Below are positions 1 through 64,000 of a stretch of DNA of 64,000 nucleotides, piece by piece (position 1 is the first letter of the stretch; every line of letters begins with the position of its first letter). Made by a program: the position numbers and the translations under genes. The DNA lies in contig CAZRFU010000016.1 of assembly GCA_964599475.1 (NCBI GenBank), positions 17,619 through 81,618 of the forward strand. Direction: 5' to 3'. Below the pieces are notes generated by a model that did no database searches, had not been told where the DNA came from, and worked only from the letters and a program-made list of their open reading frames with translations. The DNA comes from an uncultured Thermoanaerobaculia bacterium. GTDB lineage: Bacteria; Acidobacteriota; Thermoanaerobaculia; Multivoradales; CAZRFU01.

Positions 1-1
1 T

Positions 2-1498
2 GCGCGCGAGGTCCTCGAGGAGGGTGTCTCACGGATTGATCGAGCACTCGGCGATCAGCCCGCGGTGGCTGCCGACCTCTACGACGCCCTGGCCGAGATT
101 TACCAGCGCCTTGGCCTGGGAGCTCAGGGCCTCGATCTCGCCCAACGTGCCTTGGCGCTGCGCGAGCGAGAGCTCGCACCCGACCCGGCCAAGATCGGGG
201 AAACGCTGACCCGGATTGCCGCGCTCCAACTCGAGGGCCCGGAGCCGGCGCAGGCCCTTGCAGGTGCACACCGTGCGTGGTCGTTGCTGAGTCGCGAGCT
301 GGGCGAGGACAGTCTCGAGGCAGCACGCGCGGAAAGTGAGCTCGCTGCGGCCCTGATCTGGGCGGACCGCGCCGAGGAGAGCGTGGCCCATCACCAACAC
401 GCCTTCGACGTGCTCAGTGCCCTCCTGGGCCCCGACGATCCTCGCACCGCCGCACAGCTGGTGGCTTTGGCTCGTGCCCTCGAACAAGCGGGCCGGTACG
501 AGGACTCGATCGCTGCATTTCGGCAGGCCCTGCCGGCGCTCGAAGGAGCCCTCGGCGACCTCCACCCGGATGTCTCCTACGCGCGCCGGGATCTCGCCGG
601 GGTGCTCGATCGGGTCGGACGGCCCGCCGAAGCCGAGCCGCTGCTCGAGGCGGCGTTGGCGGCGCAACGCAAGGTGCTCGGGAACGACCACTGGCAAGTC
701 GGCGAAACTCTCTTCTCCTACGGCATTCTGCTCAACACCGCCGGACGTTTGCAGGAGGCGGAAGCTGCCTTCCGCGAGGCGCTGGCGATCGACGGCCCCG
801 CCACCCTCGCCGCCCACTGCCTGCGCTTCCTCGGCACCAACCTGGCCGAGCAGGGGCGCCTCGACGAGGCGGTCGAGAGTCTCGAATCGGCGATAGCCGA
901 GTACCGTCGTGTCGAGGGCCTGGACTCGACCGAGGCCTGGCGTGCGGTCGCCAGCCTCGGCCACGCCCACCTGCGCGGCGGGCGGGTCGAGCTGGCCCTC
1001 GCCACCCTGCGCGAGGCGGTGGCGCGGCTGGAGGAGCTGGCCGGGCCCGAGAGCTACCAGGTACGGATGCCGCTGCGCCAGCTCGGTGAGAGCCTGCGGT
1101 GGGCCGGCGAGCTCGAGCAGGCGGTTGCGGTGTTGCGCCGCACCCGCGCCCTCGAGGTCACCCTCTTCGGCACCGAGGACCATGGCGACATCGCCCTGAC
1201 CGATCTCCAGCTCGCGCGAACGCTGTTCGCCGTCGGGACCAAACCCGCACGCGAGGAGGCAAGCGCCCTGTTCGACGAAGCGATCGAGCTGCTGCGGCGC
1301 CACAAGACTCGCAGTGCCAGTCTCGGCGAGGCCCTGCTGGAGCGCGAGCGGCTCAGGCTCGCGCTGGGTGCCCCGGCGATCCGAGCCAACCTCGCCGAAG
1401 CCGTCGAGCGGCTGATGAGTGCCTACGACGCCGACGACCCCCGCACCCGCGAAGCTCGGGCCCTCCTTTCCGGCTCCGACCCGACCGCCAATCCCTGA
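2..1498 (+). CDS. TPR-repeat protein with its 5' end off-window. Probably the C-terminal sensor half of a Ser/Thr kinase paralogous to those at 6974 and 10109.
   Basis: The frame is open from base 2, with no stop before the listed Met at 65. It has repeated Ala/Leu-rich TPR-like helix pairs in the same style as the C-terminal halves of the two kinases downstream. Stop at 1496-1498. Confidence 0.7.
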   Translation, partial: AREVLEEGVSRIDRALGDQPAVAADLYDALAEIYQRLGLGAQGLDLAQRALALRERELAPDPAKIGETLTRIAALQLEGPEPAQALAGAHRAWSLLSRELGEDSLEAARAESELAAALIWADRAEESVAHHQHAFDVLSALLGPDDPRTAAQLVALARALEQAGRYEDSIAAFRQALPALEGALGDLHPDVSYARRDLAGVLDRVGRPAEAEPLLEAALAAQRKVLGNDHWQVGETLFSYGILLNTAGRLQEAEAAFREALAIDGPATLAAHCLRFLGTNLAEQGRLDEAVESLESAIAEYRRVEGLDSTEAWRAVASLGHAHLRGGRVELALATLREAVARLEELAGPESYQVRMPLRQLGESLRWAGELEQAVAVLRRTRALEVTLFGTEDHGDIALTDLQLARTLFAVGTKPAREEASALFDEAIELLRRHKTRSASLGEALLERERLRLALGAPAIRANLAEAVERLMSAYDADDPRTREARALLSGSDPTANP

Positions 1499-1627
1499 CC
1501 CGGGCTCTTCCTCGTTCACCAGCTCCTCCCCGGAGACCTGACTGCCTTGCCGGCGGCCGGCGCCCCACCGAACAGCGTGGCCCGCTGCCAGCGAGATTGT
1601 CGATCTGGGTTCTGAAAGGAGCTTCAG

Positions 1628-3157
1628 ATGGTCTCCGAACGAGCACCACGTCACCTCGCGCGTCACCTCGCGGGCGCATTGACGATTTTCGCCGCCGGCA
1701 GTGTCTCAGCCCAGGAGATCGGCGTCGACGACTTTCGCATCAGCGCCATGGGAGGCAGCGGAGATAGTGCCTACACGGCGATCTACTCGTCGGTTGCCCA
1801 CAACCCCCTCGCCGAGGAGTACCTGGTGGTGTGGCTCGGCGACACCAACACCGGCGACGGCGACAACCACTACCAGATCTTCGGGCAGCGTATCGACGTC
1901 GCGACCGGTGCCGAGCTCGGAACCGACGACTTCGTGATCGCAAGCCTCGGCGGCCCCTTCGGATCGGCGCCGTTCGCCTGGGTGACGGTGGCTCACGGCT
2001 CCGGCCAGAACGAGTACCTGGTCGTGTGGTCGACGATCACCGGGCTCGGCAACGGCAGCGACTACGAGATCTTCTGTCGTCGCGTCGCCGCCGACGGCAC
2101 ACCCCTCGGCGTCGCGCTCCAGATCAGCCACATGCACAACCCGACCCAGCCGCAGAACGAGAGCCAGTACACCGCCACCGAGCCCGCCGTCGCCTACAAC
2201 CCGCTCGCGGACGAGTTCCTGGTGGTGTGGGCGGGCGACCATGGTGTCGGCGGACTGGTCGACGAGGAAGTCGAGATCTTCGGGCAGCGCATCAGTGCCA
2301 CGACCGGCCTCGAGATCGGCACCGACGACGTGCGCATCAGCGACGTCGGAGGCACCGGCAGTACCTTCTCGGATGCCCGCTCGCCCGACGTCACCTACAA
2401 CTCGATCGACGACGAGTACCTGGTGGTGTGGGCCGCCGACGATCCCGATGCGGGCACGGCCGACAACGAGCTCGAGATCTACGGGCAGCGCCTGACCTCG
2501 CTCGGCGGCGAGATCGGCGTCAACGACTTCCGCGTCACCACCCATGGCCCCGCCAACGAGCCGGGCTACTCCGCGCTCGAGCCCGCGGTCGCCTTCAGCC
2601 CGGATCACTCCGAGTACCTGGTGGTGTTCAGCGCACCCGAAGCCTGGTCGCAGGCGGTCGGACCCGGCTTCGAGATCTACGCCCAGCGTCTCGACGCGAG
2701 CGCAAGCGCACTCGGCGGCGCCTTCAGGCTGAGCGATGTCGGCGGCCTGGCGGAGCTCGCTTTCGACGCCGACACCCCCGATGTCGCCTATGCCCCGGCT
2801 TCGGAGCGCTGGATCGTCGTCTTCCGAGCCGACGACAACGTCGGCGGGCAAGTCGACGGCGAGCGCGAGGTCCACCTGCAGGAGGTCGATGCGGCAACCG
2901 GCGCCGAGGTCGGCGACAACGACGCCCGCGTCAGCGACATGGGCCCCACCGGCAGCACGATCTACCAGACCTCACTGCCCACCGTCGCTTGCGCCGCTGC
3001 GACCGAGTGCCTGGTGATCTGGCGCGGCGACGACAACGTCGGCGGCCTGGTCAACGACGAATTCGAAATCTTCGGCCAACGCTGGGCAACCACACTGCCG
3101 GCCTCGATCTTCGAGGACGGGTTCGAAAGTGGCGACACCTCGGCGTGGAGCCTGTAG
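1628..3157 (+). CDS. Secreted seven-repeat protein (putative beta-propeller) ending in a DGFESGDTSAWS tail
   Basis: AAGGAG lies 6 nt upstream of ATG 1628. The N-terminus is signal-like (LAGALTIFAAGSVSAQE). Seven repeats of about 60-70 aa each contain E[YF]LVVW ... EI[FY]GQR ... G. The C-terminus is IFEDGFESGDTSAWSL. Confidence 0.8.
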   Translation: MVSERAPRHLARHLAGALTIFAAGSVSAQEIGVDDFRISAMGGSGDSAYTAIYSSVAHNPLAEEYLVVWLGDTNTGDGDNHYQIFGQRIDVATGAELGTDDFVIASLGGPFGSAPFAWVTVAHGSGQNEYLVVWSTITGLGNGSDYEIFCRRVAADGTPLGVALQISHMHNPTQPQNESQYTATEPAVAYNPLADEFLVVWAGDHGVGGLVDEEVEIFGQRISATTGLEIGTDDVRISDVGGTGSTFSDARSPDVTYNSIDDEYLVVWAADDPDAGTADNELEIYGQRLTSLGGEIGVNDFRVTTHGPANEPGYSALEPAVAFSPDHSEYLVVFSAPEAWSQAVGPGFEIYAQRLDASASALGGAFRLSDVGGLAELAFDADTPDVAYAPASERWIVVFRADDNVGGQVDGEREVHLQEVDAATGAEVGDNDARVSDMGPTGSTIYQTSLPTVACAAATECLVIWRGDDNVGGLVNDEFEIFGQRWATTLPASIFEDGFESGDTSAWSL

Positions 3158-3254
3158 CTCGGCGACGCTGGGTTCCGCGGCGTGTTGCTCGACCCGCGTG
3201 CAGCGCCATGGTCGGCGCAATGACGCCGCGCTGGGCAACCGGCCTGCGGCCCAC

Positions 3255-4789
3255 TCACGGCACGGTGTTCGACCACGCCCAGGTGTTGCCAGTCTCGAAA
3301 CCGTCGGCAAAGAACCACGGGCAGCCGCCCGCGGTGTGCTCGACCGAGCCCATGTCGTTGGTGCCGTTGCCCTGTGGCCGCAACACGCCACGCTGATCCA
3401 TGAAGGTATTGCCGCCCGCGAGAGGGATCCCAGCGTCGATCGCCGGGCTGCTCGGGCTGAGATTGTGGCTGCGGGTGAGCTCCTCGGGGATCCCGACCGG
3501 GCAGGAAAAGCCGAGGGGCAGGATCTGGGCGTCGGTCTCGGGTTTGTTGCCGTTGGTCGCAAGCTCGCCACAGCTGATCCCAGACCACAGGCTCGCGCCG
3601 ATGTCCACTGCGGCGCCGCCTGCGATCGAGCACTGGTCGCCGCTGTCCGTTGCGCTGTTCAGAGCCCAGATCACGTTGCGGGCGTGCAACGTCGAGCCGA
3701 TCGCCCCGGTCGTGACGCCACCGCCAACGGCGGCCTGATTGTTGGCGATCGTGGTCATCCGCAAGGTCAAGGCGCCTTCGTTGTGGATACCACCACCCGA
3801 GCCGGCGCTGGTGTTGCCGGAGACCGTCGTGTTCTCGAGCTGGAGGGTCCCGAGATTGGCGACGGCGCCACCTCTCGCGGCGGGATCGCTCGCGACGTTG
3901 CCCGAGAAGGTGGACTCGCGCTGGAGCGACGATGACCCCGCTGTGATGAAGAAGCCCCCTCCCTCGGCGGCAGCATTGTCGGCGACCGTATCCCGGCTGA
4001 GTGAAACGCCGGAGGCGTTCTGCAGCAACACGGCGCCGCCCTGGCCGGCCGCCACGTTGAGCACGAACGAGCTCAGATCCAGAAAGCCCGAGGCGCTCGT
4101 GGCACGAACCGCACCGCCATCGCCACCGGCGGTGTTGTTGTCGAACGAGGATCCAAACACCGCGAGCTGGGTCGTGTTGGCGACATCGAGCGCGCCGCCA
4201 TGGCCAACTGCGGTGTTGTTGGTAAGGATGGTGCGGCTCAGGTCCACCCGCCCGCCGATGGCGGCGATGGCTCCGCCGTCGCCGTTGGCGTGGTTGCCGG
4301 CAAGAGTGCTCCACAGAGCGTGGACCACGCCACCACTCGCGAGCACGGCGCCGCCACTCCCGGTGGAGGTGTTGTTGGCCAGGATGGCTCGGTCGAGCTC
4401 GAGGTCACCACCGGGCTCCACCACCCCGCTCCACCGCCCGCTGCAACGCCGTCGACGAGGAAGATCTCTCGCATCGTGGCGACCGCCGCAGCGGCGACCA
4501 CGAAGTGCCGCGTCGTGCCGCCACCCGACAGTGTCACCTTGTTGTCCCCATCGAAAACCACGAAGGCCGTGATCGGCTTGGCGGCGGTCAGGGTGATCAC
4601 GATCGGGTCGGGGCCACAGTCGAAGGTGATCGTGCCACCGCCGGCGTGCGCCGTCGCGATCGCGGCATCAAGGTGGGACTCGGTGCATCCTCCAGGCGAG
4701 CCGTCGCCGACGACGGCGTTGGCGCCGAGGACCGGAGGGACGGCGAGCAGCAAGCAGAGGGTGAGGCAAGGGAAGTCGCGAGGTTTCAT
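3255..4789 (-). pseudogene. Beta-helix (choice-of-anchor-Q / Pmp-like) secreted protein split by a 1-nt frameshift
   Basis: ORF 4238-4789 supplies a signal peptide and an N-terminus collinear with the paralogue at 4786-6309 (AVVGDGS..CTE...GGG.ITFDCGP). ORF 3255-4424 supplies GGA[VI]/GGG beta-helix repeats, DQRG..RPQG and the DGFETGNTWAWS tail. The two frames join at the C4 run 4424-4427. One extra G on the coding strand would give ...GGGAGVVEPGGDLEL. Confidence 0.6.
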
Positions 4790-6309
4790 GGCGTAGTCGA
4801 GCTCCAGGAGTTGGTGTTGCCGAGATCAAAGTCGTCGGCGAAGAGGGCGAAACAGTCGCCGGCCTGGTACTCGACCGCCCCAACGTCACAGCCAAGGCCC
4901 TGGGGCCGCGGGACGCCACGCTGGTCGACCTGCGGGGCCAGGGCACAGGAGGCCGCGTCGATCGCCGGGCTCGTTGCCTCGATCGCGTGGGTAGGGGTTC
5001 GTTCGGTTGCCAGTCCAGTGCAGGTCCTCGCCAGGGCGGCGATCCCAGGATTGGTGTTGGGTTGGTTGCCGCTGCTCGTGCCGGTACCGCAGGTCGTGTC
5101 GGACCAGATGCTGAAACTCAGCCCGAGCGGCGCGGCGCCGAAGTTGCACTGCGAGTCGACAAGGCCGTTGTTGGATCGGTTTGCAACCAAGAGGCTGTTG
5201 TGGATCTCGAGCAGGCCGGCAGGCAAGTTGTCGATCCCGGCGCCGGGGTCGCGTGTGACGTTGCCGACGATCGTGCTGTTGACCACCATGGCGGTGCCAC
5301 TGTTGCTGAGGCCACCGCCCCCCAACGCCCAGTTGCCGGAAATGGTCGCGTTCTGCAGGGCCAGCGTACCGAGATTTTCGATACCGCCGCCGATCACCGC
5401 GCTGTTGCGCGACACCGTTGTCGATATCACCACGACCTGCGATGGCGTGTTGACTCCGAGTCCACCGGCGAGACCGGCCGAGTTGTTGGCATCGAGCCAG
5501 GAGTCGGTGATCGTGACGTCGCTGCCATCCCACACGTAGAGCCCACCCGCCTCAGCCGCGTCGTTGCCCCGGATCAGCACGCGGGTGAACTGGGTGAAGA
5601 ACGCGCCGCGCAGGGCGACTCCTCCGCCGGCGCCGCCGGCCGTATTCCCCTCGATCCGGCTGTCGATCACACCGACATTCGAAAACCACGCTTCGACGGC
5701 GCCCCCATCGGTTCCGGCGCCGTTGCCGGTCATCGTGCTCGATTGCACCACGAGGCCGCCGGGATAGAGGTTGATGCCACCTCCTCCTCCGACAGCCTCG
5801 TTGTCGCGGACATGGCTGTCGACGAGGGAAACGAAGAGATGGTTGCCGGCGATCGCACCGCCCCAGGAGGCGGAGATGTTGTCCTCGAGGGTCACCCCCT
5901 CGAGATGCAGTTGCACCGCAAGGTCGAGGGACGGGGCGGGAGCCCAGATCGAACCGCCGGGTGAGGCGCTCCCGAGCGTCAGGGTGAGATTGCGCAGCGT
6001 CACCTCGCTGTCGTCGAGAAGGCGAAAGTGCCGCGTGGCAAGGCCTCCGGAAAGGGCGATCAGATTGCCACCATCGATCGTGACCTGGTCGCCGAGGACC
6101 TTTTCGCTGGTGAGCACGATGGCGTGGGGAGCCGGCCCACAGTCGAAGGTGATCAGGCCGCCTCCGGCGTTGGCGGAGGCCACCGCCGCCGTCAAGGCCG
6201 CCTCGGTACAACTTGCAGACGATCCGTCGCCCACCACGGCGTCGGCGCCGTAGGTCGGCGCGACCAAGGCCACGGCGGCGGGAAGTACGAGCTGATGAAC
6301 CAGGCGCAT
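4786..6309 (-). CDS. Beta-helix (choice-of-anchor-Q / Pmp-like) secreted protein
   Basis: ATG 6309 is preceded by GGAGGA. Signal peptide MRLVHQLVLPAAVALVAPTYGADA. Many GGGI/GGAV turn motifs, then DQRGVPRPQGLGCDVGAVEY and the C-terminal FADDFDLGNTNSWSSTTP. Its TGA overlaps the ATG of the downstream gene (ATGA, 4786-4789). Confidence 0.85.
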   Translation of the reverse strand: MRLVHQLVLPAAVALVAPTYGADAVVGDGSSASCTEAALTAAVASANAGGGLITFDCGPAPHAIVLTSEKVLGDQVTIDGGNLIALSGGLATRHFRLLDDSEVTLRNLTLTLGSASPGGSIWAPAPSLDLAVQLHLEGVTLEDNISASWGGAIAGNHLFVSLVDSHVRDNEAVGGGGGINLYPGGLVVQSSTMTGNGAGTDGGAVEAWFSNVGVIDSRIEGNTAGGAGGGVALRGAFFTQFTRVLIRGNDAAEAGGLYVWDGSDVTITDSWLDANNSAGLAGGLGVNTPSQVVVISTTVSRNSAVIGGGIENLGTLALQNATISGNWALGGGGLSNSGTAMVVNSTIVGNVTRDPGAGIDNLPAGLLEIHNSLLVANRSNNGLVDSQCNFGAAPLGLSFSIWSDTTCGTGTSSGNQPNTNPGIAALARTCTGLATERTPTHAIEATSPAIDAASCALAPQVDQRGVPRPQGLGCDVGAVEYQAGDCFALFADDFDLGNTNSWSSTTP

Positions 6310-6392
6310 TGGGTTTCCTCCTCGAGCTGCTATTGGCTCGAACGGGAAATCGAGGGAGAAAGCGGACATGGCGCCCCTGCTAACATCTCCGC

Positions 6393-6968
6393 GTGTCAGC
6401 TCCCATCCCGGCCGGCGACCTCACCGCCCTGATCGAGGCTTGGGATGGCGGCGCGGGGGTGCCGGTCGACGAGCTGTGGCAGGCTGCCTATGCCGAGCTC
6501 AAAGCGCTTGCACGCTCGCGACTGCGGCGCCAGGGACCCGTGACACTGCTCGACACCACCGCTCTGGTCAACGAGAGCTACCTGCGGCTGGTGGGCGTCG
6601 GCCGCCTCCAGGTCGAGACTCGCGGCAAGTTCTTCGCCTACGCCTCGCGCGTGATGCGGTCGGTAGTCGTCGACCTCGCGCGCGAACGACTCACGACACG
6701 GCGTGGTGGCGGTGCCGAGGCGGTCACCTTCGACACGGACGCCGTCGACCGCCTGCAGTTCCCGGCGCTGGCCGAGCCGCTCGATGTCGATGCGGTGCTC
6801 GCGGAGCTGGAGGTGGTCGACCCGCGACTCGCGAAGGTCGTCGAGATGCGCTATTTCGCGGGCTACACCGAGGTCGAGATCGCGACGATCCTCGGCCTCA
6901 CCGAACGCACGGTACGCCGCGACTGGCACAAGGCGAAGCTGCTGCTGCGCACGATGATCGTTCGCTGA
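6393..6968 (+). CDS. ECF-type sigma-70 family factor (kinase-associated ECF43-like / TIGR02999-like)
   Basis: GTG start. N-terminal DLTALIEAW..G, TTALVNESYLRL (region 2), and a region 4 helix-turn-helix YFAGYTEVEIATILGLTERTVRRDWHKAKLLL. It ends 5 nt before the kinase ATG. Confidence 0.9.
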   Translation: MSAPIPAGDLTALIEAWDGGAGVPVDELWQAAYAELKALARSRLRRQGPVTLLDTTALVNESYLRLVGVGRLQVETRGKFFAYASRVMRSVVVDLARERLTTRRGGGAEAVTFDTDAVDRLQFPALAEPLDVDAVLAELEVVDPRLAKVVEMRYFAGYTEVEIATILGLTERTVRRDWHKAKLLLRTMIVR

Positions 6969-6973
6969 GGCCC

Positions 6974-9334
6974 ATGAACCGCCTACCATGCTCACCCGGC
7001 CAATGGCCCGAGCTCTCGCGGCTACTCGACGAGGCGCTCGAAAGTCATCAGCAGGATCGAGGAATATGGCTCGAGCGCGTCGGCCGAGAGCGGCCGGACC
7101 TCATCGAGGCCCTGCGAACGGTGCTCGAGGCCGAGGTAGGCGAGCAGGCCGATGCCGCCCAATTCGAGTCCCCGTCCTGGGATCTCCTCGATGACGAGGA
7201 TGCTCTTGGCCAGGGAACCGTCGTCGGGCCCTACACGCTCGAAGCCGAGTTGGGAGTGGGCGGGATGGGGACCGTCTGGAGCGCCCACCGCAGCGACGGC
7301 GCGTACCAACGCCGGGTTGCACTCAAGCTGCCCCACCTCTGCGGGCCGGGGGCGGATCTCCGGGCTCGGTTTCGGCGCGAGCGGGACATCCTCGCCCGGC
7401 TGTCGCATCCCAACATCGCGCAGTTTCTCGACGCCGGCGTTGCTGCCGACGGGCGCCCGTATCTTGCACTCGAGTTGGTCGAGGGGCGGTCGATTCTCGA
7501 GGCTGCTGGGTGCGCTCGGCTCAGCGTCGACGGGCGCTTGCGGTGGTTCCGGGCGGTGCTCGACGCCGTCGCCTACGCCCATGCCAGGCTCGTGGTCCAC
7601 CGCGACATCAAGCCCTCCAACGTCCTGGTCGGCGCCGCCGGCTCCGTCAAGCTGCTCGACTTCGGGATCGCCAAGCTGCTCGAGCCGACCGCCTCCGAGC
7701 GCGGCGGCGCCGCGCAGCTCACCCGCGCGGACGTCAGACCAGCGACTCCCGACTACGCCGCTCCCGAGCAGCTCGACGGCGGTGATGTGACCGTGGCGAC
7801 CGACGTGTGGGCGCTCGGTGCGCTGCTGTTCGAGTTGCTGACCGGTGGCCGACCTTTCTCCCGCGCCGAGCGTCTGAGTAGCCAACGCGACCGCTTCGTA
7901 CCGTTCTCCTCGCGCCGCGTCGACCCGACGCACGCTCGGGCGTGCGGCTTGTCGACGAAATCCCTCGCCAGGCGACTCGAAGGCGATCTCGACGCGATCC
8001 TCGCCAAAGCTCTCGCTTTCGAGCCGACCGATCGGTACGCCTCGGTCGAGGCATTCGCCGGCGACCTCGACCGCCACCTTGCTCTCCAGCCGATCGTCGC
8101 GCGGCGGCCGAGCGCATTGGTGCGGGCGCGCCTGTTCGCGCGCCGTCACCGAGTCGGACTGGTGTCGTTCGGCCTCCTCCTCGCGTCGGTGACCGCAGGC
8201 ATGCTCGGGGTACTGCTGCAGGCCCGGGCGACCTCGGCGGCCGCCCGGCGCGCCGAAGCGACCAAGGACTTCCTCGTCGAGGTCTTCAAAGGCAGCGACC
8301 CGCGGGTTGCGCGCACCAAGCCCCGCGGCGAGATCACCGCTCGAGAGCTGCTCGACATCGCGGCTCACGATCTCGAAGTCGGGTTCGAGGATGATCCCGA
8401 GACCCGGATCGAGCTGTTGGGGCTGACCGCCACGATCTACACCTACCTCGACGAGATCGGTGCCGCACGGAGGCTGGCCGAGATGGGACGGCTCGAGGGG
8501 CAGCGCCTGCTCGAGGCCGACGATCCTCGCCTGCTCGACCCTTGGCTTCTCGAGATCTGGCTTGCCCTCGAGGCCGGGGACCTCGAGTCCGCGCGGACAC
8601 GGCTCACCGAGGTCGACCGACACCTTACGGTCTACGGGCTCGATCACACGGTCCACCGCGCCGGTTACCACCTGGCCGCCAGCGACATCGCTGCGGCGCA
8701 GGGCGATCGAGACGGCCGGAAGCAAGAGCTCGAGCAGGCCCGGGCTCTTTATGCTGCGGTGGCTCCACGCGACTCAGGGCATGCCGCAGCGCTGTCGAAT
8801 CTCGGCCTGTTGCGTCTGGGGGGTGGTGAACCCACGGAGGCTCTGACCCTGCTCGACCGCGCCCTGACGGTGGCCCAGACTGCCACCAGCGATGTGGGTA
8901 CCGACCTCGCCCGGATTCACGCTCGTCGAGGCCGGGTGTTGCTGGAGCTCGCGCGCTTCGAGGACGCCCGGGAAGCGCTCGACACGGCTCTGGCGCTGTA
9001 CGCCGCGACGGTCGGCACAGACCATGTGACCACCTGGGCCCCGCGCGCCGCCCGTGCCCGAGCGGCAGCCTACCTCGGCCAAGCCATCGACGCCGACCGC
9101 GACCTCGGTTCTCTCGAAAGCCTCCCGGGCTGGCAGGAACCGCGTTTCTCGCGCTACCGTCAGGAGGCCAACTTGCACCGCGGCCTGGCTTTGGCCAGAC
9201 TCGGTCGGCAGCCACAGGCTGCGGCGATTCTCGCCGAGAGCGTCGCAAGCCTGGGCGACGATCCCGAGCTCGAAGCCGAGATCCGCTGGGCTCGGCTCGA
9301 GATCGCAAGCACCCGGTCCGACGCAGGTGGATGA
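6974..9334 (+). CDS. Ser/Thr protein kinase with one transmembrane segment and a C-terminal TPR array
   Basis: LGVGGMGTVW, VALK, HRDIKPSNVLV, DFGIAKL and APE motifs. TM segment VGLVSFGLLLASVTAGMLGVLLQA. Long TPR-like C-terminus. The listed ORF start at 6368 is an out-of-frame run over the sigma gene. Confidence 0.9.
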   Translation: MNRLPCSPGQWPELSRLLDEALESHQQDRGIWLERVGRERPDLIEALRTVLEAEVGEQADAAQFESPSWDLLDDEDALGQGTVVGPYTLEAELGVGGMGTVWSAHRSDGAYQRRVALKLPHLCGPGADLRARFRRERDILARLSHPNIAQFLDAGVAADGRPYLALELVEGRSILEAAGCARLSVDGRLRWFRAVLDAVAYAHARLVVHRDIKPSNVLVGAAGSVKLLDFGIAKLLEPTASERGGAAQLTRADVRPATPDYAAPEQLDGGDVTVATDVWALGALLFELLTGGRPFSRAERLSSQRDRFVPFSSRRVDPTHARACGLSTKSLARRLEGDLDAILAKALAFEPTDRYASVEAFAGDLDRHLALQPIVARRPSALVRARLFARRHRVGLVSFGLLLASVTAGMLGVLLQARATSAAARRAEATKDFLVEVFKGSDPRVARTKPRGEITARELLDIAAHDLEVGFEDDPETRIELLGLTATIYTYLDEIGAARRLAEMGRLEGQRLLEADDPRLLDPWLLEIWLALEAGDLESARTRLTEVDRHLTVYGLDHTVHRAGYHLAASDIAAAQGDRDGRKQELEQARALYAAVAPRDSGHAAALSNLGLLRLGGGEPTEALTLLDRALTVAQTATSDVGTDLARIHARRGRVLLELARFEDAREALDTALALYAATVGTDHVTTWAPRAARARAAAYLGQAIDADRDLGSLESLPGWQEPRFSRYRQEANLHRGLALARLGRQPQAAAILAESVASLGDDPELEAEIRWARLEIASTRSDAGG

Positions 9335-9451
9335 CCGGAGCCGTCCCTCGACGTTCCCCGGTCCGGCGCCCCGCTGACGGCAGTCACCGAGACGCGTCTG
9401 GGAATGCCGCGCCCTGATACCGACCGCGCGGAGTCCTCTTCGAGCCGGGTG

Positions 9452-10057
9452 TCAGCCTGGGCGTGGTTCGAATCCGGTCAGCTCGAGATGCAACATCGCG
9501 CGAGCGGCCCGCCAGTCGCGCTTGACCGTCCGCAGCGAGACCGCTGTCGCATCGGCGATCTCCCCAAAGGTCAGCCCGCCGAAGAAGTGCCACTCGACCG
9601 TTTGGGCCAAGCGCGGGGCTGCGAGCTCCAGACGAGACAGGGCAGCATCCAGCGCCAAGAGATCTTCGATCGGGGCCGACGTGCCCGGCGCTGCGACGGC
9701 GATGGCGTCGAGGTCGATCTCAGGCTGACCACCACCACGTTTGCCTGCCTGGCGCCCGCGCGCGCGGTCGACCACCACGTGGCGCATCGCGCGCGAAGCC
9801 ACTGCGAACAGGTGTTGACGATCTTCGAATGGTAGCGCCCCTCGGCGCGACAGCCGCAGGAACACTTCGTGCACGAGCGAGGTGGCGGACGGCCCCGCAA
9901 CTTGGGCCCGCAGGTGGCGACCCGCCAAGGCCCGGAGGTCGGCGTAGATCAGATCGAACACCTTGCCTGCAGCATCGCGGTCGCCGCCGCGAGCGGCTGC
10001 CAGGAGCGCGGTCACGGCGCCCTGGTCGCCTTCGGGGGAATCGCCGGCCGCACCCAT
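9452..10057 (-). CDS. ECF-type sigma-70 family factor (second copy, kinase-associated)
   Basis: Only the last 201 aa of ORF 9452-11290 look real: AVTALLAAARGGD, TSLVHEVFLRL and FFGGLTFGEIADATAVSLRTVKRDWRAARAML. ATG at 10057. The RBS is weak, so the start is moderately uncertain. Confidence 0.85.
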   Translation of the reverse strand: MGAAGDSPEGDQGAVTALLAAARGGDRDAAGKVFDLIYADLRALAGRHLRAQVAGPSATSLVHEVFLRLSRRGALPFEDRQHLFAVASRAMRHVVVDRARGRQAGKRGGGQPEIDLDAIAVAAPGTSAPIEDLLALDAALSRLELAAPRLAQTVEWHFFGGLTFGEIADATAVSLRTVKRDWRAARAMLHLELTGFEPRPG

Positions 10058-10108
10058 TCCGAAGATTCTAGCGCCGCGTCCGACATCTCCTGTAGCGTTG
10101 CCGCACCG

Positions 10109-13072
10109 ATGGCCACCTCCCGGCAGGAAGAGCGAGCGCGCTGGTTCGTCGAGCTGTGCGACCTCGAGCTGCGGGAGCGTGACCGGGCTCTCGAGGAGAT
10201 CGCCGCGAGCGATCCCCAGCTGGCGGCCGAGGTCGAAAGGCTGCTCCGCCTCGATCGGCAATCGAACGGGCCGATCGAAGCCCTGCGCGAGGAACTTGGA
10301 CCGGCCCTGCACTCGGCGTTTTCCGAACTGGAGGTGGCAGACCTTGCGCCGCCGGAACGGCTCGGCCCGTGGCGCCTGGGCGAAAGACTCGGTGCGGGCG
10401 GCATGGGCGAGGTCTGGGCCGCCGAACGCGCCGATGCCGGCTTTGCCCAGCGCGCTGCCATCAAGCTGGTCCGCTCGAACATGGCGAGCGAGGAGGTGGT
10501 GCGCCGCTTCGCCATCGAACGCCGGGCTCTCGCACGGCTCGAACATCCCGGCATCGCCCGGCTGCTCGACGGCGGTGTCGCTCCCGATGGTCGCCCGTGG
10601 TTCGCCATGGAGCGGGTCGACGGCATCGCGATCACGACCTTCGCCGACACCAACGCACTCGACCTCGGGTCGCGATTGCGACTCTTCCTCGCCGTCATCG
10701 AGTCCGTCGCCTTTGCTCACCAGGCGCTGGTGGTCCATCGCGACCTCAAGCCCTCGAACATCCTGGTGACCGCGGCCGGCGCGCCCAAAGTCCTGGACTT
10801 CGGCCTGGCCAAGCTGCTCGACCCGGCGGAAGGCAACCAGGACCAGCCGGAGCTCACGCACACCAACCTGCTGGCGCTGACCCCGGCTTACGCCGCTCCA
10901 GAGCAATTCCTCGGCGAGCCGACCACCACCGCAACCGACGTCTACGCCCTGGGCGCGGTTCTGTTCGAGCTCCTCACCGGGCAATTGCCGCACCAGCGGC
11001 GAAGCCCTTCGCTCGCCGTGCTGCTCGAAGGGCTCGAGCGCGAGACCCTCGAGCGCCCTTCTCAGCGCCTCAGGCGTTCGGCTGCCAGCGAACGCCCGGA
11101 TCGAGCCGCCAGGCTGCTCGAGGGAGACATCGACACCATCGTGCTGCAGGCTCTCGCCCGCGAACCGGCCCGCCGCTACCCAACCGTGGCGGCGCTCGGC
11201 GCGGACATCCGCGCCCACCTCGAAGGGCGGCCGATCGCGGCACGGCCGGCCTCGGCCTTCTACCTCTTCTCCAAGTTCCTCGGGCGGCACCGAGCGGCGG
11301 CGATCGCTGCGCTGACCGTGGTGTCGGCCCTGAGCGTCAGCCTGATCGTCTCGTTGCAGCAGACTGCGGTCGCTCGCGCCGCCCTCGCCACGGCACAGAG
11401 CGAGGCCCGGCGCGCCGAGAGGGTCAAGGACTTCCTAGTGTCCGTGTTCGAACAGGCCGACCCAACCCACACCCAAGGAGCCGACGTGCCGGCGCGACAG
11501 ATCCTCGCCGAGGGCGCGGCCCAGCTGAGGACCAACCTCGCCGACGAGCCCGAGGTCCGCGCCGAGCTCTACGACACCGTCGCGCAGATCCAGACCAGCC
11601 TGGGATTGCTCGAAGAGGGGCTGGCCAACGCCGAAGCCGGCGCCGCAGAGCGCAAGCGGCAGTTCGGTGACAGCTCGCGCGAGTACGCCCGCAGCCGGGT
11701 GACGGTGGGCCGGGCCAAGCTGCAGCAGGCCCAGTTCGCTGGCGCGCTGGAGGACTTCGACCATGCCCTATCGGTGTTCGAAGCCAGGGTGGATACCCGC
11801 TCGCTCGACTTCGCGAAGGCACTCTCCGGTCGGGCCGAGGCCCGTCTGATGCTTGGCGACCCGGAGCAGGCGCGCACCGATCAGCTCGCCGCCAATGCGA
11901 TCTATGCCGCGGCCCTCGGGCCTGAGGATCGGGAAACCCTCGGCCAGCTCTCGAATCTCGCCGTGATCGAAACCCGGTCCGGAACCGTCCTCGAGGCCGC
12001 GCGGATCTTCCGCCAGGTGCTGGCCGGCCTCGAACGCGTCGAGCCCCCGGACTCGGCACGTGTGCTCGATGTCGTCCTCAATCTCGCCACCGCCCTCGAC
12101 ACCGCCGGCCAGAGCACAGAGGCCTTGGCGCTGTTCGAACGCGTCGTCGCCGGTCGCCGGAGGATCTACGGGGACCAACACCCCCTGCTTGCCGAAGCGC
12201 TGGTGATCGCCGGGCTCAGGATGTCGCGAGCCGGCCGTGGCGACGACGCACTTCGAGCGCTCGACGAGGCCCGCGCGATCTACGCACCGCTCGATCACCC
12301 GGAGCTCGGTACCGTCGACAACTTCAGCGGCCTGACCTACGCCGACCTGGGGCGGTTCGCCGAAGCCGAGGCGGCGTTCGCGGCAGCGTCGGCTCGGTTC
12401 TCACGGGACCTCGGCCCCGCGCACGTGATGACGGTTTCCGCCAACGCCAATCGGGCCAACGTGGTGAGTGAGCTCGGTCGCGAGGACGAGGCAGTCGAGC
12501 TGTTCGCCGAGGCGGTCGCCCAGCTGCGTGTGCTCCAGCAGCTCGACAACCCGAGGCTGTTGCGCATGCGACTGAACTGGGGAGCGGCGCTGCGCCGCGC
12601 CGGACGCTTTGCCGAAGCGCGGTCGGTGCTGGAAGCCGCGATGGCGGCCGCGCGCGAGCAGTTCGGAGGCGACCATCTGCGCATTGCCGAGGGCTCGGTC
12701 GAGCTCGCCCGCCTCGAGCTGGCTGCGAGAACGTCCACCGCTCCCGAGGTCGCTGCCTCACTGCTCGCCGAGGCGGAGCGGATCGCCGAGAACAACCCGC
12801 CCAACGCCGCCTTGGCCCGCAATCTGGCGGCAGCGAGGGCGGAACTGCGGGAGGCAAACGGTTCCTCGGCACCCATCACGGCCCCGACCACCCTGCCATC
12901 GACCCCGCTCGAACCCGTCCGAGAAGATCAGGCCATTGTCGAGGCTGGGGGACGGGCTCTACCATCTCCTGGCGTGCGGCGCGATCGAGGTGGAGATCAG
13001 CTCCGGCTCGGTGTCCGCGGTAGACGTCTTCGCCGACCGGCTGCGATTCGAGCTGCTGGATCTGCTGCGTGA
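10109..13072 (+). CDS. Ser/Thr protein kinase with one transmembrane segment and a C-terminal TPR array (3' end uncertain)
   Basis: ATG 10109 (MATSRQEERARWF). LGAGGMGEVW, AIKL, HRDLKPSNILV, DFGLAKL and APE motifs. TM segment AAAIAALTVVSALSVSLIVSL, then TPR repeats. The last ~60 aa are low-complexity and overlap an out-of-frame DGFESGDTSAWS tail. Confidence 0.85.
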   Translation: MATSRQEERARWFVELCDLELRERDRALEEIAASDPQLAAEVERLLRLDRQSNGPIEALREELGPALHSAFSELEVADLAPPERLGPWRLGERLGAGGMGEVWAAERADAGFAQRAAIKLVRSNMASEEVVRRFAIERRALARLEHPGIARLLDGGVAPDGRPWFAMERVDGIAITTFADTNALDLGSRLRLFLAVIESVAFAHQALVVHRDLKPSNILVTAAGAPKVLDFGLAKLLDPAEGNQDQPELTHTNLLALTPAYAAPEQFLGEPTTTATDVYALGAVLFELLTGQLPHQRRSPSLAVLLEGLERETLERPSQRLRRSAASERPDRAARLLEGDIDTIVLQALAREPARRYPTVAALGADIRAHLEGRPIAARPASAFYLFSKFLGRHRAAAIAALTVVSALSVSLIVSLQQTAVARAALATAQSEARRAERVKDFLVSVFEQADPTHTQGADVPARQILAEGAAQLRTNLADEPEVRAELYDTVAQIQTSLGLLEEGLANAEAGAAERKRQFGDSSREYARSRVTVGRAKLQQAQFAGALEDFDHALSVFEARVDTRSLDFAKALSGRAEARLMLGDPEQARTDQLAANAIYAAALGPEDRETLGQLSNLAVIETRSGTVLEAARIFRQVLAGLERVEPPDSARVLDVVLNLATALDTAGQSTEALALFERVVAGRRRIYGDQHPLLAEALVIAGLRMSRAGRGDDALRALDEARAIYAPLDHPELGTVDNFSGLTYADLGRFAEAEAAFAAASARFSRDLGPAHVMTVSANANRANVVSELGREDEAVELFAEAVAQLRVLQQLDNPRLLRMRLNWGAALRRAGRFAEARSVLEAAMAAAREQFGGDHLRIAEGSVELARLELAARTSTAPEVAASLLAEAERIAENNPPNAALARNLAAARAELREANGSSAPITAPTTLPSTPLEPVREDQAIVEAGGRALPSPGVRRDRGGDQLRLGVRGRRLRRPAAIRAAGSAA

Positions 13073-13256
13073 CGGCTTCGAAAGTGGCGACACCAGCGCA
13101 TGGTCGCTCGCGGTGCCGTAGCCGCGGCCATCCGGCCTGCGGGCTATCATCTGCTCGCGGTGACCGAGATGCCGAGCGCGGACTCGCCATTCGCAACGGT
13201 CGCGGCGCAGGCCGAGAGCAGAGAAGCCGACGAAGGCCCGGCGGGTTCAGCCGAGT

Positions 13257-13856
13257 TTGGGGTGCGGCTGGAGGATTCTCGTGGAAGAGTGGTGGTATTC
13301 ATGGATCGCACTGCCCGGGCTGATCTTCCTTGCCCGTACCACTGATGTCGGCCTGTCGACCCTGCGTATCCTGTTCATCGGCCAGGGCCGTCGCGGTCTG
13401 GCTGCCGCCACCGGGTTCTTCGAGGCGATCATCTGGCTGACGGTGGTGTCGCAGACCTTCAAGCACCTCGACAACCCGCTGGCGATCATCGCGTACGGCG
13501 GAGGCTTCGCCATGGGCAACGTCGTGGGGATGATGCTCGAAGGCAAGCTTCGACTGGGAGTCCAGGTCGCCCGGATCATCGGCGCCCGGGATCCGACGCT
13601 GTTGCAGGATTCGCTGAGGGCCCTCGACATCGGCTTCACCAGACTCGAGGGTCACGGCGCTCAGGGGCCCGTCTGGGTACTGTTTACGGTCGTGCGTCGG
13701 CGCGACGTGGCACGCCTGCTCGAGGCCGTCGAACGCGTCGCTCCCCAGGCCTTCGTGTCGATCGAGGACGTCCGACGGGTCGACCACGGTGTTTTCCCGC
13801 ACCCACCGATAGCGACCGAATGGCCGGGCTGGCGGCTGCTACGCAAGGCGCGCTGA
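13257..13856 (+). CDS. UPF0316 / DUF2179-domain membrane protein
   Basis: Collinear with the UPF0316 family: ...TLRILFIGQG..., IAYGGGFAMGNVVGMMLEGKLRLG, and a C-terminal DUF2179-like FVSIEDVRRV. The start is TTG 13257 or GTG 13281. Confidence 0.8.
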   Translation: MGCGWRILVEEWWYSWIALPGLIFLARTTDVGLSTLRILFIGQGRRGLAAATGFFEAIIWLTVVSQTFKHLDNPLAIIAYGGGFAMGNVVGMMLEGKLRLGVQVARIIGARDPTLLQDSLRALDIGFTRLEGHGAQGPVWVLFTVVRRRDVARLLEAVERVAPQAFVSIEDVRRVDHGVFPHPPIATEWPGWRLLRKAR

Positions 13857-13901
13857 ACTTCCGTGCTATTATTTGAAGGAGTTTCTCGAAGGAGAGGTCC
13901 C

Positions 13902-14369
13902 ATGTCGAAGATGTTCAGCTGGAGTCTCCTGGTGCTGATCGCGTCCGCCGCGAGCGCCGGCACCTTCACCGTGACCCTGCACAACGGCAACAGCTTCGAG
14001 AGCCGCTACCAGCCCAAGGCTGCCAGCTGGGATGACAACGTCATCCTGGTGCTCGACGAGCTCGGCAACTGGGTTGGGCTCGAGCGCGCCGACGTCAAGT
14101 CGGTGATCTCCGACATCGAGGCTCGCGGCTACGGCATCGTCATCGACACGACGACCAAGGAGTTCGGCTTCGCCCCGAACGACGCCGCGCTCCCCGACGA
14201 AGAAGGTGGCGCACAGCCGCAGCAGGCGCCGTCGGCCCTCGACCGCATCCTCGGGCAGACCTACGACACGCCGCAGTTCGTCGAGCCCGGCTCGAGTGGT
14301 GGCGGGTTCCCGGTCTTCAGCGTCGGAACCAGCGGCAGCGCGGCCACTCAGCCGCAGGGCCCTCGCTGA
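13902..14369 (+). CDS. Secreted hypothetical protein
   Basis: GGAGAGG lies upstream of ATG 13902. Signal peptide MSKMFSWSLLVLIASAASAG. No recognisable domain. Confidence 0.65.
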   Translation: MSKMFSWSLLVLIASAASAGTFTVTLHNGNSFESRYQPKAASWDDNVILVLDELGNWVGLERADVKSVISDIEARGYGIVIDTTTKEFGFAPNDAALPDEEGGAQPQQAPSALDRILGQTYDTPQFVEPGSSGGGFPVFSVGTSGSAATQPQGPR

Positions 14370-14378
14370 TCTCGGGCC

Positions 14379-15131
14379 GTGGCGCGGCTGATCCGTGACG
14401 GCGGCGGCTACGCCGTCCTCGAACGCGGCGCCGCGCTGCGCTTGAAGAGCAATCCCTTCGAGGTTCCGCGGCACGCCTGGGAGCTGGGCTCCCCCTGCGA
14501 GCCCGGCACGGCGCAGGTACCGGTGCACCCACGGACGGTCTTGGGCATCGGTCGCAGCTACCGCGCCCACGCCGAAGAGCTCGGCAACCAGGCTCCCGAG
14601 TCTCCGCTACTCTTCCTCAAGGCACCGAGCTCGCTGCTCGACCCCGGTGCCCCGCTTGCGATCCCCACCAGCTGCGGCCGGATCGACTTCGAGGGTGAGA
14701 TCGCGCTGGTGCTGGCATCGCGGCTGGATCGAGTACCAGCAGACGAGACCCTGTCGAAGGTGCTCGGAGTCACCGCTGCGTGCGACACCACCGCGCGCGA
14801 GATCCAGCAGGGTGACCGCACCTTCGCCCGTGGCAAGTCGCTGGTCTCGAGTTGCCCGATCGGCCCGGTGATCGATCTCGATCCCGACTGGGGAAACCTC
14901 GAGGTCGTCACGCGGATCAACGGCGTCGAGCGTCAGCGTGGACACGAGCGGATGTTGCTGTGGCCGATCGCGGAGATTCTCGCCTACGTGTCGAACTGGA
15001 TCGTGCTCGAAGCCGGGGACGTGATCCTCCTCGGCACCCCTGCAGGCGTTGCGCCCTTGAGCCCCGGCGACCGGTTGGAGGTCGAGGTCAGCGGCGTCGG
15101 GGTGTTGCACAACCCTGTCGTAGCGCGCTGA
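14379..15131 (+). CDS. Fumarylacetoacetate hydrolase (FAH) family protein
   Basis: FLKAPSSL, IDFEGEIALVL, ACDTTAREIQ, ARGKS....PIGP and GDVILLGTPAGV motifs. GTG start. Confidence 0.85.
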   Translation: MARLIRDGGGYAVLERGAALRLKSNPFEVPRHAWELGSPCEPGTAQVPVHPRTVLGIGRSYRAHAEELGNQAPESPLLFLKAPSSLLDPGAPLAIPTSCGRIDFEGEIALVLASRLDRVPADETLSKVLGVTAACDTTAREIQQGDRTFARGKSLVSSCPIGPVIDLDPDWGNLEVVTRINGVERQRGHERMLLWPIAEILAYVSNWIVLEAGDVILLGTPAGVAPLSPGDRLEVEVSGVGVLHNPVVAR

Positions 15132-15592
15132 TGGGGCCTCGGCGTCTCAGGCAGGTCATCGCCCTGATCGTGGCGCTGGCTGCCGCGGTGATCGGCCTCG
15201 AGGGCCGCGGATACCCCTGGTCACTGGCCGCGATCTTGGGTGCTGCCTGCGGAGCGTTCGTCTGGGTCTTGCTCGAGCGGATCGGCGAGATCGCGGCGAT
15301 GTTCGGCGATCACCACCCGCCACGGGAAGACGAGGACCGCCGCCAACAGCGCGAGATGGATCCACCCGCCGAAGACCATTCCGGCGCCGAGGGATACCAA
15401 CCAGGTCGAGAACAAGCCGAAGGTGAGGGCCAGCCGCAAGAGCTCGGGGCGCATGATGCACAGTCTAACCCCGAGGAGCCACTTCGCCGTGCGACGCTGG
15501 ATACTGACACCCCCGAGGTGCTGTTCGACCACCCGCTGATGCGAGCCGAACGGCGTCGGCTGCCGGCACCGGACGAGGAGCAGCACCGCTGA
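15131..15592 (+). CDS. Hypothetical membrane protein with two N-terminal TM helices and an acidic tail
   Basis: Joined by TGATG overlaps to the upstream gene (15129-15133) and to crcB (15590-15594). High GC3 in the TM part. It competes with the antisense ORF 15221-15586. Confidence 0.5.
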   Translation: MGPRRLRQVIALIVALAAAVIGLEGRGYPWSLAAILGAACGAFVWVLLERIGEIAAMFGDHHPPREDEDRRQQREMDPPAEDHSGAEGYQPGREQAEGEGQPQELGAHDAQSNPEEPLRRATLDTDTPEVLFDHPLMRAERRRLPAPDEEQHR

Positions 15593-15987
15593 TGCTACGC
15601 CTCGCCGTCGCCGTCGCCGCCGGCGGGGCCCTCGGCGCCCTGCTGCGCTGGGGTGTCGGTCTGGCGGGCCTCGAGCTCGCGCGTCGGCTCCCGGAGCCGG
15701 CGCGCTGGTGGCCTCTCGGCACCCTGGCAGCCAACGCCCTCGGCTGTTTTGCCATCGGCCTGCTCGTCGGGATCTTCGAACACCGCTGGGCAGCCCCGAG
15801 CGGGTGGCGAGCCTTTCTGGTGGTCGGGCTCCTCGGCGGATTCACCACCTTTTCGAGCTACGCTCTCGAGGCGGTGCAGATGGTCCAAGACGGCCGGGCC
15901 CGCGAAGCCCTCGGCTACGTGCTGGTTTCAACCGTCGGCGGGGTGCTGCTGGTCGCCGCCGGCTGGACCCTCGGCCGAGCGACGTGA
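15592..15987 (+). CDS. crcB: Fluoride ion channel CrcB/FluC
   Basis: 131 aa and four TM helices. GTLAANALGCF and LLGGFTTFSSY signature motifs. Confidence 0.9.
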   Translation: MLRLAVAVAAGGALGALLRWGVGLAGLELARRLPEPARWWPLGTLAANALGCFAIGLLVGIFEHRWAAPSGWRAFLVVGLLGGFTTFSSYALEAVQMVQDGRAREALGYVLVSTVGGVLLVAAGWTLGRAT

Positions 15988-15994
15988 GCAGTTG

Positions 15995-16075
15995 CCTACG
16001 CACCCTGCACCCCGGCCGTGCACCCCGGCCGATGAAAATCCGGTCTTCAGTACCCGGTACCTGGTACCCTCGTGG
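15995..16075. repeat. Member of the heptad-repeat intergenic element family
   Basis: 13-nt tandem duplication TGCACCCCGGCCG x2 (16006-16031), the core GATGAAAATCCGGTCTTCAG, and heptads GTACCCG GTACCTG GTACCCT (16050-16070). About 45 nt is a near-exact inverted copy of 30925-30968. Confidence 0.8.
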
Positions 16076-16105
16076 GCGCCTGCCAACCGTGTAAGCTCAC
16101 TCGCG

Positions 16106-16582
16106 ATGCGACTCGCCAAGTACTCGATACTCGCCGCCGCCGGCATGCTCCTGACCTGGGGCTGTGGCCCAGGCGAAAGCACGGGCGAACCGGCCGCAGC
16201 CCCCAACGAGCTGGTGACCGAAGAGGTCGCTGCACCGGTTGACGCGGCAGTCGATGTCGACGCCGACCCCAAAGCAATCGCCCGCAGTCACGAGAGCGTC
16301 GGCGGCGTGTTGCCCTCGGACTTTCCCGCAAGCTTCACTCTGCCGCGACCCGCGAGCATCATCGATCTGAGCTCGACCGACGACGGTTGGAGCACCGTAG
16401 TGCTTCGTACGCCCTCGTCACCCGGCCAGGTCGCAGGATTCTTCGCCCGCGAGCTGCCCCGGGGTGGCTGGACTGAATACGGTGGGCTGTGGATGCGCGA
16501 CCGCACCCAGGTCCGGGTGACGGTGAAGGTGCTCCCCGACGGCGCCCGGGTCCAGCTGGACTACCGCACCTCCGCCAGCTAG
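16106..16582 (+). CDS. Lipoprotein, hypothetical
   Basis: ATG 16106. Signal peptide with lipobox, MRLAKYSILAAAGMLLTWGC. No recognisable domain. Confidence 0.7.
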   Translation: MRLAKYSILAAAGMLLTWGCGPGESTGEPAAAPNELVTEEVAAPVDAAVDVDADPKAIARSHESVGGVLPSDFPASFTLPRPASIIDLSSTDDGWSTVVLRTPSSPGQVAGFFARELPRGGWTEYGGLWMRDRTQVRVTVKVLPDGARVQLDYRTSAS

Positions 16583-16642
16583 GAGGACTCGGCGGGGCGG
16601 CCCGGTCGGACGTGAATGGCGCCGTCCGAGCCCGAGGACCAA

Positions 16643-16772
16643 GGTACCGGGTACCAGGTACTCGTCGGAGCGCGAAAGCCACCCTCGGACGAAGCGCGCG
16701 AACGCCCGTCCATGTCGACCCGACGGGACGCCCGCCCTCCGGCTGGTCCCGGGTACCGGGTCCCGGGTCCCT
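16643..16772. repeat. Heptad-repeat intergenic element with two arrays bracketing a core
   Basis: GGTACCG GGTACCA GGTACTC (16643-16663) and GGTCCCG GGTACCG GGTCCCG GGTCCCT (16745-16772) flank an ~80-nt GC-rich core. The core begins CGTCGGAGCGCG, which is conserved next to the heptads at 31.0 kb and 35.7 kb in the opposite orientation. Confidence 0.8.
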
Positions 16773-16776
16773 ATCT

Positions 16777-17199
16777 CTACCGCCCAGCCGCCACCAGCCG
16801 TGCCCGGCACAACTCGATGGTGCGCATCGAGTCGCGGTAGCTCTCGTCCTGCGCTGCCACCACGAGCTTCTCCGCTGCAGCCATCGCCGCCTTGGTCGCG
16901 TCGACATCGATCTGCTCGGGGCCCTCGGCCTGATCGGCCAGCACCGTGACGACGTTGGCGCGCACCTCGCAGAAACCGCCGGACAGCGCAAAGACCCGAG
17001 TCTTCGCGCCGTCTTTGACCCGCATCACGCCGATGTCGAGCGTCGCCACCAAAGCGGCGTGGCCGGGGAGCACCCCGAACTCGCCCTTGCTGCCGGGCAG
17101 GATGACCTCGTCGCATGCGCCCGACAGAACCTCGCGATCGAGGGTGACGAGATCGAGGTGCAGGCGACCGGACGGCCCTGAGGTCGGTGCGTTTGCCAT
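16777..17199 (-). CDS. atpC: F1 ATP synthase epsilon subunit
   Basis: 140 aa. LPGSKGEFGVLPGHAALV motif. Last gene of the atp operon. The listed ORF start at 17643 is antisense run-on. Confidence 0.9.
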   Translation of the reverse strand: MANAPTSGPSGRLHLDLVTLDREVLSGACDEVILPGSKGEFGVLPGHAALVATLDIGVMRVKDGAKTRVFALSGGFCEVRANVVTVLADQAEGPEQIDVDATKAAMAAAEKLVVAAQDESYRDSMRTIELCRARLVAAGR

Positions 17200-17203
17200 G
17201 ACC

Positions 17204-19608
<2,405 letters not shown>

Positions 19609-19609
19609 C

Positions 19610-21142
19610 TCAGCCCACCTTGGCCTTCGGATTCTCGACCAGGAAGCGGTCGCGGATCTCGCCGAGGGCCGCGATGATCTTCTCGTCGAGCTCCTTGTCG
19701 ATCGCCTTCTTCTCGCGTAGGGCCGCGAGCAGGTCGGCCTTCTCCTCGCGGAAGAAGCGGTGCATCGCCGCCTCGAAGGCGAGCACGGACTTCACCTCGA
19801 TGGTGTCGAGGAAGCCCTTGGTGCCGGCGAGGATCGAGAGCACCTGGAGCTCGACCGCGAGTGGCGCATACTGGCCCTGCTTCAGGATTTCGACCAGCCG
19901 TTGACCACGAGCGAGCTGGGCCTGCGTCGCCTTGTCGAGGTCCGAGCCGAACTGCGCGAAAGCCTGCAGCTCACGGAACTGGGCGAGCTCGAGACGCAGC
20001 GTGCCGGCGATCTTGCGCATCGCGGTGATCTGGGCGTTGCCGCCGACGCGCGAGACCGAGATGCCGACGTTCAGCGCCGGACGCACACCCGAGAAGAACA
20101 GGTCGCTCTCGAGGTAAATCTGACCATCGGTGATCGAGATCACGTTGGTCGGGATGTAGGCCGAGACGTCGCCCGCCTGGGTTTCGATGATCGGCAGCGC
20201 GGTCAGCGACCCGCCGCCGTTCTTGGTCGAAAGCTTGGCGGCGCGCTCGAGCAGGCGAGAATGCAGGTAGAAGACGTCGCCCGGATACGCCTCACGGCCG
20301 GGCGGACGGCGCAGCAGCAGCGACAACTCACGATAGGCGACGGCCTGCTTGGACAAGTCGTCGTAGATCACCAGGGCGTGGCGGCCCGAATCCATGAAGT
20401 ACTCGCCGATGGCGCACCCGCCGTAGGGAGCGAGGTACTGCAGCGGCGCGGGCTCTGAAGCCGAGGCTGCGACCACGATGGTGTGGCCCATCGCGCCGTA
20501 CTCTTCGAGGGTCTTGACCACCTGGGCGATGGTCGATCGCTTCTGGCCGATGGCGACGTAGATGCAGATGACGCCGCTGTCCTTCTGGTTGATGATGGTG
20601 TCGACGGCGACCGCGGTCTTGCCGGTCTGGCGGTCGCCGATGATCAGCTCACGCTGGCCGCGTCCGACCGGGATCATGGCGTCGATGGCCTTGATGCCGG
20701 TCTGCAGCGGCTCTTTGACCGGCTGACGATCGATGACGCCGGGCGCGATGCGCTCGAGTGGGTACCGCTTGGTGGTTTCGATCGGGCCCTTGTCGTCGAT
20801 CGGCCGACCGAGCGGATCGACCACCCGTCCGATCATCGCGTCGCCCACCGGCAGCTCCATGATGCGGCCGGTGCGGCGCACCTGATCGCCTTCCTTGACC
20901 AACCGCGAGCTGCCGATCAGCACGGCGCCGATCTGGTCTTCTTCGAGGTTGAGGGCGATGCCGAACACTCCGTTGGGAAACTCGAGCATTTCGCCCGACA
21001 TCGCCTTCTCGAGGCCATAGACGCGGGCAATACCGTCGCCGACGTTGAGAACGGTACCGACTTCGGCGAGGTCGATGTCCGCCTCGTAGCCCGCCAGCTC
21101 CTTTTCCAGGATCGCGGTGATCTCATCAGCCTTGATATGCAT
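19610..21142 (-). CDS. atpA: F1 ATP synthase alpha subunit
   Basis: [11 protein letters not shown] Walker A and full-length collinearity with AtpA. Confidence 0.97.
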
Positions 21143-21175
21143 ACAGGTGCTCTCCGTAGAAAAAGGGGCTGGCGC

Positions 21176-21715
21176 TCAGGCCTGCGCGAGGCGCGCCGAA
21201 AGGCGCTGCAGCCGGCGCCTGAGGCTCGCATCGAAGACTTTGCTGCCGACCGTCGCCACGAAGCCGGCCATCAGGCTCGGATCGGTCGAGGTCTCGATAT
21301 CGACGGGGCTGCCGACCGCCTTAGCCAGACCGCTGCGCAGCGAAGCCAGTTGCTCGGCAGTGAGTGGCGTGGCGCTTCTGACCTCGGCCTTGACCGTGCC
21401 GAGCGCCCGCCGCAGGAGAATCTCGAGGCCGTCGGCGATTTCCGCCAGCCGCCCTAGCCGGTAGTTGCGTGTCAGCGTGGCAGCCAGGCGCCGGGTGATC
21501 GGACCGCTTCCCAGCTTGGCGACGACCTGGTCGATCACCGCCAGCTTGGTCTCGAGCGGCACGCCGGGGTTCGCAGCGGCCCGCGGCAGGGCCGGATTCT
21601 CGGCGAAGACTGCTGCCAGGGCTCGCAGCTCGGCCAGCACCTGCTGGGCGGCCGTGGTGCTGCCGGCTACTTGAAAGACCGCCTTGGCGTACGGACGAGC
21701 TACCCGGCCGATCAT
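21176..21715 (-). CDS. atpH: F1 ATP synthase delta (OSCP) subunit
   Basis: 179 aa. YAKAVFQVA N-terminus. Operon position. ATGA overlap with atpF. Confidence 0.85.
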   Translation of the reverse strand: MIGRVARPYAKAVFQVAGSTTAAQQVLAELRALAAVFAENPALPRAAANPGVPLETKLAVIDQVVAKLGSGPITRRLAATLTRNYRLGRLAEIADGLEILLRRALGTVKAEVRSATPLTAEQLASLRSGLAKAVGSPVDIETSTDPSLMAGFVATVGSKVFDASLRRRLQRLSARLAQA

Positions 21716-22278
21716 GCGCTTTTCCTCTCGAGGCCGGCGACGCCGTCGTCGAAGAGCCGACGCCGGGTCGCATCGTCGAGCTCGCCCGCGAGCCTGGCAG
21801 CGGCAAGCTCAGCGGCGAGCGCTGCGGCGTGACGAGTGAGCTCTGCCCGAGCCTGCTCGATACGGTGGTCCATCTCGGCATTGGCCTGGTCCACGACCCG
21901 CTGGCGCTCGACCTCGGCGGATGCCAGGATTTCCTCCCGCTCGCGCCGGGCATCCGCGTCACCCTTGGCGGTCAGCTCGGCGATCTCGCGCTCGAGCTCG
22001 GCAATCGCGCCGCTGAGCCGTTCCTCGAGACCGGCCACCTGACTCTCCTGCCGACGCGCGAGCTCGAGGCTCTCGCGGATCGCCACGCTGCGCGCGTCGA
22101 GGAAGGCGAGGATCTTGGGAACCGCAAACTTGAAGATCGCACCGAGGAAAATGGCCAAGTTGATCGACAGGAAGATCCAGACCGGCAGGCCGAGCCAGGT
22201 CCCGCCACCTCCGGCCGCCAGGGCCGAGGGGGCAACGCCCAGCACCACTGCGGCAAACGCGAAGCGCCGGGCCGACAT
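21712..22278 (-). CDS. atpF: Fo ATP synthase b subunit
   Basis: One N-terminal TM helix followed by a long charged coiled coil. ATG 22278 overlaps the upstream stop (TGATG); an alternative GTG start lies at 22281. Confidence 0.8.
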   Translation of the reverse strand: MSARRFAFAAVVLGVAPSALAAGGGGTWLGLPVWIFLSINLAIFLGAIFKFAVPKILAFLDARSVAIRESLELARRQESQVAGLEERLSGAIAELEREIAELTAKGDADARREREEILASAEVERQRVVDQANAEMDHRIEQARAELTRHAAALAAELAAARLAGELDDATRRRLFDDGVAGLERKSA

Positions 22279-22700
22279 CACGCCACCCTCCCGAGGAGGC
22301 GCCGCACCATGTCGTCGGCGATGCGTTCGGCGCGCGCCGCGAGCACCCCGCGCTCGGCAGCGACATCCGCCTCGAGCCGGTCGCGCACCTCGTCGAGCTT
22401 GGCACGGGCGGCCTTCCGCGCCTGGTCGACCAGGGCGGCCTTTTCGGCTTCGGCTTCGCGCCGGGTCGCCTCACGCCGGCGAGCGATCTCACGCCGGGCC
22501 TCGGCCAAACGCTCGCGCTGGGCGGCAAGGCCGGTTTCGAGTTTCGACGAAGCGGCTTCGAAGCGCGTGTGCGCAGCGGCGATCGTCGTTTCCCGCTCGT
22601 CGAGCAAGCGAGTGATCGGTCCAAAGAAGGACCATCTCAGGATCGCATAGACGACCCAGAAGATCGCCATGACGACCAGCAAGCTGGCATCGAATTCCAC
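22278..22700 (-). CDS. atpF2: Fo ATP synthase b' subunit
   Basis: GTG 22700 with GGAG 8 nt upstream. VEFDASLLVVMAIFWVVYAIL TM helix, then coiled coil. The listed start at 22829 gives an implausible leader. Confidence 0.7.
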   Translation of the reverse strand: MEFDASLLVVMAIFWVVYAILRWSFFGPITRLLDERETTIAAAHTRFEAASSKLETGLAAQRERLAEARREIARRREATRREAEAEKAALVDQARKAARAKLDEVRDRLEADVAAERGVLAARAERIADDMVRRLLGRVA

Positions 22701-22819
22701 GGACGGACTCCGCTCGGGTTGTTGACCGAAAAAAGGCTGAGAATGCTCGGCGTCGAGTCTCGACCGGAGAAGTCGAGAGCGGCACGACGCGCAGCCGGCC
22801 GCAGCCTGAGAGCTGCCGA

Positions 22820-22848
22820 AACTTAGCATCGGCCGCCGCGCTGGTCAA
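22820..22848 (-). promoter_or_regulatory. Candidate sigma70-type promoter for the atp operon
   Basis: On the minus strand, TTGACC (22848-22843), a 17-nt spacer, then TAAGTT (22825-22820). About 120 nt upstream of the atpF2 start and directly after the RDD-gene hairpin. Confidence 0.35.
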
Positions 22849-22850
22849 CT

Positions 22851-22870
22851 CCGGCGCCCTGCGGCGCCGG
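22851..22870 (-). terminator. GC-rich hairpin after the RDD gene (possible terminator)
   Basis: Perfect 8-bp stem CCGGCGCC / GGCGCCGG with a 4-nt loop, starting 2 nt after the stop codon. There is no U-tract. Confidence 0.4.
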
Positions 22871-22871
22871 C

Positions 22872-23417
22872 TCAGTCGGCCAGGATCAGCCGTGAGCGGC
22901 TCAGGCGGTCGGCCAGGGATCGCCGACCGATCAGGGCCACCAGCGCCAGCAGCCCGAGGCTCGCGACGGTGAAGACCGCCACGATCCATCGCACCGCGCA
23001 GCGTCGAAAGGTCGGCAGGCCACCGTCGTCGGCGACCAGCCGTACACCTGCCCAGGCCATTCCCGGCGTTCGGCCCCAGAATGCCAGGGGCAAGAGCATG
23101 TACAGGAACGAGAAGTCGAGCACGAACACCAGCACCCCGGCCAGGGCCCGGGAGGTCAGAGCCGTCCCGCCGAGGCTGACGCCCACCGCCACCACCGCCC
23201 CAATCAAGACGATGAATGCGAGATCAGCCAGCCCCCCCTGGAGACGCAGACCAAAATCGGCGTCGACGAGGTCGGCCGGCGGCTCGGGCTCGGGCGTCGC
23301 CCCAGGCACGTCGGCAGCCACCGGCCCGGCGCGTTCGTCCTGCTCCTCCTCGCGCTGCGGGTCGAGCGGAAGGTCGAAGAGGGTGGGGCCGCTGGGAGTC
23401 CGACGCCGAGAGCTCAC
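22872..23417 (-). CDS. RDD family membrane protein
   Basis: GRTPGMAWAGVRLV motif, three TM helices and an acidic N-terminal region. GTGA overlap with the upstream gene. Confidence 0.75.
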   Translation of the reverse strand: MSSRRRTPSGPTLFDLPLDPQREEEQDERAGPVAADVPGATPEPEPPADLVDADFGLRLQGGLADLAFIVLIGAVVAVGVSLGGTALTSRALAGVLVFVLDFSFLYMLLPLAFWGRTPGMAWAGVRLVADDGGLPTFRRCAVRWIVAVFTVASLGLLALVALIGRRSLADRLSRSRLILAD

Positions 23418-25492
23418 GGCACTCGCGAGCTCGCGTACTTCGTGTAGATCCGCGCCAGCAAGTCCTCACTGCGATCCTTGTAGGTGCGGGCGAATGCCAA
23501 CAAGCGGCTGACGCCTTCGTCCTCGGGAGCGAGCTTTTCCGCCTCCTGCAGGGATTCGATGGCCTTGGCGAAGAGGCCGCGCTGAACATCCCGAAGTGCC
23601 AGGTTGTAATAGCCCGTCACCAAGAGGTCGCGCAGGTCGCGATCGGCGTTGTCCTCCTCGTAGAGACGCCAGATCTCGGGCATGGCCTGCTCGTATTCCG
23701 CGTCCGCGAGCCAACGACGGACCTGGGCCAGGGCCTCGCGCTGTGTCTTGGCCTGCTTGTGCCGTTCGGCATCCTCGGGCTCGAGGGTGATGGTCTCGGC
23801 CAGCTGATCGTAGAGCGTGGCGGCAAGCAGCAGTCGCCGCTCGGCAAACGCCGCTCGCGCATCGTTCTGCAGCTTCTCCAGCCGAGCGATCTCGGCCGGG
23901 TCGATCTCCGGCTCGAGGCCAACCGGCTCAGCCGGCTTCTCCCACTCGCCCAGCAGCTGCTGAGCCTCCTGGAAGTGGGCGTCGCCCTCGGGAACTCGTT
24001 TGAGGAGGGCGATCGCGTTGGCCGGCTTGCCGCTATCGAAGAGAGCGCGCGCCCGATCGATCGGCGAAAGGTCGTCGGCGACGGGCTCGACGGTGTTGGG
24101 GAACACTTGGTCGCCCCGGGTCATCAACCACCAGCCGGTACCCCCGGCCAGCACCAACACCAGCAGACCCGCGCCGATGAGCATCGGCAACTTGCGCCCG
24201 GACTTGGCCTTGGGCTTGGGCAGACTGGGAGCCGAGGGCCGCTGGCGCGGAGCGGCTCCGGGCTCCGGCGGCACCAGGATCTCTTCGGTCAGAACGGCCT
24301 CCGCCACCGAGGCCTTGCGGGCAGCGGGGGAAGCGGGCGACGCCGTAGCCGGTTCCTGCTCGGCATTCTCCAACCGCTCGAGCAGCTCGCGGGCGGCGTA
24401 GTACCCAGGTTGCTGGTCGAGGATCCCCTGCAGCATGGCGCGCGCCCCAGCAACGTCACCCTGATCCACCAGAGACTCTGCGTCATGCAGCCTCGACTCG
24501 AGCACCCGCTCACCCTCGGCGCGACGCTTGCGTGCCTCCTCGATCCGCCGATTGGCCTCCTGGTGGTCGATGTCGATCAAGAAGATGCGCGACCAGGCAT
24601 CGATGGCCGCCTGGAACTCGCCCTTCTCGAAGGCTCGTTGGCCTTCGTCGAGGAGCTCTCGAATGCGTGGGTCTTTCTCGGCGCTGCTGCTCGAGAGACC
24701 CAGATCGAAGGCCGGGGGGGCAGCCCCGAGGGCGGGTGCTGCCGACTCCAGATCCAATCCCGGCTCCGCGTCGAGCCCAAAGGCGGGAGCGTCGAGAACA
24801 CCGTCGAGCAGCGATGCACCCGCCCCTGTGTCCGCGGGATCGCTCAGCTCCGCGCCGAAGCCCGGCAGCGCTTCGTCGTCCAAGTCGAGATCGTCCGAGC
24901 CGAGCCGGCCCTCGAGAGACAACACCCGAGGATGGTCGGCATCGAGGGCTCGGGCCTGTTCGAGTTGGCGTCGCGCCTCGTCGGTGTCGCCGGCGTCGAA
25001 GGCGCGTTCAGCGGCGTCGACCATGCCCAATACCAGCGGTTCGGCCTCGAGCCGCTCGGACGCCTGCATGGCCATCCTCCGCAGGTCGGGATCGGCCACC
25101 ACGTCAGCCTGATGTGCCCCTGCCAGCGCGAGCACTCCGCGCAGGTCGCGTTGCGCCAGGAGAGCCTGCAGCTGACCTCGAAGGGTATCGGCGCCCGGAG
25201 CCGGCAGCGGCTCGAGATCAGGCAGATCGCCGAGCTCCCCAAACTCGGGCGGCGCCTCGGCAAACGCCCCAGGCCGCAGATCGTCCACCGTGATCGCCCC
25301 AGTCGCGTCGGCGAGGCGCGTCTGCAGCTTGGTCGCCGGGGCGAACATCGGATCCAGCCGCAGCACGAAGTCGCAACCGAGGCGCGCTTCCTGGAGCTTG
25401 CCGGCAGCCGCGAGGTCGAGGCTCTGGTCGTAGGTCTGCAGGATCCGCGCTTGGACGTCGGGCGGCAACGCGGGATTACCAGGGTAGCTCAT
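23414..25492 (-). CDS. TPR-repeat protein with a single central TM helix
   Basis: ATG 25492 (MSYPGNPALPPDVQARIL) with GAGGG upstream. TPR-like helices on both sides of KLPMLIGAGLLVLVLAGGTGWWL. The listed start at 26167 is antisense to the next gene. Confidence 0.7.
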   Translation of the reverse strand: MSYPGNPALPPDVQARILQTYDQSLDLAAAGKLQEARLGCDFVLRLDPMFAPATKLQTRLADATGAITVDDLRPGAFAEAPPEFGELGDLPDLEPLPAPGADTLRGQLQALLAQRDLRGVLALAGAHQADVVADPDLRRMAMQASERLEAEPLVLGMVDAAERAFDAGDTDEARRQLEQARALDADHPRVLSLEGRLGSDDLDLDDEALPGFGAELSDPADTGAGASLLDGVLDAPAFGLDAEPGLDLESAAPALGAAPPAFDLGLSSSSAEKDPRIRELLDEGQRAFEKGEFQAAIDAWSRIFLIDIDHQEANRRIEEARKRRAEGERVLESRLHDAESLVDQGDVAGARAMLQGILDQQPGYYAARELLERLENAEQEPATASPASPAARKASVAEAVLTEEILVPPEPGAAPRQRPSAPSLPKPKAKSGRKLPMLIGAGLLVLVLAGGTGWWLMTRGDQVFPNTVEPVADDLSPIDRARALFDSGKPANAIALLKRVPEGDAHFQEAQQLLGEWEKPAEPVGLEPEIDPAEIARLEKLQNDARAAFAERRLLLAATLYDQLAETITLEPEDAERHKQAKTQREALAQVRRWLADAEYEQAMPEIWRLYEEDNADRDLRDLLVTGYYNLALRDVQRGLFAKAIESLQEAEKLAPEDEGVSRLLAFARTYKDRSEDLLARIYTKYASSRVP

Positions 25493-25612
25493 CGGCGTGG
25501 CCCTCGATTCGAGTTCATTGCCCAGATGATACCAGGGCGGGGAGGCCTCATCGGCCGGGATCATCGGTCGGCCTCTGGTCCGAGCCCCTTCGAAGCCTGC
25601 TACGCTCCCTGC

Positions 25613-26461
25613 ATGTTTGTGACCGACAGTGACGTCGGCGCCATCGTCGACCCGAGCGACGCGGTCCGCGAGCTTCTCGTCCGCGCCTTCGAGCGCGCCG
25701 GCCTGGCCGCCGAGGGTCACGAGCACATCGCCTCTCTCTGGCACCGACTGCGGGAGCCAGCGCCACCCCAGTTGCTCATGGTGCGATTCGGGCCGGAACA
25801 CTCCGAGGGAACCTGGAAGCAGCTGCGGACGACCGTGCCGGTGCACATCATCGCCCTCGCCGAACGCTCGATGTTCCCGATCGTGATCCGCGCCCTGGAA
25901 GCAGGCTGGGTCGACGACGTGCTCGAGACCCCCATCGACCTCGACCGCGCCCTGCACCGCATCCTCGTCGGTCGCACCAGCCTCGCACTGCGCCGCCGGC
26001 TCGAGAGCCGCGAGGTTCCCGCACCACCACCGACCCGTGATCCGGTGACCGGCTTGTGGAATCGCAGCTCGGCCGTCGATCTGCTGCGACGGGAGCTGGC
26101 TGGGGCACGTCGCACCGGAGCCCACGTCGGCCTGGTCCGACTGCGGGTGATCGGGCTCGAACAGCACGTTTCACCCTCGGCCGCCGATCTGGCCTTTCGC
26201 CTCGTCGCCGATGCCCTCCGGGTTTCGGTTCGGGTCAGCGACTGGGTGGCGCGACTGGGGCCGCTGAGCTTCGCGGTCGTCCTGCCGGGTTGTGCCGAAC
26301 CCCGAACCATCGCGATCGGCGAACGGATCTTCCGGCTGGCGACGGAACGGCTCGAGAGCAGCGGGGTGTTCGCCTCTCTGCGAGTCGAGGCCGAAGCGTC
26401 TTCCATCGCTCCCGATCACCCCGACAGCGAGCAGATCATCGCCGGCCTCGAGCAGGAGTGA
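25613..26461 (+). CDS. Pseudo-receiver plus degenerate GGDEF domain protein
   Basis: REC-like fold with Arg at the phospho-acceptor position (LLMVRFG). GGDEF-domain hallmarks (DPVTGLWNR) are present, but the active site reads GPLSF and the metal-binding DxD region reads VRLRV. Confidence 0.7.
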   Translation: MFVTDSDVGAIVDPSDAVRELLVRAFERAGLAAEGHEHIASLWHRLREPAPPQLLMVRFGPEHSEGTWKQLRTTVPVHIIALAERSMFPIVIRALEAGWVDDVLETPIDLDRALHRILVGRTSLALRRRLESREVPAPPPTRDPVTGLWNRSSAVDLLRRELAGARRTGAHVGLVRLRVIGLEQHVSPSAADLAFRLVADALRVSVRVSDWVARLGPLSFAVVLPGCAEPRTIAIGERIFRLATERLESSGVFASLRVEAEASSIAPDHPDSEQIIAGLEQE

Positions 26462-26549
26462 GAGGCCCATCGCTCGAGCTGCAGCGACGCCCGGTGGCCG
26501 AACCGGCGAGCTCGGATACACTGTCCCGCACTCTCCCAAGGAGGTCCGC

Positions 26550-27782
26550 GTGACGCGACACGTTGCCTTCGTCGGCCCCGACGTTTTCGACATCTACCCG
26601 GAGTTCGTTCGCGGCCTCAAGGAAGTCGGAGCCCGCGTCAGCGGCCTCGGCCACACGCCCAACGAGCGATTGGCGCCGACGCTCAAGCGGCTGCTCGACG
26701 ACTACGAACGGGTCGGCAACCTGCTCGATCCCGAAGCGCTCAGCGCCGGCGCGCGCGCGCTCGCCCGACGCCATCCGGTCGACCTGATCGAAACCGCGGA
26801 CGAGTCCTTGGTGTTGGCAACCGCCCATGCACGGGAAGCACTGGCGGTACCGGGACTGTCCGTGCACGGAGCCACGCTGTGCCGCGACAAGCCGCTGATG
26901 AAGGAGACCTTGCGTCGCGCCGGCGTGCCCTGTGCGGCGTCCGACGCAGTCGATTCGCTGCAGGCCCTCGCCGACTTCGTCGAGCGCGAGGGCTATCCCG
27001 TCATCCTCAAGCCTCGCTCCGCACTCGGTGGGCTCGGCACACACCGCGCCGACGACGCCAGGGAGCTCGAGGCAGCGGCCAAGAAGCTCGGCATCGACCG
27101 CGGTGAATCCGCCGCCGTCGAGGAGTTCATCGAGGGCCACGAGGGGTTCTACGACACCATTTCGATCGACGGCGAGCCGGTCCACGAGATGGTCTCGCAC
27201 TACTACCCCAACGTGCTCGAGGCGCTGTCCTCGCGTCACATCGCTCCTCAGATCGCAGCCACCAACCGCGTCGACATGGCGTCCTACGACGGCCTCCGCG
27301 AGATGGGGCGCACGGTCATCAAGGCGCTCGGCATCGGCACCTCGGCCACCCACATGGAGTGGTTCTACGGACCCAAAGGGCTCAAATTCAGCGAGATCGG
27401 GGCGCGCCCTCCGGGCGAGAAGTTGTGGAACCTCTACTGCGTCGGCAACGACATCGACCTCTATCGCGAGTGGGCGATGGTCATCGTCCACCAACGGCGC
27501 GGGGCCCACCTGAGCCGACGTGCCGCAACCGGATCGATCCAGGTACGGCCCGTGGTCGACGGCGTGGTGACGCGGGTCGTCGGACTCTCCGAGCTGCTGC
27601 CCCGACTCAAACCCCACATCTGGGCCTGGCAGGTCCCGAAGCCGGGCACACCCACCGATCCGATCTACAAGGGCTACCTCAACAACCTGTGGATCCGTCT
27701 GCAACACCCGGACTACGACCAGCTGCGCGCCATGATGGACCTGATCGGCGAACGCGTTCGCGTCGAGGCGCGGCCGGCGTGA
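26550..27782 (+). CDS. ATP-grasp domain protein
   Basis: AAGGAGG lies 5 nt upstream of GTG 26550. CRDKPLMKETLRRAGVP, YPVILKPRS and EEFIEGHE motifs, with a typical ATP-grasp layout. Confidence 0.8.
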   Translation: MTRHVAFVGPDVFDIYPEFVRGLKEVGARVSGLGHTPNERLAPTLKRLLDDYERVGNLLDPEALSAGARALARRHPVDLIETADESLVLATAHAREALAVPGLSVHGATLCRDKPLMKETLRRAGVPCAASDAVDSLQALADFVEREGYPVILKPRSALGGLGTHRADDARELEAAAKKLGIDRGESAAVEEFIEGHEGFYDTISIDGEPVHEMVSHYYPNVLEALSSRHIAPQIAATNRVDMASYDGLREMGRTVIKALGIGTSATHMEWFYGPKGLKFSEIGARPPGEKLWNLYCVGNDIDLYREWAMVIVHQRRGAHLSRRAATGSIQVRPVVDGVVTRVVGLSELLPRLKPHIWAWQVPKPGTPTDPIYKGYLNNLWIRLQHPDYDQLRAMMDLIGERVRVEARPA

Positions 27783-28315
27783 GCGCCCGCGTCCTGGCCA
27801 AACAGCAGATCCACCCCGGGCGGGTGGTCGACCTCTGGATCGAGGAGGTCGAGCTGCCCAATGGACGAGTGGCGGACCTCGAGGTGGTACGCCATCCCGG
27901 CGCGGCCGCGATCGTGCCCATCACAGGCGCCGGCGACGTGATCCTGGTGCGGCAGTATCGCCACGCTCTCGGTCGTTACTTGCTCGAGATCCCGGCCGGC
28001 AAGCTCTCACCCGGCGAGGACCCGGCCGCTTGCGCCGCCCGTGAGCTCGAAGAAGAAGTCGGCCAACGAGCGGCTCGGCTCGAGCCACTCGGCGCTCTGG
28101 TGCCGGCACCGGGATTTGCCGACGAGGTCATCCACTTGTTCCTCGCCCGTGATCTCGAGGCAACGAGCCAGAACCTCGACGACGACGAGGTGCTGTCGAT
28201 CGAGCTCCTGCACCTCGACCGTGCGGTCGACATGGCTCTGGGCGGTGACATCGACGACTCGAAGTCGGCAGTGGCGATCCTGCGAGCCGCAGCGAAGCTG
28301 GGCAACTTCGGCTGA
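27779..28315 (+). CDS. NUDIX hydrolase (ADP-ribose pyrophosphatase-like)
   Basis: NUDIX box GKLSPGEDPAACAARELEEEVG. GTGA overlap with the ATP-grasp gene. Confidence 0.85.
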   Translation: MSARVLAKQQIHPGRVVDLWIEEVELPNGRVADLEVVRHPGAAAIVPITGAGDVILVRQYRHALGRYLLEIPAGKLSPGEDPAACAARELEEEVGQRAARLEPLGALVPAPGFADEVIHLFLARDLEATSQNLDDDEVLSIELLHLDRAVDMALGGDIDDSKSAVAILRAAAKLGNFG

Positions 28316-28379
28316 CAGCGCACCGGCCGGCCGCGACGCGCGCGGTGTAGCATGAACGGCGTTGCATGAGCACCGCCGC

Positions 28380-29213
28380 ATGAGCACCGAAATCGTTGCC
28401 ATCGTCAGTCGCAAGGGCGGGGTCGGCAAGACCACCTCGGCCGTCGGGCTGGCGGCCGCGCTCGTGGAACAGGGCCGGCAGGTGCTCCTGATGGACCTCG
28501 ACCCTCAGGCCAGCGCGAGCGTTTCGCTCGGGGTCGACAAGCGGCAACTGTCGCCCTCGGCCGCCGACATGTTGCTGCGCGACACCGCCGCAGGTGAGGT
28601 CATCAGGGCTTCCGGCACACCGGGACTCGACTTGATTACGTCGTCGATCGACCTGCAGGCCTACGAAGCCGAAACCCGCTACGTGAGCGACCAGGAGACC
28701 GTACTGCGCGCCAAGCTCGCGGCGATCGAAGGGCGCTACGACTTCGTCGTGATCGACTGTCCTCCGGCGCTCAACCTGCTCTCCCGCAATGCCCTGGCAG
28801 CCTGCACCAGCTTCATCGTCCCGGTCGTTCCCCACTTCCTCGTGGTCGAAGGTGTACAAACCACCATCGGTGCCGCGGAGCGCCTGCGACAGCGCTGCGC
28901 CGGGCGTGGACGGCTGCTGGGAATCCTGCCGACGATGGTCGACTACCGCACCAAGCTCACTCGGGCCAGCCTCGCAGAGATCCGCTCGACCTTCGGCAGC
29001 GATGTCTTCGCAGTGGAGATCCGCACCAACGTGCGCCTTGCCGAAGCACCTGCGGCCGGGCAGACCATTCTCGAGTACGACGGCAACTCGTCGGGCGCCG
29101 GCTCCTATCGGCTGGCCGCCGAGGAGCTCCTCTTGCGGCTCGAGAGCTTGCGGCGACGTTTTCCGCTCGAGGAAACCCACACGATCGGATCCGGCGAAGG
29201 AGGCTCACGATGA
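28380..29213 (+). CDS. ParA/MinD-family ATPase (orphan)
   Basis: Deviant Walker A SRKGGVGKTT, LLMDLDPQ and VIDCPP motifs. ATG 28380, with an alternative TTG at 28362. Confidence 0.85.
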   Translation: MSTEIVAIVSRKGGVGKTTSAVGLAAALVEQGRQVLLMDLDPQASASVSLGVDKRQLSPSAADMLLRDTAAGEVIRASGTPGLDLITSSIDLQAYEAETRYVSDQETVLRAKLAAIEGRYDFVVIDCPPALNLLSRNALAACTSFIVPVVPHFLVVEGVQTTIGAAERLRQRCAGRGRLLGILPTMVDYRTKLTRASLAEIRSTFGSDVFAVEIRTNVRLAEAPAAGQTILEYDGNSSGAGSYRLAAEELLLRLESLRRRFPLEETHTIGSGEGGSR

Positions 29214-29674
29214 AAGAGATGCTCGGCGGTTGCGGTGGAGGACGGTTCGTCGGCACCAACCTGCTGTGGCTCGAAGGCGCGTCGGCGCCGGCCCTCGAGT
29301 CCCCCGCTCACGCCGAGCTCGAGGTGCTCGCCAGCGGCAAGCTCATCCGCTGCTCCTACACCTGGGTCTTCGAGGGCCAAACCCAACACGGTTCGATGGT
29401 GGTCGCTTGGAACGGTCGAGCCGAGCGCGCGAGCGCCGGGTGGATCGACTCGTTTCACCAGAGCAGCCACGTGATGCAGCTCGAGGGCGCGCTCGAGGAC
29501 GGCGGCGCGGTCGCGGTCTCCGGCACCTACCCCGCGCCGAGCGGGCCCGATTGGGGGTGGCGGATCCGGCTCGAATCCCCCACTGCCGACGAGCTCCTGG
29601 TGCTGATGGACAACGTCAGCCCTGACGGCCTTGCCGAGCCCGCCGTCCGCATCGACCTACGACGTCAAACCTGA
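29210..29674 (+). CDS. Hypothetical protein (DUF1579-like by recollection)
   Basis: GAAGGAGG upstream. ATGA overlap with the ParA-like gene and TGATG overlap with the dehalogenase gene. Confidence 0.6.
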   Translation: MKEMLGGCGGGRFVGTNLLWLEGASAPALESPAHAELEVLASGKLIRCSYTWVFEGQTQHGSMVVAWNGRAERASAGWIDSFHQSSHVMQLEGALEDGGAVAVSGTYPAPSGPDWGWRIRLESPTADELLVLMDNVSPDGLAEPAVRIDLRRQT

Positions 29675-30573
29675 TGCGGGTCCTTCGCACCCCCGCCGAA
29701 CGTTTCGTCGGCCTCCCGGACTTTCCCTGGGTGCCGCGCGAGACCGAGGTCTCCGGGCTGCGCATGTGCCACGTCGATGCCGGCGAGGGTCGGCCGATCC
29801 TGCTGCTCCACGGTGAGCCGACCTGGTCGTTCCTCTACCGCACCATGATCCCGGTGCTGGTCGAGGCGGGATTTCGGTGCCTGGCACCGGACCTGATCGG
29901 CTTTGGCCGCTCCGGCAAACCGGCCGACATCGGTGCGTACTCCTACGCCCAACACGTCGCCTGGCTCGCTGAGTGGATCGAAGCCAACGATCTTTCGGAC
30001 CTGGTCTTGGTCGCCCAGGACTGGGGCTCTTTGCTGGGACTCAGGTTGGTGGCGGAACACCCAGGGCGTTTTGCCGCCGTGGTGATCGCCAACGGCTTCC
30101 TGCCCACCGGCGACCAGCGGGTGCCGGCGGTGTTTCGGCTGTGGCAGAACTTCGCGCGGTGGTCACCCTGGTTCCCAGTCGGGCGCATCGTGCAGTGGGG
30201 ATCAGCCACCACCCTGCCGCCCGAGGTCGTCGCCGCGTACGACGCACCGTTCCCGACCTCGGCCCACAAAGTCGCCGCCCGGGCCTTCCCGCGCCTGGTG
30301 CCCACCACCCCCGACAATCCCGCCAGCAGCGCCAACCGCGCCGCGTGGAAGGTCCTCGAAGGGTGGCACAAGCCCTTTCTGACCGCCTTCGGCAGCCGCG
30401 ATGCGATCTTTCGCGGCGCCGATCGGGTGCTCCAACAGCGGATCCCCGGCGCCAAGGGCCAGCCCCACACGATCATCCGCGGCGCCGGCCACTTCATCCA
30501 GGAAGACCGCGGGCCGGAGCTGGCGCGAGTGATTGCGGAGTTTGTGCGCGGGCTGGAAGGGGTTGGGGGTTAG
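29674..30573 (+). CDS. Haloalkane dehalogenase family alpha/beta hydrolase
   Basis: LLLHGEPTWSFLYRTMIP, DLIGFGRSGKP and the nucleophile elbow VAQDWGS. Collinear with DhlA/DhmA-type enzymes. Confidence 0.85.
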   Translation: MRVLRTPAERFVGLPDFPWVPRETEVSGLRMCHVDAGEGRPILLLHGEPTWSFLYRTMIPVLVEAGFRCLAPDLIGFGRSGKPADIGAYSYAQHVAWLAEWIEANDLSDLVLVAQDWGSLLGLRLVAEHPGRFAAVVIANGFLPTGDQRVPAVFRLWQNFARWSPWFPVGRIVQWGSATTLPPEVVAAYDAPFPTSAHKVAARAFPRLVPTTPDNPASSANRAAWKVLEGWHKPFLTAFGSRDAIFRGADRVLQQRIPGAKGQPHTIIRGAGHFIQEDRGPELARVIAEFVRGLEGVGG

Positions 30574-30586
30574 GGGTTAGGGGTTA
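30559..30586. repeat. Tandem heptads GGGGTTG GGGGTTA GGGGTTA GGGGTTA
   Basis: Four direct heptads span the dehalogenase stop codon (TAG 30571-30573). Confidence 0.85.
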
Positions 30587-30857
30587 GGCTCCGTGCAGAG
30601 GCTGTCGGCGGGTTGCTACGAGCACCATCGGTCCGTGGTCGCCACTCGAGGGTGATCGCGTGCCGGCCGGCAGGAGCGCGCAGGGCGAGGAAGGCGTGGT
30701 CGGCGATCGCCACCTCGAGCGGCCCACCCCCTACGGTCGAAGCCCGCCAACCCGGCCACGCCGGTTCGGTCACCACCACCCATCCGTCACTCTGCATCGA
30801 CACTTCGAGAGCCAAGCGGTTCGGCGCCTGCCGACGGGCGACGACTTGCCCGCTGGG
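30570..30857 (-). pseudogene. C-terminal remnant of a YfhO-like polytopic membrane protein
   Basis: VVARRQAPNRLALEVSMQSDGWVVVTEPAWPGWRASTVGGGPLEVAIADHAFLALRAPAGRHAITLEWRP matches the YfhO C-terminal pattern (...PGW.A.vdG......F..v.vpaG.H.v...Y.P). Upstream the frame runs straight into repeat-element sequence, with no N-terminal part. Confidence 0.55.
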
Positions 30858-30884
30858 ATTGCCAACCTCGGCCGGCGGCGCGCC

Positions 30885-31061
30885 GGGTGCACCACGGAGA
30901 CATGGGGAACTGCTCAGAAAATGGGTACCGGGTACCAGGTACCGGGTACTGAAGGCCGGATTTTCATCCGCTGGGGTGCACCACGGAGGCATGGGGAACT
31001 GCTCACAGATTGCCCCGAACGCCACTCCGACAAGTACCCGATACCCGGTACCCGGTACCTT
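30885..31061. repeat. Composite heptad-repeat intergenic element (best example of the family)
   Basis: The unit GGGTGCACCACGGAGRCATGGGGAACTGCTCA occurs twice, 88 nt apart (30885-30920 and 30973-31009). Heptads GGTACCG GGTACCA GGTACCG GGTACTG lie at 30924-30951, the core GAAGGCCGGATTTTCATC follows, and heptads GTACCCG ATACCCG GTACCCG GTACCTT lie at 31034-31061. Confidence 0.85.
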
Positions 31062-31131
31062 GCAAGCAGTGCGCGGACGGCTCGATCGTTCCTCCAGCCG
31101 GGGCGCACCACCGAGGGATCCACGGCAACGA

Positions 31132-32775
31132 CTAATCGTTCTGCATCAGGCCGCGGATCCGCCCACCGGGCTCGATGCGGACACGCCGCGCCGCGGGATC
31201 CTTGGGGAGTCCCGGCATGGTCATGATGTCGCCCGCAAGCGCCACGTAGAACCCGGCGCCGGCGGACAGCCGCACCTCGCGGATGGTGGCGATATCGCCA
31301 GGCGCCGGCCGCCCGCGTTTGGCCGGATCGTCGCCGAGGGCCAGGTGCGTCTTGGCGACACACACCGGCAGGTCCGGCCCCTCGATCGCGATCGCGTTGG
31401 CGAGGTCCTTCTTGGCCTTGGGGGTCAGCACCACGTCACTGACACCCCACGCGGTACGACCGATCAGCTTGAGCTTCTCCTCGGGGTGGACATCGAGCGG
31501 GTAGAGATGCCGGACATCCACCGGGTGAGGCTGCGCGGCCAGGACTTCGGCGACGGCGTCGGCGAGCTCGAGGGAACCATCACCTCCCTGGGCGAAGCCG
31601 TCACACGCCGCCACCGGCGTACCGCGGTCACGACCATGGGCGCGCACGATGTCGAGCTCCGCATCCGAATCGGTGGCGAAGCGGTTGAGGGCGACCACCG
31701 CCGGCACGCCGAACACCGCCAACGTCTCGAGGTGTTTGTCGAGCACGTCGAGGCCCTTGCGCAGCGCCGCTTCGTTGGGATCCCCAAGGGTTCCCGCGGC
31801 CGCGCCACCGTGGTGTTTGAGGGCCCGCAGGGTCGCGACGATCACCGCCGCGTTGGGGGCGAGGTCCTTGCGCCTTGCGACGATGTCGAGGTACTTTTCG
31901 CCACCGAGGTCGCAGCCGAAGCCACCTTCGGTGACCACGACATCGGCGTGGGCGAGTGCAATCCGGCTCGCGACCACACTCGAGCAGCCGTGGGCGATGT
32001 TGGCGAACGGCCCGCCGTGCACGAACGCCGGCCCTCCTTCGCGGGTCTGCACCAGGTTCGGCATGTGGGCGTCGCGCAGCAGGGCGGTCATCGCCGCAGC
32101 CGCCTGGATGTCGCTCGCGCGGACCGCCGAGCCGTCCGGGCGCCGACCGATGACGATCTTGCCGAGCCGGCGCTCGAGGTCGGCGAGGTCGTCGGCGAGG
32201 CAGAAGATCGCCATCACTTCGCTCGCGGCGGTGATGTCGAAGCGGGTCTCGCGCGGCACGCCGTGCACCGGGCCGCCGAGGCCGATGATCGCGTGCCGCA
32301 ACGCCCGGTCGTTCATGTCGAGCACGCGCGGCCAGGTCACGGTGCGCGCATCGATCGGCTCGCCGAAGTGCAACGCGGCGTCGAGCAGCGCCGCCAGCAG
32401 ATTGTGGGCCGCCGAGATCGCGTGGAGATCACCGGTGAAGTGCAGGTTGATCGCGTCGGCCGGCTCGATCGTCGCGAGCCCGCCGCCGGTGCCACCACCC
32501 TTGACCCCGAACACTGGGCCGAGCGAGGGTTCACGCAGGGACGGCACCGCGAGCTTGCCGCGTTTGCGCAAACCCATGGCGAGCGCAATCGACATCGAGG
32601 TCTTGCCTTCGCCCGCGGGCGTCGGGTTGATCGCAGTGACGAGGACCAGTTGGCCTCGACGGGCATCGGCTCGGGGTGCAGCCGCGATCTTGGCGCGGTG
32701 GGGACCCCACGGGAGGACGACGTCACGGGCGAGACCGAGCTCGTCCGCAACCGCTTCGATTGGACGCAGTGTCAT
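31132..32775 (-). CDS. fhs: Formate--tetrahydrofolate ligase
   Basis: TPAGEGKTSMSIAL, EPSLGPVFGVKGGGTGGG and full-length collinearity with Fhs. Confidence 0.95.
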   Translation of the reverse strand: MTLRPIEAVADELGLARDVVLPWGPHRAKIAAAPRADARRGQLVLVTAINPTPAGEGKTSMSIALAMGLRKRGKLAVPSLREPSLGPVFGVKGGGTGGGLATIEPADAINLHFTGDLHAISAAHNLLAALLDAALHFGEPIDARTVTWPRVLDMNDRALRHAIIGLGGPVHGVPRETRFDITAASEVMAIFCLADDLADLERRLGKIVIGRRPDGSAVRASDIQAAAAMTALLRDAHMPNLVQTREGGPAFVHGGPFANIAHGCSSVVASRIALAHADVVVTEGGFGCDLGGEKYLDIVARRKDLAPNAAVIVATLRALKHHGGAAAGTLGDPNEAALRKGLDVLDKHLETLAVFGVPAVVALNRFATDSDAELDIVRAHGRDRGTPVAACDGFAQGGDGSLELADAVAEVLAAQPHPVDVRHLYPLDVHPEEKLKLIGRTAWGVSDVVLTPKAKKDLANAIAIEGPDLPVCVAKTHLALGDDPAKRGRPAPGDIATIREVRLSAGAGFYVALAGDIMTMPGLPKDPAARRVRIEPGGRIRGLMQND

Positions 32776-33074
32776 GGACGCAACGATATCCCGCCGGCCT
32801 CGAACTGCGCATCACCCGAAGGTGTGGGCTTGGTCCAGCCCGCGGGAGACTCAGCCGCGTTCGCGCGCTTGCGACATTTCTCGAGGGTACCGTCAGTGGC
32901 TCGCCTCCGCTTGGTCGTGAGGTCGTGCGCTCCGCTCGACGACCGCTGCGGACCTCGGCACCACCGGATCCCAGATCTCGGCTCCCGGCCTTGGTCCCCC
33001 TATCGTCGACCGACTGCTGGTCAGCGAGCAGGGCGGGCGGTGGTGTGGAGGGCTCGCGGGTTGCGGCCTCCGCG

Positions 33075-34673
33075 TTAGCGCCGCAGCTGTCGTGCCCGCG
33101 CGGCCATCGCCACGACCAAGAACGCCACCGCGGCGGCCCCGACGACACTCGCGCCCGCCGTACCGCCGATCCAGTCCAGGCTCGGCGTTTGGTTGGCCGG
33201 GCCGACGTACCACAAGGCGACGTAGAGGCCTTCGAACAGGCGGCTGGTGCCGCTTGCCACACCGCAGGCGAGGGCGAGCGCCGGCACCATGGCGAGTCCG
33301 GCAGCGGCCACCGCCGCTCGAGCCCACGCGCCCTCGAGCAGCAGGCGGACGATCCAGGGTGCGAGCACCAGACCCGCGATCACCACTCCCGCGATCCAGG
33401 CCGCGATCACCTGCCGGCCGACCGGGCGCGGCGCCGCGAAGAGGATCTGATCGGTGCCGTGAGTGTGCTCGCGCGTGCCGAGCTTCGACCAGATCAGGAT
33501 CGGCATCAGCGCCGCCGCCACCGCGAAACCCTGCGCCGCGTCGCGACTCGAAAAGCACAGGATCGCGGTGGGGATCAGCAGCATCACTCGCAACGGCCAG
33601 GAGAGAGTCCCGAAAGCCAGGGCAAGCTCGGCGCGGACCAATCCCGCGAGCCGCCCACTGATCTCGAACGCCGGCAGCCGGGGCACTGCGCCCGCCGACC
33701 GCCAGCTGTCGGCTACCGTGGGCGCGGCCTGGCGGGCACGGCGCCGACCGCCGCTTCGAAGACTCGAAAAGCGGTCGAACCACGCGGCGGCGAACACCAC
33801 CACGGCAAACGACGCCAACACCACCAGCAGCCGCGGCCCAACCGTCGAGAGGCCCATATCGAGCCCGTTCCACTCGAACGCGGCGGCTCCGGTCGACAAT
33901 GACCCGCCGCCGATGTTGAAGGTGAACTGCCCCGGCTCGGCCCCGGTCGCGGCGACGTAGTCGGCGATCAGGTCACGCCGCACGATGCCCATGCCGAGCC
34001 AATCCCACACCCCGCCCCCTGTCAGCACCACCGCCGCGCCGAGCGACCAGAAGAAGAACCACACCACGTTGCCGACACCACCGCGCAGGCCCGGAATGGT
34101 CTCGAACAGCACCGCACCCGCTGCCACCGCCATCGCCGCCGGGAGGGCCACCACCAGGCTCGGCCACAACAGCGGCCACAGCTCCATCGCCGCCTCACCC
34201 CGTTGCCACTGCAGCAGCGCAGTGGCCGCCCCGAGGATCACGATACTCGTCGCAAACAGCACCACGTTGGCGAGCCACTTGGACGTGAGATAGGCCCACG
34301 ACGGCAGCGGTGTGGTCGCGAGCAGCTCGCCGACCCGTGAGCTGCGGTCGAAGGCGACGGTGCCCTTGACGAAGTAGAAACCGACCATGGTGACGAAGAA
34401 GCTCGTGGCCAGTGCCATCATGGTTCCAAGCCAGGCCGAATCGAGGGTGCCGCGCACCGCGCCCAGCCCCATTTCGACGTGGCCGGCAAAGCCCAACCAG
34501 CCGAAGCCGAGGGTGGCCACCACCATCGCCAGGAAGCTCCCGCGCCGCAGGCGCTCTTTCAGATCACCGACCGCCACGGCCGCGATCTGCACCACCGTCG
34601 GCCGACGCGGCCCGGCGAGGGCACCCGCCGCCAGAGAAAACCCCGCGACCAGCGGATGGTCGCCGGCGATCAC
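33075..34673 (-). CDS. ABC transporter permease-like polytopic membrane protein
   Basis: GTG 34673 overlaps the ATPase stop (GTGA). At least 10 predicted TM segments. The listed start at 34871 overlaps the ATPase gene. Confidence 0.7.
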   Translation of the reverse strand: MIAGDHPLVAGFSLAAGALAGPRRPTVVQIAAVAVGDLKERLRRGSFLAMVVATLGFGWLGFAGHVEMGLGAVRGTLDSAWLGTMMALATSFFVTMVGFYFVKGTVAFDRSSRVGELLATTPLPSWAYLTSKWLANVVLFATSIVILGAATALLQWQRGEAAMELWPLLWPSLVVALPAAMAVAAGAVLFETIPGLRGGVGNVVWFFFWSLGAAVVLTGGGVWDWLGMGIVRRDLIADYVAATGAEPGQFTFNIGGGSLSTGAAAFEWNGLDMGLSTVGPRLLVVLASFAVVVFAAAWFDRFSSLRSGGRRRARQAAPTVADSWRSAGAVPRLPAFEISGRLAGLVRAELALAFGTLSWPLRVMLLIPTAILCFSSRDAAQGFAVAAALMPILIWSKLGTREHTHGTDQILFAAPRPVGRQVIAAWIAGVVIAGLVLAPWIVRLLLEGAWARAAVAAAGLAMVPALALACGVASGTSRLFEGLYVALWYVGPANQTPSLDWIGGTAGASVVGAAAVAFLVVAMAARARQLRR

Positions 34674-35548
34674 GCCGCCACCTCGAGCTGGTCCTGGCCC
34701 AGGTTGACCAGATAGGCATCCTCGAGCGTCGGCGCCACGCCGATCGCCTCGGCCGCCGGCCGCGAACCAACGACGCGCAGCTGGACCCCGTCGCTGCGGC
34801 GGATGGTCCCGGAAACCAGGTGGCGACCCCGCAGCTCGGCGACTGCCGTGCTCGGTACCGTCCACTGCCACACCCGGCCGTCGAGCTCCGCCAACAGCTC
34901 CTCGGGGGTGGCGCGGCGGACCAACCGCCCCCCGGCGATCAACACCAAGTCGGTGGCGATCGCCTCGACGTCGGAGACCACGTGGGTCGAGAGCACCACG
35001 ATCCGCTCCCCGGCGAGATCCGCCAGCAGGTTGCGCAGTCGGACACGCTCTTCGGGATCGAGTCCCGCCGTCGGCTCGTCGACGATCAGGAGCTTGGGGT
35101 CATTGAGCAGTGCCTGAGCGATACCCACCCGCTGGCGCATCCCGCCGGAGTACCCACCCAGGGGACGGTGGCGCGCGTCCCCAAGATTGACCAGGTCGAG
35201 CAGCTGATCGATTCGCTGGGTCGCGAGGCGCGCAGGGATGCCCTTGGCCGCAGCGATGTAGGCGAGAAACTCGACCGCGCTCAGCTGCGGATAGACCCCG
35301 AAGTCCTGCGGCAGGTAGCCGAGCTCGACGCGCAGGCGGTTGGGCTCGGCCAGCACGTCGACGCCGTTCCACGAGATCGCCCCCGCGGTCGGCCGATTGA
35401 CCGTCGCCAGGATCCGCATCAGGGTCGACTTGCCGGCGCCATTCGGCCCCAGCAGTCCCACCACCCCCGGCCGCAACACCGCCGAAAAGCCCTGCAAGCC
35501 CCACTCGTTGCCGTAGCGCTTCCCGACCCCGTCGATCACCAAGCTCAT
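34670..35548 (-). CDS. ABC transporter ATP-binding protein
   Basis: GAGGGAG upstream of ATG 35548. Walker A GPNGAGKST, signature YSGGMRQR and Walker B LLIVDEPT. Confidence 0.9.
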   Translation of the reverse strand: MSLVIDGVGKRYGNEWGLQGFSAVLRPGVVGLLGPNGAGKSTLMRILATVNRPTAGAISWNGVDVLAEPNRLRVELGYLPQDFGVYPQLSAVEFLAYIAAAKGIPARLATQRIDQLLDLVNLGDARHRPLGGYSGGMRQRVGIAQALLNDPKLLIVDEPTAGLDPEERVRLRNLLADLAGERIVVLSTHVVSDVEAIATDLVLIAGGRLVRRATPEELLAELDGRVWQWTVPSTAVAELRGRHLVSGTIRRSDGVQLRVVGSRPAAEAIGVAPTLEDAYLVNLGQDQLEVAA

Positions 35549-35605
35549 CGCGTGCTCCCTCGTCGTCTGGAGAGACAACGCCCGGAACGCAGAGGTGTTA
35601 CGTGA

Positions 35606-35830
35606 GGGACCGGGGACCAGGGACCCGGGACCCGGGATACCAGAGACGGGCACTTGATTTCATCCCCCGGGGTGCAGCACCCAGGGGTGCATGGGAACTG
35701 CTCAGAAGGATGCCCTCACCGCTCCGGCGAGTACCCGATACCCGGCACCCGGTGCCACGCCGGTGGCGCACAGACGGTCCGATTTCATTCAACCTGGGCG
35801 TACCACCGAAGGCCCATGGGCAACTACACA
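35606..35830. repeat. Composite heptad-repeat intergenic element
   Basis: Heptads GGGACCG GGGACCA GGGACCC GGGACCC GGGATAC (35606-35640), GATTTCATCC, the unit GGGGTGCAGCACCCAGGGGTGCATGGGAACTGCTCA (35669-35705), heptads GTACCCG ATACCCG GCACCCG GTGCCAC (35731-35758), then a second degenerate GATTTCAT...CCATGGGCAACT unit. Collinear with 30950-31061. Confidence 0.85.
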
Positions 35831-37503
35831 AAGAGGCGCGGCGGGGCCTTGGCCTGGTAGTCACCGTCGCGCAGCTCCTCGCCGTCAGGGGTGCCGAAGC
35901 GGCCGGGCGCGAGGAAGGCGAGGATGCGATTGCGGCCGTTGCCCTTGGCGGCGTAGAGCGCCTGGTCGGAAAGCTCGAGCAGCTCCTTGCCGGACTCGAC
36001 GAACAGGCCCGGGAAGGTCGCCACGCCTCCCGACATGGTGACCGGCAGCCGTTCGCCCTCGAACCAGATCGGCAGCGCTTCGACCTCGGCGCGCAGACGT
36101 TCGACCACCGCGATCGCCTCCTCGGCCCCGAGTCCTTCGAGCAACAACGCAAACTCCTCGCCGCCCCACCTGGCGCACAGGTCGTCGTCGCGCAGCCGAC
36201 TGCGCAGCACCGCAGCAGCGTGGATCAGCGCCTGATCACCTGCCGCGTGGCCGTAGACGTCGTTGATGCGCTTGAAGAAATCGAGGTCGACCAGCGCCAC
36301 CGACACACTCTCGCCGCGCTCGGCGGCGCGCTCGAACGACTCCACCAGCCGCCGTTCGAACACCCGCCGCAGCGCCGCGCCCGTCAACGGATCCTCCCGC
36401 GCCTCGCGTCCCAGCACTCCGCGGTGGAGCCGCGCTCCGAGCTGCGGCAGCAGCCGTTCGATCAGCTCGGTCGACTGGCGGCCGAGGCGCCGCGGATCAC
36501 ACCACAACCGCACCACGGCAAGGGGTCGTCCCTCTGCCTCGAGCTCGTGCTCGAGCAGTTTCCAGCCCGAACGCCGGTGGATCCCCGGCAACATCGGCGG
36601 CGCCGTCGGCGGTTGGGGTCGGCCGACCACCAGGGAACCATCCGGGTCGCCCGCCCACTCCTGGCCCTCGCGACCATGCGCGACCACCTCGAGATGGAAC
36701 CACTCGATCGGCACAGCGTGGCGCAGCTCGCGCCAGATGCTCGCCACCGCCTCCTCCAGATCCGAGGCGCCGCGGCTGAGCCGTTCGCCGGCGCGGCTGA
36801 GGCGTTCGAGCTCGCGGCCGCGCTGGCGCTCCCGCGTCGCCCGACGCCGCGACTCGAGCAGCTCGAGAGCTGCGGCTGCGGCCACCACGGCGACCGCATA
36901 CCTCCCCAGCGGCGGGCTCGCGGCAGCGGCCCAGATGATGATGTCGGCCACCGTCCGCACGGCGGCCCTGGGCCCGGGATCGAGCCGATTCGTCGCGGCG
37001 AGCCCCGCGGTTCCCGCAAGGCCGGCGGTGATCGCAACGATCAGCAGCTGCGCCGGCTCGGAGGCCCCCACCGCGGTCGCGGCCCGAGACGCCATCGACG
37101 CTGCAGCCACCGACGCGATCACCACGGCAAGCGCGACTCCGGCGCAGCGCAATCGCTCGCGGCGTCGGTCGACACCATCGACCCACCACGCGACGATGGC
37201 CCCGCCGAGGCTCCCAACTGCGGCGAGCAGCAACGCGGTGCGCACCAGCCCGTCGGCGACGAGGGGGGCAATCACCAGCGCACCCCAGCCGAGGCCCGGT
37301 GTGGTCGCACCCCGCGCAGCCACGGCGGTGATCACCACCCCTGAGGTCACCAGGATCCAAGCCCAGTCGATCCGAGACCGGTCGAGCATCCACAACGACA
37401 CGACCGCAATGGTCACGAGGGCGACGAGGACCAGCCGCCGACGATCGGCACGGCTGCCTGGCGAAAGTCCGGCGAGTGCCCGGGGCCGCACCACCTCACT
37501 CAT
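35824..37503 (-). CDS. Membrane-anchored diguanylate cyclase (GGDEF)
   Basis: N-terminal multi-TM region, a central sensor-like region, and a C-terminal GGDEF domain with DPLTGA..RR, VDLDFFKRIND and an intact GGEEF. Confidence 0.85.
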   Translation of the reverse strand: MSEVVRPRALAGLSPGSRADRRRLVLVALVTIAVVSLWMLDRSRIDWAWILVTSGVVITAVAARGATTPGLGWGALVIAPLVADGLVRTALLLAAVGSLGGAIVAWWVDGVDRRRERLRCAGVALAVVIASVAAASMASRAATAVGASEPAQLLIVAITAGLAGTAGLAATNRLDPGPRAAVRTVADIIIWAAAASPPLGRYAVAVVAAAAALELLESRRRATRERQRGRELERLSRAGERLSRGASDLEEAVASIWRELRHAVPIEWFHLEVVAHGREGQEWAGDPDGSLVVGRPQPPTAPPMLPGIHRRSGWKLLEHELEAEGRPLAVVRLWCDPRRLGRQSTELIERLLPQLGARLHRGVLGREAREDPLTGAALRRVFERRLVESFERAAERGESVSVALVDLDFFKRINDVYGHAAGDQALIHAAAVLRSRLRDDDLCARWGGEEFALLLEGLGAEEAIAVVERLRAEVEALPIWFEGERLPVTMSGGVATFPGLFVESGKELLELSDQALYAAKGNGRNRILAFLAPGRFGTPDGEELRDGDYQAKAPPRLFV

Positions 37504-38492
37504 CGACCAGCGTCTCTCGCTGTCGGCAGCAGATCAAAACCGTTGGCTGCCCGCACCCCCCGCAAAACGGCCTGCTCGACCACCAGCTGGGCGAGAACAC
37601 CGAGTTGGTGCGGGTGCGACGGAACACCCCCGGTTGCCAGAATTGCGAGTAAATCGCCGTCGTAGAGCGACAGCGCCGGCGCGAGCACTCGATGAAACGC
37701 GCCGAAGGCGATTCTGGCCGCCTGGCCGAGCGCCAGACGAGGCAACGCGGCGTTGGTCATGATCACGGCGAGCGTCGTGTTGCCGGCCGCCTCCCACGGA
37801 TGACCCTGCCCCGCCGGCTGGACCAACACCGTGCGAGCATCGATCATCTCGAGGGAGTCGGCGGCACGACGACACCCGGCCACGATGGTTCCCGATTGTG
37901 GGTCGATCACGTCACCGAAGGCGTTGACCGCAACGACCGCCGCGACCTCGAGCTCACCGACGCGAATCCGCGCGAACCCGATCCCTCCCTTCATGCCGCA
38001 CTGCCGCCCGTTGGCTTTGCCGACGGTCGCGCCGGTGCCGGCGCCGACACTGCCGATCTCCACGGCGCCGGCCGAGGAGCTCTGGAGGGCTGCTCGCACC
38101 AAATCGGCAGTCGGCCGTGCTCCCGGGTCGCCGAAACCCAGGTCGAAGAGGATCGCCGTCGGCACCAAGGGTACCTTCCCGACCCCGGTATCGAACCCCA
38201 CGCCCGCCCTCTCGAGGTACTTCACCACCTCGTCTGCCGCGCTCAACCCGAAGGCACTGCCTCCCGCCAACACGAACGCGTGAACCGGGGGGCCGAGGTG
38301 CCAGGGGTTGACCAGGGCATCGAGCTGTCGCGTCCCGCTCGCGCTGCCCCGGACTTCGGCCACTGCGCTGGCGCCTGCGGGGCACAAGATCACGGTGACT
38401 CCGGTTCCACCGGCCGCATCGGTGCCGTGTCCGAGCGTGAAACCCGGCACCGCCAGCTCGAGAGACGCCTCGACGTGCACTCCGTCCACCAC
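37500..38492 (-). CDS. Peptidase family S58 (DmpA / P1 aminopeptidase-like)
   Basis: GTGVTVIL, RGSASGTR, AGGSAFGL, GAGTGATVGK and NTTLAVIMTNA motifs. ATGA overlap with the GGDEF gene. Confidence 0.85.
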   Translation of the reverse strand: MVDGVHVEASLELAVPGFTLGHGTDAAGGTGVTVILCPAGASAVAEVRGSASGTRQLDALVNPWHLGPPVHAFVLAGGSAFGLSAADEVVKYLERAGVGFDTGVGKVPLVPTAILFDLGFGDPGARPTADLVRAALQSSSAGAVEIGSVGAGTGATVGKANGRQCGMKGGIGFARIRVGELEVAAVVAVNAFGDVIDPQSGTIVAGCRRAADSLEMIDARTVLVQPAGQGHPWEAAGNTTLAVIMTNAALPRLALGQAARIAFGAFHRVLAPALSLYDGDLLAILATGGVPSHPHQLGVLAQLVVEQAVLRGVRAANGFDLLPTARDAGR

Positions 38493-38625
38493 GCGGAGAT
38501 CCTACGCGCGACCGGTCGAGTGCGGGCGCGAGGTTTCCTCGACGGTCGCGCTTGACGTAGAATCTGGGAACTCGGGTTTCCTCCCGATTCCCTTGCATGC
38601 GACCTCCCCCGGGGAAGGACGGCTG

Positions 38626-39117
38626 ATGCGCTCCGAAAGCTTGGTCATTTTCGACGAAGAGTACCACCACCTCGAAGAGGCTCTAAGCCGACTTCGCGCC
38701 GACGCCAACGCCAAGGCGGTGTTCCTGATCGACAAGAACGGTCAGGAGATCGCCTCGGCCGGCGAAACCGAGAAGTTCGACTCGACCTCCTTGGCATCGT
38801 TGACCGCCGGCAACGTCGCTGCGACCGACGGTCTTGCCAAGGTCATCGGCGAACGCGAGTTTTCGGTGCTGTTCCACGAGGGTCAACAAGACCACATTCA
38901 CATCTCGATCGTGGCCCGACGCGCGATCCTGCTGGTCATCTTCGACGAGCGCAGCTCCCTCGGGCTGGTGCGCCTCAGGGTCAAGCGGGCGAGCTCGGAG
39001 ATGGAACAGATCTTCGAGGACATGGTCAAGAAGAGCCAGCAGAGCTCGGCAGGCGACGCTGCGACGCCCTTCTCCGAGATCACCGACGACGACATCGACG
39101 CTCTGTTCGGCGAATGA
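38626..39117 (+). CDS. mglB: MglB, Roadblock/LC7-domain GAP of MglA
   Basis: Near-collinear with Myxococcus MglB as I recall it: [40 protein letters not shown] and C-terminal [10 protein letters not shown]. Confidence 0.9.
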
Positions 39118-39142
39118 TCGCGGGTGGCAGCGAGAGCCTTCG

Positions 39143-39727
39143 ATGACCTACATCAACTACGCCAGCAAAGAAATCAACTGCAAGATCGTCTACTACGGCC
39201 CCGGGCTGGGTGGCAAGACCACCAATCTGCAGTACATCTACGGCAAGACCGCGCCTGATGCCAAGGGCAAGATGATCTCGCTTGCGACCGAAGCCGATCG
39301 CACGCTCTTCTTCGACTTCTTGCCCCTCGACCTCGGGTCGATTCGCGGCTTCAAGACCCGTTTTCATCTCTACACCGTCCCCGGCCAGGTGTTCTACGAC
39401 GCGAGCCGCAAGCTCATCCTCAAGGGCGCCGACGGCGTGGTGTTCGTCGCGGACAGCCAGGAAGAGCGGATGGATGCGAACATCGACTCGATCCGCAACC
39501 TCGAAGAGAACCTCACCGAGCATGGGCTCGACCTGACCACCATCCCCTACGCCCTGCAATTCAACAAGCGCGACCTGCCGACCGCCATGCCGGTCGACCA
39601 GATGTACCGCATGCTCAACTACAAGCGCGAACCGACCTTCGAGGCCGTCGCCTCGGACGGCATGGGGGTGTTCGACACCCTGAAGTCGGTGGCCAAGCAG
39701 ATCCTCGTCGAGCTGCGCAAACGCTGA
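39143..39727 (+). CDS. mglA: MglA, Ras-like polarity GTPase
   Basis: [77 protein letters not shown] and NKRDLP. Confidence 0.95.
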
Positions 39728-39731
39728 GCTC

Positions 39732-39747
39732 GGGAGCCATCGCTCCC
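39732..39747 (+). terminator. Short hairpin after mglA (weak terminator candidate)
   Basis: GGGAGC-CATC-GCTCCC, 5 nt after the mglA stop. No U-tract. Confidence 0.3.
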
Positions 39748-39865
39748 CATGATCGACGTCTACGACCCTCTGCGCCGCGAGCTGCTCGATCTCCCCCTCG
39801 AGCACCGCGGATCTTCATTTCTCCCCGAGGCCTGAGCGCCCTTCCGCCCCCAAAGGAGCCCTGCG

Positions 39866-40483
39866 ATGAGCAAGCGCTGGCAAAAAGTCGAAGTCCAATA
39901 CCTGACCAAACACGCCACCTCCAAGACCGTCGACGAGTTGGCTGAGCGATTCCACACCGACGCCGCCGAGGTGACGGCCAAACTCATCGAGCTTGGGCTG
40001 ATCGCCGACCCGAACGGCGGCAACGGCGACCAGGAGGCGGCCGCACTGGCTGCTTTCGAAAGTGGCCTCGAAGCCTTGTTCGCCCAACGACACGCGGCCG
40101 CGCTCGAGAGTTTCCGCACCGCGGCGGCGATCGGCGACGAGTACCCCGACCTCGCAGCGCGCAGTCGGCAGTACCTCGACATCGCCGCTCGCAAGCTCGC
40201 CGAGGCGCCCGAGCCCGACCCGTTTGCGGTTGCAGTGTGGTCCAAGAACGTCGGTGACCTGCAGGGCGCTTTGGCGCACGCCACCCCACTCGCCGGCAAG
40301 GACGAGCGGTTCACCTACCTGGCGGCAGCGACGTCGAGCCTGGCCGGCGACACCGCACGCGCCCTCGACTATCTCGCCAAGGCGATCGAAATGATGCCGC
40401 GGAATCGACGCTTTGCGGCCAACGATCCCGACTTCGAGGCACTGCGTGGCGACGCCTCCTTCGCCGCGCTGGTCCGCGGCTGA
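39866..40483 (+). CDS. Hypothetical protein with TPR-like helices
   Basis: AAAGGAG upstream of the ATG. The C-terminus NDPDFEALRGDASFAALV resembles the end of TPR groups. Confidence 0.65.
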   Translation: MSKRWQKVEVQYLTKHATSKTVDELAERFHTDAAEVTAKLIELGLIADPNGGNGDQEAAALAAFESGLEALFAQRHAAALESFRTAAAIGDEYPDLAARSRQYLDIAARKLAEAPEPDPFAVAVWSKNVGDLQGALAHATPLAGKDERFTYLAAATSSLAGDTARALDYLAKAIEMMPRNRRFAANDPDFEALRGDASFAALVRG

Positions 40484-41465
40484 GGCGACGACGGAGGTCC
40501 CCGGCGACCTCCGTGTCGTCACGGTCGGGGGAGGGTCCGGCCTCTCGGTCGCGCTTTCGGGCCTCAAGCGCCATGTCGGCCGCGAGATCGCCGATCTCGC
40601 GGCGGTGGTGACCGTGGCCGACGACGGCGGCTCGTCCGGGCGCCTGCGGCGCGACTTCGGCGTGCCCGCGCCGGGTGATATCCGCAGCTGCCTGGTGGCC
40701 CTGGCCGACGACGAGGACCTGCTGGCACGGCTCTTCCAGTACCGCTTCCAGCTCGGCGAGGGACTCTCCGGCCACTCCTTCGGCAACCTCTTCCTGACCG
40801 CCGTCGCAGGGGTAACCGGGGACTTCTACCAGGCGGTCGAAACCGCAGAGAAGGTCCTCTCGGTTCGCGGCAGAATCCTGCCGGCAAGCCTCGGCGGCGA
40901 CCTTCAGCTGCGCGGGCGTGGAGTTTCGGGCAAACAGTACCAGGGCGAGTCGGCGGTCGGCCTTTCCGGCGAGCGACTGACCGAGCTCGTCCTCGACCCT
41001 CCCCACGCCCACGCCTTCCCCCCCGCGGTCGAAGCGCTCGAGCACGCCGACCTGATCGTGCTCGGGCCCGGCTCGCTGCACACCTCGATCATCCCCAATC
41101 TCCTGATCCCCGGCATTCGTGCAGCCATTCGGCGCTGCCCGGCGCCCACGGTGTTGGTCGCGAATCTGATGACCCAGCCGGGGGAAACCGACGACCTGAG
41201 CCTGCTGGATCACCTCCAGGCGATCTGGCAACACGCCGGCGAGGGGCTCGTCGACGTCGTGTTGATCAACCGCTCCCCGCTCGACCCCGCGGCCGTGGCA
41301 CACTACCGCGAAGCCGGTGCCGCACCGGTCGCGATCGACGTCGCGGCCATCGAGGCCCACGGCGTCCGGGTGGTGGCGGCGGACCTCGTTGCGCCCGGCG
41401 CCCTGGTTCGGCACGACCCCAATCATCTGGCCGAGGCCCTGCTGGGGCTGGCCGTGGAGCCTTGA
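40413..41465 (+). CDS. YvcK / CofD-like (UPF0052) gluconeogenesis-factor family protein
   Basis: VTVGGGSGLS, VTVADDGGSSGRLR, GDIRSCLVAL and GHSFGNLFL motifs. The start is uncertain: TTG 40413 or GTG 40446, both overlapping the upstream gene. Confidence 0.85.
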   Translation: MRPTIPTSRHCVATPPSPRWSAAEATTEVPGDLRVVTVGGGSGLSVALSGLKRHVGREIADLAAVVTVADDGGSSGRLRRDFGVPAPGDIRSCLVALADDEDLLARLFQYRFQLGEGLSGHSFGNLFLTAVAGVTGDFYQAVETAEKVLSVRGRILPASLGGDLQLRGRGVSGKQYQGESAVGLSGERLTELVLDPPHAHAFPPAVEALEHADLIVLGPGSLHTSIIPNLLIPGIRAAIRRCPAPTVLVANLMTQPGETDDLSLLDHLQAIWQHAGEGLVDVVLINRSPLDPAAVAHYREAGAAPVAIDVAAIEAHGVRVVAADLVAPGALVRHDPNHLAEALLGLAVEP

Positions 41466-41469
41466 CCCC

Positions 41470-42846
41470 ATGTCCGCACCTCGCATCGCCGTGATCCTCG
41501 CCGCCGGCCGCGGCACCCGTCTGCGCTCGCGCCTGCCCAAGGTCCTCCACGAGGTGGGCGGCAAACCGCTGCTCGCGTGGCCCCTCGATCTGGCGGCAGA
41601 AGTCGGCTGCGAGCGACGGATCGTGGTGGCGAATCCCGAGTCGCTCCCGGCTCTCCGGAAGGCCTTTCCGGATCCCACGATCGAGTGGCGTATCCAGGAT
41701 CCCCCGCGCGGCACAGGTGATGCACTGGCCTGCGGCCTGGAGGCGGTTTCCGGGGACGCGGCGGTGTTGGTGCTGTCGGGGGATGCACCCTTGCTGAGGG
41801 TCGAAACCGCCGAACGCCTCCTGGCACATGCCGACTCCGGAGCCGGCGCGATGGCGGTAGCGTGGGTCGAACGCCCAGGTTCGCTCGGCCGGGTCTTCGC
41901 CAATGCTCACGGCGCGCTCGAACGCATCGTCGAAGTCGCCGACGCTCGCCCCGAGGAGCTCGAACATGGTCTGGTCAACGCCGGCTTCTACGCCTTCTCG
42001 GCTCGTGCTCTGGCTCCTCAGCTGACCGCCCTCGAGCCCCACAACGCCCAAGGCGAGCTCTACCTGACGGACGCCGTCGTGGCGGCCGCCGCAACGACAT
42101 CCGTGGCGCTGGTCGAGCTCGAGGCCGGCGAGGCCTTGGGGGTCAACTCGCGCGCCGACCTCGCCCGGGTCCAATCTGCCCTGGCCGAGCGCGTTGCAGC
42201 GCGGCTGATGGACGCGGGCGTAACCATCCTCGATCCCAAGAGCACCGTGATCGATGCTGAGGTCACCATCAGCGCCGACACGATCGTCCACGCCGGGGTG
42301 CACCTGCTCGGCCGTTGCCGGATCGGCAGCGGCTGTGTTCTGCACGCCGGCGCGTGGATCCGCTCCAGCATGATCGGCGACGAGGTCGAAGTGTTGCCGT
42401 ATTCGGTCGTCGACCAGGCCCGCGTCGGGTCGGGCTCGAAGGTGGGACCGTTCGCGCGGCTGCGCCCCGGAACCGAGCTCGAAAGTGACGTGCGCGTCGG
42501 CAACTTCGTCGAGGTCAAGAACGCGCGGCTCGCAGCCGGCGTCCGTGCTGGGCATCTGGCCTACCTCGGCGACGCCACCGTCGGGGCCGGAACCAACATC
42601 GGCGCCGGAGTGGTCACCTGCAACTACGACGGCGCCCGCAAGCATCACACGACCATCGGGCGCGACGCCTTCGTCGGCAGCGATACGATGCTGGTGGCGC
42701 CGGTGACGGTGGGCGACCGCAGCACCACCGCCGCCGGATCGGTGATCACTCACGACGTTCCCGACGACGCCTTGGCCGTCGCTCGCGCGCGTCAGCGGGT
42801 GATCGCCGACTGGTCGAGCCGCCGCCCCCGGCGCGAGGAGCACTGA
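41470..42846 (+). CDS. glmU: Bifunctional UDP-GlcNAc pyrophosphorylase / GlcN-1-P acetyltransferase
   Basis: ILAAGRGTRLRS..PKVLH N-terminus and left-handed beta-helix hexapeptide repeats in the C-terminal half. Confidence 0.93.
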   Translation: MSAPRIAVILAAGRGTRLRSRLPKVLHEVGGKPLLAWPLDLAAEVGCERRIVVANPESLPALRKAFPDPTIEWRIQDPPRGTGDALACGLEAVSGDAAVLVLSGDAPLLRVETAERLLAHADSGAGAMAVAWVERPGSLGRVFANAHGALERIVEVADARPEELEHGLVNAGFYAFSARALAPQLTALEPHNAQGELYLTDAVVAAAATTSVALVELEAGEALGVNSRADLARVQSALAERVAARLMDAGVTILDPKSTVIDAEVTISADTIVHAGVHLLGRCRIGSGCVLHAGAWIRSSMIGDEVEVLPYSVVDQARVGSGSKVGPFARLRPGTELESDVRVGNFVEVKNARLAAGVRAGHLAYLGDATVGAGTNIGAGVVTCNYDGARKHHTTIGRDAFVGSDTMLVAPVTVGDRSTTAAGSVITHDVPDDALAVARARQRVIADWSSRRPRREEH

Positions 42847-42849
42847 GTC

Positions 42850-44676
42850 ATGTGTGGAATCGTCGGCTATGTCGGCACCAAACAGGCAGCCCCGCTGCTG
42901 CTCGATGGCCTCCGGAGGCTCGAGTATCGCGGCTACGACTCCGCCGGGCTCGCCATTCTCGACGGCCCCGAGCTGTCGGTGCGGCGCGCCGAGGGCAAGC
43001 TGCAGGAGCTCGTCGACCGCGTCGCACACGACCCCGTGACGGGAAGCTGTGGGCTCGGGCACACCCGGTGGGCCACCCACGGGCGACCGTCGGAACGCAA
43101 TGCTCACCCGATTCGCGACGCCTCCGGTCGGGTGGTGGTCATCCACAACGGCATCATCGAGAACTTCCTGCCGCTCAAGCATCGACTCCAGGCCGAGGGC
43201 GTCTCCTTCGTGACGGACACCGACACCGAGGTGATCGCCAACCTGGTCGCCAGCTTCCTCGACCAAACCGGCGGAGATCTGGCCCAGGCCGTGCGCCGCG
43301 CGCGGCGCGAGCTCGAGGGGCACTACGCGTTCGCAGCCCTGGCGCGTGACGGCAGGGTGCTGGTGGCGGCCCGCAGCGGCCCACCCCTGGTCCTCGGCGT
43401 GGGCGAGGGCGAGCTCTTCCTCGCTTCGGATCCCATCGCCCTGCTCGCGTCGACGCGCGACATCATTTTCCTCGAAAACGGCGACCTCGCCCGCCTCGAC
43501 GACACCTCCCTGCGCGTGCTCGACCAGCACGACCGACCAATCGAACGGCCCCTGCAGCGCCTCACCTGGGATCCCATCCAGGCCGAAAAGGGCGGCTACA
43601 AGCACTTCATGCTCAAGGAGATCCACGAGCAGCCGCGAGCCGTCCAGGACACCTTCGGCGGCCGCCTGGACTTCTCCCGCCGTGAGGTCACCCTCGATGG
43701 CTTCGAAGCCGTGGCGTCGCAATTGCGCGATGCCCAGCGGCTGGTACTGTTGGCCTGCGGCACCTCGTGGCACGCCGCGCTGGTCGGCAAGTTCATGATC
43801 GAGAGCCTTGCCGGGCTGCCGGTCGAGGTCGACTACGGCTCGGAATACCGCTACCGCAACCCCATCGTGCGCCCCAATACCGTCGCGGTCGGCATCACCC
43901 AGAGCGGCGAAACCGCCGACACCCTCTCGGCGATGGAGGCCGCCAAGGAGCGCGGCGCCACCCTGCTGACCATCTGCAACGTGCCCGGCAGTCAGGCCAC
44001 CCGCATCACCGATGGCGCCCTGCTGACCCATGCCGGCCCCGAAATCGGCGTCGCCTCGACCAAGGCCTTCACCACTCAGCTGGTCGCGCTCTACCTGCTG
44101 GCCCTCGAGCTTCGCAGCCGTCAGGGCCTGGCCTTGGCCGAAGAGCACCTCGGCGCTTTGGCGCACCTGCCCAGCGCCCTCGAGGAGGTCCTCGGGCTCG
44201 AGGCCCAGATCGACGAGGTCGCACGCCAGTTCCACCGCGCCGAGGACTTCCTCTACCTCGGCCGCGGCGCCAACTACCCGATCGCTCTCGAGGGTGCGCT
44301 CAAGCTCAAGGAAATCAGCTACATCCACGCCGAGGGTTATCCCGCCGGCGAGATGAAACACGGACCCATCGCCCTGATCGACGAGGACCTGCCGGTCGTG
44401 GCGATCGCCACCGACGACATGGTCTTCGACAAGGTCCGCAGCAACCTCCAGGAGGTCCGTGCTCGCGACGGTCGCGTCCTGGTCGTGACCGATCGGCCGC
44501 CGAGCGAATTCGCCGACCTCGCCGAGGTGGTGTTCCCGGTGCCGCGCCTGTCTCGCCACCTCCAGCCGATCGTCAACGTCGTGCCGCTCCAGCTGTTGGC
44601 ATACTCGATCGGAGTCAAGCGCGGCTGCGACGTCGACCAACCGCGCAACCTGGCCAAGAGTGTGACCGTCGAGTGA
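42850..44676 (+). CDS. glmS: Glutamine--fructose-6-phosphate aminotransferase
   Basis: [10 protein letters not shown]-terminus, two SIS domains and the C-terminal NLAKSVTVE. Confidence 0.97.
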
Positions 44677-46889
44677 AGGCGACGGGCGATCTGCTCGCCG
44701 CTCTCGATCCGGATCAGCGCGCCGCCGTCACGCACGGGGAGGGTCCCCAACTGGTGCTCGCCGGCGCCGGGTCCGGCAAGACCCGCGTGATCACGTACCG
44801 CATCGCCTTCCTGGTGCGCGAATGTGGGGTCGTCCCCGAGGCGATCAGCGCGATGACTTTCACCAACAAGGCCGCGGCCGAAATGCGCGAGCGGGTCCAA
44901 GGGCTGCTCGGCTGGGAGAGCCTGCCGACCTTCGTCGGGACCTTCCACCGCTTCGCCCTGCGCGGTTTGCGGCGCTTTGGCCGCCGCGTCGGGCTGGCAC
45001 CCGACTTCGCGATCTTCGACACCAAGGATCAGCTCGAGCTGGTCAAACGTGCCCTCGAGCTCGAGGGGCTGGCCGAGACGAGCTTCCCGCCGCGCACGGT
45101 GCTCTCGCGCATCAGCGCATGTAAGAACCGCCTGCAGGATCCCGAACACTTCGCGCGCGAGGCCGTGGGCTTTTTCGAGGAGCGGCTCGCGCCGGTGTAT
45201 CGGCGCTACCAAGGCCTGTTGCACAAGGCCTCCGCGGTCGACTTCGACGACATGTTGTTCCTGGCGGTGCGGCTGCTGCGCGAAGCGCCCGAGGTGCGCG
45301 AGTGGGGCTGGGGCGGTCCAGAGTATTTGCTCGTCGACGAGTTCCAGGACACCAATACCGCCCAGCTCGAGCTGGTGCGCCTGCTGATCGGCGAGAGCGG
45401 CAACCTCACGGCGGTGGGCGACGAGGATCAGGGAATCTACCGGTGGCGGGGTGCCGAGCTCCAGAACATCCTCGAGTTCGAAAAGAGTTTCCCTGGGGCC
45501 ACGGTGCGTAAGCTCGAACGCAACTACCGCTCGACCAAGACCATCGTCGACGCGGCCAGCGCCGTGGTTGCCAACAATCGCCTGCGACGAGGCAAGACCC
45601 TGTGGACGGACCGTGAAGCCGGGGCCACGATTTCGGTCTTCCACGCCGCCGACGAGGGTGAAGAGGCCACCTGGATCGGCGCCGGCATCAGCCGTCTGCT
45701 GCGTGAGTACCGCGCCGACCAGATCGCCGTGCTCGTCCGTACCCACGCCCAGACGCGTGTTCTCGAGGAGGACCTGCTGCGCCGGGGCATCCCTTACCAG
45801 CTGCTGGCAGGCGTTCGCTTCTACGACCGCGCGGAGATCAAGGACATCCTCGCCTGGTTGCGAGTGCTGCGCAACCCTCGCGACGATTGGTCCCTTTCAC
45901 GGGTGATCAACGTGCCTCCGCGCGGGATCGGCGCGGGCACGGTCGAGTCGCTCACTCAACGCGCGAACGAGCTCGGTGGGGTGCGCCTGTGGGACGTCCT
46001 CGCCCAGCGCGCCCTGCACGACCTCCCCTCACGGGGCCGCCGCGCCCTCGAGGCTTTCGCCGAGTTGGTCGAGTCGCTTCAGCGCAGTATCGACCAGCAC
46101 GACCTTCCCAGCCTCCTACTCGATCTGCTGCAGCGCACCCGCTACCGCGAGCTCTACGCCTCCGAAACCGAAGAGGACGACGCGCGCCTGGCCAACATCG
46201 ACGAACTGGTCTCGGCGGCCGGAGAGCTCCAGGAATCCGACCCGAACCTACGCGGAGCCGAAGCCCTGACCGCGTTCCTCGACCACGTGTCGCTGGTCGC
46301 CGATGTCGATGGGGCGGGTGCCAGCGGGGTCTTGCTCATGACCTTCCACACCGCCAAGGGCCTCGAGTTCCCGGCGGTGTTCCTCGCGGGCCTCGAGGAC
46401 GGGCTGATGCCGCATTTCAACTCCAAGGACAACCTTGCCGATCTCGAGGAGGAACGCCGCCTGCTGTACGTCGGAATGACCCGAGCCCAGGAGCGGCTGC
46501 TGCTGTCGACCTGCCGACGACGACGGGTTTCGGGCACCTGGATGGATCGCGAGCCCTCGGCGTTCCTCACCGAGGTCCCGGGCTCGCTGGTGGACGAGGA
46601 ACGCTCCTCGGCGCTGTGGCGTCCCACCCGCGAACAGTCCGTCTACAGCTTCTTCCAGGGCGGCTCGCGGCCCAGCCCTCCCGCCTCGGCCCCGCGCCGT
46701 CCGGCTCCAACGGCAGGCCCCGCCGGCGGCTCCGGGTTCCGGCCGGGTACTCGGGTCGTGCACCCGACGCTCGGGCCGGGCGTGATCCTCGAGGTCGACA
46801 CCGCCGGTGAGGAGAGACTCACGGTTTTCTTCGAGCGAGCCGGAAAGAGGCGCTTGGTCGCCAAGTACGCCAACCTCACTCGGGCGTAG
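44673..46889 (+). CDS. uvrD: UvrD/PcrA/Rep-family SF1 DNA helicase
   Basis: GTGA overlap with glmS. AGAGSGKTRV, VDEFQDTN, YRSTK and VGMTRA motifs, plus a Tudor-like C-terminus. Confidence 0.92.
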   Translation: MKATGDLLAALDPDQRAAVTHGEGPQLVLAGAGSGKTRVITYRIAFLVRECGVVPEAISAMTFTNKAAAEMRERVQGLLGWESLPTFVGTFHRFALRGLRRFGRRVGLAPDFAIFDTKDQLELVKRALELEGLAETSFPPRTVLSRISACKNRLQDPEHFAREAVGFFEERLAPVYRRYQGLLHKASAVDFDDMLFLAVRLLREAPEVREWGWGGPEYLLVDEFQDTNTAQLELVRLLIGESGNLTAVGDEDQGIYRWRGAELQNILEFEKSFPGATVRKLERNYRSTKTIVDAASAVVANNRLRRGKTLWTDREAGATISVFHAADEGEEATWIGAGISRLLREYRADQIAVLVRTHAQTRVLEEDLLRRGIPYQLLAGVRFYDRAEIKDILAWLRVLRNPRDDWSLSRVINVPPRGIGAGTVESLTQRANELGGVRLWDVLAQRALHDLPSRGRRALEAFAELVESLQRSIDQHDLPSLLLDLLQRTRYRELYASETEEDDARLANIDELVSAAGELQESDPNLRGAEALTAFLDHVSLVADVDGAGASGVLLMTFHTAKGLEFPAVFLAGLEDGLMPHFNSKDNLADLEEERRLLYVGMTRAQERLLLSTCRRRRVSGTWMDREPSAFLTEVPGSLVDEERSSALWRPTREQSVYSFFQGGSRPSPPASAPRRPAPTAGPAGGSGFRPGTRVVHPTLGPGVILEVDTAGEERLTVFFERAGKRRLVAKYANLTRA

Positions 46890-46928
46890 GCTGGCATACG
46901 GGATCGGGTATCGGGGCCAAGACACCGG

Positions 46929-46948
46929 AGGCCCGTCGCGAAGGCCTC
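46929..46948. terminator. Hairpin between the convergent uvrD and MarR-GNAT genes
   Basis: GAGGCC, a 9-nt loop, then GGCCTC. Preceded by imperfect GGGATC/GGGTATC/GGGGCC heptad-like repeats (46900-46919). Confidence 0.3.
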
Positions 46949-46950
46949 GC

Positions 46951-47910
46951 TCAGCCCCAGCCGGCGGCCAGCTCGCAGCTCATCACCACCGACTGCCGCG
47001 CATACCCAGGGTGCCTCACCGGAGGCGCCGGCACCGGTGAGAAGCCCAGGCTGCGGAAGAACGCCATCGCAACCGGCAGCTGGGGGCTGGTGAAGAGAAA
47101 GAGGCGATCGATGCCGCGTCGCGCGCACAAACCGATGGCGGCACGAGCGAGACCTCGCCCGATCCCGCGACGACGATAAGCCGGCCGCACCGCCATCTTG
47201 GTGAGCTCGGCTACGGCGGCATCGTCGAGGTCATGGAACATCAAGGCGCAGGTGCCCACGACCTCTCCCTTCGCCAAGGCAAAGAGGATCTCGCCGCCGG
47301 CCGCGATCACCACCTCGGCAGGGCGCTCCAGCACCTCGCGATCGAGTGGCTCGACCTCGAACGTCTCTTCCAGCCACTCGAGGTTCAGCGCTCGAAAGGC
47401 CGGCGCCAACTCCGGACGGAACTCGACGATCTCGAAGTCGCGGCTGGGCTCGAGACGCTCGCGTAGCGGCCGCTCACCGAGCTTCATCTCGAGGCGTTCG
47501 AGCTGGGCGAGCAGCCCGGCTGCCTGGCTTTCCTCGACCAGCTCGAACGTCGCCCGCTCGACCGATCGCCACAGCGGCTGCAGCCGCTGCAGCACCTCGG
47601 CGCCGCGTGGCGTGATCGTCACCAGCCGTGGACCTCGGCCCGAGGCGCCACCGCCACAGACCGCAAAGCCGCGCTGCTCGAGCGCTCGCACCGCTTGGTT
47701 GAGCTGGGAGTATTCGAGCCCCAGCTGTGCCGCCAGATCGACCATCGCCACCGGCTCCGCACCGAGCGCCCGCAGCACCAGGAACCAGCGTGCACGCAGG
47801 TCGACACCGTGTTGAGTGTAGATCGTCGAGACCTCCTCCTGGAGCTGCTCACCGAGGCGCCGCAACCGACTCGCCAAACCTAGGCAACCAAGTTCCCTCA
47901 ACAGGTCCAC
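46951..47910 (-). CDS. MarR-type HTH fused to a GNAT acetyltransferase
   Basis: The N-terminal winged helix (WFLVLRALG..PVAMVDLAAQLGLEYSQLNQAVRALEQRGF) is followed by a GNAT core (MAVRPAYRRRGIGRGL). The start is GTG 47910, 47931 or 47937; the listed start at 48399 is antisense to sbcD. Confidence 0.75.
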   Translation of the reverse strand: MDLLRELGCLGLASRLRRLGEQLQEEVSTIYTQHGVDLRARWFLVLRALGAEPVAMVDLAAQLGLEYSQLNQAVRALEQRGFAVCGGGASGRGPRLVTITPRGAEVLQRLQPLWRSVERATFELVEESQAAGLLAQLERLEMKLGERPLRERLEPSRDFEIVEFRPELAPAFRALNLEWLEETFEVEPLDREVLERPAEVVIAAGGEILFALAKGEVVGTCALMFHDLDDAAVAELTKMAVRPAYRRRGIGRGLARAAIGLCARRGIDRLFLFTSPQLPVAMAFFRSLGFSPVPAPPVRHPGYARQSVVMSCELAAGWG

Positions 47911-47971
47911 ATGGGCACTACGGACCGGCACGCCCACGGTTGCACCATCGGCCTGGTATCCTCGCGCCTCG

Positions 47972-49138
47972 ATGCGGATCCTGCACACCGCCGATTGGCA
48001 CCTCGGTCGGCGCCTCGGCCGTTTCGACCGCGACGACGATTTTCGCGCGGCGCTCGACCAGGTGGTCGAGCACGCCGACAACACCCGCGCCGATGTCGTC
48101 CTGGTTGCCGGCGATCTGCTCGAGAGCGCACGCCCCACGGTCGAAGCGCTCCGTCTAATGCTCGAGACCCTCGAGCGCCTCGCAGCGGACGGCAGACAGG
48201 TCGTCGCCATCGCGGGGAACCACGATCCCCCGGCGATGTTCGAGTTGCTCGCTCCGCTGCTGCCCTCGCGTCGCATCCACCTGGTGGGCGAGGTCAAGCG
48301 CCCCGACGACGGCGGCATCGTCGACCTCGTGGTCGGCGAGGAACGTCTCGCCGTCGGCTGTCTGCCGTTCTTGCGCGAGGGACGGGTCGTCGACTTCACC
48401 AGCGCCAGCGGCCGCTGGCACGGCGCCTACGCCGACCGCCTGCGCCGGGTCGCGGAGGCCTACTCGAAGGCCCTCGTCGACCGCGGCCCCGACGTCGTCA
48501 AGGTGCTGATGGCGCACTTCCTGATCGACGGCGTGTTGCTCGGCCGCGGCGACGCCGCCGGACAACCGCGAGGCGAGCGGCCGCTGCACCTCGGACAGGC
48601 CTGGGCAGCCACCCACCAGGCGATCCCAACCGGCCCCCACTACGTTGCCCTGGGACACATCCACGCACCTCAAAGTGCTCCCAATTCGCCGATTCCGGCC
48701 GAGTACGCCGGCTCCCTGCTCGAGCTCGACTTCGGCGAAGCAGGTGAAGCCAAGCGTGTGGTCCTGGTCGACGCCGCCCCCGGCAAACCGGTGCACCTCG
48801 AAACGCTGCCGGTTTGCGCCGGCAAGCCACTGCGGCGCGTGATCGGCAGCTGGGCCGCGATCGAGGCGCAACGCGAAGCCCTCGCCGATGTCTGGCTCGA
48901 TCTGGTGGTCAAGACCAACGGCCCGGAGCCCGGCCTGGCAGACCGAGCTCGCGAGCTCTTCCCCTTCCTGGTCAAGGTCCGAGCCGACTACGGCCGAACG
49001 CTGCCGCAGACCACGCCCCAAGCTGGGCGGAGCTGGGACGAGTTGTGGTCGGAGTGGCGCCTCGGCGAAGGTCGACCACGACCGAGCCCGGCCGAGCTCG
49101 CGGCCTTCCGCGAGTTGCTCGAGGAGGTCCGGGAGTGA
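47972..49138 (+). CDS. sbcD: Exonuclease SbcD (Mre11 family)
   Basis: MRILHTADWHLG, VLVAGDL and IAGNHD phosphoesterase motifs. Confidence 0.92.
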   Translation: MRILHTADWHLGRRLGRFDRDDDFRAALDQVVEHADNTRADVVLVAGDLLESARPTVEALRLMLETLERLAADGRQVVAIAGNHDPPAMFELLAPLLPSRRIHLVGEVKRPDDGGIVDLVVGEERLAVGCLPFLREGRVVDFTSASGRWHGAYADRLRRVAEAYSKALVDRGPDVVKVLMAHFLIDGVLLGRGDAAGQPRGERPLHLGQAWAATHQAIPTGPHYVALGHIHAPQSAPNSPIPAEYAGSLLELDFGEAGEAKRVVLVDAAPGKPVHLETLPVCAGKPLRRVIGSWAAIEAQREALADVWLDLVVKTNGPEPGLADRARELFPFLVKVRADYGRTLPQTTPQAGRSWDELWSEWRLGEGRPRPSPAELAAFRELLEEVRE

Positions 49139-51501
49139 GGCCCCTCGAGCTGGTCTTGGAAGGCTTTCGATCCTGGGGAGATCGGGCGACGTTCGATTTC
49201 CGCAATCGTCACCTGGTCGCAATCGTCGGGCCGATCGGCAGCGGCAAGAGCTCCTTGCTCGACGCCATCGCCTTCGCCCTGTACGCGCGCACGCCCCGAA
49301 TCGAGAAGGAAGTGGCCGCGCTGATCCGCCACGGCTGCGACGAGGCACGGGTCGAGCTGCTGTTTGAAGCCGGTGGCTCAGCCTACCGCGCCATTCGCGT
49401 GATCAAGCGCAAGGGCGCCAATCAACATGCGCTGTGGCGTTACGCCGACGACGCCGGAGCCGGTGAGCCGATCGAGCGGCTCGATCGTGCGCGGGAAATC
49501 GACGAGCGGCTTCACCAGGTGGTGGGGCTCGACTTCACCGCCTTCTGCCGCTCGGTACTGCTCGCCCAGAACCAGTTTGCACGGTTCCTCGAGGCGCCGC
49601 CGGCCGAACGCGACGCCGTGCTCAAGGGCCTTTTCGGCTTCGAGCGACTGGACGCGATGCGCGAGCTCGCTCGGCAACGGGAAGAACGCTGCAAGGCCGA
49701 GCTCGGCGGGCTCGAGCGCCGCCTGTCCGAGCTGAGCCAGCTGGAGCAGCAGCTTCCCGGTCTCGAAGCCCGCACCGCAGCGGCGGCAGCTCGTGTCGCC
49801 CAGTTGCGCCAGGCAGCGCCCGACTTCGAGCGGATCCAAGCCGCCCGCCAGGAAGCAAACGAGCTCGAACAGCAGACCCGCAAGGCGCGGCAGGGTCTCG
49901 CCGCGATCGAACGCGATCTCCCACCGCCGCAACAGGTCACCGACCTCGCCTCGGGCGCCGCACGGCGCCAAGCAACCCTCGACCAGACCAACCGAGCGCT
50001 GGCGCAGATCGAGGCGGCTCTGCTGCGCTGCGAAGAAGCCGAAGCGACGACCCTCACCGCCATCGCGGCCCAGACCTCGGCCCTGCACCACCTCGGCCTC
50101 GAACGCGCCGAAGACTCGCTGCGCGCTGCCATCGCCGCCGACCACGACTGCCGCGCCGCACTCACCGCGGCCGAGGAGAAGCTCGAGCGCGCGAGAGAGA
50201 CACTGCGCCGCACCGAGCACGGGCAGTACGCCGCCCTGCTGCGAGAAGACCTCGAGCACGGCCAGCCGTGCCCGGTCTGCGACCAGCCGGTGCCGGTGGT
50301 CCCGCAGGCGCGCCCGGTCCCCGAGCTGGACCATGCCCGCACCCAGAGGACGCTGGCCGAGAACGAGCGGGCCCTCCGGGCCCAGGCCCTGGAGCGCGCT
50401 CACCGCGAGGCCGCCGCCGCCGAGGCCAAACGCAACGCAGCACAGTCCGCGCTCGAGGCGTGGCAGGCCTCGAACCCCGACGTGGTAGCGAGCGCTGATC
50501 CCGATCCGCAGGCCGCCCGTGCCGCCGCTACTGCCGACCTCGAGCAGATCCGCCGCGAGCGCGCCGCTCTGCGCCTCGATCGAGACCGAGCCCGGACGCG
50601 CCTCGCCGAAGCCCAGGCTGCGGTGGCCGGCATCGAAGCCGAGGTGTCCGAGCTCGTACGGCGCCTCGAACGGCTCGCCGGCAGACTCGACCTGGACCAG
50701 CTTCCGGAAGGCCTAGTAGCAGCTCGGACGCAGCTCCACGACGAGCTCGAGCGGCGCATCGCCGGAGCCGAGGCCACCATCGCGGAAACGAGGGCGGCCA
50801 CGGCCGCCCTGGACAGCCGGATCCTGGCGTTGTGCACCGCCGTGGGTCTCGAACCGACAACCTCCTTCGACGGGGCCCTGGCCGAGGCCGAGCGCTCCCT
50901 CACCCGCCACGAGACGGAGCTCGCAGCCCTGCGAGACCGACTCCGCGAAGCCGAGCTACGGCGCGGCGAGCTGGACCACTGGCGCGAACAGTTGTCGATC
51001 TGGAGTGGCCTGGCCGAGGACCTGCGCCCTTCGCGCCTGCTTCGTCACCTGCTCGACGAAGAGCGCCGGCGTTTGGCGGCAATCGCTGCAGAGCGCTTCG
51101 AAAACCTCTCAGGGGGCCGCTACCGGTTCAGCCCGGATGGCAGCTTCGCCGTCGTCGATCTCGCCAACGCCGAGGAGCTGCGCCGCCTCGACACCCTCTC
51201 CGGTGGCGAGACCTTCCTCGCCGCGCTGGCTCTCGCCCTGGCCCTTGCCGAGATCGTCGCCGGTGGTGGCGGACGCCTCGACGCGTTTTTCCTCGACGAG
51301 GGCTTCGGCAGCCTCGACCAGGAGCACCTGCGACTGGCCCTCGACGGCATCGAGCACCTCGTCGTCGATGCCCCTGGGCGTCTGGTGCTCCTGGTCAGCC
51401 ACGTGCCCGAGGTCCAGGAGCGCTTCGACGACGTCATCTCACTCGACCGCGAACCGCTCCAGGGCGCGTCGATCATCCGCTCCGGGGCGACGCCACCGTA
51501 G
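49135..51501 (+). CDS. sbcC: Exonuclease SbcC (Rad50 family)
   Basis: GTGA overlap with sbcD. Walker A GPIGSGKSS, long coiled coils, zinc hook CPVC, LSGGETF signature and Walker B FFLDEGFG. Confidence 0.92.
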   Translation: MRPLELVLEGFRSWGDRATFDFRNRHLVAIVGPIGSGKSSLLDAIAFALYARTPRIEKEVAALIRHGCDEARVELLFEAGGSAYRAIRVIKRKGANQHALWRYADDAGAGEPIERLDRAREIDERLHQVVGLDFTAFCRSVLLAQNQFARFLEAPPAERDAVLKGLFGFERLDAMRELARQREERCKAELGGLERRLSELSQLEQQLPGLEARTAAAAARVAQLRQAAPDFERIQAARQEANELEQQTRKARQGLAAIERDLPPPQQVTDLASGAARRQATLDQTNRALAQIEAALLRCEEAEATTLTAIAAQTSALHHLGLERAEDSLRAAIAADHDCRAALTAAEEKLERARETLRRTEHGQYAALLREDLEHGQPCPVCDQPVPVVPQARPVPELDHARTQRTLAENERALRAQALERAHREAAAAEAKRNAAQSALEAWQASNPDVVASADPDPQAARAAATADLEQIRRERAALRLDRDRARTRLAEAQAAVAGIEAEVSELVRRLERLAGRLDLDQLPEGLVAARTQLHDELERRIAGAEATIAETRAATAALDSRILALCTAVGLEPTTSFDGALAEAERSLTRHETELAALRDRLREAELRRGELDHWREQLSIWSGLAEDLRPSRLLRHLLDEERRRLAAIAAERFENLSGGRYRFSPDGSFAVVDLANAEELRRLDTLSGGETFLAALALALALAEIVAGGGGRLDAFFLDEGFGSLDQEHLRLALDGIEHLVVDAPGRLVLLVSHVPEVQERFDDVISLDREPLQGASIIRSGATPP

Positions 51502-51512
51502 CAGCCCGTGGT

Positions 51513-51533
51513 GCGCCCCGGGTCCCGGGTCCC
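51513..51533. repeat. Short heptad array GCGCCCC GGGTCCC GGGTCCC
   Basis: Lies in the 36-nt gap between the convergent stops of sbcC and the 51538 gene. Same GGGWCCC heptad as at 16.7 kb and 35.6 kb. Confidence 0.7.
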
Positions 51534-51537
51534 TGAG

Positions 51538-51948
51538 CTAGCCTTCCGGCTTCGGGTCGCCGCCGGCCTCGGAATCGCTCTCGGTGCCGTCCGCTTCGTC
51601 GACGATCTTGGGAGCGGCTCGGAAGACCGGAGTGAAACGCTCGCGGATGCCGTCGAGGGAGATGCTCTCGACGTAGTACCAATAGGCGCGGCGCGGATCG
51701 ATGGTGCGATCGACGAAGACGTAGGCCTGTGGTTCGTCGACGGTTCCGGCGCCGGGAATCGGCGTTTCGGTGAGGCGCTCGAACGGGCCTTCTTCGGCGT
51801 CGCCGCGGTAGACGTCGAAGCCGAAGTTCTCGACCTCACTCGCGGTCTTCCACTTGAGCGTGTTGGTGTACTCGGTCACCTCGTCTGCGACCGCCGAGGC
51901 GGCGCTCAGCAGCCCGAGCGCGAGCAGGGCCAGGAACTTGTTGCGCAT
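51538..51948 (-). CDS. Small secreted protein with an FN3/Ig-like repeat
   Basis: Signal peptide MRNKFLALLALGLLSAASAVA. LKWKTASEVENFGFDVYRG......YVFVD....YWYYV pattern. TGATG coupling to the C25 peptidase gene. Confidence 0.7.
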   Translation of the reverse strand: MRNKFLALLALGLLSAASAVADEVTEYTNTLKWKTASEVENFGFDVYRGDAEEGPFERLTETPIPGAGTVDEPQAYVFVDRTIDPRRAYWYYVESISLDGIRERFTPVFRAAPKIVDEADGTESDSEAGGDPKPEG

Positions 51949-54491
51949 CAGTTGCTCTCCTTGGGTGCCAGCTCGGCCACGGCCTCGGCTGGTGTTTCTC
52001 GAAGATCGAGCGCTCCGGCCGCGTCGCGCCTCGCCGCTTCGTTCCAGGCGTAGACCCCGACCCGCTCCGCCGAGATTGCCTGAGGCAGGCGCCATACGAC
52101 CGGGCTCGGATCCTGCAATTCCTCGCGCGCCAGCACATTCCCGCTCGCGTCGAAGGCTTCGAACAACACCCGCGTCCCGGGCTCTTGCCAGGGCACATCG
52201 ACGCGGATGTCGTCGGCGACGAGGGCCGGGTGCAGAGTGTCGGCCGGTCTCGCCAGCGGCAACGCGGGATCCCCGATCAGGTTGAACATCATCACGAAGG
52301 CCTTGTTGCGCGAGAACTCAGCCTTGGTCACCCGCAGGGCTTCGCCCAACGAGTCTTCCTCGAGCAGGCCATTCATCAGTCTCTCGCTGACCCGTTGCGA
52401 CGGCGAGTAGCGCCAGGAGGCCCCGAAGACTGCAATCGCGCCTCGATCCGGAAGTCGCAGGAAGCGCTCCCCGATCGAATCCGCGGTCGGGTGGTCAAAC
52501 GGCGCGGAGTAGCACGTCATGCTCAGGATCACGGGCAGCTTGTCGTTGGGCGCGAGCGCATCGAGGTCGTCGAGGGTGAAGAGATCGTGGTTCTTGCGCG
52601 GGTCGGGCGGCCCCGTGCGCCAGATGAAACGCCCGCCGTGGCCGACGAAGTGCACCATCAGCTGCCCCTCGTCGATCGCCTGGCGAATTGCGCCCTGGTG
52701 CAACTCGTTGGAGGCTTCCTCGGGCTTGGGGTAGATCTTCGACCCGCCGAGGCCGCGCTCGGCCATCGCGCCGGCAAGGTTGTCGGTCTGCCGCTGGAAC
52801 CCAGCCTCCTCGTTGACCAGCCACAAGACATGGCGGCGCCACGGCCCGACCGGCGGCCCGGCGAGATAACCACGGATCTTCGAGACGATCCCCCGCACCT
52901 CGTCCGGCTCGCTCACCGGCAGGCGACCGATCGCCATCTCCGGACTGCCGTCCTCGTCGAAGTCGACGAAGTAGTGGTCGGATGCGGCGTGGCCGTCGGA
53001 ACTTGCCCAGCGGTAGGTCGGGATCAGATTGCGATGGCCTAGGGTTGGTCGCCGCGGGTGTGGGGTCGCGGGAATCTTGTTGAAGCCCTCGCGCTCGAAT
53101 GTGGCCCAGGTCATGTCGGCGTAGCGCTGGTCGTCGAGCTCCTCGTTGCGAGCGTCCCAGCTCGCATCACCCACCAGCAGCACGAAGCGTGGCACGGGCG
53201 CAACCCAGGATGTCGCGGTGTGGTGCAGGAACGACCGAATCGCTTTGGGATCGACGACGCCGAAGGAGAACTCATCGAAGATCTCCTCGACATCGACGAC
53301 CTCGACACTCAGCCCGCGACGCCGATGGACATCGGCGAGGTGTTCGGTCTCGAGCCGCAGGCTCGGATGGGTGATCATCAGGTAGTCGGCCTGACGCGAA
53401 CGGCTGCGCAGATCCGAAGGCTGATCGAGCTCGACCACCGCGGGGCGGTGGAAGGCCCCGTCACGAACCACCCAGACCGAGGCTTCCGGGGTGCGAAACG
53501 TCACACCGAACTGCTCGCGACGCGGCACGCCCGCGGCACGCTGCGTGGCCCCGAAGACGGCGATCCGCTCCGCCTCCCGCACCATGAAGTCGAGCGATCG
53601 GCAGCTCTCGTCCGCGCGAGCAAAAAGCTCGCGCTGGGCGTATCGCACCGAGCGATCGTGCGGGTAGCTCAGCTCGATCCAGTTCAGCAGCGAGACGTCG
53701 ACGATCGGGTTGTCCTTCTCGTCCATGCGGCGGGGCGAGGTCACGCTGAGCTTCACCTGCTCCGGCAGCTCGGCCGCCGGGCGGCGCAGCACGAACTCGG
53801 CCAGCTCCTGACCCTCGAACTCGACTCGGGCCTGCTCGGCACCGTCGAGGGCAGCCGTGACGATGTGAGTCGGTTCCCCCTCCGCCAACCGCGGAGTCGA
53901 CCAGCCCCGCAGCTGACCGGTGATCGTCAGGGGCTGAGCAGACGAGCGATCGAGATCTGCCAGCTCGAGCGGGAGCTCGAACTGATCCTGGGGGAAAAAC
54001 GACACCCGCGACCACATCCACGGCTCGATGTCGCCGAGGCGCGGAGCAAACCGCAGGAGCAACCGGTCCTCCTCGAGATGCTGACGCACCTCGAGCGCAC
54101 AGGACTTGCCCGATGCTTTGGCGGGTACGTCGACGTAGCGCAACCCGCCACCACCGAGCCGGACCCAATAGACCGCCCACGCAGTCTCCTCGGCAAACCA
54201 GCTGCGCTCACCCGGCAGGTGCCGACCGACCAGCTCGATCGCATCACCCGGGCCAAAGAACCCGTCCTCGCCGCCGCGAACGTGGATCGGCACCGGCTCG
54301 CCCAGACTGTCGACGCCGAGCTCGTCGGTGGGGATCGGTTGGCCTTGCCACCCCGCCGCGGTCAGATCCTCGAAGCTCACGGCGTACACCCCGGACTCGC
54401 GCAGCAGCACCTTGAACGAGGGTGTCGCGGCGATGGCGACAGCGGCACTGACCCACGAGGTGACGGCGAAAGCGGCGACGGCGAGACGCAT
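51948..54491 (-). CDS. Peptidase C25 (gingipain-like) family protein
   Basis: Signal peptide. DYLMITHP...FVLLVGDASWD, a catalytic-type His in HFVGHGG and Cys in ILSMTCYSAPF. Confidence 0.8.
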   Translation of the reverse strand: MRLAVAAFAVTSWVSAAVAIAATPSFKVLLRESGVYAVSFEDLTAAGWQGQPIPTDELGVDSLGEPVPIHVRGGEDGFFGPGDAIELVGRHLPGERSWFAEETAWAVYWVRLGGGGLRYVDVPAKASGKSCALEVRQHLEEDRLLLRFAPRLGDIEPWMWSRVSFFPQDQFELPLELADLDRSSAQPLTITGQLRGWSTPRLAEGEPTHIVTAALDGAEQARVEFEGQELAEFVLRRPAAELPEQVKLSVTSPRRMDEKDNPIVDVSLLNWIELSYPHDRSVRYAQRELFARADESCRSLDFMVREAERIAVFGATQRAAGVPRREQFGVTFRTPEASVWVVRDGAFHRPAVVELDQPSDLRSRSRQADYLMITHPSLRLETEHLADVHRRRGLSVEVVDVEEIFDEFSFGVVDPKAIRSFLHHTATSWVAPVPRFVLLVGDASWDARNEELDDQRYADMTWATFEREGFNKIPATPHPRRPTLGHRNLIPTYRWASSDGHAASDHYFVDFDEDGSPEMAIGRLPVSEPDEVRGIVSKIRGYLAGPPVGPWRRHVLWLVNEEAGFQRQTDNLAGAMAERGLGGSKIYPKPEEASNELHQGAIRQAIDEGQLMVHFVGHGGRFIWRTGPPDPRKNHDLFTLDDLDALAPNDKLPVILSMTCYSAPFDHPTADSIGERFLRLPDRGAIAVFGASWRYSPSQRVSERLMNGLLEEDSLGEALRVTKAEFSRNKAFVMMFNLIGDPALPLARPADTLHPALVADDIRVDVPWQEPGTRVLFEAFDASGNVLAREELQDPSPVVWRLPQAISAERVGVYAWNEAARRDAAGALDLRETPAEAVAELAPKESN

Positions 54492-54574
54492 CCGGCGACT
54501 TTAGCAGGTGCCCTGTATTGCTCCGCCTGGCCCCACCAACCGCCGCCACACCAGGCGTCCGACGAAGGAGCGGA

Positions 54575-57500
54575 TCACACCCACTCGGCGCACAGCAGTT
54601 CCGCCTGGGCCAGCACCGTCTTGACCGCTTGGTCCTGGAGATCCGGCGGGTAGCCCCAACGATTGAGGATGCGTTTGACCATCACCCGCATGCGTGCGCG
54701 GGCGCTTTCGCGGACGGTCCAGTCGATGGTGGCGCTCTTCCTCACCTGGGTGATCAGCTCGGCGGCGATCGCGCGCAACTTCTCGTCACCCATCGCCTGC
54801 ACCGCGCTGTCGTTGGTGGCGAGCGCGTCGTAGAAGGCGATCTCGTCGTCGCTGAGACCGAGCGCTTCGCCGCGTTTCCCGGCGGCTTCGAGGTCCTTGG
54901 CGAGCTTGATCAGCTCTTCGATGACTTCCATCGTCGAGATCGCGCGGTTGTGGTACTTGTTCAGCGTTTCCTTGAGCTTTTCGCTGAAGACCTGGCTCTC
55001 GACCAAGTTGCGCTTGCCGCGCACCTTGAGCTCGTCTTCGAGCAGCTTGCGCAGGAGCTCGGCGGCGACGTTCTTGTGCTGCAGGCCGCGGACCTCGGCG
55101 AGGAACTGGTCGCTCAAGATCGAGATGTCGGGTTTCTGCAGACCGGCGGCGGTGAACACGTCGATCACTTGGCCGTCGGTGGTGATCGCCTTGCTCACCA
55201 ACTGGCGGATCGCCGCGTCGATCTGTTCGGGGGTCTTGCCGCTCCCTGAGCCACCCTTGGCGAAGGCCGCTTGCAGCGCCTGGAAGAACGACACGTCGTC
55301 GCGGATCGTCGTCGCCTCGTCGGTTGCCGCCGCGAGCGCGAAGGCACGCGAGAGCTCCATCACCACCCTGGCCCACCGTTGTTGACCGTCCGGCTGCGCC
55401 AGGATGTGCTCGCGGCCGGCGGGAATCAACGCGAGGCGTTCGCTCGGCGAGCCGCTGATCCAGCGGCTCCAATCGAAGCCGTTCAGCATCGAGCAGGCGA
55501 CCTCGTGCTTCTCGAGCATCACCGCAATCGCGGCAGCCGTGTCGAAGGTCGGATCACCCTTGCCGCCGCTTTCGGTGTAGGTCGCCAGTGCCCGTTTGAG
55601 CTGATCCGCGAGCCCGAGGTAGTCGACCACCAGGCCGCCGGGCTTGTCGCGAAACACCCGATTCACTCGTGCGATCGCCTGCATCAGGCCGTGGCCGTGC
55701 ATCGGCTTGTCGACGTACATGGTGTGCAGACACGGCGCATCGAAGCCGGTCAGCCACATGTCGCGCACGATCACGATGCGGAAGGGATCTTTGGCGTCTT
55801 TGAAGCGCGTCGCCATCCGCCGCCGACGGTCTTTGCTGCGGATGTGCGGTTGCCACGCAGGGCCGTCGTCGGCGCTGCCGGTCATCACCACCTTGACCAC
55901 ACAGCTGCGGTCCTTTTCGGCCTCGGCATCGTCGCCGACACTCGCCCATTCGGGGCGAAGCGCGATCAGCGCGTCGTAGAGGTCGACGCAGATGCGCCGG
56001 CTCATGCACACCACCATCGCCTTGCCGTCCATCGCCTCGAGGCGCTTCTCGAAGTGCGCCACCAAGTCCGCCGCGATCAACGCGATGCGTTTCGGGTCGC
56101 CGACCAAGGCTTCGAGCGCCGCCCACTTGCTCTTGAGCTTCTCGCGGTGGGTCGGCTCTTCGCCCTCGGTGATCTCGTCAAACTCGTCGTCGAGCTTGGG
56201 GACCTCGGCGGCGTTGAGGCTGAGCTTCGAGATCCGGCTTTCGTAGTAGATCGGCACCGTCGCCTGATCCGCCACCGCTCGCTGGATGTCGTAGATCGAG
56301 ATGTAGTCGCCGAACACCACCCGCGTGTTGGCGTCGGCGAGCTCGATCGGGGTGCCGGTGAAGCCGATGTAGCAGGCGTTCGGCAGCGCGTCGCGCAGGT
56401 TGCTCGCAAAGCCGTACGACAACGCGCCGGTCTTGGGGTTGACCTTGGCGCCGAAGCCGTATTGGCTGCGGTGTGCTTCATCGGCGATCACCACGATGTT
56501 CTGCCGCGCACTCAGCACCGGCATGGCTTCGCCCTGCTCCGGCAGGAACTTGTGAATGGTGGTGAAGACCACGCCGCCGCTCGCGACCGTCAGGAGCTCG
56601 CGCAGCTGCTCACGGCTGCCGGCCTGCACCGGCGTCTGCCCGAGCACGTCGGCGCAGCGCTGGAACTGGCCGAAGAGCTGGTCGTCGAGGTCGTTGCGGT
56701 CGGTCAACACCACCAGCGTCGGGTTCTGCATCACCGGGTGGCGTACCACTCGTGCGGCGAAGAAGAGCATCGAAAAGCTCTTGCCGCTGCCCTGGGTGTG
56801 CCACACCACCCCGGCGCGGCGGTCGCCCGGCTGGCCGCCGCGCATCCGCCCGGCCCAATAGGTGCCCGGCGTTTCCTTCGCCTCGTCGGCTCGCGCCAAC
56901 CCACTCGCCCGCACCGTCTCCTCGACCGCGGCGTTGACCGCGTGGAACTGGTGGTAGCCGGCGATGATCTTGTGCAGCGCCCCCGAGTCCGGATCCTCCT
57001 CGAACACGATGAAGTGCTGCAGCAGCTCGAGGAAACGCCGCTGGTCGAACACTCCGCGGATCAACACCTCGAGCTCGAGCGCATTCGCCGGCGCGTCGCC
57101 CTCGCCGTCGACCGTGCGCCAGACCTTGAACCACTCCTGGTTCGCCGTGAGCGACCCCATCCGCGCCTGCAGTCCGTCACTCACCACCAACACCGCGTTG
57201 TACTGCAACAGCGACGGAATTTCGGCCTTGTAGGTCTGCACCTGCGCGTAGGCGCTCCAGATCGTCGCGTTTTCATCCGCCGCGTTCTTGAGCTCGATCA
57301 CGCCGAGCGGCAGCCCGTTGACGAACACCACCAGATCCGGCCGGCGGCTGTGCTGGCCCTCGATCACCGTGAACTGGTTCACCACCAGCCAGTCGTTGGC
57401 GGCGGAATCGGTGAAGTCGACCAGCCGCACGTGGTCGCCGGCGATCGACCCGTCCAGGCGGCGGTATTCCACCTGCACCCCGTTGCGCAGCAGCTTGTGG

Positions 57501-57763
57501 AAGGCACGGTTGGTCTGGATCAGCGACGGCGTGGCGATCCGCACCACCCGGCGCAGGGCATCCTCGCGAGCGTCCGCAGGGATCGTTGGGTTGAGCCGCG
57601 CAATAGCGTCCCGCAGCCGGCCGGCGAGCAAGACGTCGCCAAACGAATCCCTCTCCGCCGCCGGTTCGCCCGGCGCCAGGTGTGGCCCGTGGCCGACGGC
57701 GTAGCCGAGACCAGCAAACCAGTCGAGGGCGGCGGATTCGACGATGGATTCGTCGAGACTCAT
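54575..57763 (-). CDS. hsdR: Type I restriction enzyme R subunit
   Basis: PD-(D/E)xK nuclease region ([19 protein letters not shown]), SF2 motor motifs ([12 protein letters not shown]-like IADEAHRSQ) and a DUF3387-like C-terminus. 1062 aa. Confidence 0.95.
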
Positions 57764-57766
57764 CGG

Positions 57767-58219
57767 CTAGTCCCACACATACCGCTCGTCGAACTCGATG
57801 CCATACTTCTTCAGGAGGCGGCGGTACTCCTCTTGGAACGAGATCTTGCGATGATGCTGCGCCTGGCCGGCGAGGTATTTCTCGAGAGCAGCGCGATGGG
57901 AAGGACTGAGCGAAAACGCTCCGTAGCCGCTCTGCCAGTGAAAGTCCTGCGAGCCTGGGGCCTTGGATTTGAGCCACTTCGTCGATCCGGTCTTGATGAC
58001 CTGCACCAGGTCGGCCAGCGCCACCGTTCTCGGGTGCGCGACGAGGAGGTGGATGTGGTCCGCCACCGATCCCGCCGCCAGCAGCGTGCCCTGGTGGTTC
58101 AGGATGATGCCGCCGATGTAAGCGTGGAGCTCGTCGCGGATGTCGTCAGCCAGGCGCGGTTCGCGGTTCTTGGTCGAAAAGACCAAATGGACGAGGATCT
58201 GCGCGAGGGACTGTGGCAT
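57767..58219 (-). mobile_element. Y1 HUH transposase of the IS200 / REP-associated (RAYT) type
   Basis: ATG 58219 (MPQSLAQILVHLVFSTKNREP), HUH motif HIHLLV and a Tyr-containing WQSGYGAFS. Flanked by REP-like hairpin elements. Its stop lies 3 nt from the hsdR ATG. Confidence 0.85.
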
Positions 58220-58300
58220 GGCAAGCAAGCGCTCCGGCGTTTTCGGCCGAGTCTATCCGTCCCGACGGGCGCGGGTCCGCAAGTTGGCGATGGTCGCGCT

Positions 58301-58533
58301 CCGGGGCCCCAACGGGGCCCAATGAGATAGCCCAGGGCAACGCCCTGGGTAGGCAAGCCCCCGTCCCTTCCCAAGCCCTGAAAGGGCGAAACATCCCTCC
58401 GCGACGATCCTGCGCCGCAACCGCCCCGGAGTTCCGCCCTTTCAGGGCTCGGAACCAATGGGGGGTGCCGCGGTACCCAGGGTGTCGCTTCGCTCTACCC
58501 TGGGCTATCTCATCTCGCCCCTTTGGGGCTTCG
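58301..58533. repeat. Head-to-head pair of REP-like elements
   Basis: The forward unit (58301-58397) contains GGCCCCAACGGGGCCCAATGAGATAGCCCAGGGCAACGCCCTGGGT...GCCCTGAAAGGGCGAAAC. The inverted variant unit is at 58428-58533. Each has three GC-rich hairpins. Confidence 0.85.
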
Positions 58534-58687
58534 GATCGGCAGCCCGGCACCGGCGGGGCACCAGTGGATCGCCCCAACGACCGGCCCGCGATGCAGCACC
58601 CCGCCGTCGGGTCCCCGTGGCCCCAACCGGCACAGGTGGATCGCCCCAACGCCCGCCAGTGGCACGGCACCGCACGGATGCTCGGCT

Positions 58688-58784
58688 CCGGGGCCCCAAC
58701 GGGGCCCAATGAGATAGCCCAGGGCAACGCCCTGGGTTGGGCAAGCCGGTCCCATTCCCGAGCCCTGAAAGGGCGAAACATCCC
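58688..58784. repeat. REP-like element (forward unit, second copy)
   Basis: Nearly identical to 58301-58397 and 60300-60396. Shares a 25-nt 5' extension (GGCACCGCACGGATGCTCGGCTCCG) with the 60.3-kb copy. Confidence 0.85.
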
Positions 58785-58832
58785 AGGCCGACCCGGGTCC
58801 ACCGTCCGCGCGCGATCCACCGGCCCCACGGC

Positions 58833-60125
58833 CTACCCCGGATACGCCGTGGCCAACGCCCGCAAACCCAAAAAGCACACGCCGACGCCACCAACCGCCG
58901 CCACGCCGATCGCCGCCCTTGCATGGCGCCGCAACAAGCCCCATCGGCTCGCCCCGCCAACCGCCAAGGCACACGCCGGGCCGATGGCGGGTAAGACCAG
59001 CCGCCCCTGGGGCTGCCAATCCGAGCTGACCATGTACACCGCCAGCAGCACCAGCGCCGCCCCGATCCCGGACACCGCGGCGATCGCGACCACACCACGC
59101 TCCCGCCACGTGGCCCACACCCCGCCGACGATCGCCGCAGTCGGCAGCAGGAACCATGCGTAGGCGGCCACCGGCAAGTGAACGTTGAACCACCCGAGCT
59201 TGGCCCAGGTGCCGAGCCACAGGGTGACCATCCACCCCGGCTCGGTGATCAACGCGACCGCGGGCCCACCGTGCAACTTCCAGCTCGGCGGGACCGCATG
59301 CCCGAATGGGATGCCACGTGTCGCCTGAAACGCCAGAAGCCCCGCCAGCAGCGAGCTCCACAGTCCAACTCCCGCAGCGGCGACGCTGCGGCGCATCCGG
59401 GCGACACCGATCACCACCAGCGGCGCGAACAAGAAGGCCGCGGTCAATTTGGCCCACAGCGCCACTCCCGCGACGACGGCGGCAAGCAAGTACAGGCGAG
59501 TCGACCGGGTTTCCCCCGCACGCAAGAGCAGGGCAAAGCACACGGTCGAGAGGGCGATGGTGGCGGCGTCGTTGCTGAAGGTAGCGAACGAAAACACCAA
59601 CTGGGGCACCAGCAGGAACACCAGGAACACCGGCACCACCTCGACCGGCCTCCGGCCGGCCTGCCTCGACACCACTGCACACCCCCACAGCGCCGGCACG
59701 AACACCACCGCCCAGGCGACGTTCACCAACCGGGGCGCCCACCACCCCCGCCGGGGTTCCCCGTCGACATAGGGTTTGGGTGGCTGACTGAAATCGAAAT
59801 CCGCCGATCGGCGCAATGCCGGCAGCTCCGAATCCCCTCCCGCCACGCGGAGCGCCGCCGCCGCAGCGAGATAGGCAAGCGGCGGTTGGTGCAGCTCGTA
59901 GCTCACCTCGCCGGGTAGGGCAGGGACAACCGGCCCGCTCCCGGCGCGCGCCACCTCGCGCACGTATTCGAGATGCGCCGCCTCGTCCGGAGCTTCGCCG
60001 AGCGGCGTGACCCATGAATACGCCAGCGCCAGCACGACGAACGCAACACCGCCGAACGTTGCGAGCACTCGGAGTGGGCGCTCCGAGCTGGTGGTGGGTC
60101 TGGCGTCCGCTTGGTTCGGGGCCAT
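58833..60125 (-). CDS. Polytopic membrane protein (DUF2142 / GT-C glycosyltransferase-like)
   Basis: 430 aa and at least 10 TM segments. N-terminal loop motif PLGEAPDEAAHLEYV, as in DUF2142/ArnT-like proteins. High GC. Bracketed by REP clusters. Confidence 0.65.
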   Translation of the reverse strand: MAPNQADARPTTSSERPLRVLATFGGVAFVVLALAYSWVTPLGEAPDEAAHLEYVREVARAGSGPVVPALPGEVSYELHQPPLAYLAAAAALRVAGGDSELPALRRSADFDFSQPPKPYVDGEPRRGWWAPRLVNVAWAVVFVPALWGCAVVSRQAGRRPVEVVPVFLVFLLVPQLVFSFATFSNDAATIALSTVCFALLLRAGETRSTRLYLLAAVVAGVALWAKLTAAFLFAPLVVIGVARMRRSVAAAGVGLWSSLLAGLLAFQATRGIPFGHAVPPSWKLHGGPAVALITEPGWMVTLWLGTWAKLGWFNVHLPVAAYAWFLLPTAAIVGGVWATWRERGVVAIAAVSGIGAALVLLAVYMVSSDWQPQGRLVLPAIGPACALAVGGASRWGLLRRHARAAIGVAAVGGVGVCFLGLRALATAYPG

Positions 60126-60273
60126 GGTCGCGGGTTGCCTTTATGCAGCCAAGTGGTTTGTCGCCAGAAACATACATTGGCCTCCGGGTGGCAGGCTGCG
60201 CTACCGCCTAAACAAGCTCACTCAGGCCTTGCGTCGCTCGTGCAGGTCTTTGACGCCTTGTTGGAGGGCAGGC

Positions 60274-60508
60274 TCGGCACCGCACGGATGCTCGGCTCCG
60301 TGGCCCCAACGGGGCCCAATGAGATAGCCCAGGGCAACGCCCTGGGTGTCGGGCAAGCCCACCGACTCCCCGAGCCCTGAAAGGGCGAAACCTCCCGCGA
60401 CGGTTCGCCCCGCCCCCTCGGAATTCCGCCCGTTCAGGGCTCCGGACCTCCAGGGGTGCCGCTGTACCCAGGGTGTCGCTTCGCTCTACCCTGGGCTGTC
60501 TCATCTCG
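60274..60508. repeat. Head-to-head pair of REP-like elements (third locus)
   Basis: Forward unit at 60300-60396 with the 5' extension from 60274. The inverted variant unit at 60420-60508 is truncated where it abuts the hsdR stub. Confidence 0.85.
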
Positions 60509-60515
60509 TGAGCTG

Positions 60516-60903
60516 GGTTCACCACCAACCAGTCGTTGGCGGCGGGATTGGTGAAGTCGACCAGCCGCACGTGGTCGCCGGCGATCGACCCGTCCGGCCG
60601 GCGGTATTCCACCTCCACGCCGTTGCGCAGCAGCTTGTGGAAGGCACGGTTGGTCTGGATCAGCGACGGCGTACCGATCCGCACCACTCGGCGCAGGGCA
60701 TCCTCGCGAGCGTCCGCAGGGATCGTTGGGTTGAGCCGCGCAATAGCGTCCCGCAGCCGGCCGACGAGCAACACCTCGCTGAACGAATCGCGCTCCGCCT
60801 CCGGTTCGCCGGGGGCGAGGTGAGGCCCGTGGGCGACGGCGTAGCCGAGACCGGCAAACCAGTCGAGGGCGGCGGATTCGACGATGGATTCGTTCAAGCT
60901 CAT
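60516..60903 (-). pseudogene. hsdR: 5' stub of an hsdR gene (first ~129 codons)
   Basis: Aligns gap-free with 57376-57763 at a constant offset of 3140 nt, with about 93% identity by manual count. The frame leaves hsdR sequence after DWLVVN and reads into the REP element. Confidence 0.85.
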
Positions 60904-62786
60904 TCGGCGGTTGACGTCTGGATGGGGCCGATCATCGTGGCTACCTGACCAACACCCTCGTCCGCCACGGCAGGAACGGCTGCTGGTGGCTCCGCGGCAA
61001 AGAACTTCTCCACCTCCTTGACTAGAGGTGCAAACCCGACAAAGGCATCATTCAGCGCCTGGCCGGAGAGCCCGCACACGTACCTTGCTAGCTTCCCTTT
61101 CGCGAAGGGCTTGAGTTGTCTAGTCAACAGCAAGAGTTCGTCCTTGCTAGCGTTCTTCGACCGACAGTAGTTCTCGAACGTGTCATCAAGTGCGGTGAAC
61201 TTGTTCAAGGCAACGGCTTCGGATCGCTCGATGAGCCACCCTTTCTGCTCGGCGTACCTCCAGACCTCGATGGGGAAGAGTTCTTCCAACGCTATCGGCA
61301 GCAGGAGGCCTTTTCTTGCTATTGCCACCAGAGCATGGGGCTTGTACGCCCCGAGGAGCAAGGCCTTGATTCTATGCCTTCCATTTTCGCGGAGGAACGC
61401 TTGATTCGAACTCTTGACACGGTCGTTGTTCACCACCGCGCTTTTTGCCTCGCGGCCCGCATCATCGTCGTCGAATAAGCCTAGTGCAAGATGCGAAGTT
61501 CGGCTGTGTGCCCAAGAAATGAGCATGTCCTTAACCCAGGGGGCTCCGGCCTGGTCTTCGCTTCGTACAGTCGCCCGTTCCAGGACAGTGGGGGCCAACA
61601 GCTCCAGGGCCCTCGTGAAGACCCGAGCATCGGATGTACCTTCGACGAAGAGAGCAGGGCTAGCGATGTGGTTGGTCCTTTGAAGGATCGCGAGCGCTCG
61701 CTCCCGACTCTCGACGGCCTCGGCAATCATCGGGGCAACGACCGGCATGAGGCCGACGTGTTCGTCAAGTTCATGCATCTCGTTTGAGGCCAGCGTTTTG
61801 ACCTGAGTGGCACCGTCCTCGCCACTGCCAGAGACGAGGAAGGGAGTCACTGTAGGTGAGGATCTGGCCAGCGAATAGAAAGCTGGCGAGTGCGTGGTAG
61901 CGAAAATCTGGATCTCCTTGCTGTAGGCGACGCACTCGCTCGCAAGTTCGGCCGCCTTGAGCATTTCAAGATTGTTCTCAGGCTCCTCGAAGCCCCAAAT
62001 CGTCTGGACCTGCGGACTACCCTTGACTCGCCGTGTTCGCGACTGCTGGGCTAGGTAGTGCAGGAGGATCGGAATGTGGCGCGCCTTGACTCCGTCGCCC
62101 CGGAGGCCCAGCGGCACTCCGAGCGGGCCGTCCGATTGGAACTCAAGCCGCGAGAACAGCTCGCGAAGGTCGGCGGGTAGCTGGATCGTGCTCTTGATGC
62201 CAAGCTTGGCTTCGATCTCAGCAAGGGCGGCCTGCGTCTTCTCGTTGATGGTGGAGGTGAAGCCGCCAGAAGCCGCGCGAATGTCCGCGGCGACCGTGCC
62301 GACGAGGACATCGTGAAGGCCCCGAAGTAGTGTCTGGAAGTAGTCGCTGCCTTTCACGGCAGGTACGTACTCGAACCGCACGGAGTTGAGGAATGCCGGA
62401 ACCTTTGATCGCGGCTTGAGTTGGCTCCCGTCGAGGTGTCGAAGCTCGTTTCCAGGCTCATGGTGCCCGCCAGAACGCCACACCTTTCGCCAGAGGATCT
62501 CGGACGCGTCGTAGGAGGGGGGGAGCCTCATAGTTAGAGTTACACGAACCTCTTTGGCCTTGTTCGACGGGGTCCTCGCGTGTTTGCTGAAGTCGCGGTC
62601 AAACACGAAGGGGCTCGCGGCGGCAGTGCCGTTGAAGAACAAGTCGAGGGCACGAAGGATGTTCGATTTGCCGACATCGTTCAGGCCTACGAATAGATTG
62701 AGCCGGTTGGTCCGGAAGTCCTCGTTGAGGATGGAGCGGTAGTTCTGAATCCGGACAGACGTGATCTGCATTCCGTCGACCGCCAT
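60900..62786 (-). CDS. OLD-family-like ABC ATPase + Toprim nuclease embedded in the Type I R-M operon
   Basis: ATG 62786 lies 5 nt after the hsdS TAA, with GAGGAG upstream. Walker A GLNDVGKSN, Walker B IWGFEEPENNLE, TTHSP, and a Toprim-like FVEGTSD plus FDDDDAG. Its TGA overlaps the ATG of the hsdR stub. Lower GC than the flanks. Confidence 0.75.
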   Translation of the reverse strand: MAVDGMQITSVRIQNYRSILNEDFRTNRLNLFVGLNDVGKSNILRALDLFFNGTAAASPFVFDRDFSKHARTPSNKAKEVRVTLTMRLPPSYDASEILWRKVWRSGGHHEPGNELRHLDGSQLKPRSKVPAFLNSVRFEYVPAVKGSDYFQTLLRGLHDVLVGTVAADIRAASGGFTSTINEKTQAALAEIEAKLGIKSTIQLPADLRELFSRLEFQSDGPLGVPLGLRGDGVKARHIPILLHYLAQQSRTRRVKGSPQVQTIWGFEEPENNLEMLKAAELASECVAYSKEIQIFATTHSPAFYSLARSSPTVTPFLVSGSGEDGATQVKTLASNEMHELDEHVGLMPVVAPMIAEAVESRERALAILQRTNHIASPALFVEGTSDARVFTRALELLAPTVLERATVRSEDQAGAPWVKDMLISWAHSRTSHLALGLFDDDDAGREAKSAVVNNDRVKSSNQAFLRENGRHRIKALLLGAYKPHALVAIARKGLLLPIALEELFPIEVWRYAEQKGWLIERSEAVALNKFTALDDTFENYCRSKNASKDELLLLTRQLKPFAKGKLARYVCGLSGQALNDAFVGFAPLVKEVEKFFAAEPPAAVPAVADEGVGQVATMIGPIQTSTAE

Positions 62787-62791
62787 TCTGG

Positions 62792-64000
62792 TTACTCCTC
62801 GAAGAAGGCTCTTCCACCAAGTAGTTCTGGCAACAAGGCTTCGCGCTGTCCGGCGAGAAGGTGACCTTCGGCCGCACGGCTCTCTGCCATGGCCAACAGG
62901 GGGCTTACCCTGTCGGTGAATGCGTGGGCCAAAGCGGTCGGTGGAATCAGGCACGGCAGGGCGAAGGCATCTTCGGGCCTAACGCGCTGATGGCTCCCCG
63001 TCGTGCCAGTCACGAGTGAGGCATAGGCGGTTGAGAACGGTTGGCTTGTGAAGAGCGAATAGAGAAACTCACTCGAAGCGCTAGTGGCTGGCTCGACCAC
63101 GATGAATTCGGTCGAGCAGACGGACGGGCGAGAACCGTGGAGCTTGGCAGGGAACCACACGCGAGGGATGTGAGGGTTGAGCTTGGACAACAGCACGGCG
63201 CCTTGGGGAACCGCGAACTTGTTGCTTCGGATGGCTGCCCCAAGCTCTACCTTCGGTTTCCGGCCATCGTCGAAGGCAGGGAGGCTGTAGTGGTCGAACT
63301 GCTCGCCCGGGCACAGGCCTGGGTTCAACGAGGCCTTTCCAACGGTCGCCAACTCGGAAAGGGGGCCGGTTCTCCACCCGCGTGGAATCCGCCCGAGGTC
63401 GGAGTCTTGGAAGGAGTCGGGGAAGAGGGCGGCGGTTTCGGGGTCGAGGCCGGGGGGGTGGCGGCCGTCGAGTTTGGCGCGGACGGGGTCGAAGTCGACG
63501 AACCAGCTCTGGAAGAGCGCCCGCGCCATGGCCTCGAGGGTGGCGTTCATGCGGCGGTTGAGCTCGATCTTGTCGTCGAGGGCGCCGAGGGTCTCCGCGA
63601 TCAGCCTCTGATGACCGATGGGCGGCACAGTGATCTTTAGTCGGCGTTGGTCGGTAAGGCTCAGGTAGGGGGCCATGTCCGTTGAGGCCTTCATCCCGGA
63701 GAGCTGCTCGCTGAACTCGCGCCCGCAGGCCCAGTAGCGCAGGAACCCGCTGTCCAGACGATCAAGGTCGCGACTTCGCCAGTAGCTCAGGTGGGGCGAA
63801 TAGACGAAGGGAGGCATTCGTGGAGTAACGAACGAGGTTCGACCAGTGCTGTTGCCTTTCGTCGTGATGATCGTGTCGCCGACGCGGGACATCTTCGGTC
63901 GCACCTTTTCGAAGAGGTGCTCGTGGAAATGCTCAACCCCAGAGAAGTCGATGTGGCTGTCAGTGACGTGGCCGGCACGAAGGAAGATTGGACCGTTGCC
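62792..64000 (-). CDS. hsdS: Type I restriction enzyme S (specificity) subunit, 5' end off-window
   Basis: The frame is open to base 64000. Central conserved region PPIGHQRLIAETLGALDDKIELNRRMNATLEAMARALFQSWFVDFDPV and a matching C-terminal conserved helix, separating two target-recognition domains. Confidence 0.9.
   Translation of the reverse strand, partial: GNGPIFLRAGHVTDSHIDFSGVEHFHEHLFEKVRPKMSRVGDTIITTKGNSTGRTSFVTPRMPPFVYSPHLSYWRSRDLDRLDSGFLRYWACGREFSEQLSGMKASTDMAPYLSLTDQRRLKITVPPIGHQRLIAETLGALDDKIELNRRMNATLEAMARALFQSWFVDFDPVRAKLDGRHPPGLDPETAALFPDSFQDSDLGRIPRGWRTGPLSELATVGKASLNPGLCPGEQFDHYSLPAFDDGRKPKVELGAAIRSNKFAVPQGAVLLSKLNPHIPRVWFPAKLHGSRPSVCSTEFIVVEPATSASSEFLYSLFTSQPFSTAYASLVTGTTGSHQRVRPEDAFALPCLIPPTALAHAFTDRVSPLLAMAESRAAEGHLLAGQREALLPELLGGRAFFEE

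Follow-up and report, generated by a model that had tools for sequence, protein, structure and literature searches.

A conserved 19-residue C-terminal tail on exported proteins of Thermoanaerobaculia, probably an undescribed envelope address or docking tag

Using six-frame translation of the 64-kb window, by which we mean the whole stretch of DNA analysed here, we found four copies of the tail motif [ILF]-F-x-D-G-F-E-S-G-D-T-S-A-W-S-x-T-V-P, each with a stop codon 1-4 residues further on. The tail reported in the preliminary description therefore exists. Copy 1 (IFEDGFESGDTSAWSL-stop, 3107-3154, plus strand) ends the ORF 1628-3157 at a TAG codon. Copies 2 (FFADGFETGNTWAWSNTVP-stop, 3258-3314) and 3 (LFADDFDLGNTNSWSSTTP-stop, 4789-4845) end the minus-strand ORFs 3255-4424 and 4786-6369, respectively, and copy 4 (LLRDGFESGDTSAWSLAVP-stop) lies at 13062-13118 on the plus strand. 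Copy 3 is the most divergent of the four. Copy 1 has lost the last three residues (xVP), a shortening that is also seen in a few other genomes, and the end of a convergent gene lies about 100 bp beyond it. With a loose regular expression, no fifth copy was detected in the six frames of the window. At the DNA level, the back-translated pattern with up to three mismatches matched three times in the window, compared with 0.00 matches expected from 100 shuffles. As had been proposed, neither a TM helix nor a basic cluster follows the tail in any of the four copies.

The first carrier (1628..3157, plus strand) is an exported protein of 509 aa with a signal peptide and seven repeats of about 66 aa, in agreement with the earlier view that it is propeller-like. 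The Pfam scan assigned it to no family, and no database record of the protein was found. Carrier 3 (4786..6309, minus strand) is likewise exported; it is a beta-helix protein whose choice-of-anchor Q domain spans 4864-4998. Its open frame reaches 6369, and translation probably starts at the Met codon at 6309. Carrier 2 is divided between two frames of the minus strand. Its C-terminal part (3255..4424) is a beta-helix that contains Chlamydia-PMP repeats, with a choice-of-anchor Q domain at 3339-3476, and its N-terminal part (4238..4789), in a different frame, contains the signal peptide. The N-terminal part is 51% identical to residues 36-142 of carrier 3 and the C-terminal part is 34% identical to residues 154-527, from which we conclude that carrier 2 is indeed a frameshifted paralogue of carrier 3, as was first suggested. 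In both proteins the tail directly follows the choice-of-anchor Q domain. The carriers of the window have clear signal peptides, and no RTX domains were detected in them by the Pfam scan. In AlphaFold models the tail is predicted as an unpacked extension past the confident domain, with a low confidence (pLDDT about 50) that is partly due to an alignment in which few homologues have the tail.

The fourth copy had been taken for an ordinary tail end like the others, and this did not hold. It is out of frame with the Ser/Thr-kinase ORF (9869-13072) at whose 3' end it lies, and GC3 places a switch of the coding frame to that of the tail at about 12,905-12,950, near a G-run. The tail-bearing frame has a strong GC3 coding signal there, and the coding segment in this frame (12905..13121, plus strand) resembles the end of a jelly-roll domain followed by copy 4. 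Since the segment is out of frame with the kinase, copy 4 is either joined to the kinase via a frameshift or part of a gene remnant at its 3' end.

Outside the window, 113 of the 130 exact motif matches in species-representative genomes end no more than eight residues from the stop codon, where 4% would be expected (P about 1e-137), and about 90% of these come from MAGs of Thermoanaerobaculia or Acidobacteriota. The motif is thus not equally common at internal positions, and the tail is largely confined to one lineage, as had been supposed. All genomes examined are MAGs; at least several to a dozen exact matches were found per genome, and hundreds of assemblies, independent of each other and drawn from several sources, contain the tail. 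A tail profile, which also includes the longer form of the motif discussed below, matches 6,897 representative proteins. Across 185 unique tails, conservation reaches 88% or more at 15 of the 19 positions and is absent upstream of position -19. Residues that the search pattern did not specify are conserved as well (F-18 in 96%, V-2 in 78% and P-1 in 91%), and the spacing of four residues from the motif to the stop codon is exact. Synonymous codons within the tail vary freely, with both serine codon families in use, and the 60 nt 3' of the stop codon are unconserved at the DNA level. Hence, selection acts on the peptide and not on a DNA repeat. The stop codons themselves are ordinary apart from a weak excess of TAG (P=0.03), and with these three observations a repeated DNA element or read-through could be dismissed. 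The claim that the tail always forms the extreme C-terminus is true of the window, but in general about 12% of the copies are N-terminal, internal or tandem. Some N-terminal copies come straight after the signal peptide, and internal or loop-inserted copies retain the full 19-aa unit including xTVP. At a single locus (L044) the tail is followed by a TM helix and a basic cluster.

The carriers elsewhere have unrelated folds, all of an extracytoplasmic type: S8+MAM subtilases, giant proteins with Big_9, cadherin or PKD domains, FG-GAP, DUF1028 and beta-helix proteins, and a multihaem MtrC-like cytochrome. A signal-peptide-like start was found in 54 of 73 complete carriers versus 189 of 402 background ORFs (P=2e-5), by a crude heuristic that is positive for 47% of the background. 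These data are in line with the earlier statement that the tail occurs on unrelated exported proteins. Many tails come after the last strand of a jelly-roll or MAM-type domain (e.g. ...DDV.I), and many of the database matches are short gene fragments. In 119 tail loci, the recurrent neighbours are Ser/Thr-kinase-TPR (6 loci), ECF sigma (4 loci), ABC-F and sulfatase genes. No protease, sortase or transporter is enriched as a neighbour across these loci, and no receptor-like or secretion gene recurs beside the tail genes.

In other phyla and on phage contigs, the same motif recurs as the strand with which a repeated jelly-roll domain begins. The N-terminal beta-strand of this ConA-like domain (distantly PF14099 Polysacc_lyase/CBM_4_9-like) has the signature [IVL]F-x-DGFESG-[DNS]-x-S-A-W-[ST], which is identical to the tail, and some copies of the long form have exactly DGFESGDTSAW. 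In the long form the motif is followed by a sandwich of 190-290 aa, whereas the tail continues only with xTVP and the stop codon. Moreover, GD is mostly followed by L or F in the long form, but by T in 64 of 67 tail copies. The tail is not a complete ConA-like jelly-roll, as the stop codon lies four residues past the motif and no sandwich follows. Because the motif is a jelly-roll first strand in other phyla, the tail looks, by this likeness of sequence, like an orphaned strand that became a portable module. A jelly-roll without its first strand, as a receptor might have, was not found in the small sample of about 1.2 Mb of related loci.

The preliminary description had stated that the tail fits no named C-terminal model. 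Pfam and NCBIfam (release 20.0) were indeed blank for the tail, both with whole proteins (NCBIfam E<=1) and with the tails alone (E<=10). A sequence search of the PDB gave only a chance-level match to HasA (E about 0.2), and literature searches with the motif strings retrieved no relevant paper, nor one on a sorting signal of Thermoanaerobaculia. The PEP-CTERM, LPXTG, GlyGly-CTERM and MYXO-CTERM tags consist of a short motif, a TM helix and a basic cluster. Like the tail, these tags (read by exosortase, sortase and rhombosortase in the case of PEP-CTERM, LPXTG and GlyGly-CTERM) are lineage-wide and C-terminal on many unrelated exported proteins, and the tail occupies the slot after choice-of-anchor domains as they do. 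Unlike them, it reaches the stop codon without a TM or basic stretch, L044 excepted. It does not belong to these families, since only 0-8 residues separate the motif from the stop codon in each of the four window copies and in 113 of the 130 genomic ones. Sortase, exosortase and rhombosortase genes were not seen in the 64-kb window or in the tail loci of 8-22 kb.

In the type IX system, too, Sec-exported proteases and adhesins end in a signal that lacks a TM anchor, but this CTD folds into a beta-sandwich of about 70-100 aa, while the tail comprises 19 aa. Assignment to type IX CTD cargo was rejected, as no Por_Secre_tail-type HMM matched and the sequence upstream of the conserved 19 aa is unconserved. 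Dockerins are also short, conserved, acidic and Gly-rich modules, mostly C-terminal on many unrelated secreted enzymes, and both they and the tail are occasionally internal, N-terminal or duplicated. Dockerins are read by a common receptor and not by a membrane enzyme, and we propose the same for the tail, for which no cohesin-like partner is known. However, a dockerin comprises two loop-helix repeats that bind Ca2+ and measures about 60-70 aa, whereas the 19-aa tail is predicted to be beta; there is no Pfam match at E<=10, and the tail is a single unit and not a duplicated F-hand segment of about 22 residues. A beta-signal of outer-membrane proteins does not fit either, since 91% of the tails end in Pro rather than F/W/Y and the carriers have soluble-type folds. 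A type I secretion signal was discarded in view of the signal peptides of the window carriers, the 54 of 73 signal-peptide-like carriers and the lack of RTX domains in the window. Given that the tail has no counterpart among the named sorting signals, it probably represents a previously undescribed tag that addresses proteins to the cell envelope or docks them there.

We propose that [IL]-F-x-DGFESGDTSAWS-x-TVP is a portable module of 19 residues, mostly at the extreme C-terminus of Sec-exported Thermoanaerobaculia proteins, which would be read by a single shared partner in the envelope. The reading would fix the extracytoplasmic fate of the cargo, namely surface retention or attachment. The free tail may be flexible and fold to a beta-hairpin, one face of which is hydrophobic (F-18, F-14, W-6 and V-2), when it joins the receptor non-covalently as an added strand, as the first strand of the jelly-roll does in other phyla. 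A recognition module that docks non-covalently to a shared envelope partner and keeps its cargo at the surface is the best explanation we can offer, and we advance it tentatively. The partner, the binding in place of cleavage and the retention at the surface are inferred. Docking is more likely than cleavage on account of the tandem double tails, the N-terminal copies behind signal peptides and the internal or loop copies with the whole 19-aa unit. Against this, the 87% C-terminal bias and the exact spacing of four residues to the stop codon would also be compatible with a cleaved signal or with one that depends on a free C-terminus.

The window also encodes a candidate partner, an exported PorU-like Peptidase_C25 of 847 aa (51948..54491, minus strand). 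The gene is translationally coupled to that of a secreted Ig/FN3-like protein of 136 aa (51538..51948, minus strand), which is conserved alongside it across the lineage. The best family match of the C25 protein is the type IX sortase PorU (NF033707), with 206 bits, below the equivalog cutoff of 420. In Foldseek searches its AlphaFold model matched latent PorU (6za2) best, over the full length (E 1e-32, about 965 aligned columns), and the gingipains over the catalytic part only (E 1e-16 to 1e-17), suggesting that the multidomain PorU fold is present beyond the C25 catalytic domain. The protein is shorter than the PorU chains (847 versus 1,081-1,083 aa) and ends in a beta-sandwich and a disordered tail; it has neither a match to a model of the CTD, the domain that PorU retains and that binds PorV, nor the 19-residue tail. 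Its orthologues (about 40-45% identity) are listed under Thermoanaerobaculia or Acidobacteriota, and one of them shares a 1.52-Mb contig with two tail loci (L027 and L033). Glycosyltransferase, PMT_2 and ABC-2 genes are frequent in the surroundings of the C25 genes, two of which also encode a fused GT1 domain. Eight C-terminal tails were found on 6 of 80 C25 metagenome contigs, some only 0.1-2 kb from the C25 gene. Since most of the sequence of such contigs lies within a few kb of C25 by construction, no enrichment can be claimed.

PorU transfers type IX cargo to A-LPS. By analogy, the tail might be a cleaved sorting signal, which the C25 protein and its 136-aa partner would cut off while moving the cargo to a glycolipid or polysaccharide. 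The similarity to PorU in family match and full-length fold, the lineage of the orthologues with the one shared contig, the tails on C25 contigs, and the glycosyltransferase, PMT_2 and ABC-2 surroundings with the GT1 fusions all speak for this, as does the resemblance of the tail cargo to type IX cargo. The role of PorU as the type IX sortase is itself established (PMC4560394, PMC8545088). However, the score falls under the PorU cutoff, no type IX component other than the PorU-like C25, such as Sov/SprA, PorK-N or PorV of the core machinery, was seen in the window and the loci, and the type IX system has been reported from Bacteroidota only (10.1101/031039). No C25 gene occurs in the 119 tail loci and no tail in seven long C25 loci, the adjacency on short metagenome contigs is indistinguishable from chance, and the C25 protein has neither CTD nor tail. 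N-terminal, internal and tandem copies also fit poorly with a C-terminal cut and transfer. We therefore regard cleavage as unlikely, although it deserves consideration before the remaining alternatives.

It is improbable that the tail is a signal for translocation across the outer membrane, read in the periplasm by a type II or undescribed machine without need for removal. The enzymes, adhesins and cytochrome that carry the tail are exported through Sec and expected to work outside the cell, at least several to a dozen exact matches occur per genome, and the tail follows the choice-of-anchor Q domain, all of which would agree with such a role. Yet the L044 protein, with a TM helix and basic cluster after the tail, and the inner-membrane kinase that copy 4 abuts could not be exported, and no secretion genes recur beside the tail genes. 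A further point against it is that no linear type II secretion signal is known. The tail could also be a mini-structure without a partner that goes back to the jelly-roll and is retained for stability, for instance a hairpin that binds Ca2+ or caps an edge strand. In favour of this, jelly-roll domains elsewhere contain the motif as one of their own strands, many tails follow a jelly-roll or MAM-type last strand, and the spaced acidic residues D-16, E-13 and D-10 might bind a metal. The tail is also found after beta-helix, propeller and peptidase ends, where there is no sandwich to complete, and AlphaFold leaves it unpacked on the preceding domain; unless a common reader is assumed, it is difficult to see why both faces of the 19-mer should be nearly invariant on unrelated carriers. 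We consider a tail without a partner very doubtful. At least two apparent frameshifts in the window and the many short gene fragments among the database matches could hint at an artefact of assembly, gene calling or a translated DNA repeat. Such an origin is effectively refuted by the free synonymous variation beside unconserved flanking DNA; the hundreds of independent assemblies from several sources and the strong GC3 signal in the frame of the tail render it extremely improbable.

Returning to the docking tag, a wider possibility is an undescribed sorting or display system of Thermoanaerobaculia, in which a 19-residue tag derived from the first strand of a jelly-roll and lacking a TM segment would serve dozens of Sec-exported proteins per genome through either a strand-complementation receptor or the C25 sortase with its 136-aa partner, outside the type IX system. 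We consider this conceivable, though on the unlikely side. Lineage-wide C-terminal tags have repeatedly led to envelope machinery, namely sortases, exosortases, rhombosortases and the type IX system. For a tag that lacks a membrane anchor, the tail is of unusual length; it is also unusually invariant, and it is unannotated in Pfam and NCBIfam. Its carriers, among them proteases, adhesins and the MtrC-like cytochrome, belong to a globally distributed and essentially uncultured class. A model of the tail would give an instant marker of the surface and secreted proteome among thousands of "hypothetical" MAG proteins, as well as a handle on the machinery by peptide bait or phylogenetic profiling. 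Such a model would also provide an example in which to study how part of a folded domain turns into a portable signal. If the PorU-like C25 protein does read the tail, sortase-type surface attachment by C25 peptidases would extend past the Bacteroidota. The AtpD and the C25 protein of the window are both recorded on short metagenome contigs only.

We found four copies of the tail motif in a six-frame translation of the window, each lying one to four residues short of a stop codon: IFEDGFESGDTSAWSL at 3107-3154 (+), FFADGFETGNTWAWSNTVP at 3258-3314 (-), LFADDFDLGNTNSWSSTTP at 4789-4845 (-) and LLRDGFESGDTSAWSLAVP at 13062-13118 (+). No fifth copy was present in any of the six frames of the 64-kb window, for which the chance expectation of the back-translated pattern is 0.00. 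The preliminary description of the carriers was borne out. In protein 1 (1628-3157, +) a signal peptide precedes seven repeats, each about 66 aa long; proteins 2 (3255-4424/4238-4789, -) and 3 (4786-6309, -) are paralogous beta-helix proteins, the former split by a frameshift at 4238-4424. All three intact carriers have obvious signal peptides. In proteins 2 and 3 the NCBIfam choice-of-anchor Q domain is followed about 25 residues downstream by the tail; homologues of this domain elsewhere lack the tail or end differently. An AlphaFold2 model of the last 200 residues of protein 3, built on 36 aligned sequences, is confident for the beta-helix and the choice-of-anchor Q region (pLDDT 80-95). 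In this model, whose alignment is tail-poor, the tail is unpacked and has no secondary structure (pLDDT about 50), which is consistent with an exposed tag.

The repeats of protein 1, with the signature DDFRIS...EYLVVW...EIFGQR, matched no family in Pfam or NCBIfam and recur together with the tail on three metagenome fragments (P0033, P0039, P0075). A different short C-terminal ending, again free of a TM helix, ...[VLI]YLP[LIM][VI]x[RK](xx)-stop, is found on choice-of-anchor Q / DUF11 homologues of other lineages (P0123, P0136, P0139, P0141, P0149, P0157, P0160, P0163, P0174) and may represent another unnamed tail class.

A profile of the four tails gave 583 matches among 5.8 billion proteins. 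The best 120 of these are short fragments, nearly all ending in ...[IL]F[AS]DGFESGDTSAWSxTVP behind unrelated upstream sequence, and the NCBI name of the carriers is 'hypothetical protein'. The exact DNA pattern for DGFE[ST]GDT[ST]AW[ST] was found at least 131 times, on at least 119 stretches, in species-representative genomes. Among the matches listed, about 90% of the loci belong to Thermoanaerobaculia or Acidobacteriota MAGs, and Gemmatimonadota, Polyangiaceae, Kangiella or 'Deltaproteobacteria' labels occur on a few; single MAGs hold up to 11 or more exact matches. The motif is not equally frequent at internal positions: among the matches listed, 113 of 130 lie within eight residues of the stop, where uniform placement predicts 4%, and exactly four residues separate motif and stop in 88 of the 130 stop-followed matches. 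A profile of 33 tails, run against 1.84 billion cluster representatives at E<=1e-3, retrieved 6,897 proteins, a count that takes in a long form of the motif embedded in a jelly-roll domain.

Clustering of 705 ORFs from the tail loci gave an S8 subtilase+MAM family as the largest group, with 30 of its 39 members tailed. Other tailed families are Big_9/cadherin/PKD giants, FG-GAP proteins, an MtrC-like multihaem cytochrome, DUF1028 and beta-helix proteins. By a crude heuristic over the listed loci, 54 of 73 complete carriers are signal-peptide-like, compared with 189 out of 402 among the other ORFs (P=2e-5). As in the window, genes for Ser/Thr-kinase-TPR proteins and PF07638 ECF sigma factors recur as untailed neighbours; no recurrent sortase, protease or transporter was seen beside the tail genes of the listed loci.

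Conservation in 185 unique tails spans exactly 19 residues and does not extend upstream of -19. The unit reads I/L at -19, F (96%), x, D, G, F, E, S, G, D, T, S, A, W, S, x, T (65%), V (78%) and P (91%), where the core was preselected by the search pattern and positions -19, -18 and -3 to -1 are free of that selection. Codons vary freely, with both TCN and AGY used for Ser, and the 60 nt 3' of the stop codon have no information content, so that selection acts on the peptide and not on a DNA repeat. Alternating residues (F-18, F-14, W-6 and V-2) would form one hydrophobic face, fitting a beta-hairpin that may pack on something else. TAG stops are slightly more frequent in tail-bearing than in other ORFs of the same loci (45% vs 33%, L002-L120; P=0.03, weak), and the C-terminal Pro ahead of the stop may be relevant to termination.

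The tail could not be assigned to a known signal. It matched nothing in Pfam or NCBIfam (release 20.0), even when scanned alone at E<=10, a PDB sequence search gave a chance-level match only, and a literature search returned no relevant paper on the motif strings or on a Thermoanaerobaculia sorting signal. As the preliminary description had suggested, it lies outside the named tags: PEP-CTERM, LPXTG, GlyGly-CTERM and MYXO-CTERM need a TM helix and basic residues, which the tail lacks, and the type IX CTD, which folds as a domain and comprises 70-100 aa, is far longer than 19 residues. Likewise, dockerins are built of two F-hand repeats in about 70 aa, neither of which applies here, and proteins with type I secretion signals lack a Sec signal, whereas the intact window carriers have signal peptides. 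The beta-signal of outer membrane proteins has an aromatic last residue, where the tail mostly has P. We regard the tail as a putative lineage-wide sorting or docking tag, distinguished by its lack of a TM anchor, its length, its invariance and its probable origin as a domain fragment.

The earlier statement that the motif is always the extreme C-terminus holds for all four window copies, but about 12% of copies elsewhere are non-terminal. It occurs immediately behind the signal peptide (L114, P0343, P0360), between domains or within a loop (L021, L112, P0303, P0308, P0309), as tandem C-terminal pairs (P0314, P0315, P0319, P0323, P0324, P0327, P0392) and, in P0301, as two copies ahead of an S8 domain. 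Since internal copies retain the entire unit including x[TV]VP, the tail would seem not to need a free carboxylate. One protein (L044, MAG CAWDGW010000008.1) continues after the tail with PALFGDGPLVNGMLLVLMVAGAAVMRLKER-stop, a TM helix and basic cluster, and is a hybrid of tail and classical anchor. The top-scoring database proteins carry two to five copies spaced 190-290 aa apart. In these proteins a repeated jelly-roll domain opens with the long form, [IVL]FxDGFESG[DNS][LF]SAW[ST], as its first strand (P0299, P0306, P0307, P0310, P0320 and others); the similarity of the domain to PF14099 Polysacc_lyase is sub-threshold and begins at profile position 1. The long form is also present in four of five viral-contig matches. 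The stand-alone tail is set apart from this form by T after GD (64 of 67 copies). From this shared motif, the tail looks like an orphaned first strand that became a portable module.

A candidate reader is encoded in the window itself. The exported Peptidase_C25 protein (51948-54491, -; E 7e-74) has the type IX sortase PorU (206 bits, below the cutoff of 420) and PorU2 as best NCBIfam matches. Its AlphaFold model (pLDDT 87.6) matches latent PorU (6za2) best in the PDB, over the whole length (E 1e-32), while gingipains match on the catalytic domain only (E 1e-16 to 1e-17). It has been shown that PorU cuts the C-terminal signal off type IX cargo and links the cargo to A-LPS (PMC4560394, PMC8545088). 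The T9SS has been reported from Bacteroidota only (10.1101/031039), and a PorU-like protein in Acidobacteriota is outside that range. Orthologues, about 40-45% identical, are named Thermoanaerobaculia or Acidobacteriota. Translationally coupled to the C25 gene is a gene for a secreted Ig/FN3-like protein of 136 aa (51538-51948, -), to which family searches gave no assignment; a homologue was found in 58 of 80 metagenome loci, mostly at 54-73% identity in full-length matches, so that it is better conserved across the lineage than its peptidase (about 40%). C25 genes often lie amid glycosyltransferase, PMT_2 (GT-C), ABC-2 transporter, sulfotransferase and DUF1329 genes (L121-L127, P0191, P0225), and in two orthologues the peptidase is joined to a GT1 glycosyltransferase domain in one fusion protein. 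The window also encodes a DUF2142/PMT_2 membrane protein (58836-60125).

A near-invariant 19-mer, conserved on both faces and shared by unrelated exported carriers, speaks for a single reader. We tentatively favour non-covalent docking, in which a tail hairpin or strand would add itself to a receptor, because the unit stays complete in tandem, N-terminal and internal copies and the sequence was originally a sandwich strand. That the tail is instead cleaved and the cargo transferred by a PorU-like enzyme seems rather unlikely. Pointing in this direction, one C25 gene (P0224) shares a 1.52-Mb contig with two tail loci (L027, L033), and 6 of 80 C25 contigs carry eight tails between them, in some cases within 0.1-2 kb of the C25 gene. 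Co-occurrence applies at the contig or lineage level only, and as the 80 contigs are short we claim no enrichment. On the other hand, no tail lies in the 7 long C25 loci and no C25 gene in the 119 listed tail loci. We treat the C25 protein as a lead and not as a finding.

A function as outer-membrane translocation signal appears improbable, although it would suit exported carriers. A structural hairpin without any partner is slightly less probable still, given the conservation of both faces. That the tail is an artefact is hardly credible. All evidence on it is computational and from MAGs.

The fourth copy had been described correctly as a motif before a stop, but its frame differs from that of the Ser/Thr-kinase ORF (9869-13072). 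Close to a G-run, at about 12,905-12,950, the GC3 signal leaves the kinase frame and continues in that of the tail. The segment has neither its own start codon nor its own signal peptide, and the roughly 35 residues ahead of the tail resemble the last jelly-roll strands, as before other tails. Hence, this copy may be either a frameshift fusion to the periplasmic end of the kinase or the 3' remnant of a former carrier gene. Both apparent frameshifts within coding sequence, in carrier 2 (4238-4424) and at the kinase/tail junction (about 12,905-12,955, at the G-run), may reflect homopolymer assembly errors or pseudogenisation.

On both sides the tail genes are flanked by Ser/Thr-kinase-TPR and PF07638-type ECF sigma genes (2-1495, 6393-9334, 9452-13072), comprising one partial kinase and two sigma+kinase pairs. 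This pairing recurs beside tail genes in 4-6 of the 119 listed loci of other genomes, and it could indicate regulation or mere gene abundance. At 54575-64000 the window encodes type I restriction-modification HsdR (54578-57763) and HsdS (62795-63904) and an AAA_15/AAA_21 ATPase (60903-62954); the drop in GC from about 0.69 to 0.62 across this region suggests a defence island. Finally, an intact F-type ATP synthase operon (b, delta, alpha, gamma, beta, epsilon) lies at 17204-22829 (-), and its AtpD has an identical copy on a JGI metagenome contig (3300048592).

Follow-up and report, generated by a model that had tools for sequence, protein, structure and literature searches.

Two genes for ECF sigma factors, each beside a gene for a receptor Ser/Thr kinase, lie among secreted-protein genes in a 64-kb stretch of DNA (the window), which raises the question of how these sigma factors are controlled and whether they act on their neighbours. 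They are the only sigma/kinase pairs in the 64 kb (Table 1). The best explanation, to which we assign a probability of roughly 0.7, is that they represent two independent ECF43-type modules of the EcfK/PknS kind in an acidobacterium resembling Thermoanaerobaculia, accompanied by the end of a third kinase gene, and that they would signal by the mechanism proposed below, drawn up from sequence comparison and by analogy with the studied systems. A sequence-only reading of the locus had listed six observations (the spacing of the co-directional pair, that of the divergent pair, the truncated TPR gene, TIGR02999-like sigma factors without an adjacent anti-sigma gene, the architecture of the kinases, and three secreted proteins sharing a DGFE tail), all of which were confirmed with minor corrections.

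Table 1. Features of the locus, with positions in the window.
Feature	Position	Strand	Description
Third kinase-TPR gene, 3' part	2-1498	+	498 codons, gene cut by window edge; TPR_12/TPR_10 matches
Secreted protein, 509 aa	1628-3157	+	Seven 'EYLVVW...EIFGQR' repeats, DGFE tail; signal peptide and tail from translation
Second beta-helix/choice-of-anchor-Q-like secreted protein	3255-4789	-	DGFE tail; second operon gene; frameshifted
Beta-helix secreted protein, 507 aa	4786-6309	-	Choice-of-anchor-Q domain, DGFE tail; PF13229 and NF041518 matches
Predicted ECF43-type promoter TGTCCGC-N16-CCGTTC	6340-6368	-	30 nt before beta-helix ATG; sole intergenic copy in window
TAACAT, -10-like element	6381-6386	+	6 nt before sig1 GTG; possible leaderless, housekeeping-type promoter
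sig1	6393-6968	+	GTG start, 191 aa; ECF43-type sigma; sigma2.2 motif D54-T55-T56-A57
kin1	6974-9334	+	786 aa; PknS-like receptor Ser/Thr kinase: N-terminal extension, kinase domain, TM ~396-416, predicted extracytoplasmic TPR
sig2	9452-10057	-	201 aa; ECF43-type sigma; sigma2.2 motif S57-A58-T59-S60
Divergent control region, 51 nt	10058-10108	.	TAGAAT (10070-10065, minus) 7 nt before sig2 ATG; TAGCGT (10093-10098, plus) 10 nt before kin2 ATG
kin2	10109-12927	+	PknS-like receptor kinase: 94-aa N-terminal extension, kinase domain, TM ~396-416, long TPR array
Strain-variable stretch behind kin2	12928-13138	+	+1-frame coding remnant ending in DGFE tail 13071-13121; GC3 frame switch

Sigma factors, kinases and their arrangement

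The genes sig1 and kin1 are co-directional, with 5 nt from stop codon to ATG, and exactly 51 nt separate the start codons of the divergent sig2 and kin2, as previously described. Both starts of the divergent pair (ATG 10109 in the case of kin2) were backed by orthologues, and the start codons are 59 nt apart in the related locus L087. The database gene model of kin2, P0121, overextends the gene (1067 aa from GTG 9869); the kin2 orthologues have 904-940 aa, are 58-63% identical, and end at about residue 920-930 of kin2. The intergenic gaps measure 83, 5, 117 and 51 nt and are therefore too small for an anti-sigma gene; moreover, no anti-sigma domain of the ZAS/RskA/RseA type was detected in flanking or overlapping ORFs in and around positions 6300-13900.

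Both sigma factors scored above the TIGR02999 cut-off of 126.15 bits (163.7 bits for sig1 and 166.3 bits for sig2) and above that of PF07638 (135.5 and 142.9 bits, respectively), and shared 41.6% identity with each other. The search for sigma homologues gave more than 6000, and among the named ones those of Thermoanaerobaculia were closest. Aligned end to end with EcfK, whose query sequence was reconstructed from published peptides, sig1 and sig2 showed 33% and 31% identity (E 2e-18 and 2e-15). Because of this homology TIGR02999 was taken as ECF43, a correspondence that we infer. In ECF43 sigma factors a QTTA-like motif, whose Thr is conserved in 88% of members, has taken the place of the acidic DAED/DxxD patch in region 2.2; judging from their sequences, sig1 and sig2 are also devoid of the DAED motif. 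The phospho-acceptor Thr in region 2 that had been suggested earlier was searched for and found: T56 of sig1 and T59 of sig2 occupy the position of EcfK T51 and EcfP T63, in a sigma2.2 context matching that of EcfK (AGPSATSLVHE in sig2 aligns with AGLQATELVHE), and this residue was invariant across 15 aligned sequences. The homology to EcfK, the absence of DAED and the invariant Thr support the assignment of sig1 and sig2 to the kinase-associated, anti-sigma-free ECF43 type.

The kinase domains matched Pkinase with 135.7 bits (kin1) and 113.7 bits (kin2), and the catalytic motifs GxGGMG, VAxK, HRDxKPSN, DFG and APE were all found in both proteins with the expected spacing. A single hydrophobic segment of 19-21 aa is located at about residues 395-416 of each kinase, with the TPR families (TPR matches in kin1, TPR_12 in kin2) on its C-terminal side, a topology that would leave the catalytic domain in the cytoplasm and the TPR outside the membrane. 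The N-terminal extension, estimated earlier at ~80 aa, comprises 93 and 94 aa before the P-loop. The closest solved structure to kin1 was that of PknS (9eed, E 1.5e-41), and a profile built from the extension alone matched PknS residues 2-89 (E 7.8e-5). The extension of kin2 was modelled by AF2 as a three-helix bundle (pLDDT 95-98), in agreement with the 3-4 helices predicted for the PknS extension. In having a helical N-terminal extension, a GxGGMG kinase domain, a single TM helix and predicted periplasmic TPR, both kinases resemble PknS, and these comparisons support a PknS-like architecture with a homologous extension.

A different role could be imagined for this ~90-aa extension, as a cryptic anti-sigma-like or docking domain that keeps the sigma factor membrane-bound as long as the kinase is inactive, in the manner of an anti-sigma/kinase fusion. 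Its conservation extends from Acidobacteriota as far as Xanthomonas PknS, where it has no known function, it folds as a confident bundle, and a separate anti-sigma factor is absent. However, it gave no Pfam match even at E=10, its profile matched no anti-sigma factor in the PDB, neither its sequence nor its fold resembled anti-sigma domains, and in the established model the missing DAED patch already explains sigma inactivity, so that this reading appears very improbable.

In addition, the ORF at the window edge (2-1498) aligned from its first residue to kin2 residues 462-889, and about 490 aa of it showed 39-44% identity to Pkinase+TPR proteins of ~950 aa, matching their residues ~457-950. 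Since it aligns with the C-terminal parts of kinase-TPR proteins, this truncated TPR gene represents the 3' end of a third kinase gene, as had been proposed.

Known ECF43 systems and the proposed signalling mechanism

The literature claim made earlier on kinase-associated ECF sigma factors is out of date: besides EcfP/PknT, EcfK/PknS of Xanthomonas citri has been studied, and phosphorylation was demonstrated directly (PMC13147305). EcfK/PknS is an ECF43 system that controls an anti-amoeba type VI secretion system (T6SS), and the architecture of PknS is described in the same work (PMC13147305). The EcfK variant T51A is still functional in vivo, and EcfK needs a second site, T106. EcfP/PknT of Vibrio parahaemolyticus (Iyer et al. 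2020, reported in PMC8999054) is an ECF43 system serving the response to polymyxin; according to that report, EcfP is intrinsically inactive because it is devoid of DAED, and is co-encoded with the Ser/Thr kinase PknT.

As in EcfK/PknS, no anti-sigma factor is found here. The present modules differ in their host (a Thermoanaerobaculia-like member of the Acidobacteriota, as against Gammaproteobacteria), in their predicted targets (secreted beta-helix proteins instead of a T6SS), in the much longer TPR array of kin2, and in the divergent orientation of sig2/kin2, which is co-directional there. The linker also differs: the alignment places an Asp at the position of EcfK T106 in both sig1 and sig2, and the linker stretch of sig2 has neither Ser nor Thr. 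With EcfP, compared by its published motif, sig1 shares an xTTA-type motif (DTTA vs. STTA) whose second Thr is the acceptor, yet the first residue of its motif is still an Asp. This single retained acidic residue, D54, is comparable to the Glu kept in the QATE of EcfK; because sig1 keeps D54 and EcfK T51A works in vivo, a single-Thr switch may be too simple a model. Similarly to classical ECF systems under anti-sigma control, such as RpoE/RseA and SigW/RsiW, the modules involve two-domain sigma2/sigma4 ECF sigma factors with a predicted bipartite -35/-10 target promoter and predicted envelope or secreted-protein target genes beside the sigma gene, whereas in this case an anti-sigma gene, the DAED patch and any sign of autoregulation are absent, and control would be exerted by a Hanks-type kinase.

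Among 80 related loci, a kinase gene was directly downstream and co-directional in 60 and within 5 kb in 74. The sig2 and kin2 genes are adjacent throughout divergent, convergent and co-directional layouts, the divergent one being kept in orthologues. The six loci with no kinase within 5 kb, as well as the in vivo activity of EcfK T51A, would be expected if kinases and sigma factors were neighbours without a phospho-relay, the former having other substrates and the latter being controlled transcriptionally or by an unlinked anti-sigma factor. Such an arrangement is unlikely given that the pairing is kept across phyla and three gene orientations, that the DAED patch is missing while the Thr is invariant, and that direct phosphorylation is known for two homologous pairs. 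The sig/kin pairs are a further instance of the known ECF43 system (EcfK/PknS, EcfP/PknT), a solid yet ordinary one. The clustering of the two modules noted earlier, on the other hand, did not recur in related loci: L001, a sig1 locus with 92% identity, has no sig2 module, and the sig2 orthologues have neighbours other than those in the window. The juxtaposition of the modules reflects a local accident and does not represent a conserved unit.

In other sigma factors, the acidic patch DAED in region 2.2 serves to bind the beta' subunit of RNA polymerase; as this patch is absent, sig1 and sig2 are presumably inactive as made, as would be expected from EcfP and EcfK. By homology, an envelope or extracellular cue perceived by the TPR domain would activate the kinase, which would then phosphorylate T56 of sig1 or T59 of sig2, and the phospho-Thr would supply the missing negative charge, leading to holoenzyme formation. 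One phosphorylation may suffice in these proteins, since the position of EcfK T106 is already Asp.

A bipartite motif and the predicted targets

A bipartite, promoter-like motif, TGTC(C/G)GG-N15/16-CCGTTC, was detected upstream of secreted-protein genes beside sigma/kinase modules and is new here. In a sample of 80 related, species-level loci from several phyla, TGTCCGG-N14-17-CGTT was observed 22 times (2.0 expected; approximately 10-fold enrichment), distributed over 18 of the loci. A shared motif had been anticipated upstream of the genes at 1628, 6309, 6393 and 10109; the single intergenic copy in the window precedes the 6309 gene, and the motif was found neither upstream of 1628 nor in the control region between sig2 and kin2. 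The blocks were invariant in an alignment of six intergenic regions. In the sig2 clade, the motif precedes secreted-protein genes on the strand of the target in L088 (twice), L089, L091, L096 and L098, and in sig2-clade and proteobacterial loci it lies downstream of the sigma or kinase gene, always reading TGTC...CGTTC towards the next gene.

The element in the window lies between sig1 and the beta-helix gene, and its geometry allows either direction. Read on the plus strand (GAACGG-N17/18-CCGGACA), it could be the autoregulated promoter of the sigma gene itself instead of the beta-helix promoter; ECF sigma factors usually autoregulate (PMC7826278), and GAAC resembles the classic ECF -35 core. 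Nevertheless, the element keeps a constant spacing of 28-30 nt from the beta-helix ATG (window, L001, L003 and L110), whereas anything from 24 to 48 nt separates it from the sigma start, and elsewhere the motif points at the gene after the sigma or kinase, never preceding a sigma gene on its own strand in all loci examined. An own promoter is thus improbable, and the autoregulation suggested for the divergent arrangement was not borne out. What precedes the sigma genes is a conserved TAnnnT element, 6-7 nt before the start codon in sig1 relatives and in sig2 of the window and 10 nt before it in sig2 orthologues; the sig1 element has counterparts equally far from the start in L001, L003, L005, L007, L110 and L111. 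In the orthologues of sig2/kin2, GCGCTACAAT is retained ahead of the sigma gene and GGCAGAAT ahead of the kinase gene. A strict two-hexamer sigma-70 scan returned no full promoter before sig1 or sig2. Because TAnnnT is conserved and the family motif is absent upstream of the sigma genes, these would be transcribed from housekeeping-type -10 elements just before their start codons, without autoregulation.

For the motif, the -10/-35 assignment and the sigma factor reading it are deduced from sequence, and in principle another regulator could use the motif as its operator. Favouring control of the adjacent secreted-protein gene by module 1, homologues of the 6309 beta-helix gene adjoin sig1 relatives in L001, L003, L005, L007 and L110, and a DGFE-tailed secreted-protein gene was found beside the sigma gene in all seven sig1-clade loci, even where the trio of genes is embedded in a pho/pst region. 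The sig1 module probably switches on the neighbouring secreted beta-helix genes; since synteny and motif are conserved, phospho-sig1 would transcribe the two-gene operon running from 6309 down to 3255. The earlier proposal that the modules regulate the adjacent surface proteins was therefore retained for module 1 only. The target of sig2 would lie outside the window; in orthologous loci it would be the gene for a secreted protein that directly follows the sigma or the kinase gene.

Secreted proteins and the DGFE tail

The three secreted proteins previously said to share a DGFE tail all have a signal peptide and end in the consensus F-x-D-[DG]-F-[ED]-x-G-x4-W-S. The 6309 gene, divergent from sig1, has a GGAGGA Shine-Dalgarno sequence and a signal peptide at ATG 6309. 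It overlaps the following gene (3255-4789) via ATGA, the product of which is 94% identical to an intact 511-aa protein of L001; a 1-nt frameshift at the G-run 4424-4427, placed against L001 DNA, leaves its N-terminus and signal peptide in another frame. One of the two predicted sig1 target genes is hence frameshifted in this assembly. The 1628-3157 protein had no Pfam or NCBIfam match.

A fourth tail fragment (13071-13121) lies in the strain-variable stretch behind kin2, through which the kin2 ORF as annotated reads, to 13072. Relative to kin2, this fragment sits in a different reading frame both in the window strain and in L112 (99.3% identical), where 1.96 kb with an intact DGFE-tailed beta-helix gene on the minus strand takes the place of the stretch. 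No Pfam or NCBIfam model matches the tail, and homologues from other lineages have a different short tail, YLPLxxR, in its place; the DGFE tail is real and lineage-restricted. Tail-bearing genes adjoin both module types, namely sig1 in its seven clade loci and kin2 in L089, L093 and L112.

The tail, in the form F-x-D-G-F-E-x-G-x4-W-S-x3-P, might act as a C-terminal tag for sorting or export that is specific to this lineage and new to the literature, with the ECF43/TPR-kinase modules as dedicated controllers or sensors of the tailed surface proteins, although we regard this as improbable. The family-wide predicted promoter motif precedes tail-bearing genes; like the placement of these genes beside both module types and the YLPLxxR tail found in its place in other lineages, this is compatible with a sorting tag. 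DegS senses the C-termini of outer-membrane proteins; if the tag reading were true, the extracytoplasmic TPR array of the kinases might, as DegS does, bind the exposed tails of unsorted cargo.

Sigma factor and kinase genes of the two modules

Both modules of the window, sig1/kin1 and sig2/kin2, pair an ECF-type sigma factor gene with a Ser/Thr kinase gene, and the gene models put forward for these pairs by the sequence-only reading were confirmed in their coordinates and in their 5-nt and 51-nt spacings. The gaps around the four genes (83, 5, 117 and 51 nt) were too small for a further gene, and no anti-sigma domain was detected in the ORFs flanking or overlapping them. The G+C content of the window (62-71%) made raw ORF lists noisy. 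The database model of kin2 (P0121, 1067 aa, GTG at 9869) overlapped sig2 on the opposite strand by 189 nt and its start was rejected; the ATG at 10109 was backed by orthologues and by the length of the N-terminal extension. Sequence identity was 41.6% between sig1 and sig2 and 33% between kin1 and kin2, and tblastn with all five proteins as queries retrieved no other sigma or kinase paralogue in the window.

Features of the modules and their surroundings (window positions)
Feature	Position	Strand	Remark
DGFE tail sites in the window	3100-3157, 3255-3320, 4786-4855, 13071-13121		
DGFE tail in related loci			L001, L003, L005, L007, L089, L093, L111, L112
Beta-helix gene	4786-6309		predicted operon with paralogue 3255-4789, ATGA overlap
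TAACAT	6381-6386		ahead of sig1 start; conserved TAnnnT
sig1	6393-6968	+	ECF43-type sigma factor gene
kin1	6974-9334	+	kinase gene, 5 nt after sig1
sig2	9452-10057	-	ECF43-type sigma factor gene
TAGAAT	10065-10070		7 nt ahead of sig2 ATG; conserved TAnnnT
TAnnnT	10093-10098		ahead of kin2 start; same position in orthologous loci
kin2	start 10109	+	kinase gene; 51 nt between sig2 and kin2 start codons
Neighbouring genes, ordinary	13257-19608		DUF5698/DUF2179, small secreted protein, FAA hydrolase, crcB, ATP synthase beta and gamma
Further neighbours	51948-57763		type I restriction HsdR-like gene and 847-aa secreted protein

Sig1 and sig2 scored 163.7 and 166.3 bits against NCBIfam TIGR02999 (cut-off 126.15), and both passed Pfam PF07638. 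More than 6000 database proteins matched sig1 at E<=1e-10, the closest named relatives being Thermoanaerobaculia (Acidobacteriota) MAGs (66-69% identity), followed by Nevskiales, Steroidobacteraceae and Burkholderiales (55-60%). The conserved, putative phospho-acceptor Thr looked for in region 2 was found at T56 of sig1 and T59 of sig2, and was invariant in an alignment of 15 sequences. It lay within LDTTALVNE in sig1 and SATSLVHE in sig2, at the place of the DAED that stands before LVQE in other ECFs. Loss of DAED, a QTTA-like motif with a phospho-Thr, and an adjoining kinase in place of an anti-sigma factor are the defining traits of ECF43 (PMC8999054, PMC13147305), and all three were present in sig1/kin1 and sig2/kin2. 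When about 94% of the Xanthomonas citri EcfK sequence was reconstructed from the peptide tables of PMC13147305, it aligned over its full length with sig2 (31% identity, E 2e-18) and sig1 (33%, E 2e-15), and its T51 fell on T59 and T56, respectively. The position of EcfK T106, a second functionally important site, was Asp in both proteins, consistent with the Ser, Thr, Asp or Glu reported there in 77% of ECF43 members (PMC13147305). By sequence, both modules are thus of the known ECF43 kind represented by EcfK/PknS and EcfP/PknT, bearing out the earlier assignment to kinase-associated, anti-sigma-free ECFs.

Both kinases carried the GxGGMG, VAxK, HRDxKPSN, DFG and APE motifs and a single hydrophobic helix near aa 396-416, followed by TPR repeats. 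This domain layout is identical to that of PknS, which comprises an 83-aa N-terminal extension, kinase domain, TM helix and periplasmic TPR (PMC13147305), and the best solved-structure match of kin1 was the crystal structure of PknS(1-364) (9eed, E 1.5e-41). Among 113 relatives, a median of 96 aa preceded the P-loop, and this stretch shared a conserved core (LFxELxEL...R..L...D..L...V..LL). A profile of this extension alone matched residues 2-89 of PknS (E 7.8e-5), indicating a family-wide module rather than a Xanthomonadaceae peculiarity; residues 1-52 of kin2 were modelled by AlphaFold2 as a three-helix bundle (pLDDT 95-98). The truncated TPR gene at the window start, earlier regarded as the tail of a third kinase, proved by its alignments to be one: ORF 2-1498 aligned from its first codon on to the post-membrane part of kin2, and Pkinase-TPR proteins of ~950 aa matched it with their C-terminal halves at 39-44% identity over ~490 aa.

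Candidate target promoter and expression of the sigma genes

The alignment of the six intergenic regions in the sig1 clade that separate sigma from a divergent beta-helix gene revealed four invariant blocks (GAACGGA, CCGGACA, TAnnnT and the GTG start) separated by unconserved spacers. In the reading direction of the beta-helix gene, blocks one and two form TGTCCGG-N15/16-(T)CCGTTC (28-29 nt in total), located 28-30 nt ahead of the beta-helix ATG in four loci and at a variable distance (24-48 nt) from the sigma start. The orientation of this element was settled by the sig2 clade, whose copies precede signal-peptide genes downstream of the sigma gene: TGTCGCC-N15/16-CCGTTC was found downstream of the sigma stop in L088, L091, L096 and L098, 36-55 nt ahead of the next signal-peptide gene, with a second copy before the following gene in L088. 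In L089, the element lay 23 nt ahead of a beta-helix gene located after the kinase and carrying the DGFE tail, a C-terminal motif shared by secreted proteins encoded beside the modules.

In the 80 species-representative, mostly proteobacterial loci with a sig1-like gene (L007-L086), there were 22 occurrences of TGTCCGG-N14-17-CGTT, spread over 18 loci, where 2.0 were expected (~10-fold; 30 Markov shuffles, maximum 5). These sites were placed divergently upstream of sigma, at its 3' end or immediately past the kinase, and in proteobacterial as well as acidobacterial loci the motif was always directed away from the sigma gene or located downstream of it. A motif common to the regions upstream of 1628, 6309, 6393 and 10109 (starts of the secreted protein, beta-helix, sig1 and kin2 genes) had been proposed; only the site at 6340-6368 (-), ahead of the beta-helix operon and the single intergenic copy in the window, was real; exact and 2-mismatch searches gave no copy before 1628, 10109, sig1 or sig2. 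Pattern matches at 15548 (before crcB) and 54414 (in the signal-peptide coding region of the 847-aa protein) were at chance level and were discarded. TGTCCGG-N15/16-CGTTC is presented as the candidate promoter from which this ECF43 subfamily transcribes its targets. No published ECF43 consensus was found in the accessible literature, although Iyer et al. 2020 and Bayer-Santos et al. 2018 may give one.

Each of the seven sig1-clade loci had a TAnnnT hexamer 6-7 nt ahead of the start codon, and sig2 orthologues had TACAAT 10 nt ahead of theirs. No Shine-Dalgarno sequence accompanied the hexamers 6-10 nt before the sigma-gene and kin2 starts, a layout suggestive of leaderless transcripts in the lineage. 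Those of the sigma genes would arise from housekeeping-type promoters, as befits a sigma factor whose synthesis is constitutive and whose activation comes later. Neither full sigma-70 promoters (strict two-hexamer scan) nor intrinsic terminators were detected in 6200-10200. The sig2 and kin2 promoters would, as had been pointed out, unavoidably overlap, their start codons being 51 nt apart. The autoregulation suggested along with this overlap found no support: neither sigma gene in the window was preceded by a motif copy, and in the 80 loci TGTCCGG-N14-17-CGTT was never present upstream of sigma on the sigma's own strand. The locus lends support to constitutive synthesis of ECF43 sigmas with post-translational activation, as opposed to autoregulation.

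Secreted beta-helix neighbours and the DGFE tail

In all seven readable sig1-clade loci (the window, L001, L003, L005, L007, L110 and L111), the gene adjoining sigma encoded a protein with a signal peptide and a DGFE tail; in six this was a divergent beta-helix gene, and in L111 a 990-aa protein gene upstream of sigma on the same strand. Regulation of the neighbouring secreted genes by phospho-controlled ECFs, as proposed earlier, gained for module 1 a conserved beta-helix neighbour and a predicted promoter, but not the motif shared by four regions. In L003 (6334-10900) and L004, the beta-helix, sigma and kinase genes lay within a phosphate-regulon region, flanked by phoU and a phosphate-selective porin gene on one side and pstSCAB on the other, and in L110 (2561-5594) the beta-helix gene adjoined a phosphate-selective porin gene. 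The L003 and L110 settings indicate that the three genes travel as a unit, and there may be a connection with phosphate supply.

The tail motif, [FL]-x-D-[DG]-F-[ED]-x-G-x4-W-S-x3-P followed by the stop, ended three window proteins and gave no Pfam or NCBIfam match, even with tails alone at E=10. Within ~1 Mb of fetched loci it was confined to Thermoanaerobaculia-type contigs, always near a sigma/kinase module. It directly followed a choice-of-anchor-Q-like domain, of which 6583 relatives were retrieved when the C-terminal 137 aa of the beta-helix protein were searched exhaustively (a word-indexed search with the same query gave zero matches). Among the best 150 of these, 9-10 carried the DGFE tail, and many from other lineages had a hydrophobic-YLP-[LIV]3-[RK] tail at the same point. 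The DGFE tail thus sits in a slot for alternative C-terminal tags and may be a lineage-specific sorting or anchoring signal. Nothing usable was found in the literature on the tail motif or on Thermoanaerobaculia sigma/kinase work. One of the three tailed window proteins is the 509-aa secreted protein of 1628-3157, which had no Pfam or NCBIfam match and has seven ~60-aa repeats each with 'EYLVVW' and 'EIFGQR' (possibly propeller-like). At the equivalent place, L001 encodes an unrelated DUF5122 protein that also ends in the DGFE tail.

Two sequence irregularities were noted. Gene 3255-4789 (-) was split into two frames by a 1-nt deletion in the G-run 4424-4427, as seen against its L001 orthologue, which is intact and 94% identical; the deletion marks a pseudogene or else is a sequencing error. 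Behind kin2, the coding signal (GC3) shifted at ~12,930 to the +1 frame, which stops at 13121 with the end of a DGFE tail. This switch prompted the reading that kin2 itself bears the tail, masked by a sequencing frameshift in the G5 run 12947-12951, a reading weakened by orthologues ending earlier (near aa 920-930) and by the strain L112 (99.3% identical), whose tail-coding remnant is also out of frame with kin2, in a different frame. In L112, a 1.96-kb segment (5283-7241) containing an intact minus-strand gene for a 522-aa DGFE-tailed beta-helix protein replaces window 12928-13138 (211 nt). On these comparisons, the final ~50 residues of annotated kin2 probably stem from read-through into the remnant of a gene. 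The kin2 module was physically tied to tail-bearing beta-helix genes in L112, L089 and L093. The tail DNA of the 12928-13138 remnant (GACGG[CG]TTCGAAAGTGGCGACACC) was near-identical to that of the 1628-3157 gene, so that DGFE tails may act as recombination sites.

Conservation of the modules and significance

In 60 of the 80 loci, sigma was followed directly by a kinase gene on its own strand; 2 further loci had the kinase in divergent orientation, 12 had it elsewhere within 5 kb, and the remaining 6 had none. Orthologues of sig2 (69-74% identity) kept the divergent layout in L087, L088 and L093-L097, and in L090 and L092 they faced the kinase gene tail to tail; among remoter relatives (45-49% identity), the two genes were co-directional. 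That pairing outlasts rearrangement argues for sigma and kinase as a functional couple. The clustering of modules noted earlier is real in the window but not conserved: L001, a 92%-identical sig1 locus, has unrelated DNA beyond kin1 and lacks module 2, and the gene that comes after sig2 orthologues encodes a Sel1-repeat or other secreted protein, where the window has kin1.

Sel1-repeat genes adjoined sig2/kin2-type modules in L087 (4231-5268) and L089 (4777-5892), at the position occupied in the window by kin1; in L089, which lacks a sigma gene, it stands next to the kinase in the sigma's place.

ECF43 sigma/kinase pairs have thousands of homologues. To our knowledge, only two have been studied so far, and for the majority we know of neither cue nor regulon. 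The mechanistic gain from this locus is small, and a shared motif, autoregulation and a conserved cluster are all without support; what it adds is a predicted promoter and a conserved beta-helix gene as the predicted target of module 1. In Thermoanaerobaculia, these modules are recurrently linked with secreted beta-helix proteins bearing an uncharacterised C-terminal tail, and the candidate consensus could serve for regulon prediction in both Acidobacteriota and Proteobacteria.

Follow-up and report, generated by a model that had tools for sequence, protein, structure and literature searches.

Inverted heptad arrays between converging atpC and lipoprotein genes as putative modules of a composite intergenic repeat in a Thermoanaerobaculia genome

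In the 64-kb stretch of DNA analysed here (the window, meaning the whole of that stretch), which derives from an uncultured Thermoanaerobaculia bacterium, two tandem arrays of heptads are found in the spacer where a lipoprotein-like gene converges with atpC. Our results favour, with somewhat better than even confidence, the reading that these arrays are two heptad modules of a single 194-nt composite intergenic repeat of a REP/BIME- or MITE-like kind. The arrays are strongly non-random and far from chance expectation; at one orthologous site the block is present in some lineages and absent from others, its arrays change in copy number by whole heptads, and its position is after stop codons. 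The proposed element family would be lineage-wide, mosaic and non-coding, located immediately 3' of stop codons, with copies that differ between close strains by gain, loss and remodelling, and its arrays would grow and shrink by whole 7-nt units through replication slippage.

The spacer between atpC and the lipoprotein gene

A composite block (16583-16776) constitutes the whole 194-nt spacer between the converging lipoprotein gene and atpC. The signal peptide of the plus-strand gene at 16106-16582 ends in TWGC, which identifies it as lipoprotein-like, and its orthologues adjoin atpC in the lineages L111, L112, L117, L152 and L162; the Pfam domain ATP-synt_DE_N is present in orthologues of the window AtpC. 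Both observations agree with the convergent gene pair recognised in the first-pass annotation of this DNA. Read in the sense of the lipoprotein gene, the layout is stop codon, 60-nt tail, array H1, GTCGGAG, core, CTCCGGCT, array H2, ATCT and atpC stop codon, with the following features:

16106..16582, plus strand: lipoprotein-like gene, 158 aa, called from ORF and sequence; stop codon TAG at 16580-16582, with the element directly after it
16583..16642, plus strand: tail module (M/G'-like), 60 nt, immediately 3' of the lipoprotein stop codon
16643..16663, unstranded: heptad array H1, GGTACCG GGTACCA GGTACTC, 3 units; spacer bases G and A ('R phase')
16664..16744, unstranded: core, 81 nt, 74% G+C; starts with GTCGGAG and ends with CTCCGGCT
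16745..16772, unstranded: heptad array H2, GGTCCCG GGTACCG GGTCCCG GGTCCCT, 4 units
16777-17199, minus strand: atpC, ATP synthase epsilon subunit, last gene of the atp operon; stop codon at 16777-16779

The sequences of H1 and H2 were confirmed as first read. Two lengths needed correction: ATCT separates H2 from the atpC stop codon by 4 nt, instead of the 5 nt originally counted, and the core, described as GC-rich and 80 nt long, is indeed GC-rich (74% G+C vs. a window average of 68%) and measures 81 nt. H1 and H2 have opposite orientations; the atpC-strand sequence of H2 is AGGGACC CGGGACC CGGTACC CGGGACC, and H1 is a GGTACC variant. The pattern GGTMCCNGGTMCC, allowing at most 1 mismatch, has 27 matches in the window vs. 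1.35 expected from dinucleotide shuffles, a count reached by 0/100 of the shuffles, and Tandem Repeats Finder also detects both arrays (rows 16642-16661 and 16745-16771).

The core-end motifs GTCGGAG and CTCCGGCT are predicted to pair, which would lengthen the stem formed by H1 and H2, and the tail module (16583-16642) holds a hairpin, CGGACG-N10-CGTCCG. The short inverted repeats that the first-pass annotation pointed out inside the core are present (GCGCG at 16670, GCGCGC at 16694, CCCGTC at 16705 and GACGGG at 16722), at a level not above the chance expectation for 74% G+C. The likening of the arrays to the terminal repeats of a miniature element does not hold strictly: they are not at the termini, with the 60-nt module lying outside H1, and the block ends, GAGGACTCGG (16583) and GGTCCCTATCT (16776), are not inverted repeats.

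Further copies in the window and states of the orthologous site

Further arrays are present in the window at 16049-16069, 30924-30950, 31033-31059, 35606-35637, 35730-35756 and 51517-51533; this recurrence at six further positions had been overlooked in the first reading. The elements occupy 5 loci in the 64 kb, each 3' of a stop codon, in 3 convergent, 2 codirectional and 0 divergent spacers. The copies other than the atpC block are:

15988..16105, plus strand: single-unit copy in the crcB-lipoprotein spacer, with crcB stop codon, M-like module, GATGAAAATCC (G module) and array 16049-16069
30886..31131, minus strand: fhs copy, downstream of the fhs stop codon, with arrays 31033-31059 and 30924-30950 and three M modules
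35606..35823, minus strand: GGDEF-gene copy, downstream of the GGDEF-gene stop codon, with arrays 35730-35756 and 35606-35637, the latter reading GGGACCG GGGACCA GGGACCC GGGACCC
51502..51537, plus strand: miniature copy, occupying the whole of a 36-nt convergent spacer, with stop codon, CAGCCCGTGGTGCGCC (short M module) and GGGTCCC x2.4

Aligned in the sense of the upstream gene, the copies have a common order of units, namely stop codon, module M, module G and heptad array; module M (consensus TGAGCAGTTCCCCATGCCTCCGTGGTGCACC) comes directly after the stop codon, and module G contains GGATGAAAATCC. A complete element is made up of two parts: a unit with an array in which the seventh base is G or A (reading GGGTACC; 'R phase'), and a second part that has GTCGGAG at its start and, at its end, an array in which the seventh base is C or T (reading GGTACCC; 'Y phase'). 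With an R-phase array followed by a Y-phase array, the two arrays of a complete element are thus inverted to each other. Dimensions agree between copies as well, with cores of 81-82 nt. The fhs and GGDEF-gene copies are homologous throughout (tail z = 7.5 and core z = 14 vs. shuffles), the 52 nt at 16018-16069 are 94% complementary to 30930-30981 and constitute an inverted repeat, and non-repetitive modules of 30-80 nt are common to distant loci at 75-94% identity. The tail of the atpC block (16583-16642) is collinear with the modules after the fhs stop codon, in a local alignment at z = 3.4 whose score is reached by 10/1000 shuffles, and comparison of its 81-nt core with those of the other copies gave no significant similarity (z = 0.5-0.7). 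Since the core matches none of them and the tail only modestly, membership of the atpC copy rests on its arrays, its junction motifs, its architecture and dimensions, and its position, and on these sequence features the atpC-lipoprotein block can be assigned to the dispersed repeat family of the window.

A comparison with atpC-downstream regions of relatives, proposed in the first-pass annotation, was carried out on orthologous sites found from AtpC homologues and their contigs, and five states of one junction were recognised: the element is absent from L111 and L112 and from L117, which has a terminator at this position, and it is present in the window and, in two further versions, in L152-L163. 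In L111 and L112 (AtpC 91% identical), the two stop codons overlap (CTAG), with no spacer and no seed heptad. In L117 (AtpC 70%), a 121-nt spacer without heptads holds a textbook bidirectional intrinsic terminator, caaaaagggcgccggcaaccggcgccctttgttttt, and displays no homology to the atpC block. L152-L161 (AtpC 99%), 10 independent assemblies from different sequencing runs, have a spacer of 180 nt in which H2 has 2 units vs. 4 in the window (exactly 14 nt) and which is otherwise identical except for one base substitution. In L162 and L163 (AtpC 94%), the spacer is 190 nt long, with ~2 units in H1 and, in H2, 4 units whose spacer bases are different; the core of L162 is ~88% and its tail ~82% identical to those of the window. 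Besides the window, the element is carried by two lineages (12 independent assemblies); array sizes (H2+H1) in the three element versions are 4+3, 2+3 and 4+~2, and core and tail are 82-95% identical. Its occurrence at orthologous sites in independent assemblies indicates that the element is real and not an assembly artefact.

The element is an insertion/deletion polymorphism between close lineages. The arrays vary by whole heptads and the remainder drifts like ordinary non-coding DNA. Either the window clade has gained the block at the atpC site or the L111 lineage has lost it, and the event cannot be polarised with certainty. The block is flanked by CTAG on one side and CTAC on the other, vs. 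the single CTAG of L111, a CTA repeat that is also needed for both stop codons; no consistent target duplication was seen at the other window copies or in other phyla. It had also been considered that the region might prove to be conserved coding sequence; the strains differ by 14-nt and 2-nt indels, which rule out a coding function and with it the ORF at 16616-16840.

The neighbouring crcB-lipoprotein spacer is polymorphic: L112 has 55 nt and a single GGTACCC, the window 118 nt and one array, and both L111 and L113 have 271 nt and three arrays; 'empty' orthologous sites retain one heptad (GGTACCC in L112, GGTCCCG in L143). By blastn, positions 13.3-35.6 kb of the window are collinear with a relative's 71.7-kb contig (86-95% identity), and heptad elements coincide with 4/4 large indels or breaks in these 22 kb of collinear sequence: the atpC-lipoprotein spacer, the crcB-lipoprotein spacer, the yfhO deletion, at whose junction the fhs copy sits, and the end of synteny at 35615, which falls inside a heptad array of the GGDEF-gene copy. 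At the protein level, AtpD of the window is 79-84% identical to named MAG proteins and places the organism near Thermoanaerobaculia/Acidobacteriota, and a GTDB scan with AtpC peptides retrieved no close relative. An assignment to Myxococcota, suggested by fhs matches at 63%, was given up in favour of the AtpD placement.

Known repeat systems and arrays in other phyla

Searches of published full text for the GGTACC arrays themselves gave no relevant record. The nearest precedent is a group of 49 GGGACCR x4 elements of Geobacter metallireducens (Gmet_H4xx; PMC2700814). Most of these arrays sit between the 3' end of one gene and the 5' end of another; in the supplement alignment many start 5-8 nt after TAA, TAG or TGA, and 11 loci hold (+)/(-) inverted pairs. 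The elements are also found in the codirectional spacers of flgH-flgI-flgJ and cobT-cobS, are absent from the orthologous sites of the sister species G. sulfurreducens, and have no function assigned to them (PMC2700814). The same heptad is used in both systems (GGGACCR there; GGGACCN and GGTACCN here), with ~4 units in each, a shared polarity of the (+)/(-) pairs and a similar position relative to stop codons, H2 being 4 nt from that of atpC. Conversely, Geobacter arrays have an A-rich flank, GGRAAAAC, and some are intragenic, whereas the window arrays have no A-rich flank and are bordered by GTCGGAG/CTCCGRC and M/G modules; the lineage-specific M/G modules, the ~82-nt cores and the KpnI-type palindrome GGTACC go beyond what the Geobacter elements contain, and there is no homology outside the heptads between these representatives of different phyla. 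The best-supported assignment is that the element would represent the Geobacter-type heptamer class in another phylum, a class of heptamer repeats that is already described and has no known function.

Heptamers are the commonest long simple-sequence repeats (LSSRs) in prokaryotes, in the account of Mrazek 2007 given in PMC4679880, and TAACTGA heptamer repeats were described in Beggiatoa (MacGregor 2015, PMC4679880). For the GGGNATC repeats of Xanthomonas and Nostoc, four units are preferred (Rehm 2015, PMC4692102); the G-rich sense strand lies at most 50 nt from a stop codon, the antisense orientation is found upstream of ORFs, and divergent spacers are depleted (PMC4692102). These LSSR heptamers (Xanthomonas/Nostoc, cyanobacterial STRR, TAACTGA) and the window arrays have in common a tandem 7-nt unit, an intergenic location near stop codons or upstream of ORFs, scarcity in divergent spacers, a preference for ~four units, a strain-variable copy number and a patchy distribution across phyla; they differ in the unit itself, and the window arrays are embedded in a larger mosaic that includes shared non-repetitive modules and form inverted pairs around a core. 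As in other LSSRs, the units of the atpC arrays are 7 nt long, follow one another head-to-tail beyond chance and change as whole units between strains.

REP/BIME elements are extragenic palindromes that follow stop codons in codirectional or convergent spacers; they form mosaics of alternating units and short motifs, vary among strains in number per locus, and are co-transcribed as hairpins stabilising the upstream mRNA. The window element resembles them in its extragenic palindromic units, its mosaic with other motifs and its variable number per locus, and differs from them in having a tandem heptad array, not a single 20-40-nt stem-loop; a GTAG-type REP head was not evident in the aligned window copies. 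Further likenesses are found with the Correia/CREE, ERIC and pneumococcal BOX (variable boxB) elements, which are also small, non-coding, multi-copy and strain-variable, and which can be modular, with variable tandem modules, and form long co-transcribed hairpins of the sort that is predicted by folding for the window element. Regarding MITEs, the multiple dispersed copies (5 loci in 64 kb), the presence/absence in close relatives (absent from L111 and L112, present in L152-L163) and the inverted arrays speak for the MITE-like insertion put forward in the first-pass annotation. What separates the window element from bacterial MITEs is its lack of true inverted-repeat ends, of a clear target duplication (the CTA/CTA one being ambiguous) and, within the 64 kb, of a linked transposase, together with arrays that vary like simple-sequence repeats.

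An exact scan for three perfect GGTACCN units, with one genome per GTDB species, retrieved at least 110 stretches. Array carriers among the matches listed belong to Acidimicrobiia, Gemmatimonadota, Acidobacteriota, Planctomycetota, Chloroflexota, Bacteroidota, Streptomyces and others, and several arrays per genome are common among these listed matches. According to crude GC3-based gene calls, the context of the arrays in the listed matches is codirectional in 39 cases, convergent in 15 and divergent in 7, and their usual position is 5-30 nt after a stop codon; codirectional short spacers are filled in L088, L002 and L059, with the element ending 3-30 nt before the next start codon. Single arrays in the listed matches show no strand bias of the seventh base relative to transcription (G 13, C 13), and many have A or T as spacer base. 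Inverted pairs <300 nt apart in these matches, often separated by 82-90 nt, are R..Y in 7 cases and Y..R in 0, so that pair polarity is fixed both in the window lineage and in other phyla. Three loci of a Planctomycetota MAG share a C8/G7 hairpin core between their arrays, and the cores of Acidobacteriota MAGs differ again; when the M, G and core modules of the window were sought in the 110 listed loci of other phyla they were not found, only the heptads and the architecture being common. The listed loci also hold many unrelated, non-palindromic heptad arrays. An autonomous element was considered between the distant inverted arrays of L081 and rejected, the ORFs being ordinary housekeeping genes with arrays filling each spacer. 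Phage carriage is restricted to 7 stretches in IMG/VR, and the junction pattern CTCCGRCNAGTACCYGRTACC yielded 24 stretches in metagenomes, all of them unrelated coding sequence, and no extra copies.

On a broader reading, which we hold to be unlikely, inverted fixed-polarity arrays near stop codons around lineage-specific hairpin cores would constitute one cross-phylum gene-boundary class, recognised by a conserved factor and spanning Acidobacteriota, Planctomycetota, Chloroflexota, Acidimicrobiia, Gemmatimonadota and Geobacter. Neither the pair polarity nor the cross-phylum hexamer is explained by slippage alone, which leaves room for such a factor. If this reading were true, the factor would be a mobilising enzyme or a DNA-/RNA-binding protein marking the ends of coding regions, and the 7-nt register and hexamer palindrome would be a functional signal instead of a by-product of slippage.

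Predicted folding and alternative explanations

Secondary-structure prediction, also proposed at the first pass, gave one long hairpin with no stability beyond that of shuffled sequences. In MFE and consensus folds, H1 and GUCGGAG pair against CUCCGGC and H2 in one long rod-like hairpin, which is G+C-rich and predicted on both strands, and a second small hairpin is predicted 3' of the lipoprotein stop codon. The fold energy of the 194-nt block was not better than that of shuffles (z = -0.85 for the plus and -1.45 for the minus strand), and covariation in the block amounted to 1 compensatory pair only, with 5 wobble-kept changes vs. 4 broken pairs in the core. No terminator-like site was found in 16583-16776, where the predicted hairpin is followed by no T-run; across the window, canonical hairpin-plus-T terminators are not enriched, and one match of the terminator scan is a heptad array itself (30943-30924), followed by CATTTTCT. 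Rfam gave 0 matches over the whole window at gathering thresholds and 0 at E<=1 in 15900-16900. G4 motifs (regex, four or more G3 tracts, loops of 1-7 nt) are located at 30550-30576 and 35606-35629, and none was found in 16583-16776 on either strand.

With the composite repeat transcribed from either side, the pairing of H1 and GUCGGAG with CUCCGGC and H2 would produce a ~135-nt rod-like hairpin that begins 5 nt after the atpC stop codon, and the second small hairpin would follow the lipoprotein stop codon. As a REP-type 3' hairpin, it may shield the 3' ends of both convergent mRNAs and hinder read-through, and it may stand in for the canonical bidirectional terminator present in the more distant L117. 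Most likely, in our judgement, the element would be DNA that is tolerated or selfish, its structural side-effect being mild, and not a dedicated terminator.

The first-pass annotation had offered a functional terminator of the two convergent units as its other explanation. Its stricter form, a dedicated bidirectional U-tract-independent terminator selected to part the atp operon from the lipoprotein gene, with the arrays as an extendable stem, we consider unlikely. The block does lie between convergent stop codons, exactly where L117 has its canonical bidirectional terminator, folding predicts a long G+C-rich hairpin for either strand, 3/5 window copies are in convergent spacers, and the canonical type is not enriched in the window, hence another type may be used. 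However, the missing T-run, a stability equal to that of shuffles and the lack of covariation all weigh against it, as does the closest element-free lineage, in which the stop codons overlap and there is no spacer. Similar elements are also found in codirectional spacers (L088, L002, L059; Geobacter flgH-flgI-flgJ and cobT-cobS), where they end 3-30 nt short of the following start codon and a strong terminator would shut off the gene behind it. Slightly more doubtful is the proposal that the arrays are binding sites for a sequence-specific protein, the core being incidental; the binder could be a dimeric DNA-binding protein on the palindrome GGTACC/GGKMCC (a nucleoid/topology factor or a mobilising enzyme) or, alternatively, an RNA-binding protein with a footprint of ~7 nt. 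Such binding would account for a palindromic hexamer with a free seventh base that is kept across phyla while cores differ, for a spacer base without strand bias, as expected of a symmetric double-stranded site (the equal G and C counts given above), for the predominance of arrays of 3-5 units, and for the fixed R..Y polarity (7:0; 11 Geobacter pairs), which a purely thermodynamic hairpin does not require. Nonetheless, no candidate protein was found, a 7-bp spacing sets successive sites on different faces of the helix, and the same genomes hold many non-palindromic heptad arrays, by which the 7-nt period may reflect slippage instead of a binding register.

A role of the arrays as G-quadruplex heptamers (GGG plus a 4-nt loop, ideally in 4 units, of the Xanthomonas/Nostoc type), acting in the sense strand or RNA after the stop codon, seems very improbable. 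Both GGGTACC and GGGACCN have the form G3N4, arrays typically comprise ~4 of them, the position matches the rule of Rehm et al. 2015 (PMC4692102) with a fitting R..Y polarity, and one array, that at 35606-35629, matches the canonical G4 motif. Against this, the A/T spacer of many arrays in other phyla leaves only GG tracts, and single arrays have no G-versus-C strand bias; at the atpC locus the G4 reading was rejected, because neither array has four G3 tracts on either strand and the arrays are therefore not canonical G-quadruplex motifs. Least probable of all, in our assessment, is a purely local expansion, in which slippage multiplied pre-existing single heptads and neither mobility nor a family is involved. 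It is consistent with the single heptad at the 'empty' sites of L112 (GGTACCC) and L143 (GGTCCCG), with strains that differ by whole heptads, and with heptamers being the commonest prokaryotic long simple-sequence repeats (Mrazek 2007, as related in PMC4679880). By contrast, it fails to explain the 30-80-nt non-repetitive modules common to distant loci at 75-94% identity, the L111/L112 site has neither a spacer nor a seed heptad, and slippage cannot make a 60-nt tail and an 81-nt core. The composite intergenic repeat is the reading that we retain.

Heptamer repeats have been catalogued repeatedly (STRR, GGGNATC, TAACTGA, GGGACCG) without an accepted function or origin, and the atpC locus constitutes an unusually clean natural experiment, with five lineages, one orthologous site and five states; with these five states at one site, termination, mRNA stabilisation and protein binding can be compared across strains or constructs. 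For annotation purposes, the block counts neither as a gene nor as a known RNA, nor is it a demonstrated terminator. Arrays of this kind also disrupt short-read assemblies and flag synteny breakpoints.

Gene loss and synteny at the fhs and GGDEF copies

Copies of the composite intergenic repeat carrying tandem GGTACC/GGGACC heptads lie at two points at which the window and the relative differ in gene content. Downstream of fhs, the element (30886-31131) adjoins the junction of a deletion in a yfhO-like gene, which is whole in the relative (742 aa) whereas the window keeps its 3' remnant only; a further contig from the same species, L142, independently confirms the deletion. The following features were located on this side of fhs:

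30589-30885: 3' remnant of the yfhO-like gene (intact counterpart at 11196-13424 of L143, a contig of the relative)
30558-30588: AGGGGTT x4 heptad array (also L143:13414-13440 and L142:3150-3180)

The hydrolase gene (29674-30573) carries the AGGGGTT x4 array at its extreme 3' end; the array is kept in the relatives (L143, L142) and forms a canonical G-quadruplex motif at 30550-30576. Its heptad is different from the GGTACC/GGGACC type; its complement is CCCTAAC, with the telomere-like form TTAGGGG.

At the GGDEF copy (35606-35823), synteny with the relative's 71.7-kb contig stops at 35615, inside the heptad array, past which a GGDEF gene is found in the window versus small ORFs and a peptidase in the relative; a single GGTCCCG occupies the matching position there. 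The phylogenetic signals of AtpD and fhs disagree, the best named matches of AtpD (17204-18706) being Thermoanaerobaculia/Acidobacteriota (79-84%) and those of fhs (31132-32775) Myxococcota (63%). Horizontal acquisition of fhs is possible.

Assembly breaks and terminator use at the atpC-lipoprotein region

At least nine Logan contigs of L153-L161 (L153-L158, L160 and L161 among them), short-read contigs with 99% AtpC identity that were each assembled independently, end 543 nt beyond the lipoprotein stop. This shared end point corresponds to approximately 16040 in the window, within the repeated G module adjoining the array at 16049-16069, and the heptad-element repeat family therefore breaks assemblies. 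The atpC-lipoprotein spacer of L117 (611-733), a relative with 70% AtpC identity, holds a textbook bidirectional intrinsic terminator, whose G+C-rich hairpin is preceded by an A-run and followed by a T-run; thus, canonical terminators are in use within the wider lineage.

Heptad arrays elsewhere and other repeats

In the Bacteroidia MAG L081 (762-2136 and 3545-3669), long arrays of varied heptads, including CGGTGAT, GTCAGCR and GACCAAR, fill every spacer between ordinary housekeeping genes, and some of them make nested inverted brackets; this is a much denser form of the phenomenon. In IMG/VR, seven viral stretches carry three perfect GGTACC heptads, five of them being very small contigs of near-equal size (2114-2157 nt; among L145-L150, ~2.1 kb).

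Further repeats in the window comprise:

58298-58397, 58685-58784, 60295-60394 and 58498-58538: ~100-nt family (GCTCCGGGGCCCCAACGGGGCCCAATGAGATAGCCCAGGG...), inverted partners
57376-57675 and 60516-60815: 300-nt direct repeat, 93% identity
1700-3100: coding repeats of period ~198-201 nt (families D2, D4, D7, D8, D11) within a large ORF

This ORF probably encodes a repeat-domain protein. The ~100-nt family is unrelated to the heptad elements.

What the first reader, a model, noticed from the sequence alone, without database searches (positions are those of the whole stretch)
30885..31061. Dispersed intergenic repeat family built from tandem heptads (GGTACCN / GGGWCCC) and conserved cores
Seen:
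- At least five intergenic sites carry arrays of 2-5 direct heptads whose cores are palindromic (GGTACC, or GGGACCC/GGGTCCC).
- The heptad arrays lie at 16050-16070, 16643-16663 plus 16745-16772, 30924-30951 plus 31034-31061, 35606-35640 plus 35731-35758, and 51513-51533.
- The heptads are joined to conserved non-heptad modules. These include GAAGRCCGGATTTTCATC, which occurs as near-exact inverted copies at 16031-16050 and 30951-30968. They also include GGGGTGCAnCACnnAGGnGCATGGGRAACTGCTCA (30885, 30973, 35669, and degenerate at ~35796) and GTACYYGYCGGAGYGG next to the heptads.
- 30950-31061 and 35647-35758 are collinear over about 110 nt.
- Every site lies directly downstream of at least one stop codon, and three lie between convergent genes.

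Established: heptanucleotide tandem repeats (STRR) are known from cyanobacteria, and REP/MITE-like elements from many bacteria. I do not recognise this sequence family.

Inference: this may be a novel REP/MITE-like element, perhaps acting as a bidirectional terminator or a protein-binding array.
Basis: partly seen in the sequence, partly recalled or inferred. Interest (0 to 1): 0.7.

Follow-up and report, generated by a model that had tools for sequence, protein, structure and literature searches.

The report
Stop-codon-anchored intergenic repeat with heptad arrays
The repeats are real: a species-specific family of intergenic elements that each start at the stop codon of the upstream gene and carry short arrays of 7-base GGTACC-type repeats, a repeat class already known from many bacteria whose function is still unknown.

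Summary
GGNNCC-N heptad arrays lie at five intergenic sites: GGTACCNGGTACC with up to 2 mismatches gives 22 hits against 0.9 expected. The conserved modules form seven copies at four of those sites.

Sites C (30884-31134) and D (35606-35826) are two collinear copies, about 225 nt long, of one composite element. Sites A and E are partial copies, and site B has arrays only. All four gene-proximal cores overlap the stop codon of the upstream gene, in the same orientation.

The heptad part is not new in kind. Heptamer repeats are known to be over-represented in bacteria, and Geobacter metallireducens has 49 elements with four GGGACCG repeats. A genome scan found (GGTACCN)3 in more than 110 loci across many phyla, almost always intergenic. 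The cores are restricted to this deep-branching, probably Myxococcota, species.

One array differs between strains (5 versus 4 units). The other three arrays compared did not differ in a strain 97% identical.

The most likely reading is a REP/BIME-like mosaic in the 3' untranslated region, built around slippage-prone heptad arrays. The inverted arrays can form a 27-bp hairpin.

The data do not support a MITE or a general terminator. There is no match in Rfam and no blastn match in the plasmid collection. The function remains inferred.

The parts
15985..16026 (+). Site A core' (TGAGCAGTTGCC...GTGCACCCC). Its first three bases are the TGA stop codon of the CrcB gene (15592-15987). It contains a 13-nt tandem duplication.
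16027..16049 (+). Site A P' module (GGCCGATGAAAATCCGGTCTTCA)
   Evidence: (I1)
16050..16069 (+). Site A heptad array (GTACCCG GTACCTG GTACCC). Short-read contigs of the same species stop at 16047, just before it.
16643..16662 (.). Site B array 1 (GGTACCG GGTACCA GGTACT), followed by the X-like CGTCGGAGCG. It lies 61 nt after the stop of the lipoprotein gene.
16745..16771 (.). Site B array 2 (GGTCCCG GGTACCG GGTCCCG GGTCCC). It is a few nt (array 16745-16771, stop 16777-16779) from the stop of the convergent ATP synthase epsilon gene (16777-).
30558..30590 (.). (GGGGTTA)x4 array spanning the stop codon of the alpha/beta hydrolase gene. It is a different heptad but the same class of repeat.
30884..30916 (-). 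Site C core copy C1, the copy furthest from the FTHFS (formate-tetrahydrofolate ligase) gene
30923..30950 (-). Site C array. It reads GGTACC-C/T in the gene orientation and pairs with 31033-31059. Read on the - strand (i.e. in the FTHFS direction) the array is followed by CATTTTC, which lies at lower + coordinates.
   Evidence: (I24)
30951..31005 (-). Site C P module (30951-30972) plus core copy C2 (30973-31005)
31006..31032 (-). Site C X module (...CCACTCCGACA), shared with site D and in part with site B
   Evidence: (D16, I23)
31033..31059 (-). Site C array. It reads GGTACC-G in the gene orientation and is the other arm of the 27-bp hairpin.
   Evidence: (I24)
31060..31134 (-). Site C linker, degenerate P module and core copy C3. 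CTA at 31132-31134 is the FTHFS stop codon. Positions 31118-31131 are hypervariable between strains.
35606..35641 (-). Site D array (GGGACC-N on the + strand). It lies 57 nt upstream of the ABC ATPase start codon. The window has 5 units and six contigs from other samples have 4.
35642..35704 (-). Site D P module plus core copy D1 (35669-35704)
35705..35757 (-). Site D X module (35705-35729) plus array (35730-35757)
   Evidence: (D16)
35758..35826 (-). Site D linker, degenerate P module and core copy D2. CTA at 35824-35826 is the stop codon of the GGDEF gene.
51499..51533 (+). Site E minimal unit. It begins with the TAG stop of the SbcC-like gene, continues as a short core' (TAGCAGCCCGTGGTGCGCCCC), and ends with GGGTCCC x2. 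The stop of the convergent gene follows at 51538-51540.

Best explanation
This is a species-specific mosaic intergenic repeat of the REP/BIME kind, and its variable parts are heptanucleotide simple-sequence arrays of the GGNNCC-N type.

**Shown: build and position**
- The basic unit, read in the direction of the upstream gene, has four parts in a fixed order:
  1. the stop codon (TGA or TAG);
  2. core' (GCAGTTCCCC...CGTGGTGCRCCCC);
  3. the P' module (GGATGAAAATCC);
  4. a heptad array.
- Two such units, with arrays that are reverse complements of each other, make the full composite of about 225 nt at sites C and D.
- Sites A and E are single or truncated units.
- All four gene-proximal cores overlap the stop codon of the upstream gene, in the same orientation. 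At the formate-tetrahydrofolate ligase (FTHFS) gene that stop codon is the ancestral one.

**Shown: behaviour of the arrays**
- One array differs by one whole unit between strains.
- Arrays of the same type occur in many phyla, without these cores.

**Inferred: how it works**
- The arrays arise and change length by slipped-strand mispairing, as in other heptamer repeats.
- The element is transcribed as the 3' untranslated region of the upstream gene.
- Its palindromic arrays, above all the inverted pair, fold into long G+C-rich hairpins. These would act like REP elements, as barriers to 3'-to-5' RNA decay, as pause or termination sites, or as modulators of translation termination.
- How the composite reached different loci is unknown. 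Recombination or gene conversion between copies, or mobilisation by a protein encoded elsewhere, are the options.
For: **The repeats are real and non-random**
- Motif statistics are given.
- Seven core copies align, and a profile finds no others.
- Sites C and D align over about 225 nt with the same module order.

**Anchoring at stop codons**
- The stop codons of the CrcB, FTHFS, GGDEF and SbcC-like genes fall in the first bases of core'.
- The FTHFS C-terminus (GLMQND) aligns end to end with homologues (GLMQGE).

**Hairpin potential**
- The site C arrays form a 27-bp stem, 93% complementary (I24).
- The 261-nt transcript folds at -130 kcal/mol with z = -5.2.
- The same stem is largely kept at site D, with 5 of 27 pairs broken.

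**The arrays are simple-sequence repeats**
- At site D the window has 5 units and six independent short-read contigs have 4.
- In 110 loci from other genomes, period-7 arrays (103, not counting the arrays selected for) outnumber period 6 (28), period 8 (25) and period 9 (41).
- The literature describes heptamer over-representation, and the polymerase-slippage hypothesis for it.
- Geobacter metallireducens has 49 GGGACCG x4 elements.

**Repeat character in assemblies**
- Short-read contigs of the same species end at or inside the elements.

**Position in other phyla**
- GGTACCN arrays elsewhere are intergenic in about 85 of 92 cases.
- They start within 8 nt after a stop codon 20 times against 10.2 expected, p about 0.001 with my rough gene calls.
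Against: **Function**
- No expression or RNA 3'-end data are available, so the function is inferred.
- Only site C gives a significant folding z-score. Site D gives -1.0, and sites A and B are at chance.
- Single arrays fold only modestly better than shuffles.
- There is no real covariation support. Only two independent copies exist, and the covariation term is 0.14.
- The two arrays at site D have drifted apart in sequence (GGCACC/GGTGCC against GGGTCC). That argues against strong selection for the long stem.
- A terminator-like T-run follows only one array.

**Family size and dynamics**
- Genome-wide copy number is unknown, because only 64 kb plus small contigs of this species could be read.
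- Three arrays have identical copy number in a strain 97% identical, so slippage is not fast.
- Divergence of the element between strains is not significantly below the synonymous rate, so purifying selection is not shown.
Confidence: 0.5

Rival explanations
1. The element is a foldback-type non-autonomous transposon (MITE). The inverted heptad arrays would be its terminal inverted repeats. A transposase encoded elsewhere would mobilise it into sequences at or next to stop codons.
For: - Inverted arrays flank an 82-90-nt interior at sites C and D.
- Copies lie at unrelated loci.
- In other genomes, pairs of the GGTACC-R then GGTACC-Y type outnumber the reverse order 11 to 2. Some lineages have their own conserved interior.
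- Assemblies break at the elements.
- The window does encode an IS200-type Y1 transposase.
Against: - No target-site duplication is visible around the arrays (by eye only).
- The conserved part extends outside the array pair: core C3/D2 on one side and C1 on the other.
- Partial copies (A, E) have only one array.
- The site B arrays are direct, not inverted.
- Position and structure are identical in a second strain 97% identical.
- The Y1 transposase is flanked by a different repeat family.
- Arrays in most other genomes have unique flanks.
Confidence: 0.15
2. The heptad arrays are by-products of replication slippage with no function. They are tolerated only outside genes because 7 is not a multiple of 3. 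The conserved modules are simply old duplicated intergenic DNA.
For: - Copy number differs between strains at one array.
- Heptad sequence drifts within and between arrays.
- Dozens of unrelated heptads form arrays in other genomes.
- Most arrays elsewhere have unique flanks.
- There is no significant constraint between strains.
- The slippage hypothesis is already in the literature.
Against: - It does not explain why all four gene-proximal cores overlap the stop codon in one orientation.
- It does not explain why a 225-nt composite keeps the same module order at two loci.
- It does not explain why arrays in other phyla start 4-8 nt after stop codons more often than expected.
Confidence: 0.2
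3. The arrays are iteron-like binding sites on double-stranded DNA for a dimeric protein that recognises GGTACC. Candidates would be a nucleoid-associated protein, a regulator or an HUH-type protein. The arrays would act at the DNA level, in chromosome organisation, regulation or recombination.
For: - The hexamer core is palindromic, and three units of 7 bp span 21 bp, about two helical turns.
- The same (GGTACCN)3 sits beside the replication-origin hairpin of 2.1-kb CRESS-like viral contigs that encode a Rep protein. Binding there is inferred from position and general knowledge of such viruses; it was not tested.
- The site D array lies 57 nt upstream of a start codon and varies in length.
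Against: - No candidate binding protein was found.
- Units within arrays drift away from GGTACC (GGGTCC, GGCACC, GATACC).
- Other genomes carry arrays of many non-palindromic heptads.
- I could not show any orientation or position bias towards promoters.
Confidence: 0.1
4. The core modules are relics of a transposase gene. On the + strand, GGGGTGCACCACGGAGGCATGGGGAACTGCTC reads WGAPRRHGELL. That resembles the helix-turn-helix motif WGAPRIHGELL of rve-type transposases.
For: - The metagenome scan hit an rve_3/HTH_21 transposase gene, with 32 of 37 bases identical.
- The identity includes 4-6 bases outside the search pattern.
Against: - The similarity stops at 11 codons.
- Translations of the elements have no Pfam hit even at E = 10.
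- The interior of the core is the variable part of the family.
- The orientation is opposite to the stop-codon anchoring.
- About 0.2-1 chance hits were expected for that pattern (my own estimate, which assumes a mean contig length), and one clear chance hit (L113) was also returned.
Confidence: 0.04

Closest known systems
Heptanucleotide simple-sequence repeats. Examples are cyanobacterial STRR, GGGAATC in Xanthomonas, GGGGAYT in Nostoc and TAACTGA in Beggiatoaceae.
   Same: - Arrays are short (2-5 or more units), of period 7 and intergenic.
- Each genome has its own dominant unit.
- Length varies between relatives.
- Inverted pairs of arrays occur.
- Function is unknown.

   Different: - The unit here is a palindromic hexamer plus one base (GGTACC-N, drifting to GGGWCC-N).
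- The arrays are embedded in conserved non-repeat modules.
- The whole element is anchored at stop codons.
Geobacter metallireducens Gmet_H4## elements: 49 copies of a G+C-rich element with four GGGACCG repeats
   Same: - The heptad is almost the same as at site D (GGGACCG GGGACCA GGGACCC).
- About four units sit inside a larger repeated G+C-rich element.
- The family is multicopy and of unknown function, annotated as a putative regulatory RNA.

   Different: - The Geobacter elements are reported inside genes as well as between them.
- I could not read their flanking sequence, so homology of the non-heptad parts is untested.
- Nothing is reported about anchoring at stop codons.
REP/BIME elements of enterobacteria and pseudomonads
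   Same: - They are extragenic mosaics of palindromic units and conserved linkers, in alternating orientation.
- They lie in 3' untranslated regions and between convergent genes, often very close to stop codons.
- In E. coli, REP hairpins stabilise upstream mRNA, and REPs within about 15 nt of a stop codon affect translation (Liang, Rudd and Deutscher 2015). This last point is from my own knowledge and was not retrieved here.
   Different: - The palindromic units here are tandem heptads, not single imperfect palindromes of 20-40 nt.
- There is no conserved GTAG-type tetranucleotide.
- No REP-associated transposase is linked to them. The Y1 transposase in the window is flanked by another repeat family.
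MITEs and foldback elements
   Same: - Inverted arms flank a short non-coding interior.
- Copies are dispersed and break assemblies.
   Different: - I saw no target-site duplication by eye, no autonomous partner and no insertion polymorphism.
- Conserved sequence extends beyond the arms, and truncated copies have a single arm.
Iterons at the replication origin of CRESS-DNA viruses
   Same: - The same (GGTACCN)3 array lies next to a hairpin.
   Different: - There, the arrays sit at a replication origin beside a Rep gene.
- Here, they are chromosomal and multicopy, with no Rep gene and no conserved nonanucleotide loop.

Membership tests
Heptanucleotide SSR / STRR-like arrays | Head-to-tail repeats of a 7-nt unit, at least 2-3 copies | tested here: met
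   Tandem Repeats Finder reports period 7 with 2.4-4.6 copies at nine places. The pattern statistics agree.
Heptanucleotide SSR / STRR-like arrays | Located outside coding sequence | tested here: met
   All arrays lie between called genes. Only (GGGGTTA)x4 overlaps the last codons of a gene. In other phyla about 85 of 92 are intergenic.
Heptanucleotide SSR / STRR-like arrays | Copy number varies between related strains by whole units | tested here: met
   Site D has 5 units in the window and 4 in six contigs from other samples. Three other arrays are unchanged in L120.
Heptanucleotide SSR / STRR-like arrays | Many arrays per genome, with one dominant unit | tested here: inconclusive
   Eight of nine arrays in 64 kb are GGNNCC-N. 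The rest of the genome could not be read.
REP/BIME | Multicopy extragenic imperfect palindromes combined with conserved linker motifs into mosaics | tested here: met
   The same modules (core', P', X, arrays) recur in a fixed order at four sites. The arrays are palindromic.
REP/BIME | Association with a REP-associated tyrosine transposase (RAYT) flanked by the same repeats | tested here: not met
   The only Y1 transposase found in the 20 ORFs scanned (57767-58228) matches the IS200 model, not the RAYT model (20 bits against a cut-off of 80). It is flanked by a different repeat family. The rest of the genome was not seen.
REP/BIME | Hundreds of copies per genome | not testable with these tools
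   Only the window and a few short contigs of this species were reachable.
REP/BIME | Stabilises or terminates upstream transcripts | not testable with these tools
   This needs RNA data. The only computed support is the hairpin prediction at site C.
MITE | Terminal inverted repeats at the element boundaries | tested here: inconclusive
   The arrays are inverted at sites C and D. However, conserved modules lie outside them, and the site B arrays are direct.
MITE | Target-site duplication | tested here: not met
   No direct repeat flanks the array pairs or the whole composites. I checked this by eye, not with a dedicated search.
MITE | Presence/absence polymorphism, or an autonomous relative with the same ends | tested here: not met
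   Site C is occupied identically in strain L120. No related transposase gene is nearby, and the metagenome hit is a weak 37-nt match only.
Rfam RNA families | Match to a curated covariance model | tested here: not met
   There are no matches at gathering score. Only chance-level miRNA hits appear at E = 0.2-0.5.
Intrinsic terminator | G+C-rich hairpin followed by a U-run | tested here: not met
   One of eight arrays qualifies (30943-30924, minus strand, then CATTTTC). None qualifies at sites A, B or D; site E (51499-51533) was not scanned.

The most novel reading that the evidence does not exclude
GGTACC-type heptad arrays could be a cis-element shared across phyla rather than slippage debris. 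On this reading, they are placed a few bases after stop codons and read by a conserved factor. That factor could act on terminating ribosomes or RNA 3' ends. Alternatively it could bind the arrays as iterons, as I infer the Rep protein of the CRESS-like viral contigs does with its own copies. Each lineage would then have built its own composite element around the arrays, and the stop-codon-anchored element here would be one example.
Probability: 0.1. Interest if true: 0.75.

Novelty: new variant of a known kind. Interest (0 to 1): 0.42.

Why it matters
- Heptamer repeats have been noted as over-represented in bacterial genomes since 2007, without an accepted function or origin.
- This window gives a tidy case. 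The arrays are fixed parts of a conserved composite that always begins at a stop codon, and one array shows a length difference between strains.
- The side results give concrete hypotheses to test, on RNA 3'-end formation, translation termination or protein binding. Those results are:
  - the same GGTACCN arrays occur in many phyla;
  - they tend to start 4-8 nt after stop codons;
  - they also occur beside a viral replication origin.
- In practice, these elements break short-read assemblies and invite spurious gene calls. A 188-aa ORF across the element is deposited as a protein.

Tried and rejected
1. **Rfam.** Searches at gathering and at E-value thresholds found nothing meaningful.
2. **Plasmid collection.** blastn with the element found no match.
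3. **Metagenome scan for the core.** It returned only a transposase gene (two contigs) and one chance hit, and no further family members.
4. **Looking for other copies through spurious ORFs.** I used translations of the element. The word-indexed search and the exhaustive HMMER search found only the window's own ORF (P0121) plus low-complexity junk. P0121 could not be located on a contig.
5. **Orthologous-locus comparison.** This was not possible. The nearest non-self FTHFS homologue is 63-64% identical, from Myxococcota.
6. **Profile search.** A profile of the seven core units found no additional copies in the window or in 113 foreign loci.
7. **Read-through peptide idea.** The TGA...TGA spacing is in frame in three copies, but other copies are out of frame (my own reading), so I rejected it.
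8. **Transposase-relic idea.** I found no domain-level support.
9. **3' versus 5' preference of arrays in other phyla.** The result depended on how I treated uncertain start codons: convergent to divergent was 19:2 with one method and 15:19 with the other. I make no claim.
10. **Purifying selection on the element between strains.** This was not significant once clustered substitutions were considered.
11. **Literature.** Two searches were uninformative or malformed.

Full report
**1. What is in the sequence**

The window is 68% G+C. It has no tRNA genes and no Rfam match at gathering score.

GGTACCNGGTACC with up to two mismatches occurs 22 times against 0.88 expected from shuffles. All but two of the 22 matches (1053 and 29876) fall in five intergenic regions.

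The non-heptad modules are also real.
- The 16-mer CATGGGGAACTGCTCA gives 4 hits against 0.5 expected, and the 17-mer GGGGTGCACCACGGAGG gives the same.
- A 52-nt stretch at 16018-16069 is 94% complementary to 30930-30981.
- A ninth array of another heptad, (GGGGTTA)x4, lies at 30558-30590 over the stop codon of a hydrolase gene.
- A profile built from the seven core units finds no further copy in the window.

**2. Anatomy**

The flanking genes are ordinary chromosomal genes. They encode:
- CrcB;
- a lipoprotein;
- ATP synthase epsilon;
- an alpha/beta hydrolase;
- formate-tetrahydrofolate ligase (FTHFS);
- an ABC ATPase;
- a GGDEF protein;
- an SbcC-like ATPase;
- a C25 peptidase.

Read in the direction of the upstream gene, the unit has four parts:
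1. the stop codon (TGA or TAG);
2. core' (GCAGTTCCCC...CGTGGTGCRCCCC);
3. the P' module (GGATGAAAATCC);
4. a heptad array.

Sites C (30884-31134) and D (35606-35826) are two copies of one composite of about 225 nt.
- The module order in both is: stop, core', P', linker, (GGTACC-G)n, X, TGA-core', P', (GGTACC-C/T)n.
- They align collinearly from end to end.
- Site C carries one extra core at its far end.

The other sites are smaller.
- Site A is a single unit.
- Site E is a minimal unit (TAGCAGCCCGTGGTGCGCCCC plus GGGTCCC x2).
- Site B has two arrays in direct orientation and only a fragment of X.

All four gene-proximal cores overlap the stop codon of the upstream gene (CrcB, FTHFS, GGDEF and SbcC-like), in one orientation. 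For FTHFS the stop is at the ancestral position: the protein ends GLMQND where homologues end GLMQGE. The element therefore begins at the stop codon without changing the protein.

**3. Organism, other strains and polymorphism**

The closest FTHFS proteins from other organisms are only 63-64% identical and come from Myxococcota. The species is therefore a deep-branching lineage with no close sequenced relatives.

The same species appears in several public short-read assemblies and in one JGI contig.
- **Assembly breaks.** Short-read contigs stop at 16047, at about 35638/35649 and at about 35672. These points are at or inside the elements. That is the behaviour of repeated or polymorphic sequence.
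- **Site C in a second strain.** JGI contig L120 is 97.3% identical and covers site C completely. Position, module order and the unit numbers of three arrays are identical. Only a 14-nt patch next to the FTHFS stop codon (31118-31131) is rewritten.
- **Site D in other samples.** The window has five units (GTATCCC GGGTCCC GGGTCCC TGGTCCC CGGTCCC). Six contigs from other samples have four. This is a whole-unit length polymorphism.
- **Constraint.** Divergence of the element between strains is not significantly lower than the synonymous rate.

**4. The heptads are a known class and are widespread**

The phyla and groups represented include:
- Acidobacteriota;
- Gemmatimonadota;
- Acidimicrobiia;
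- Planctomycetota;
- Dehalococcoidia;
- Bacteroidota;
- Streptomyces;
- Rhizobium.

About 17 matches would be expected by chance for 18 fixed bases; this is my own estimate.

The loci show the following.
- None of them carries the window's cores.
- The arrays are intergenic in about 85 of 92 cases.
- They often sit next to arrays of quite different heptads.
- Leaving out the arrays selected for, period-7 arrays (103) far outnumber period 6 (28), period 8 (25) and period 9 (41).
- Some lineages have their own composite built around the arrays, for example a C-run/G-run hairpin between inverted arrays in one Planctomycetota genome. Most arrays, however, have unique flanks.
- With my rough gene calls, arrays start within 8 nt after a stop codon 20 times against 10.2 expected (p about 0.001).

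The literature agrees.
- Heptamer repeats are over-represented in many bacteria and have been little studied.
- One hypothesis attributes them to polymerase slippage.
- Geobacter metallireducens has 49 G+C-rich elements with four GGGACCG repeats.
- TAACTGA arrays occur in Beggiatoaceae.
- I found no paper describing GGTACCN arrays.

**5. Structure and function**

- The inverted arrays at site C form a 27-bp stem. The 261-nt transcript folds with z = -5.2.
- Site D keeps most of this stem (22 of 27 pairs), but its overall z-score is only -1.0.
- Sites A and B are at chance.
- Single arrays fold at -5 to -15 kcal/mol, modestly better than shuffles.
- With only two independent copies there is no usable covariation.
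- Only one array is followed by a T-run.

I conclude that hairpin formation in the 3' untranslated region is the best-supported physical property. A REP-like role in RNA decay, pausing or translation termination is inference.

**6. Alternatives considered**

Alternatives, with the main evidence for and against each:

| Alternative | For | Against |
|---|---|---|
| MITE | Inverted arms and dispersed copies | No target-site duplication seen, no partner element, no insertion polymorphism; conserved sequence lies outside the arms |
| Neutral slippage debris | Fits the arrays | Does not explain the stop-codon anchoring or the conserved composite |
| Protein-binding iterons | (GGTACCN)3 sits beside the origin hairpin of 2.1-kb CRESS-like viral contigs that encode a Rep protein | No binding protein is known here |
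| Transposase relic | The core reads WGAPRRHGELL on the + strand and matches an rve-type transposase gene at 32 of 37 bases | No domain-level support; the match is probably chance |

**7. Verdict**

The family itself is new and specific to this species. In kind, it is a variant of two known things: heptanucleotide simple-sequence arrays and REP/BIME-like intergenic mosaics.

The distinctive point is the strict start at stop codons. Interest is moderate.

Noticed in passing
57767-58228 (-), with repeats at 58297-58538, 58685-58784 and 60295-60508: An IS200/IS605-type Y1 transposase gene (Pfam Y1_Tnp 76 bits; NCBIfam IS200 model 57 bits; RAYT model only 20 bits) lies directly upstream of a type I restriction hsdR gene. 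It is preceded by a separate family of foldback repeats about 240 nt long, with 41-nt inverted ends and small hairpins (CCCAGGGCAACGCCCTGGG, GCCCTGAAAGGGC). The arrangement looks like REPINs (paired inverted REP units) next to their transposase.
   Followed up: partly
57376-57763 and 60516-60903: The 5' end of hsdR is duplicated at 92-93% identity. The second copy is a 231-aa HSDR_N fragment. The transposase, the foldback repeats and a DUF2142 membrane protein gene lie between the two copies. This suggests an insertion or rearrangement in a type I restriction-modification locus.
   Followed up: partly
30558-30590: (GGGGTTA)x4, a G-rich telomere-like heptad array that could form a G-quadruplex. 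It encodes the last residues and the stop of the hydrolase gene on one strand. In strain L120 it also holds the stop of an 85-aa ORF on the other strand. Unit number is the same in both strains.
   Followed up: partly
35606-35641: The array 57 nt upstream of the ABC ATPase start codon has 5 units in the window and 4 in six short-read contigs from other samples. A 7-bp change here could alter promoter or 5'-UTR spacing.
   Followed up: partly
31118-31131 and 31294-31315: There are two clusters of substitutions between the window and strain L120. One has 7 changes plus a 2-nt indel in 14 nt next to the FTHFS stop codon. The other has 8 synonymous changes in 22 nt inside FTHFS. They look like short gene-conversion or template-switch patches.
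   Followed up: no
about 12927-13140, compared with L114-L116: Short-read contigs of the same species carry about 1.9 kb, encoding a 522-aa beta-helix protein, between the kinase gene and the DUF5698 gene. The window lacks this stretch, so it is a structural difference between strains.
   Followed up: no
30574-30884, compared with L120:2898-3155: The 'intergenic' stretch left of site C holds the remnant of a small ORF (85 aa, weak YfhO hit in L120). Relative to L120, the window has a 44-nt deletion at 30629.
   Followed up: no
30973-31005, compared with L111:506-541 and L112: The core reads WGAPRRHGELL on the + strand. It matches 32 of 37 bases of the helix-turn-helix region of an rve_3/HTH_21 transposase gene from a soil metagenome. 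This is probably chance, but it is not excluded that the core derives from such a gene.
   Followed up: yes
L128-L131 and L133 (viral contigs of about 2.1 kb): These are CRESS-DNA-like genomes with Rep and capsid genes. They carry (GGTACCN)3 directly beside the origin stem-loop (loop TAATACT / AGTATTAC), with a further GATACC on the other side of the stem. This is the position expected for Rep-binding iterons.
   Followed up: partly
1616-3157 (+): This gene has five or more internal tandem repeats of 198-201 nt (about 66 aa each), so it encodes a repeat-domain protein.
   Followed up: no
6368-9334 and 9869-13072 (+): Two adjacent paralogous large genes share segments at a spacing of 3138-3162 nt. 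The second was annotated in L114 as a Ser/Thr kinase with TPR repeats.
   Followed up: no
30660-31226 (+): A 188-aa ORF that runs straight across the repeat element is deposited as a protein (P0121, NCBI). It is almost certainly a spurious gene call caused by the element.
   Followed up: yes
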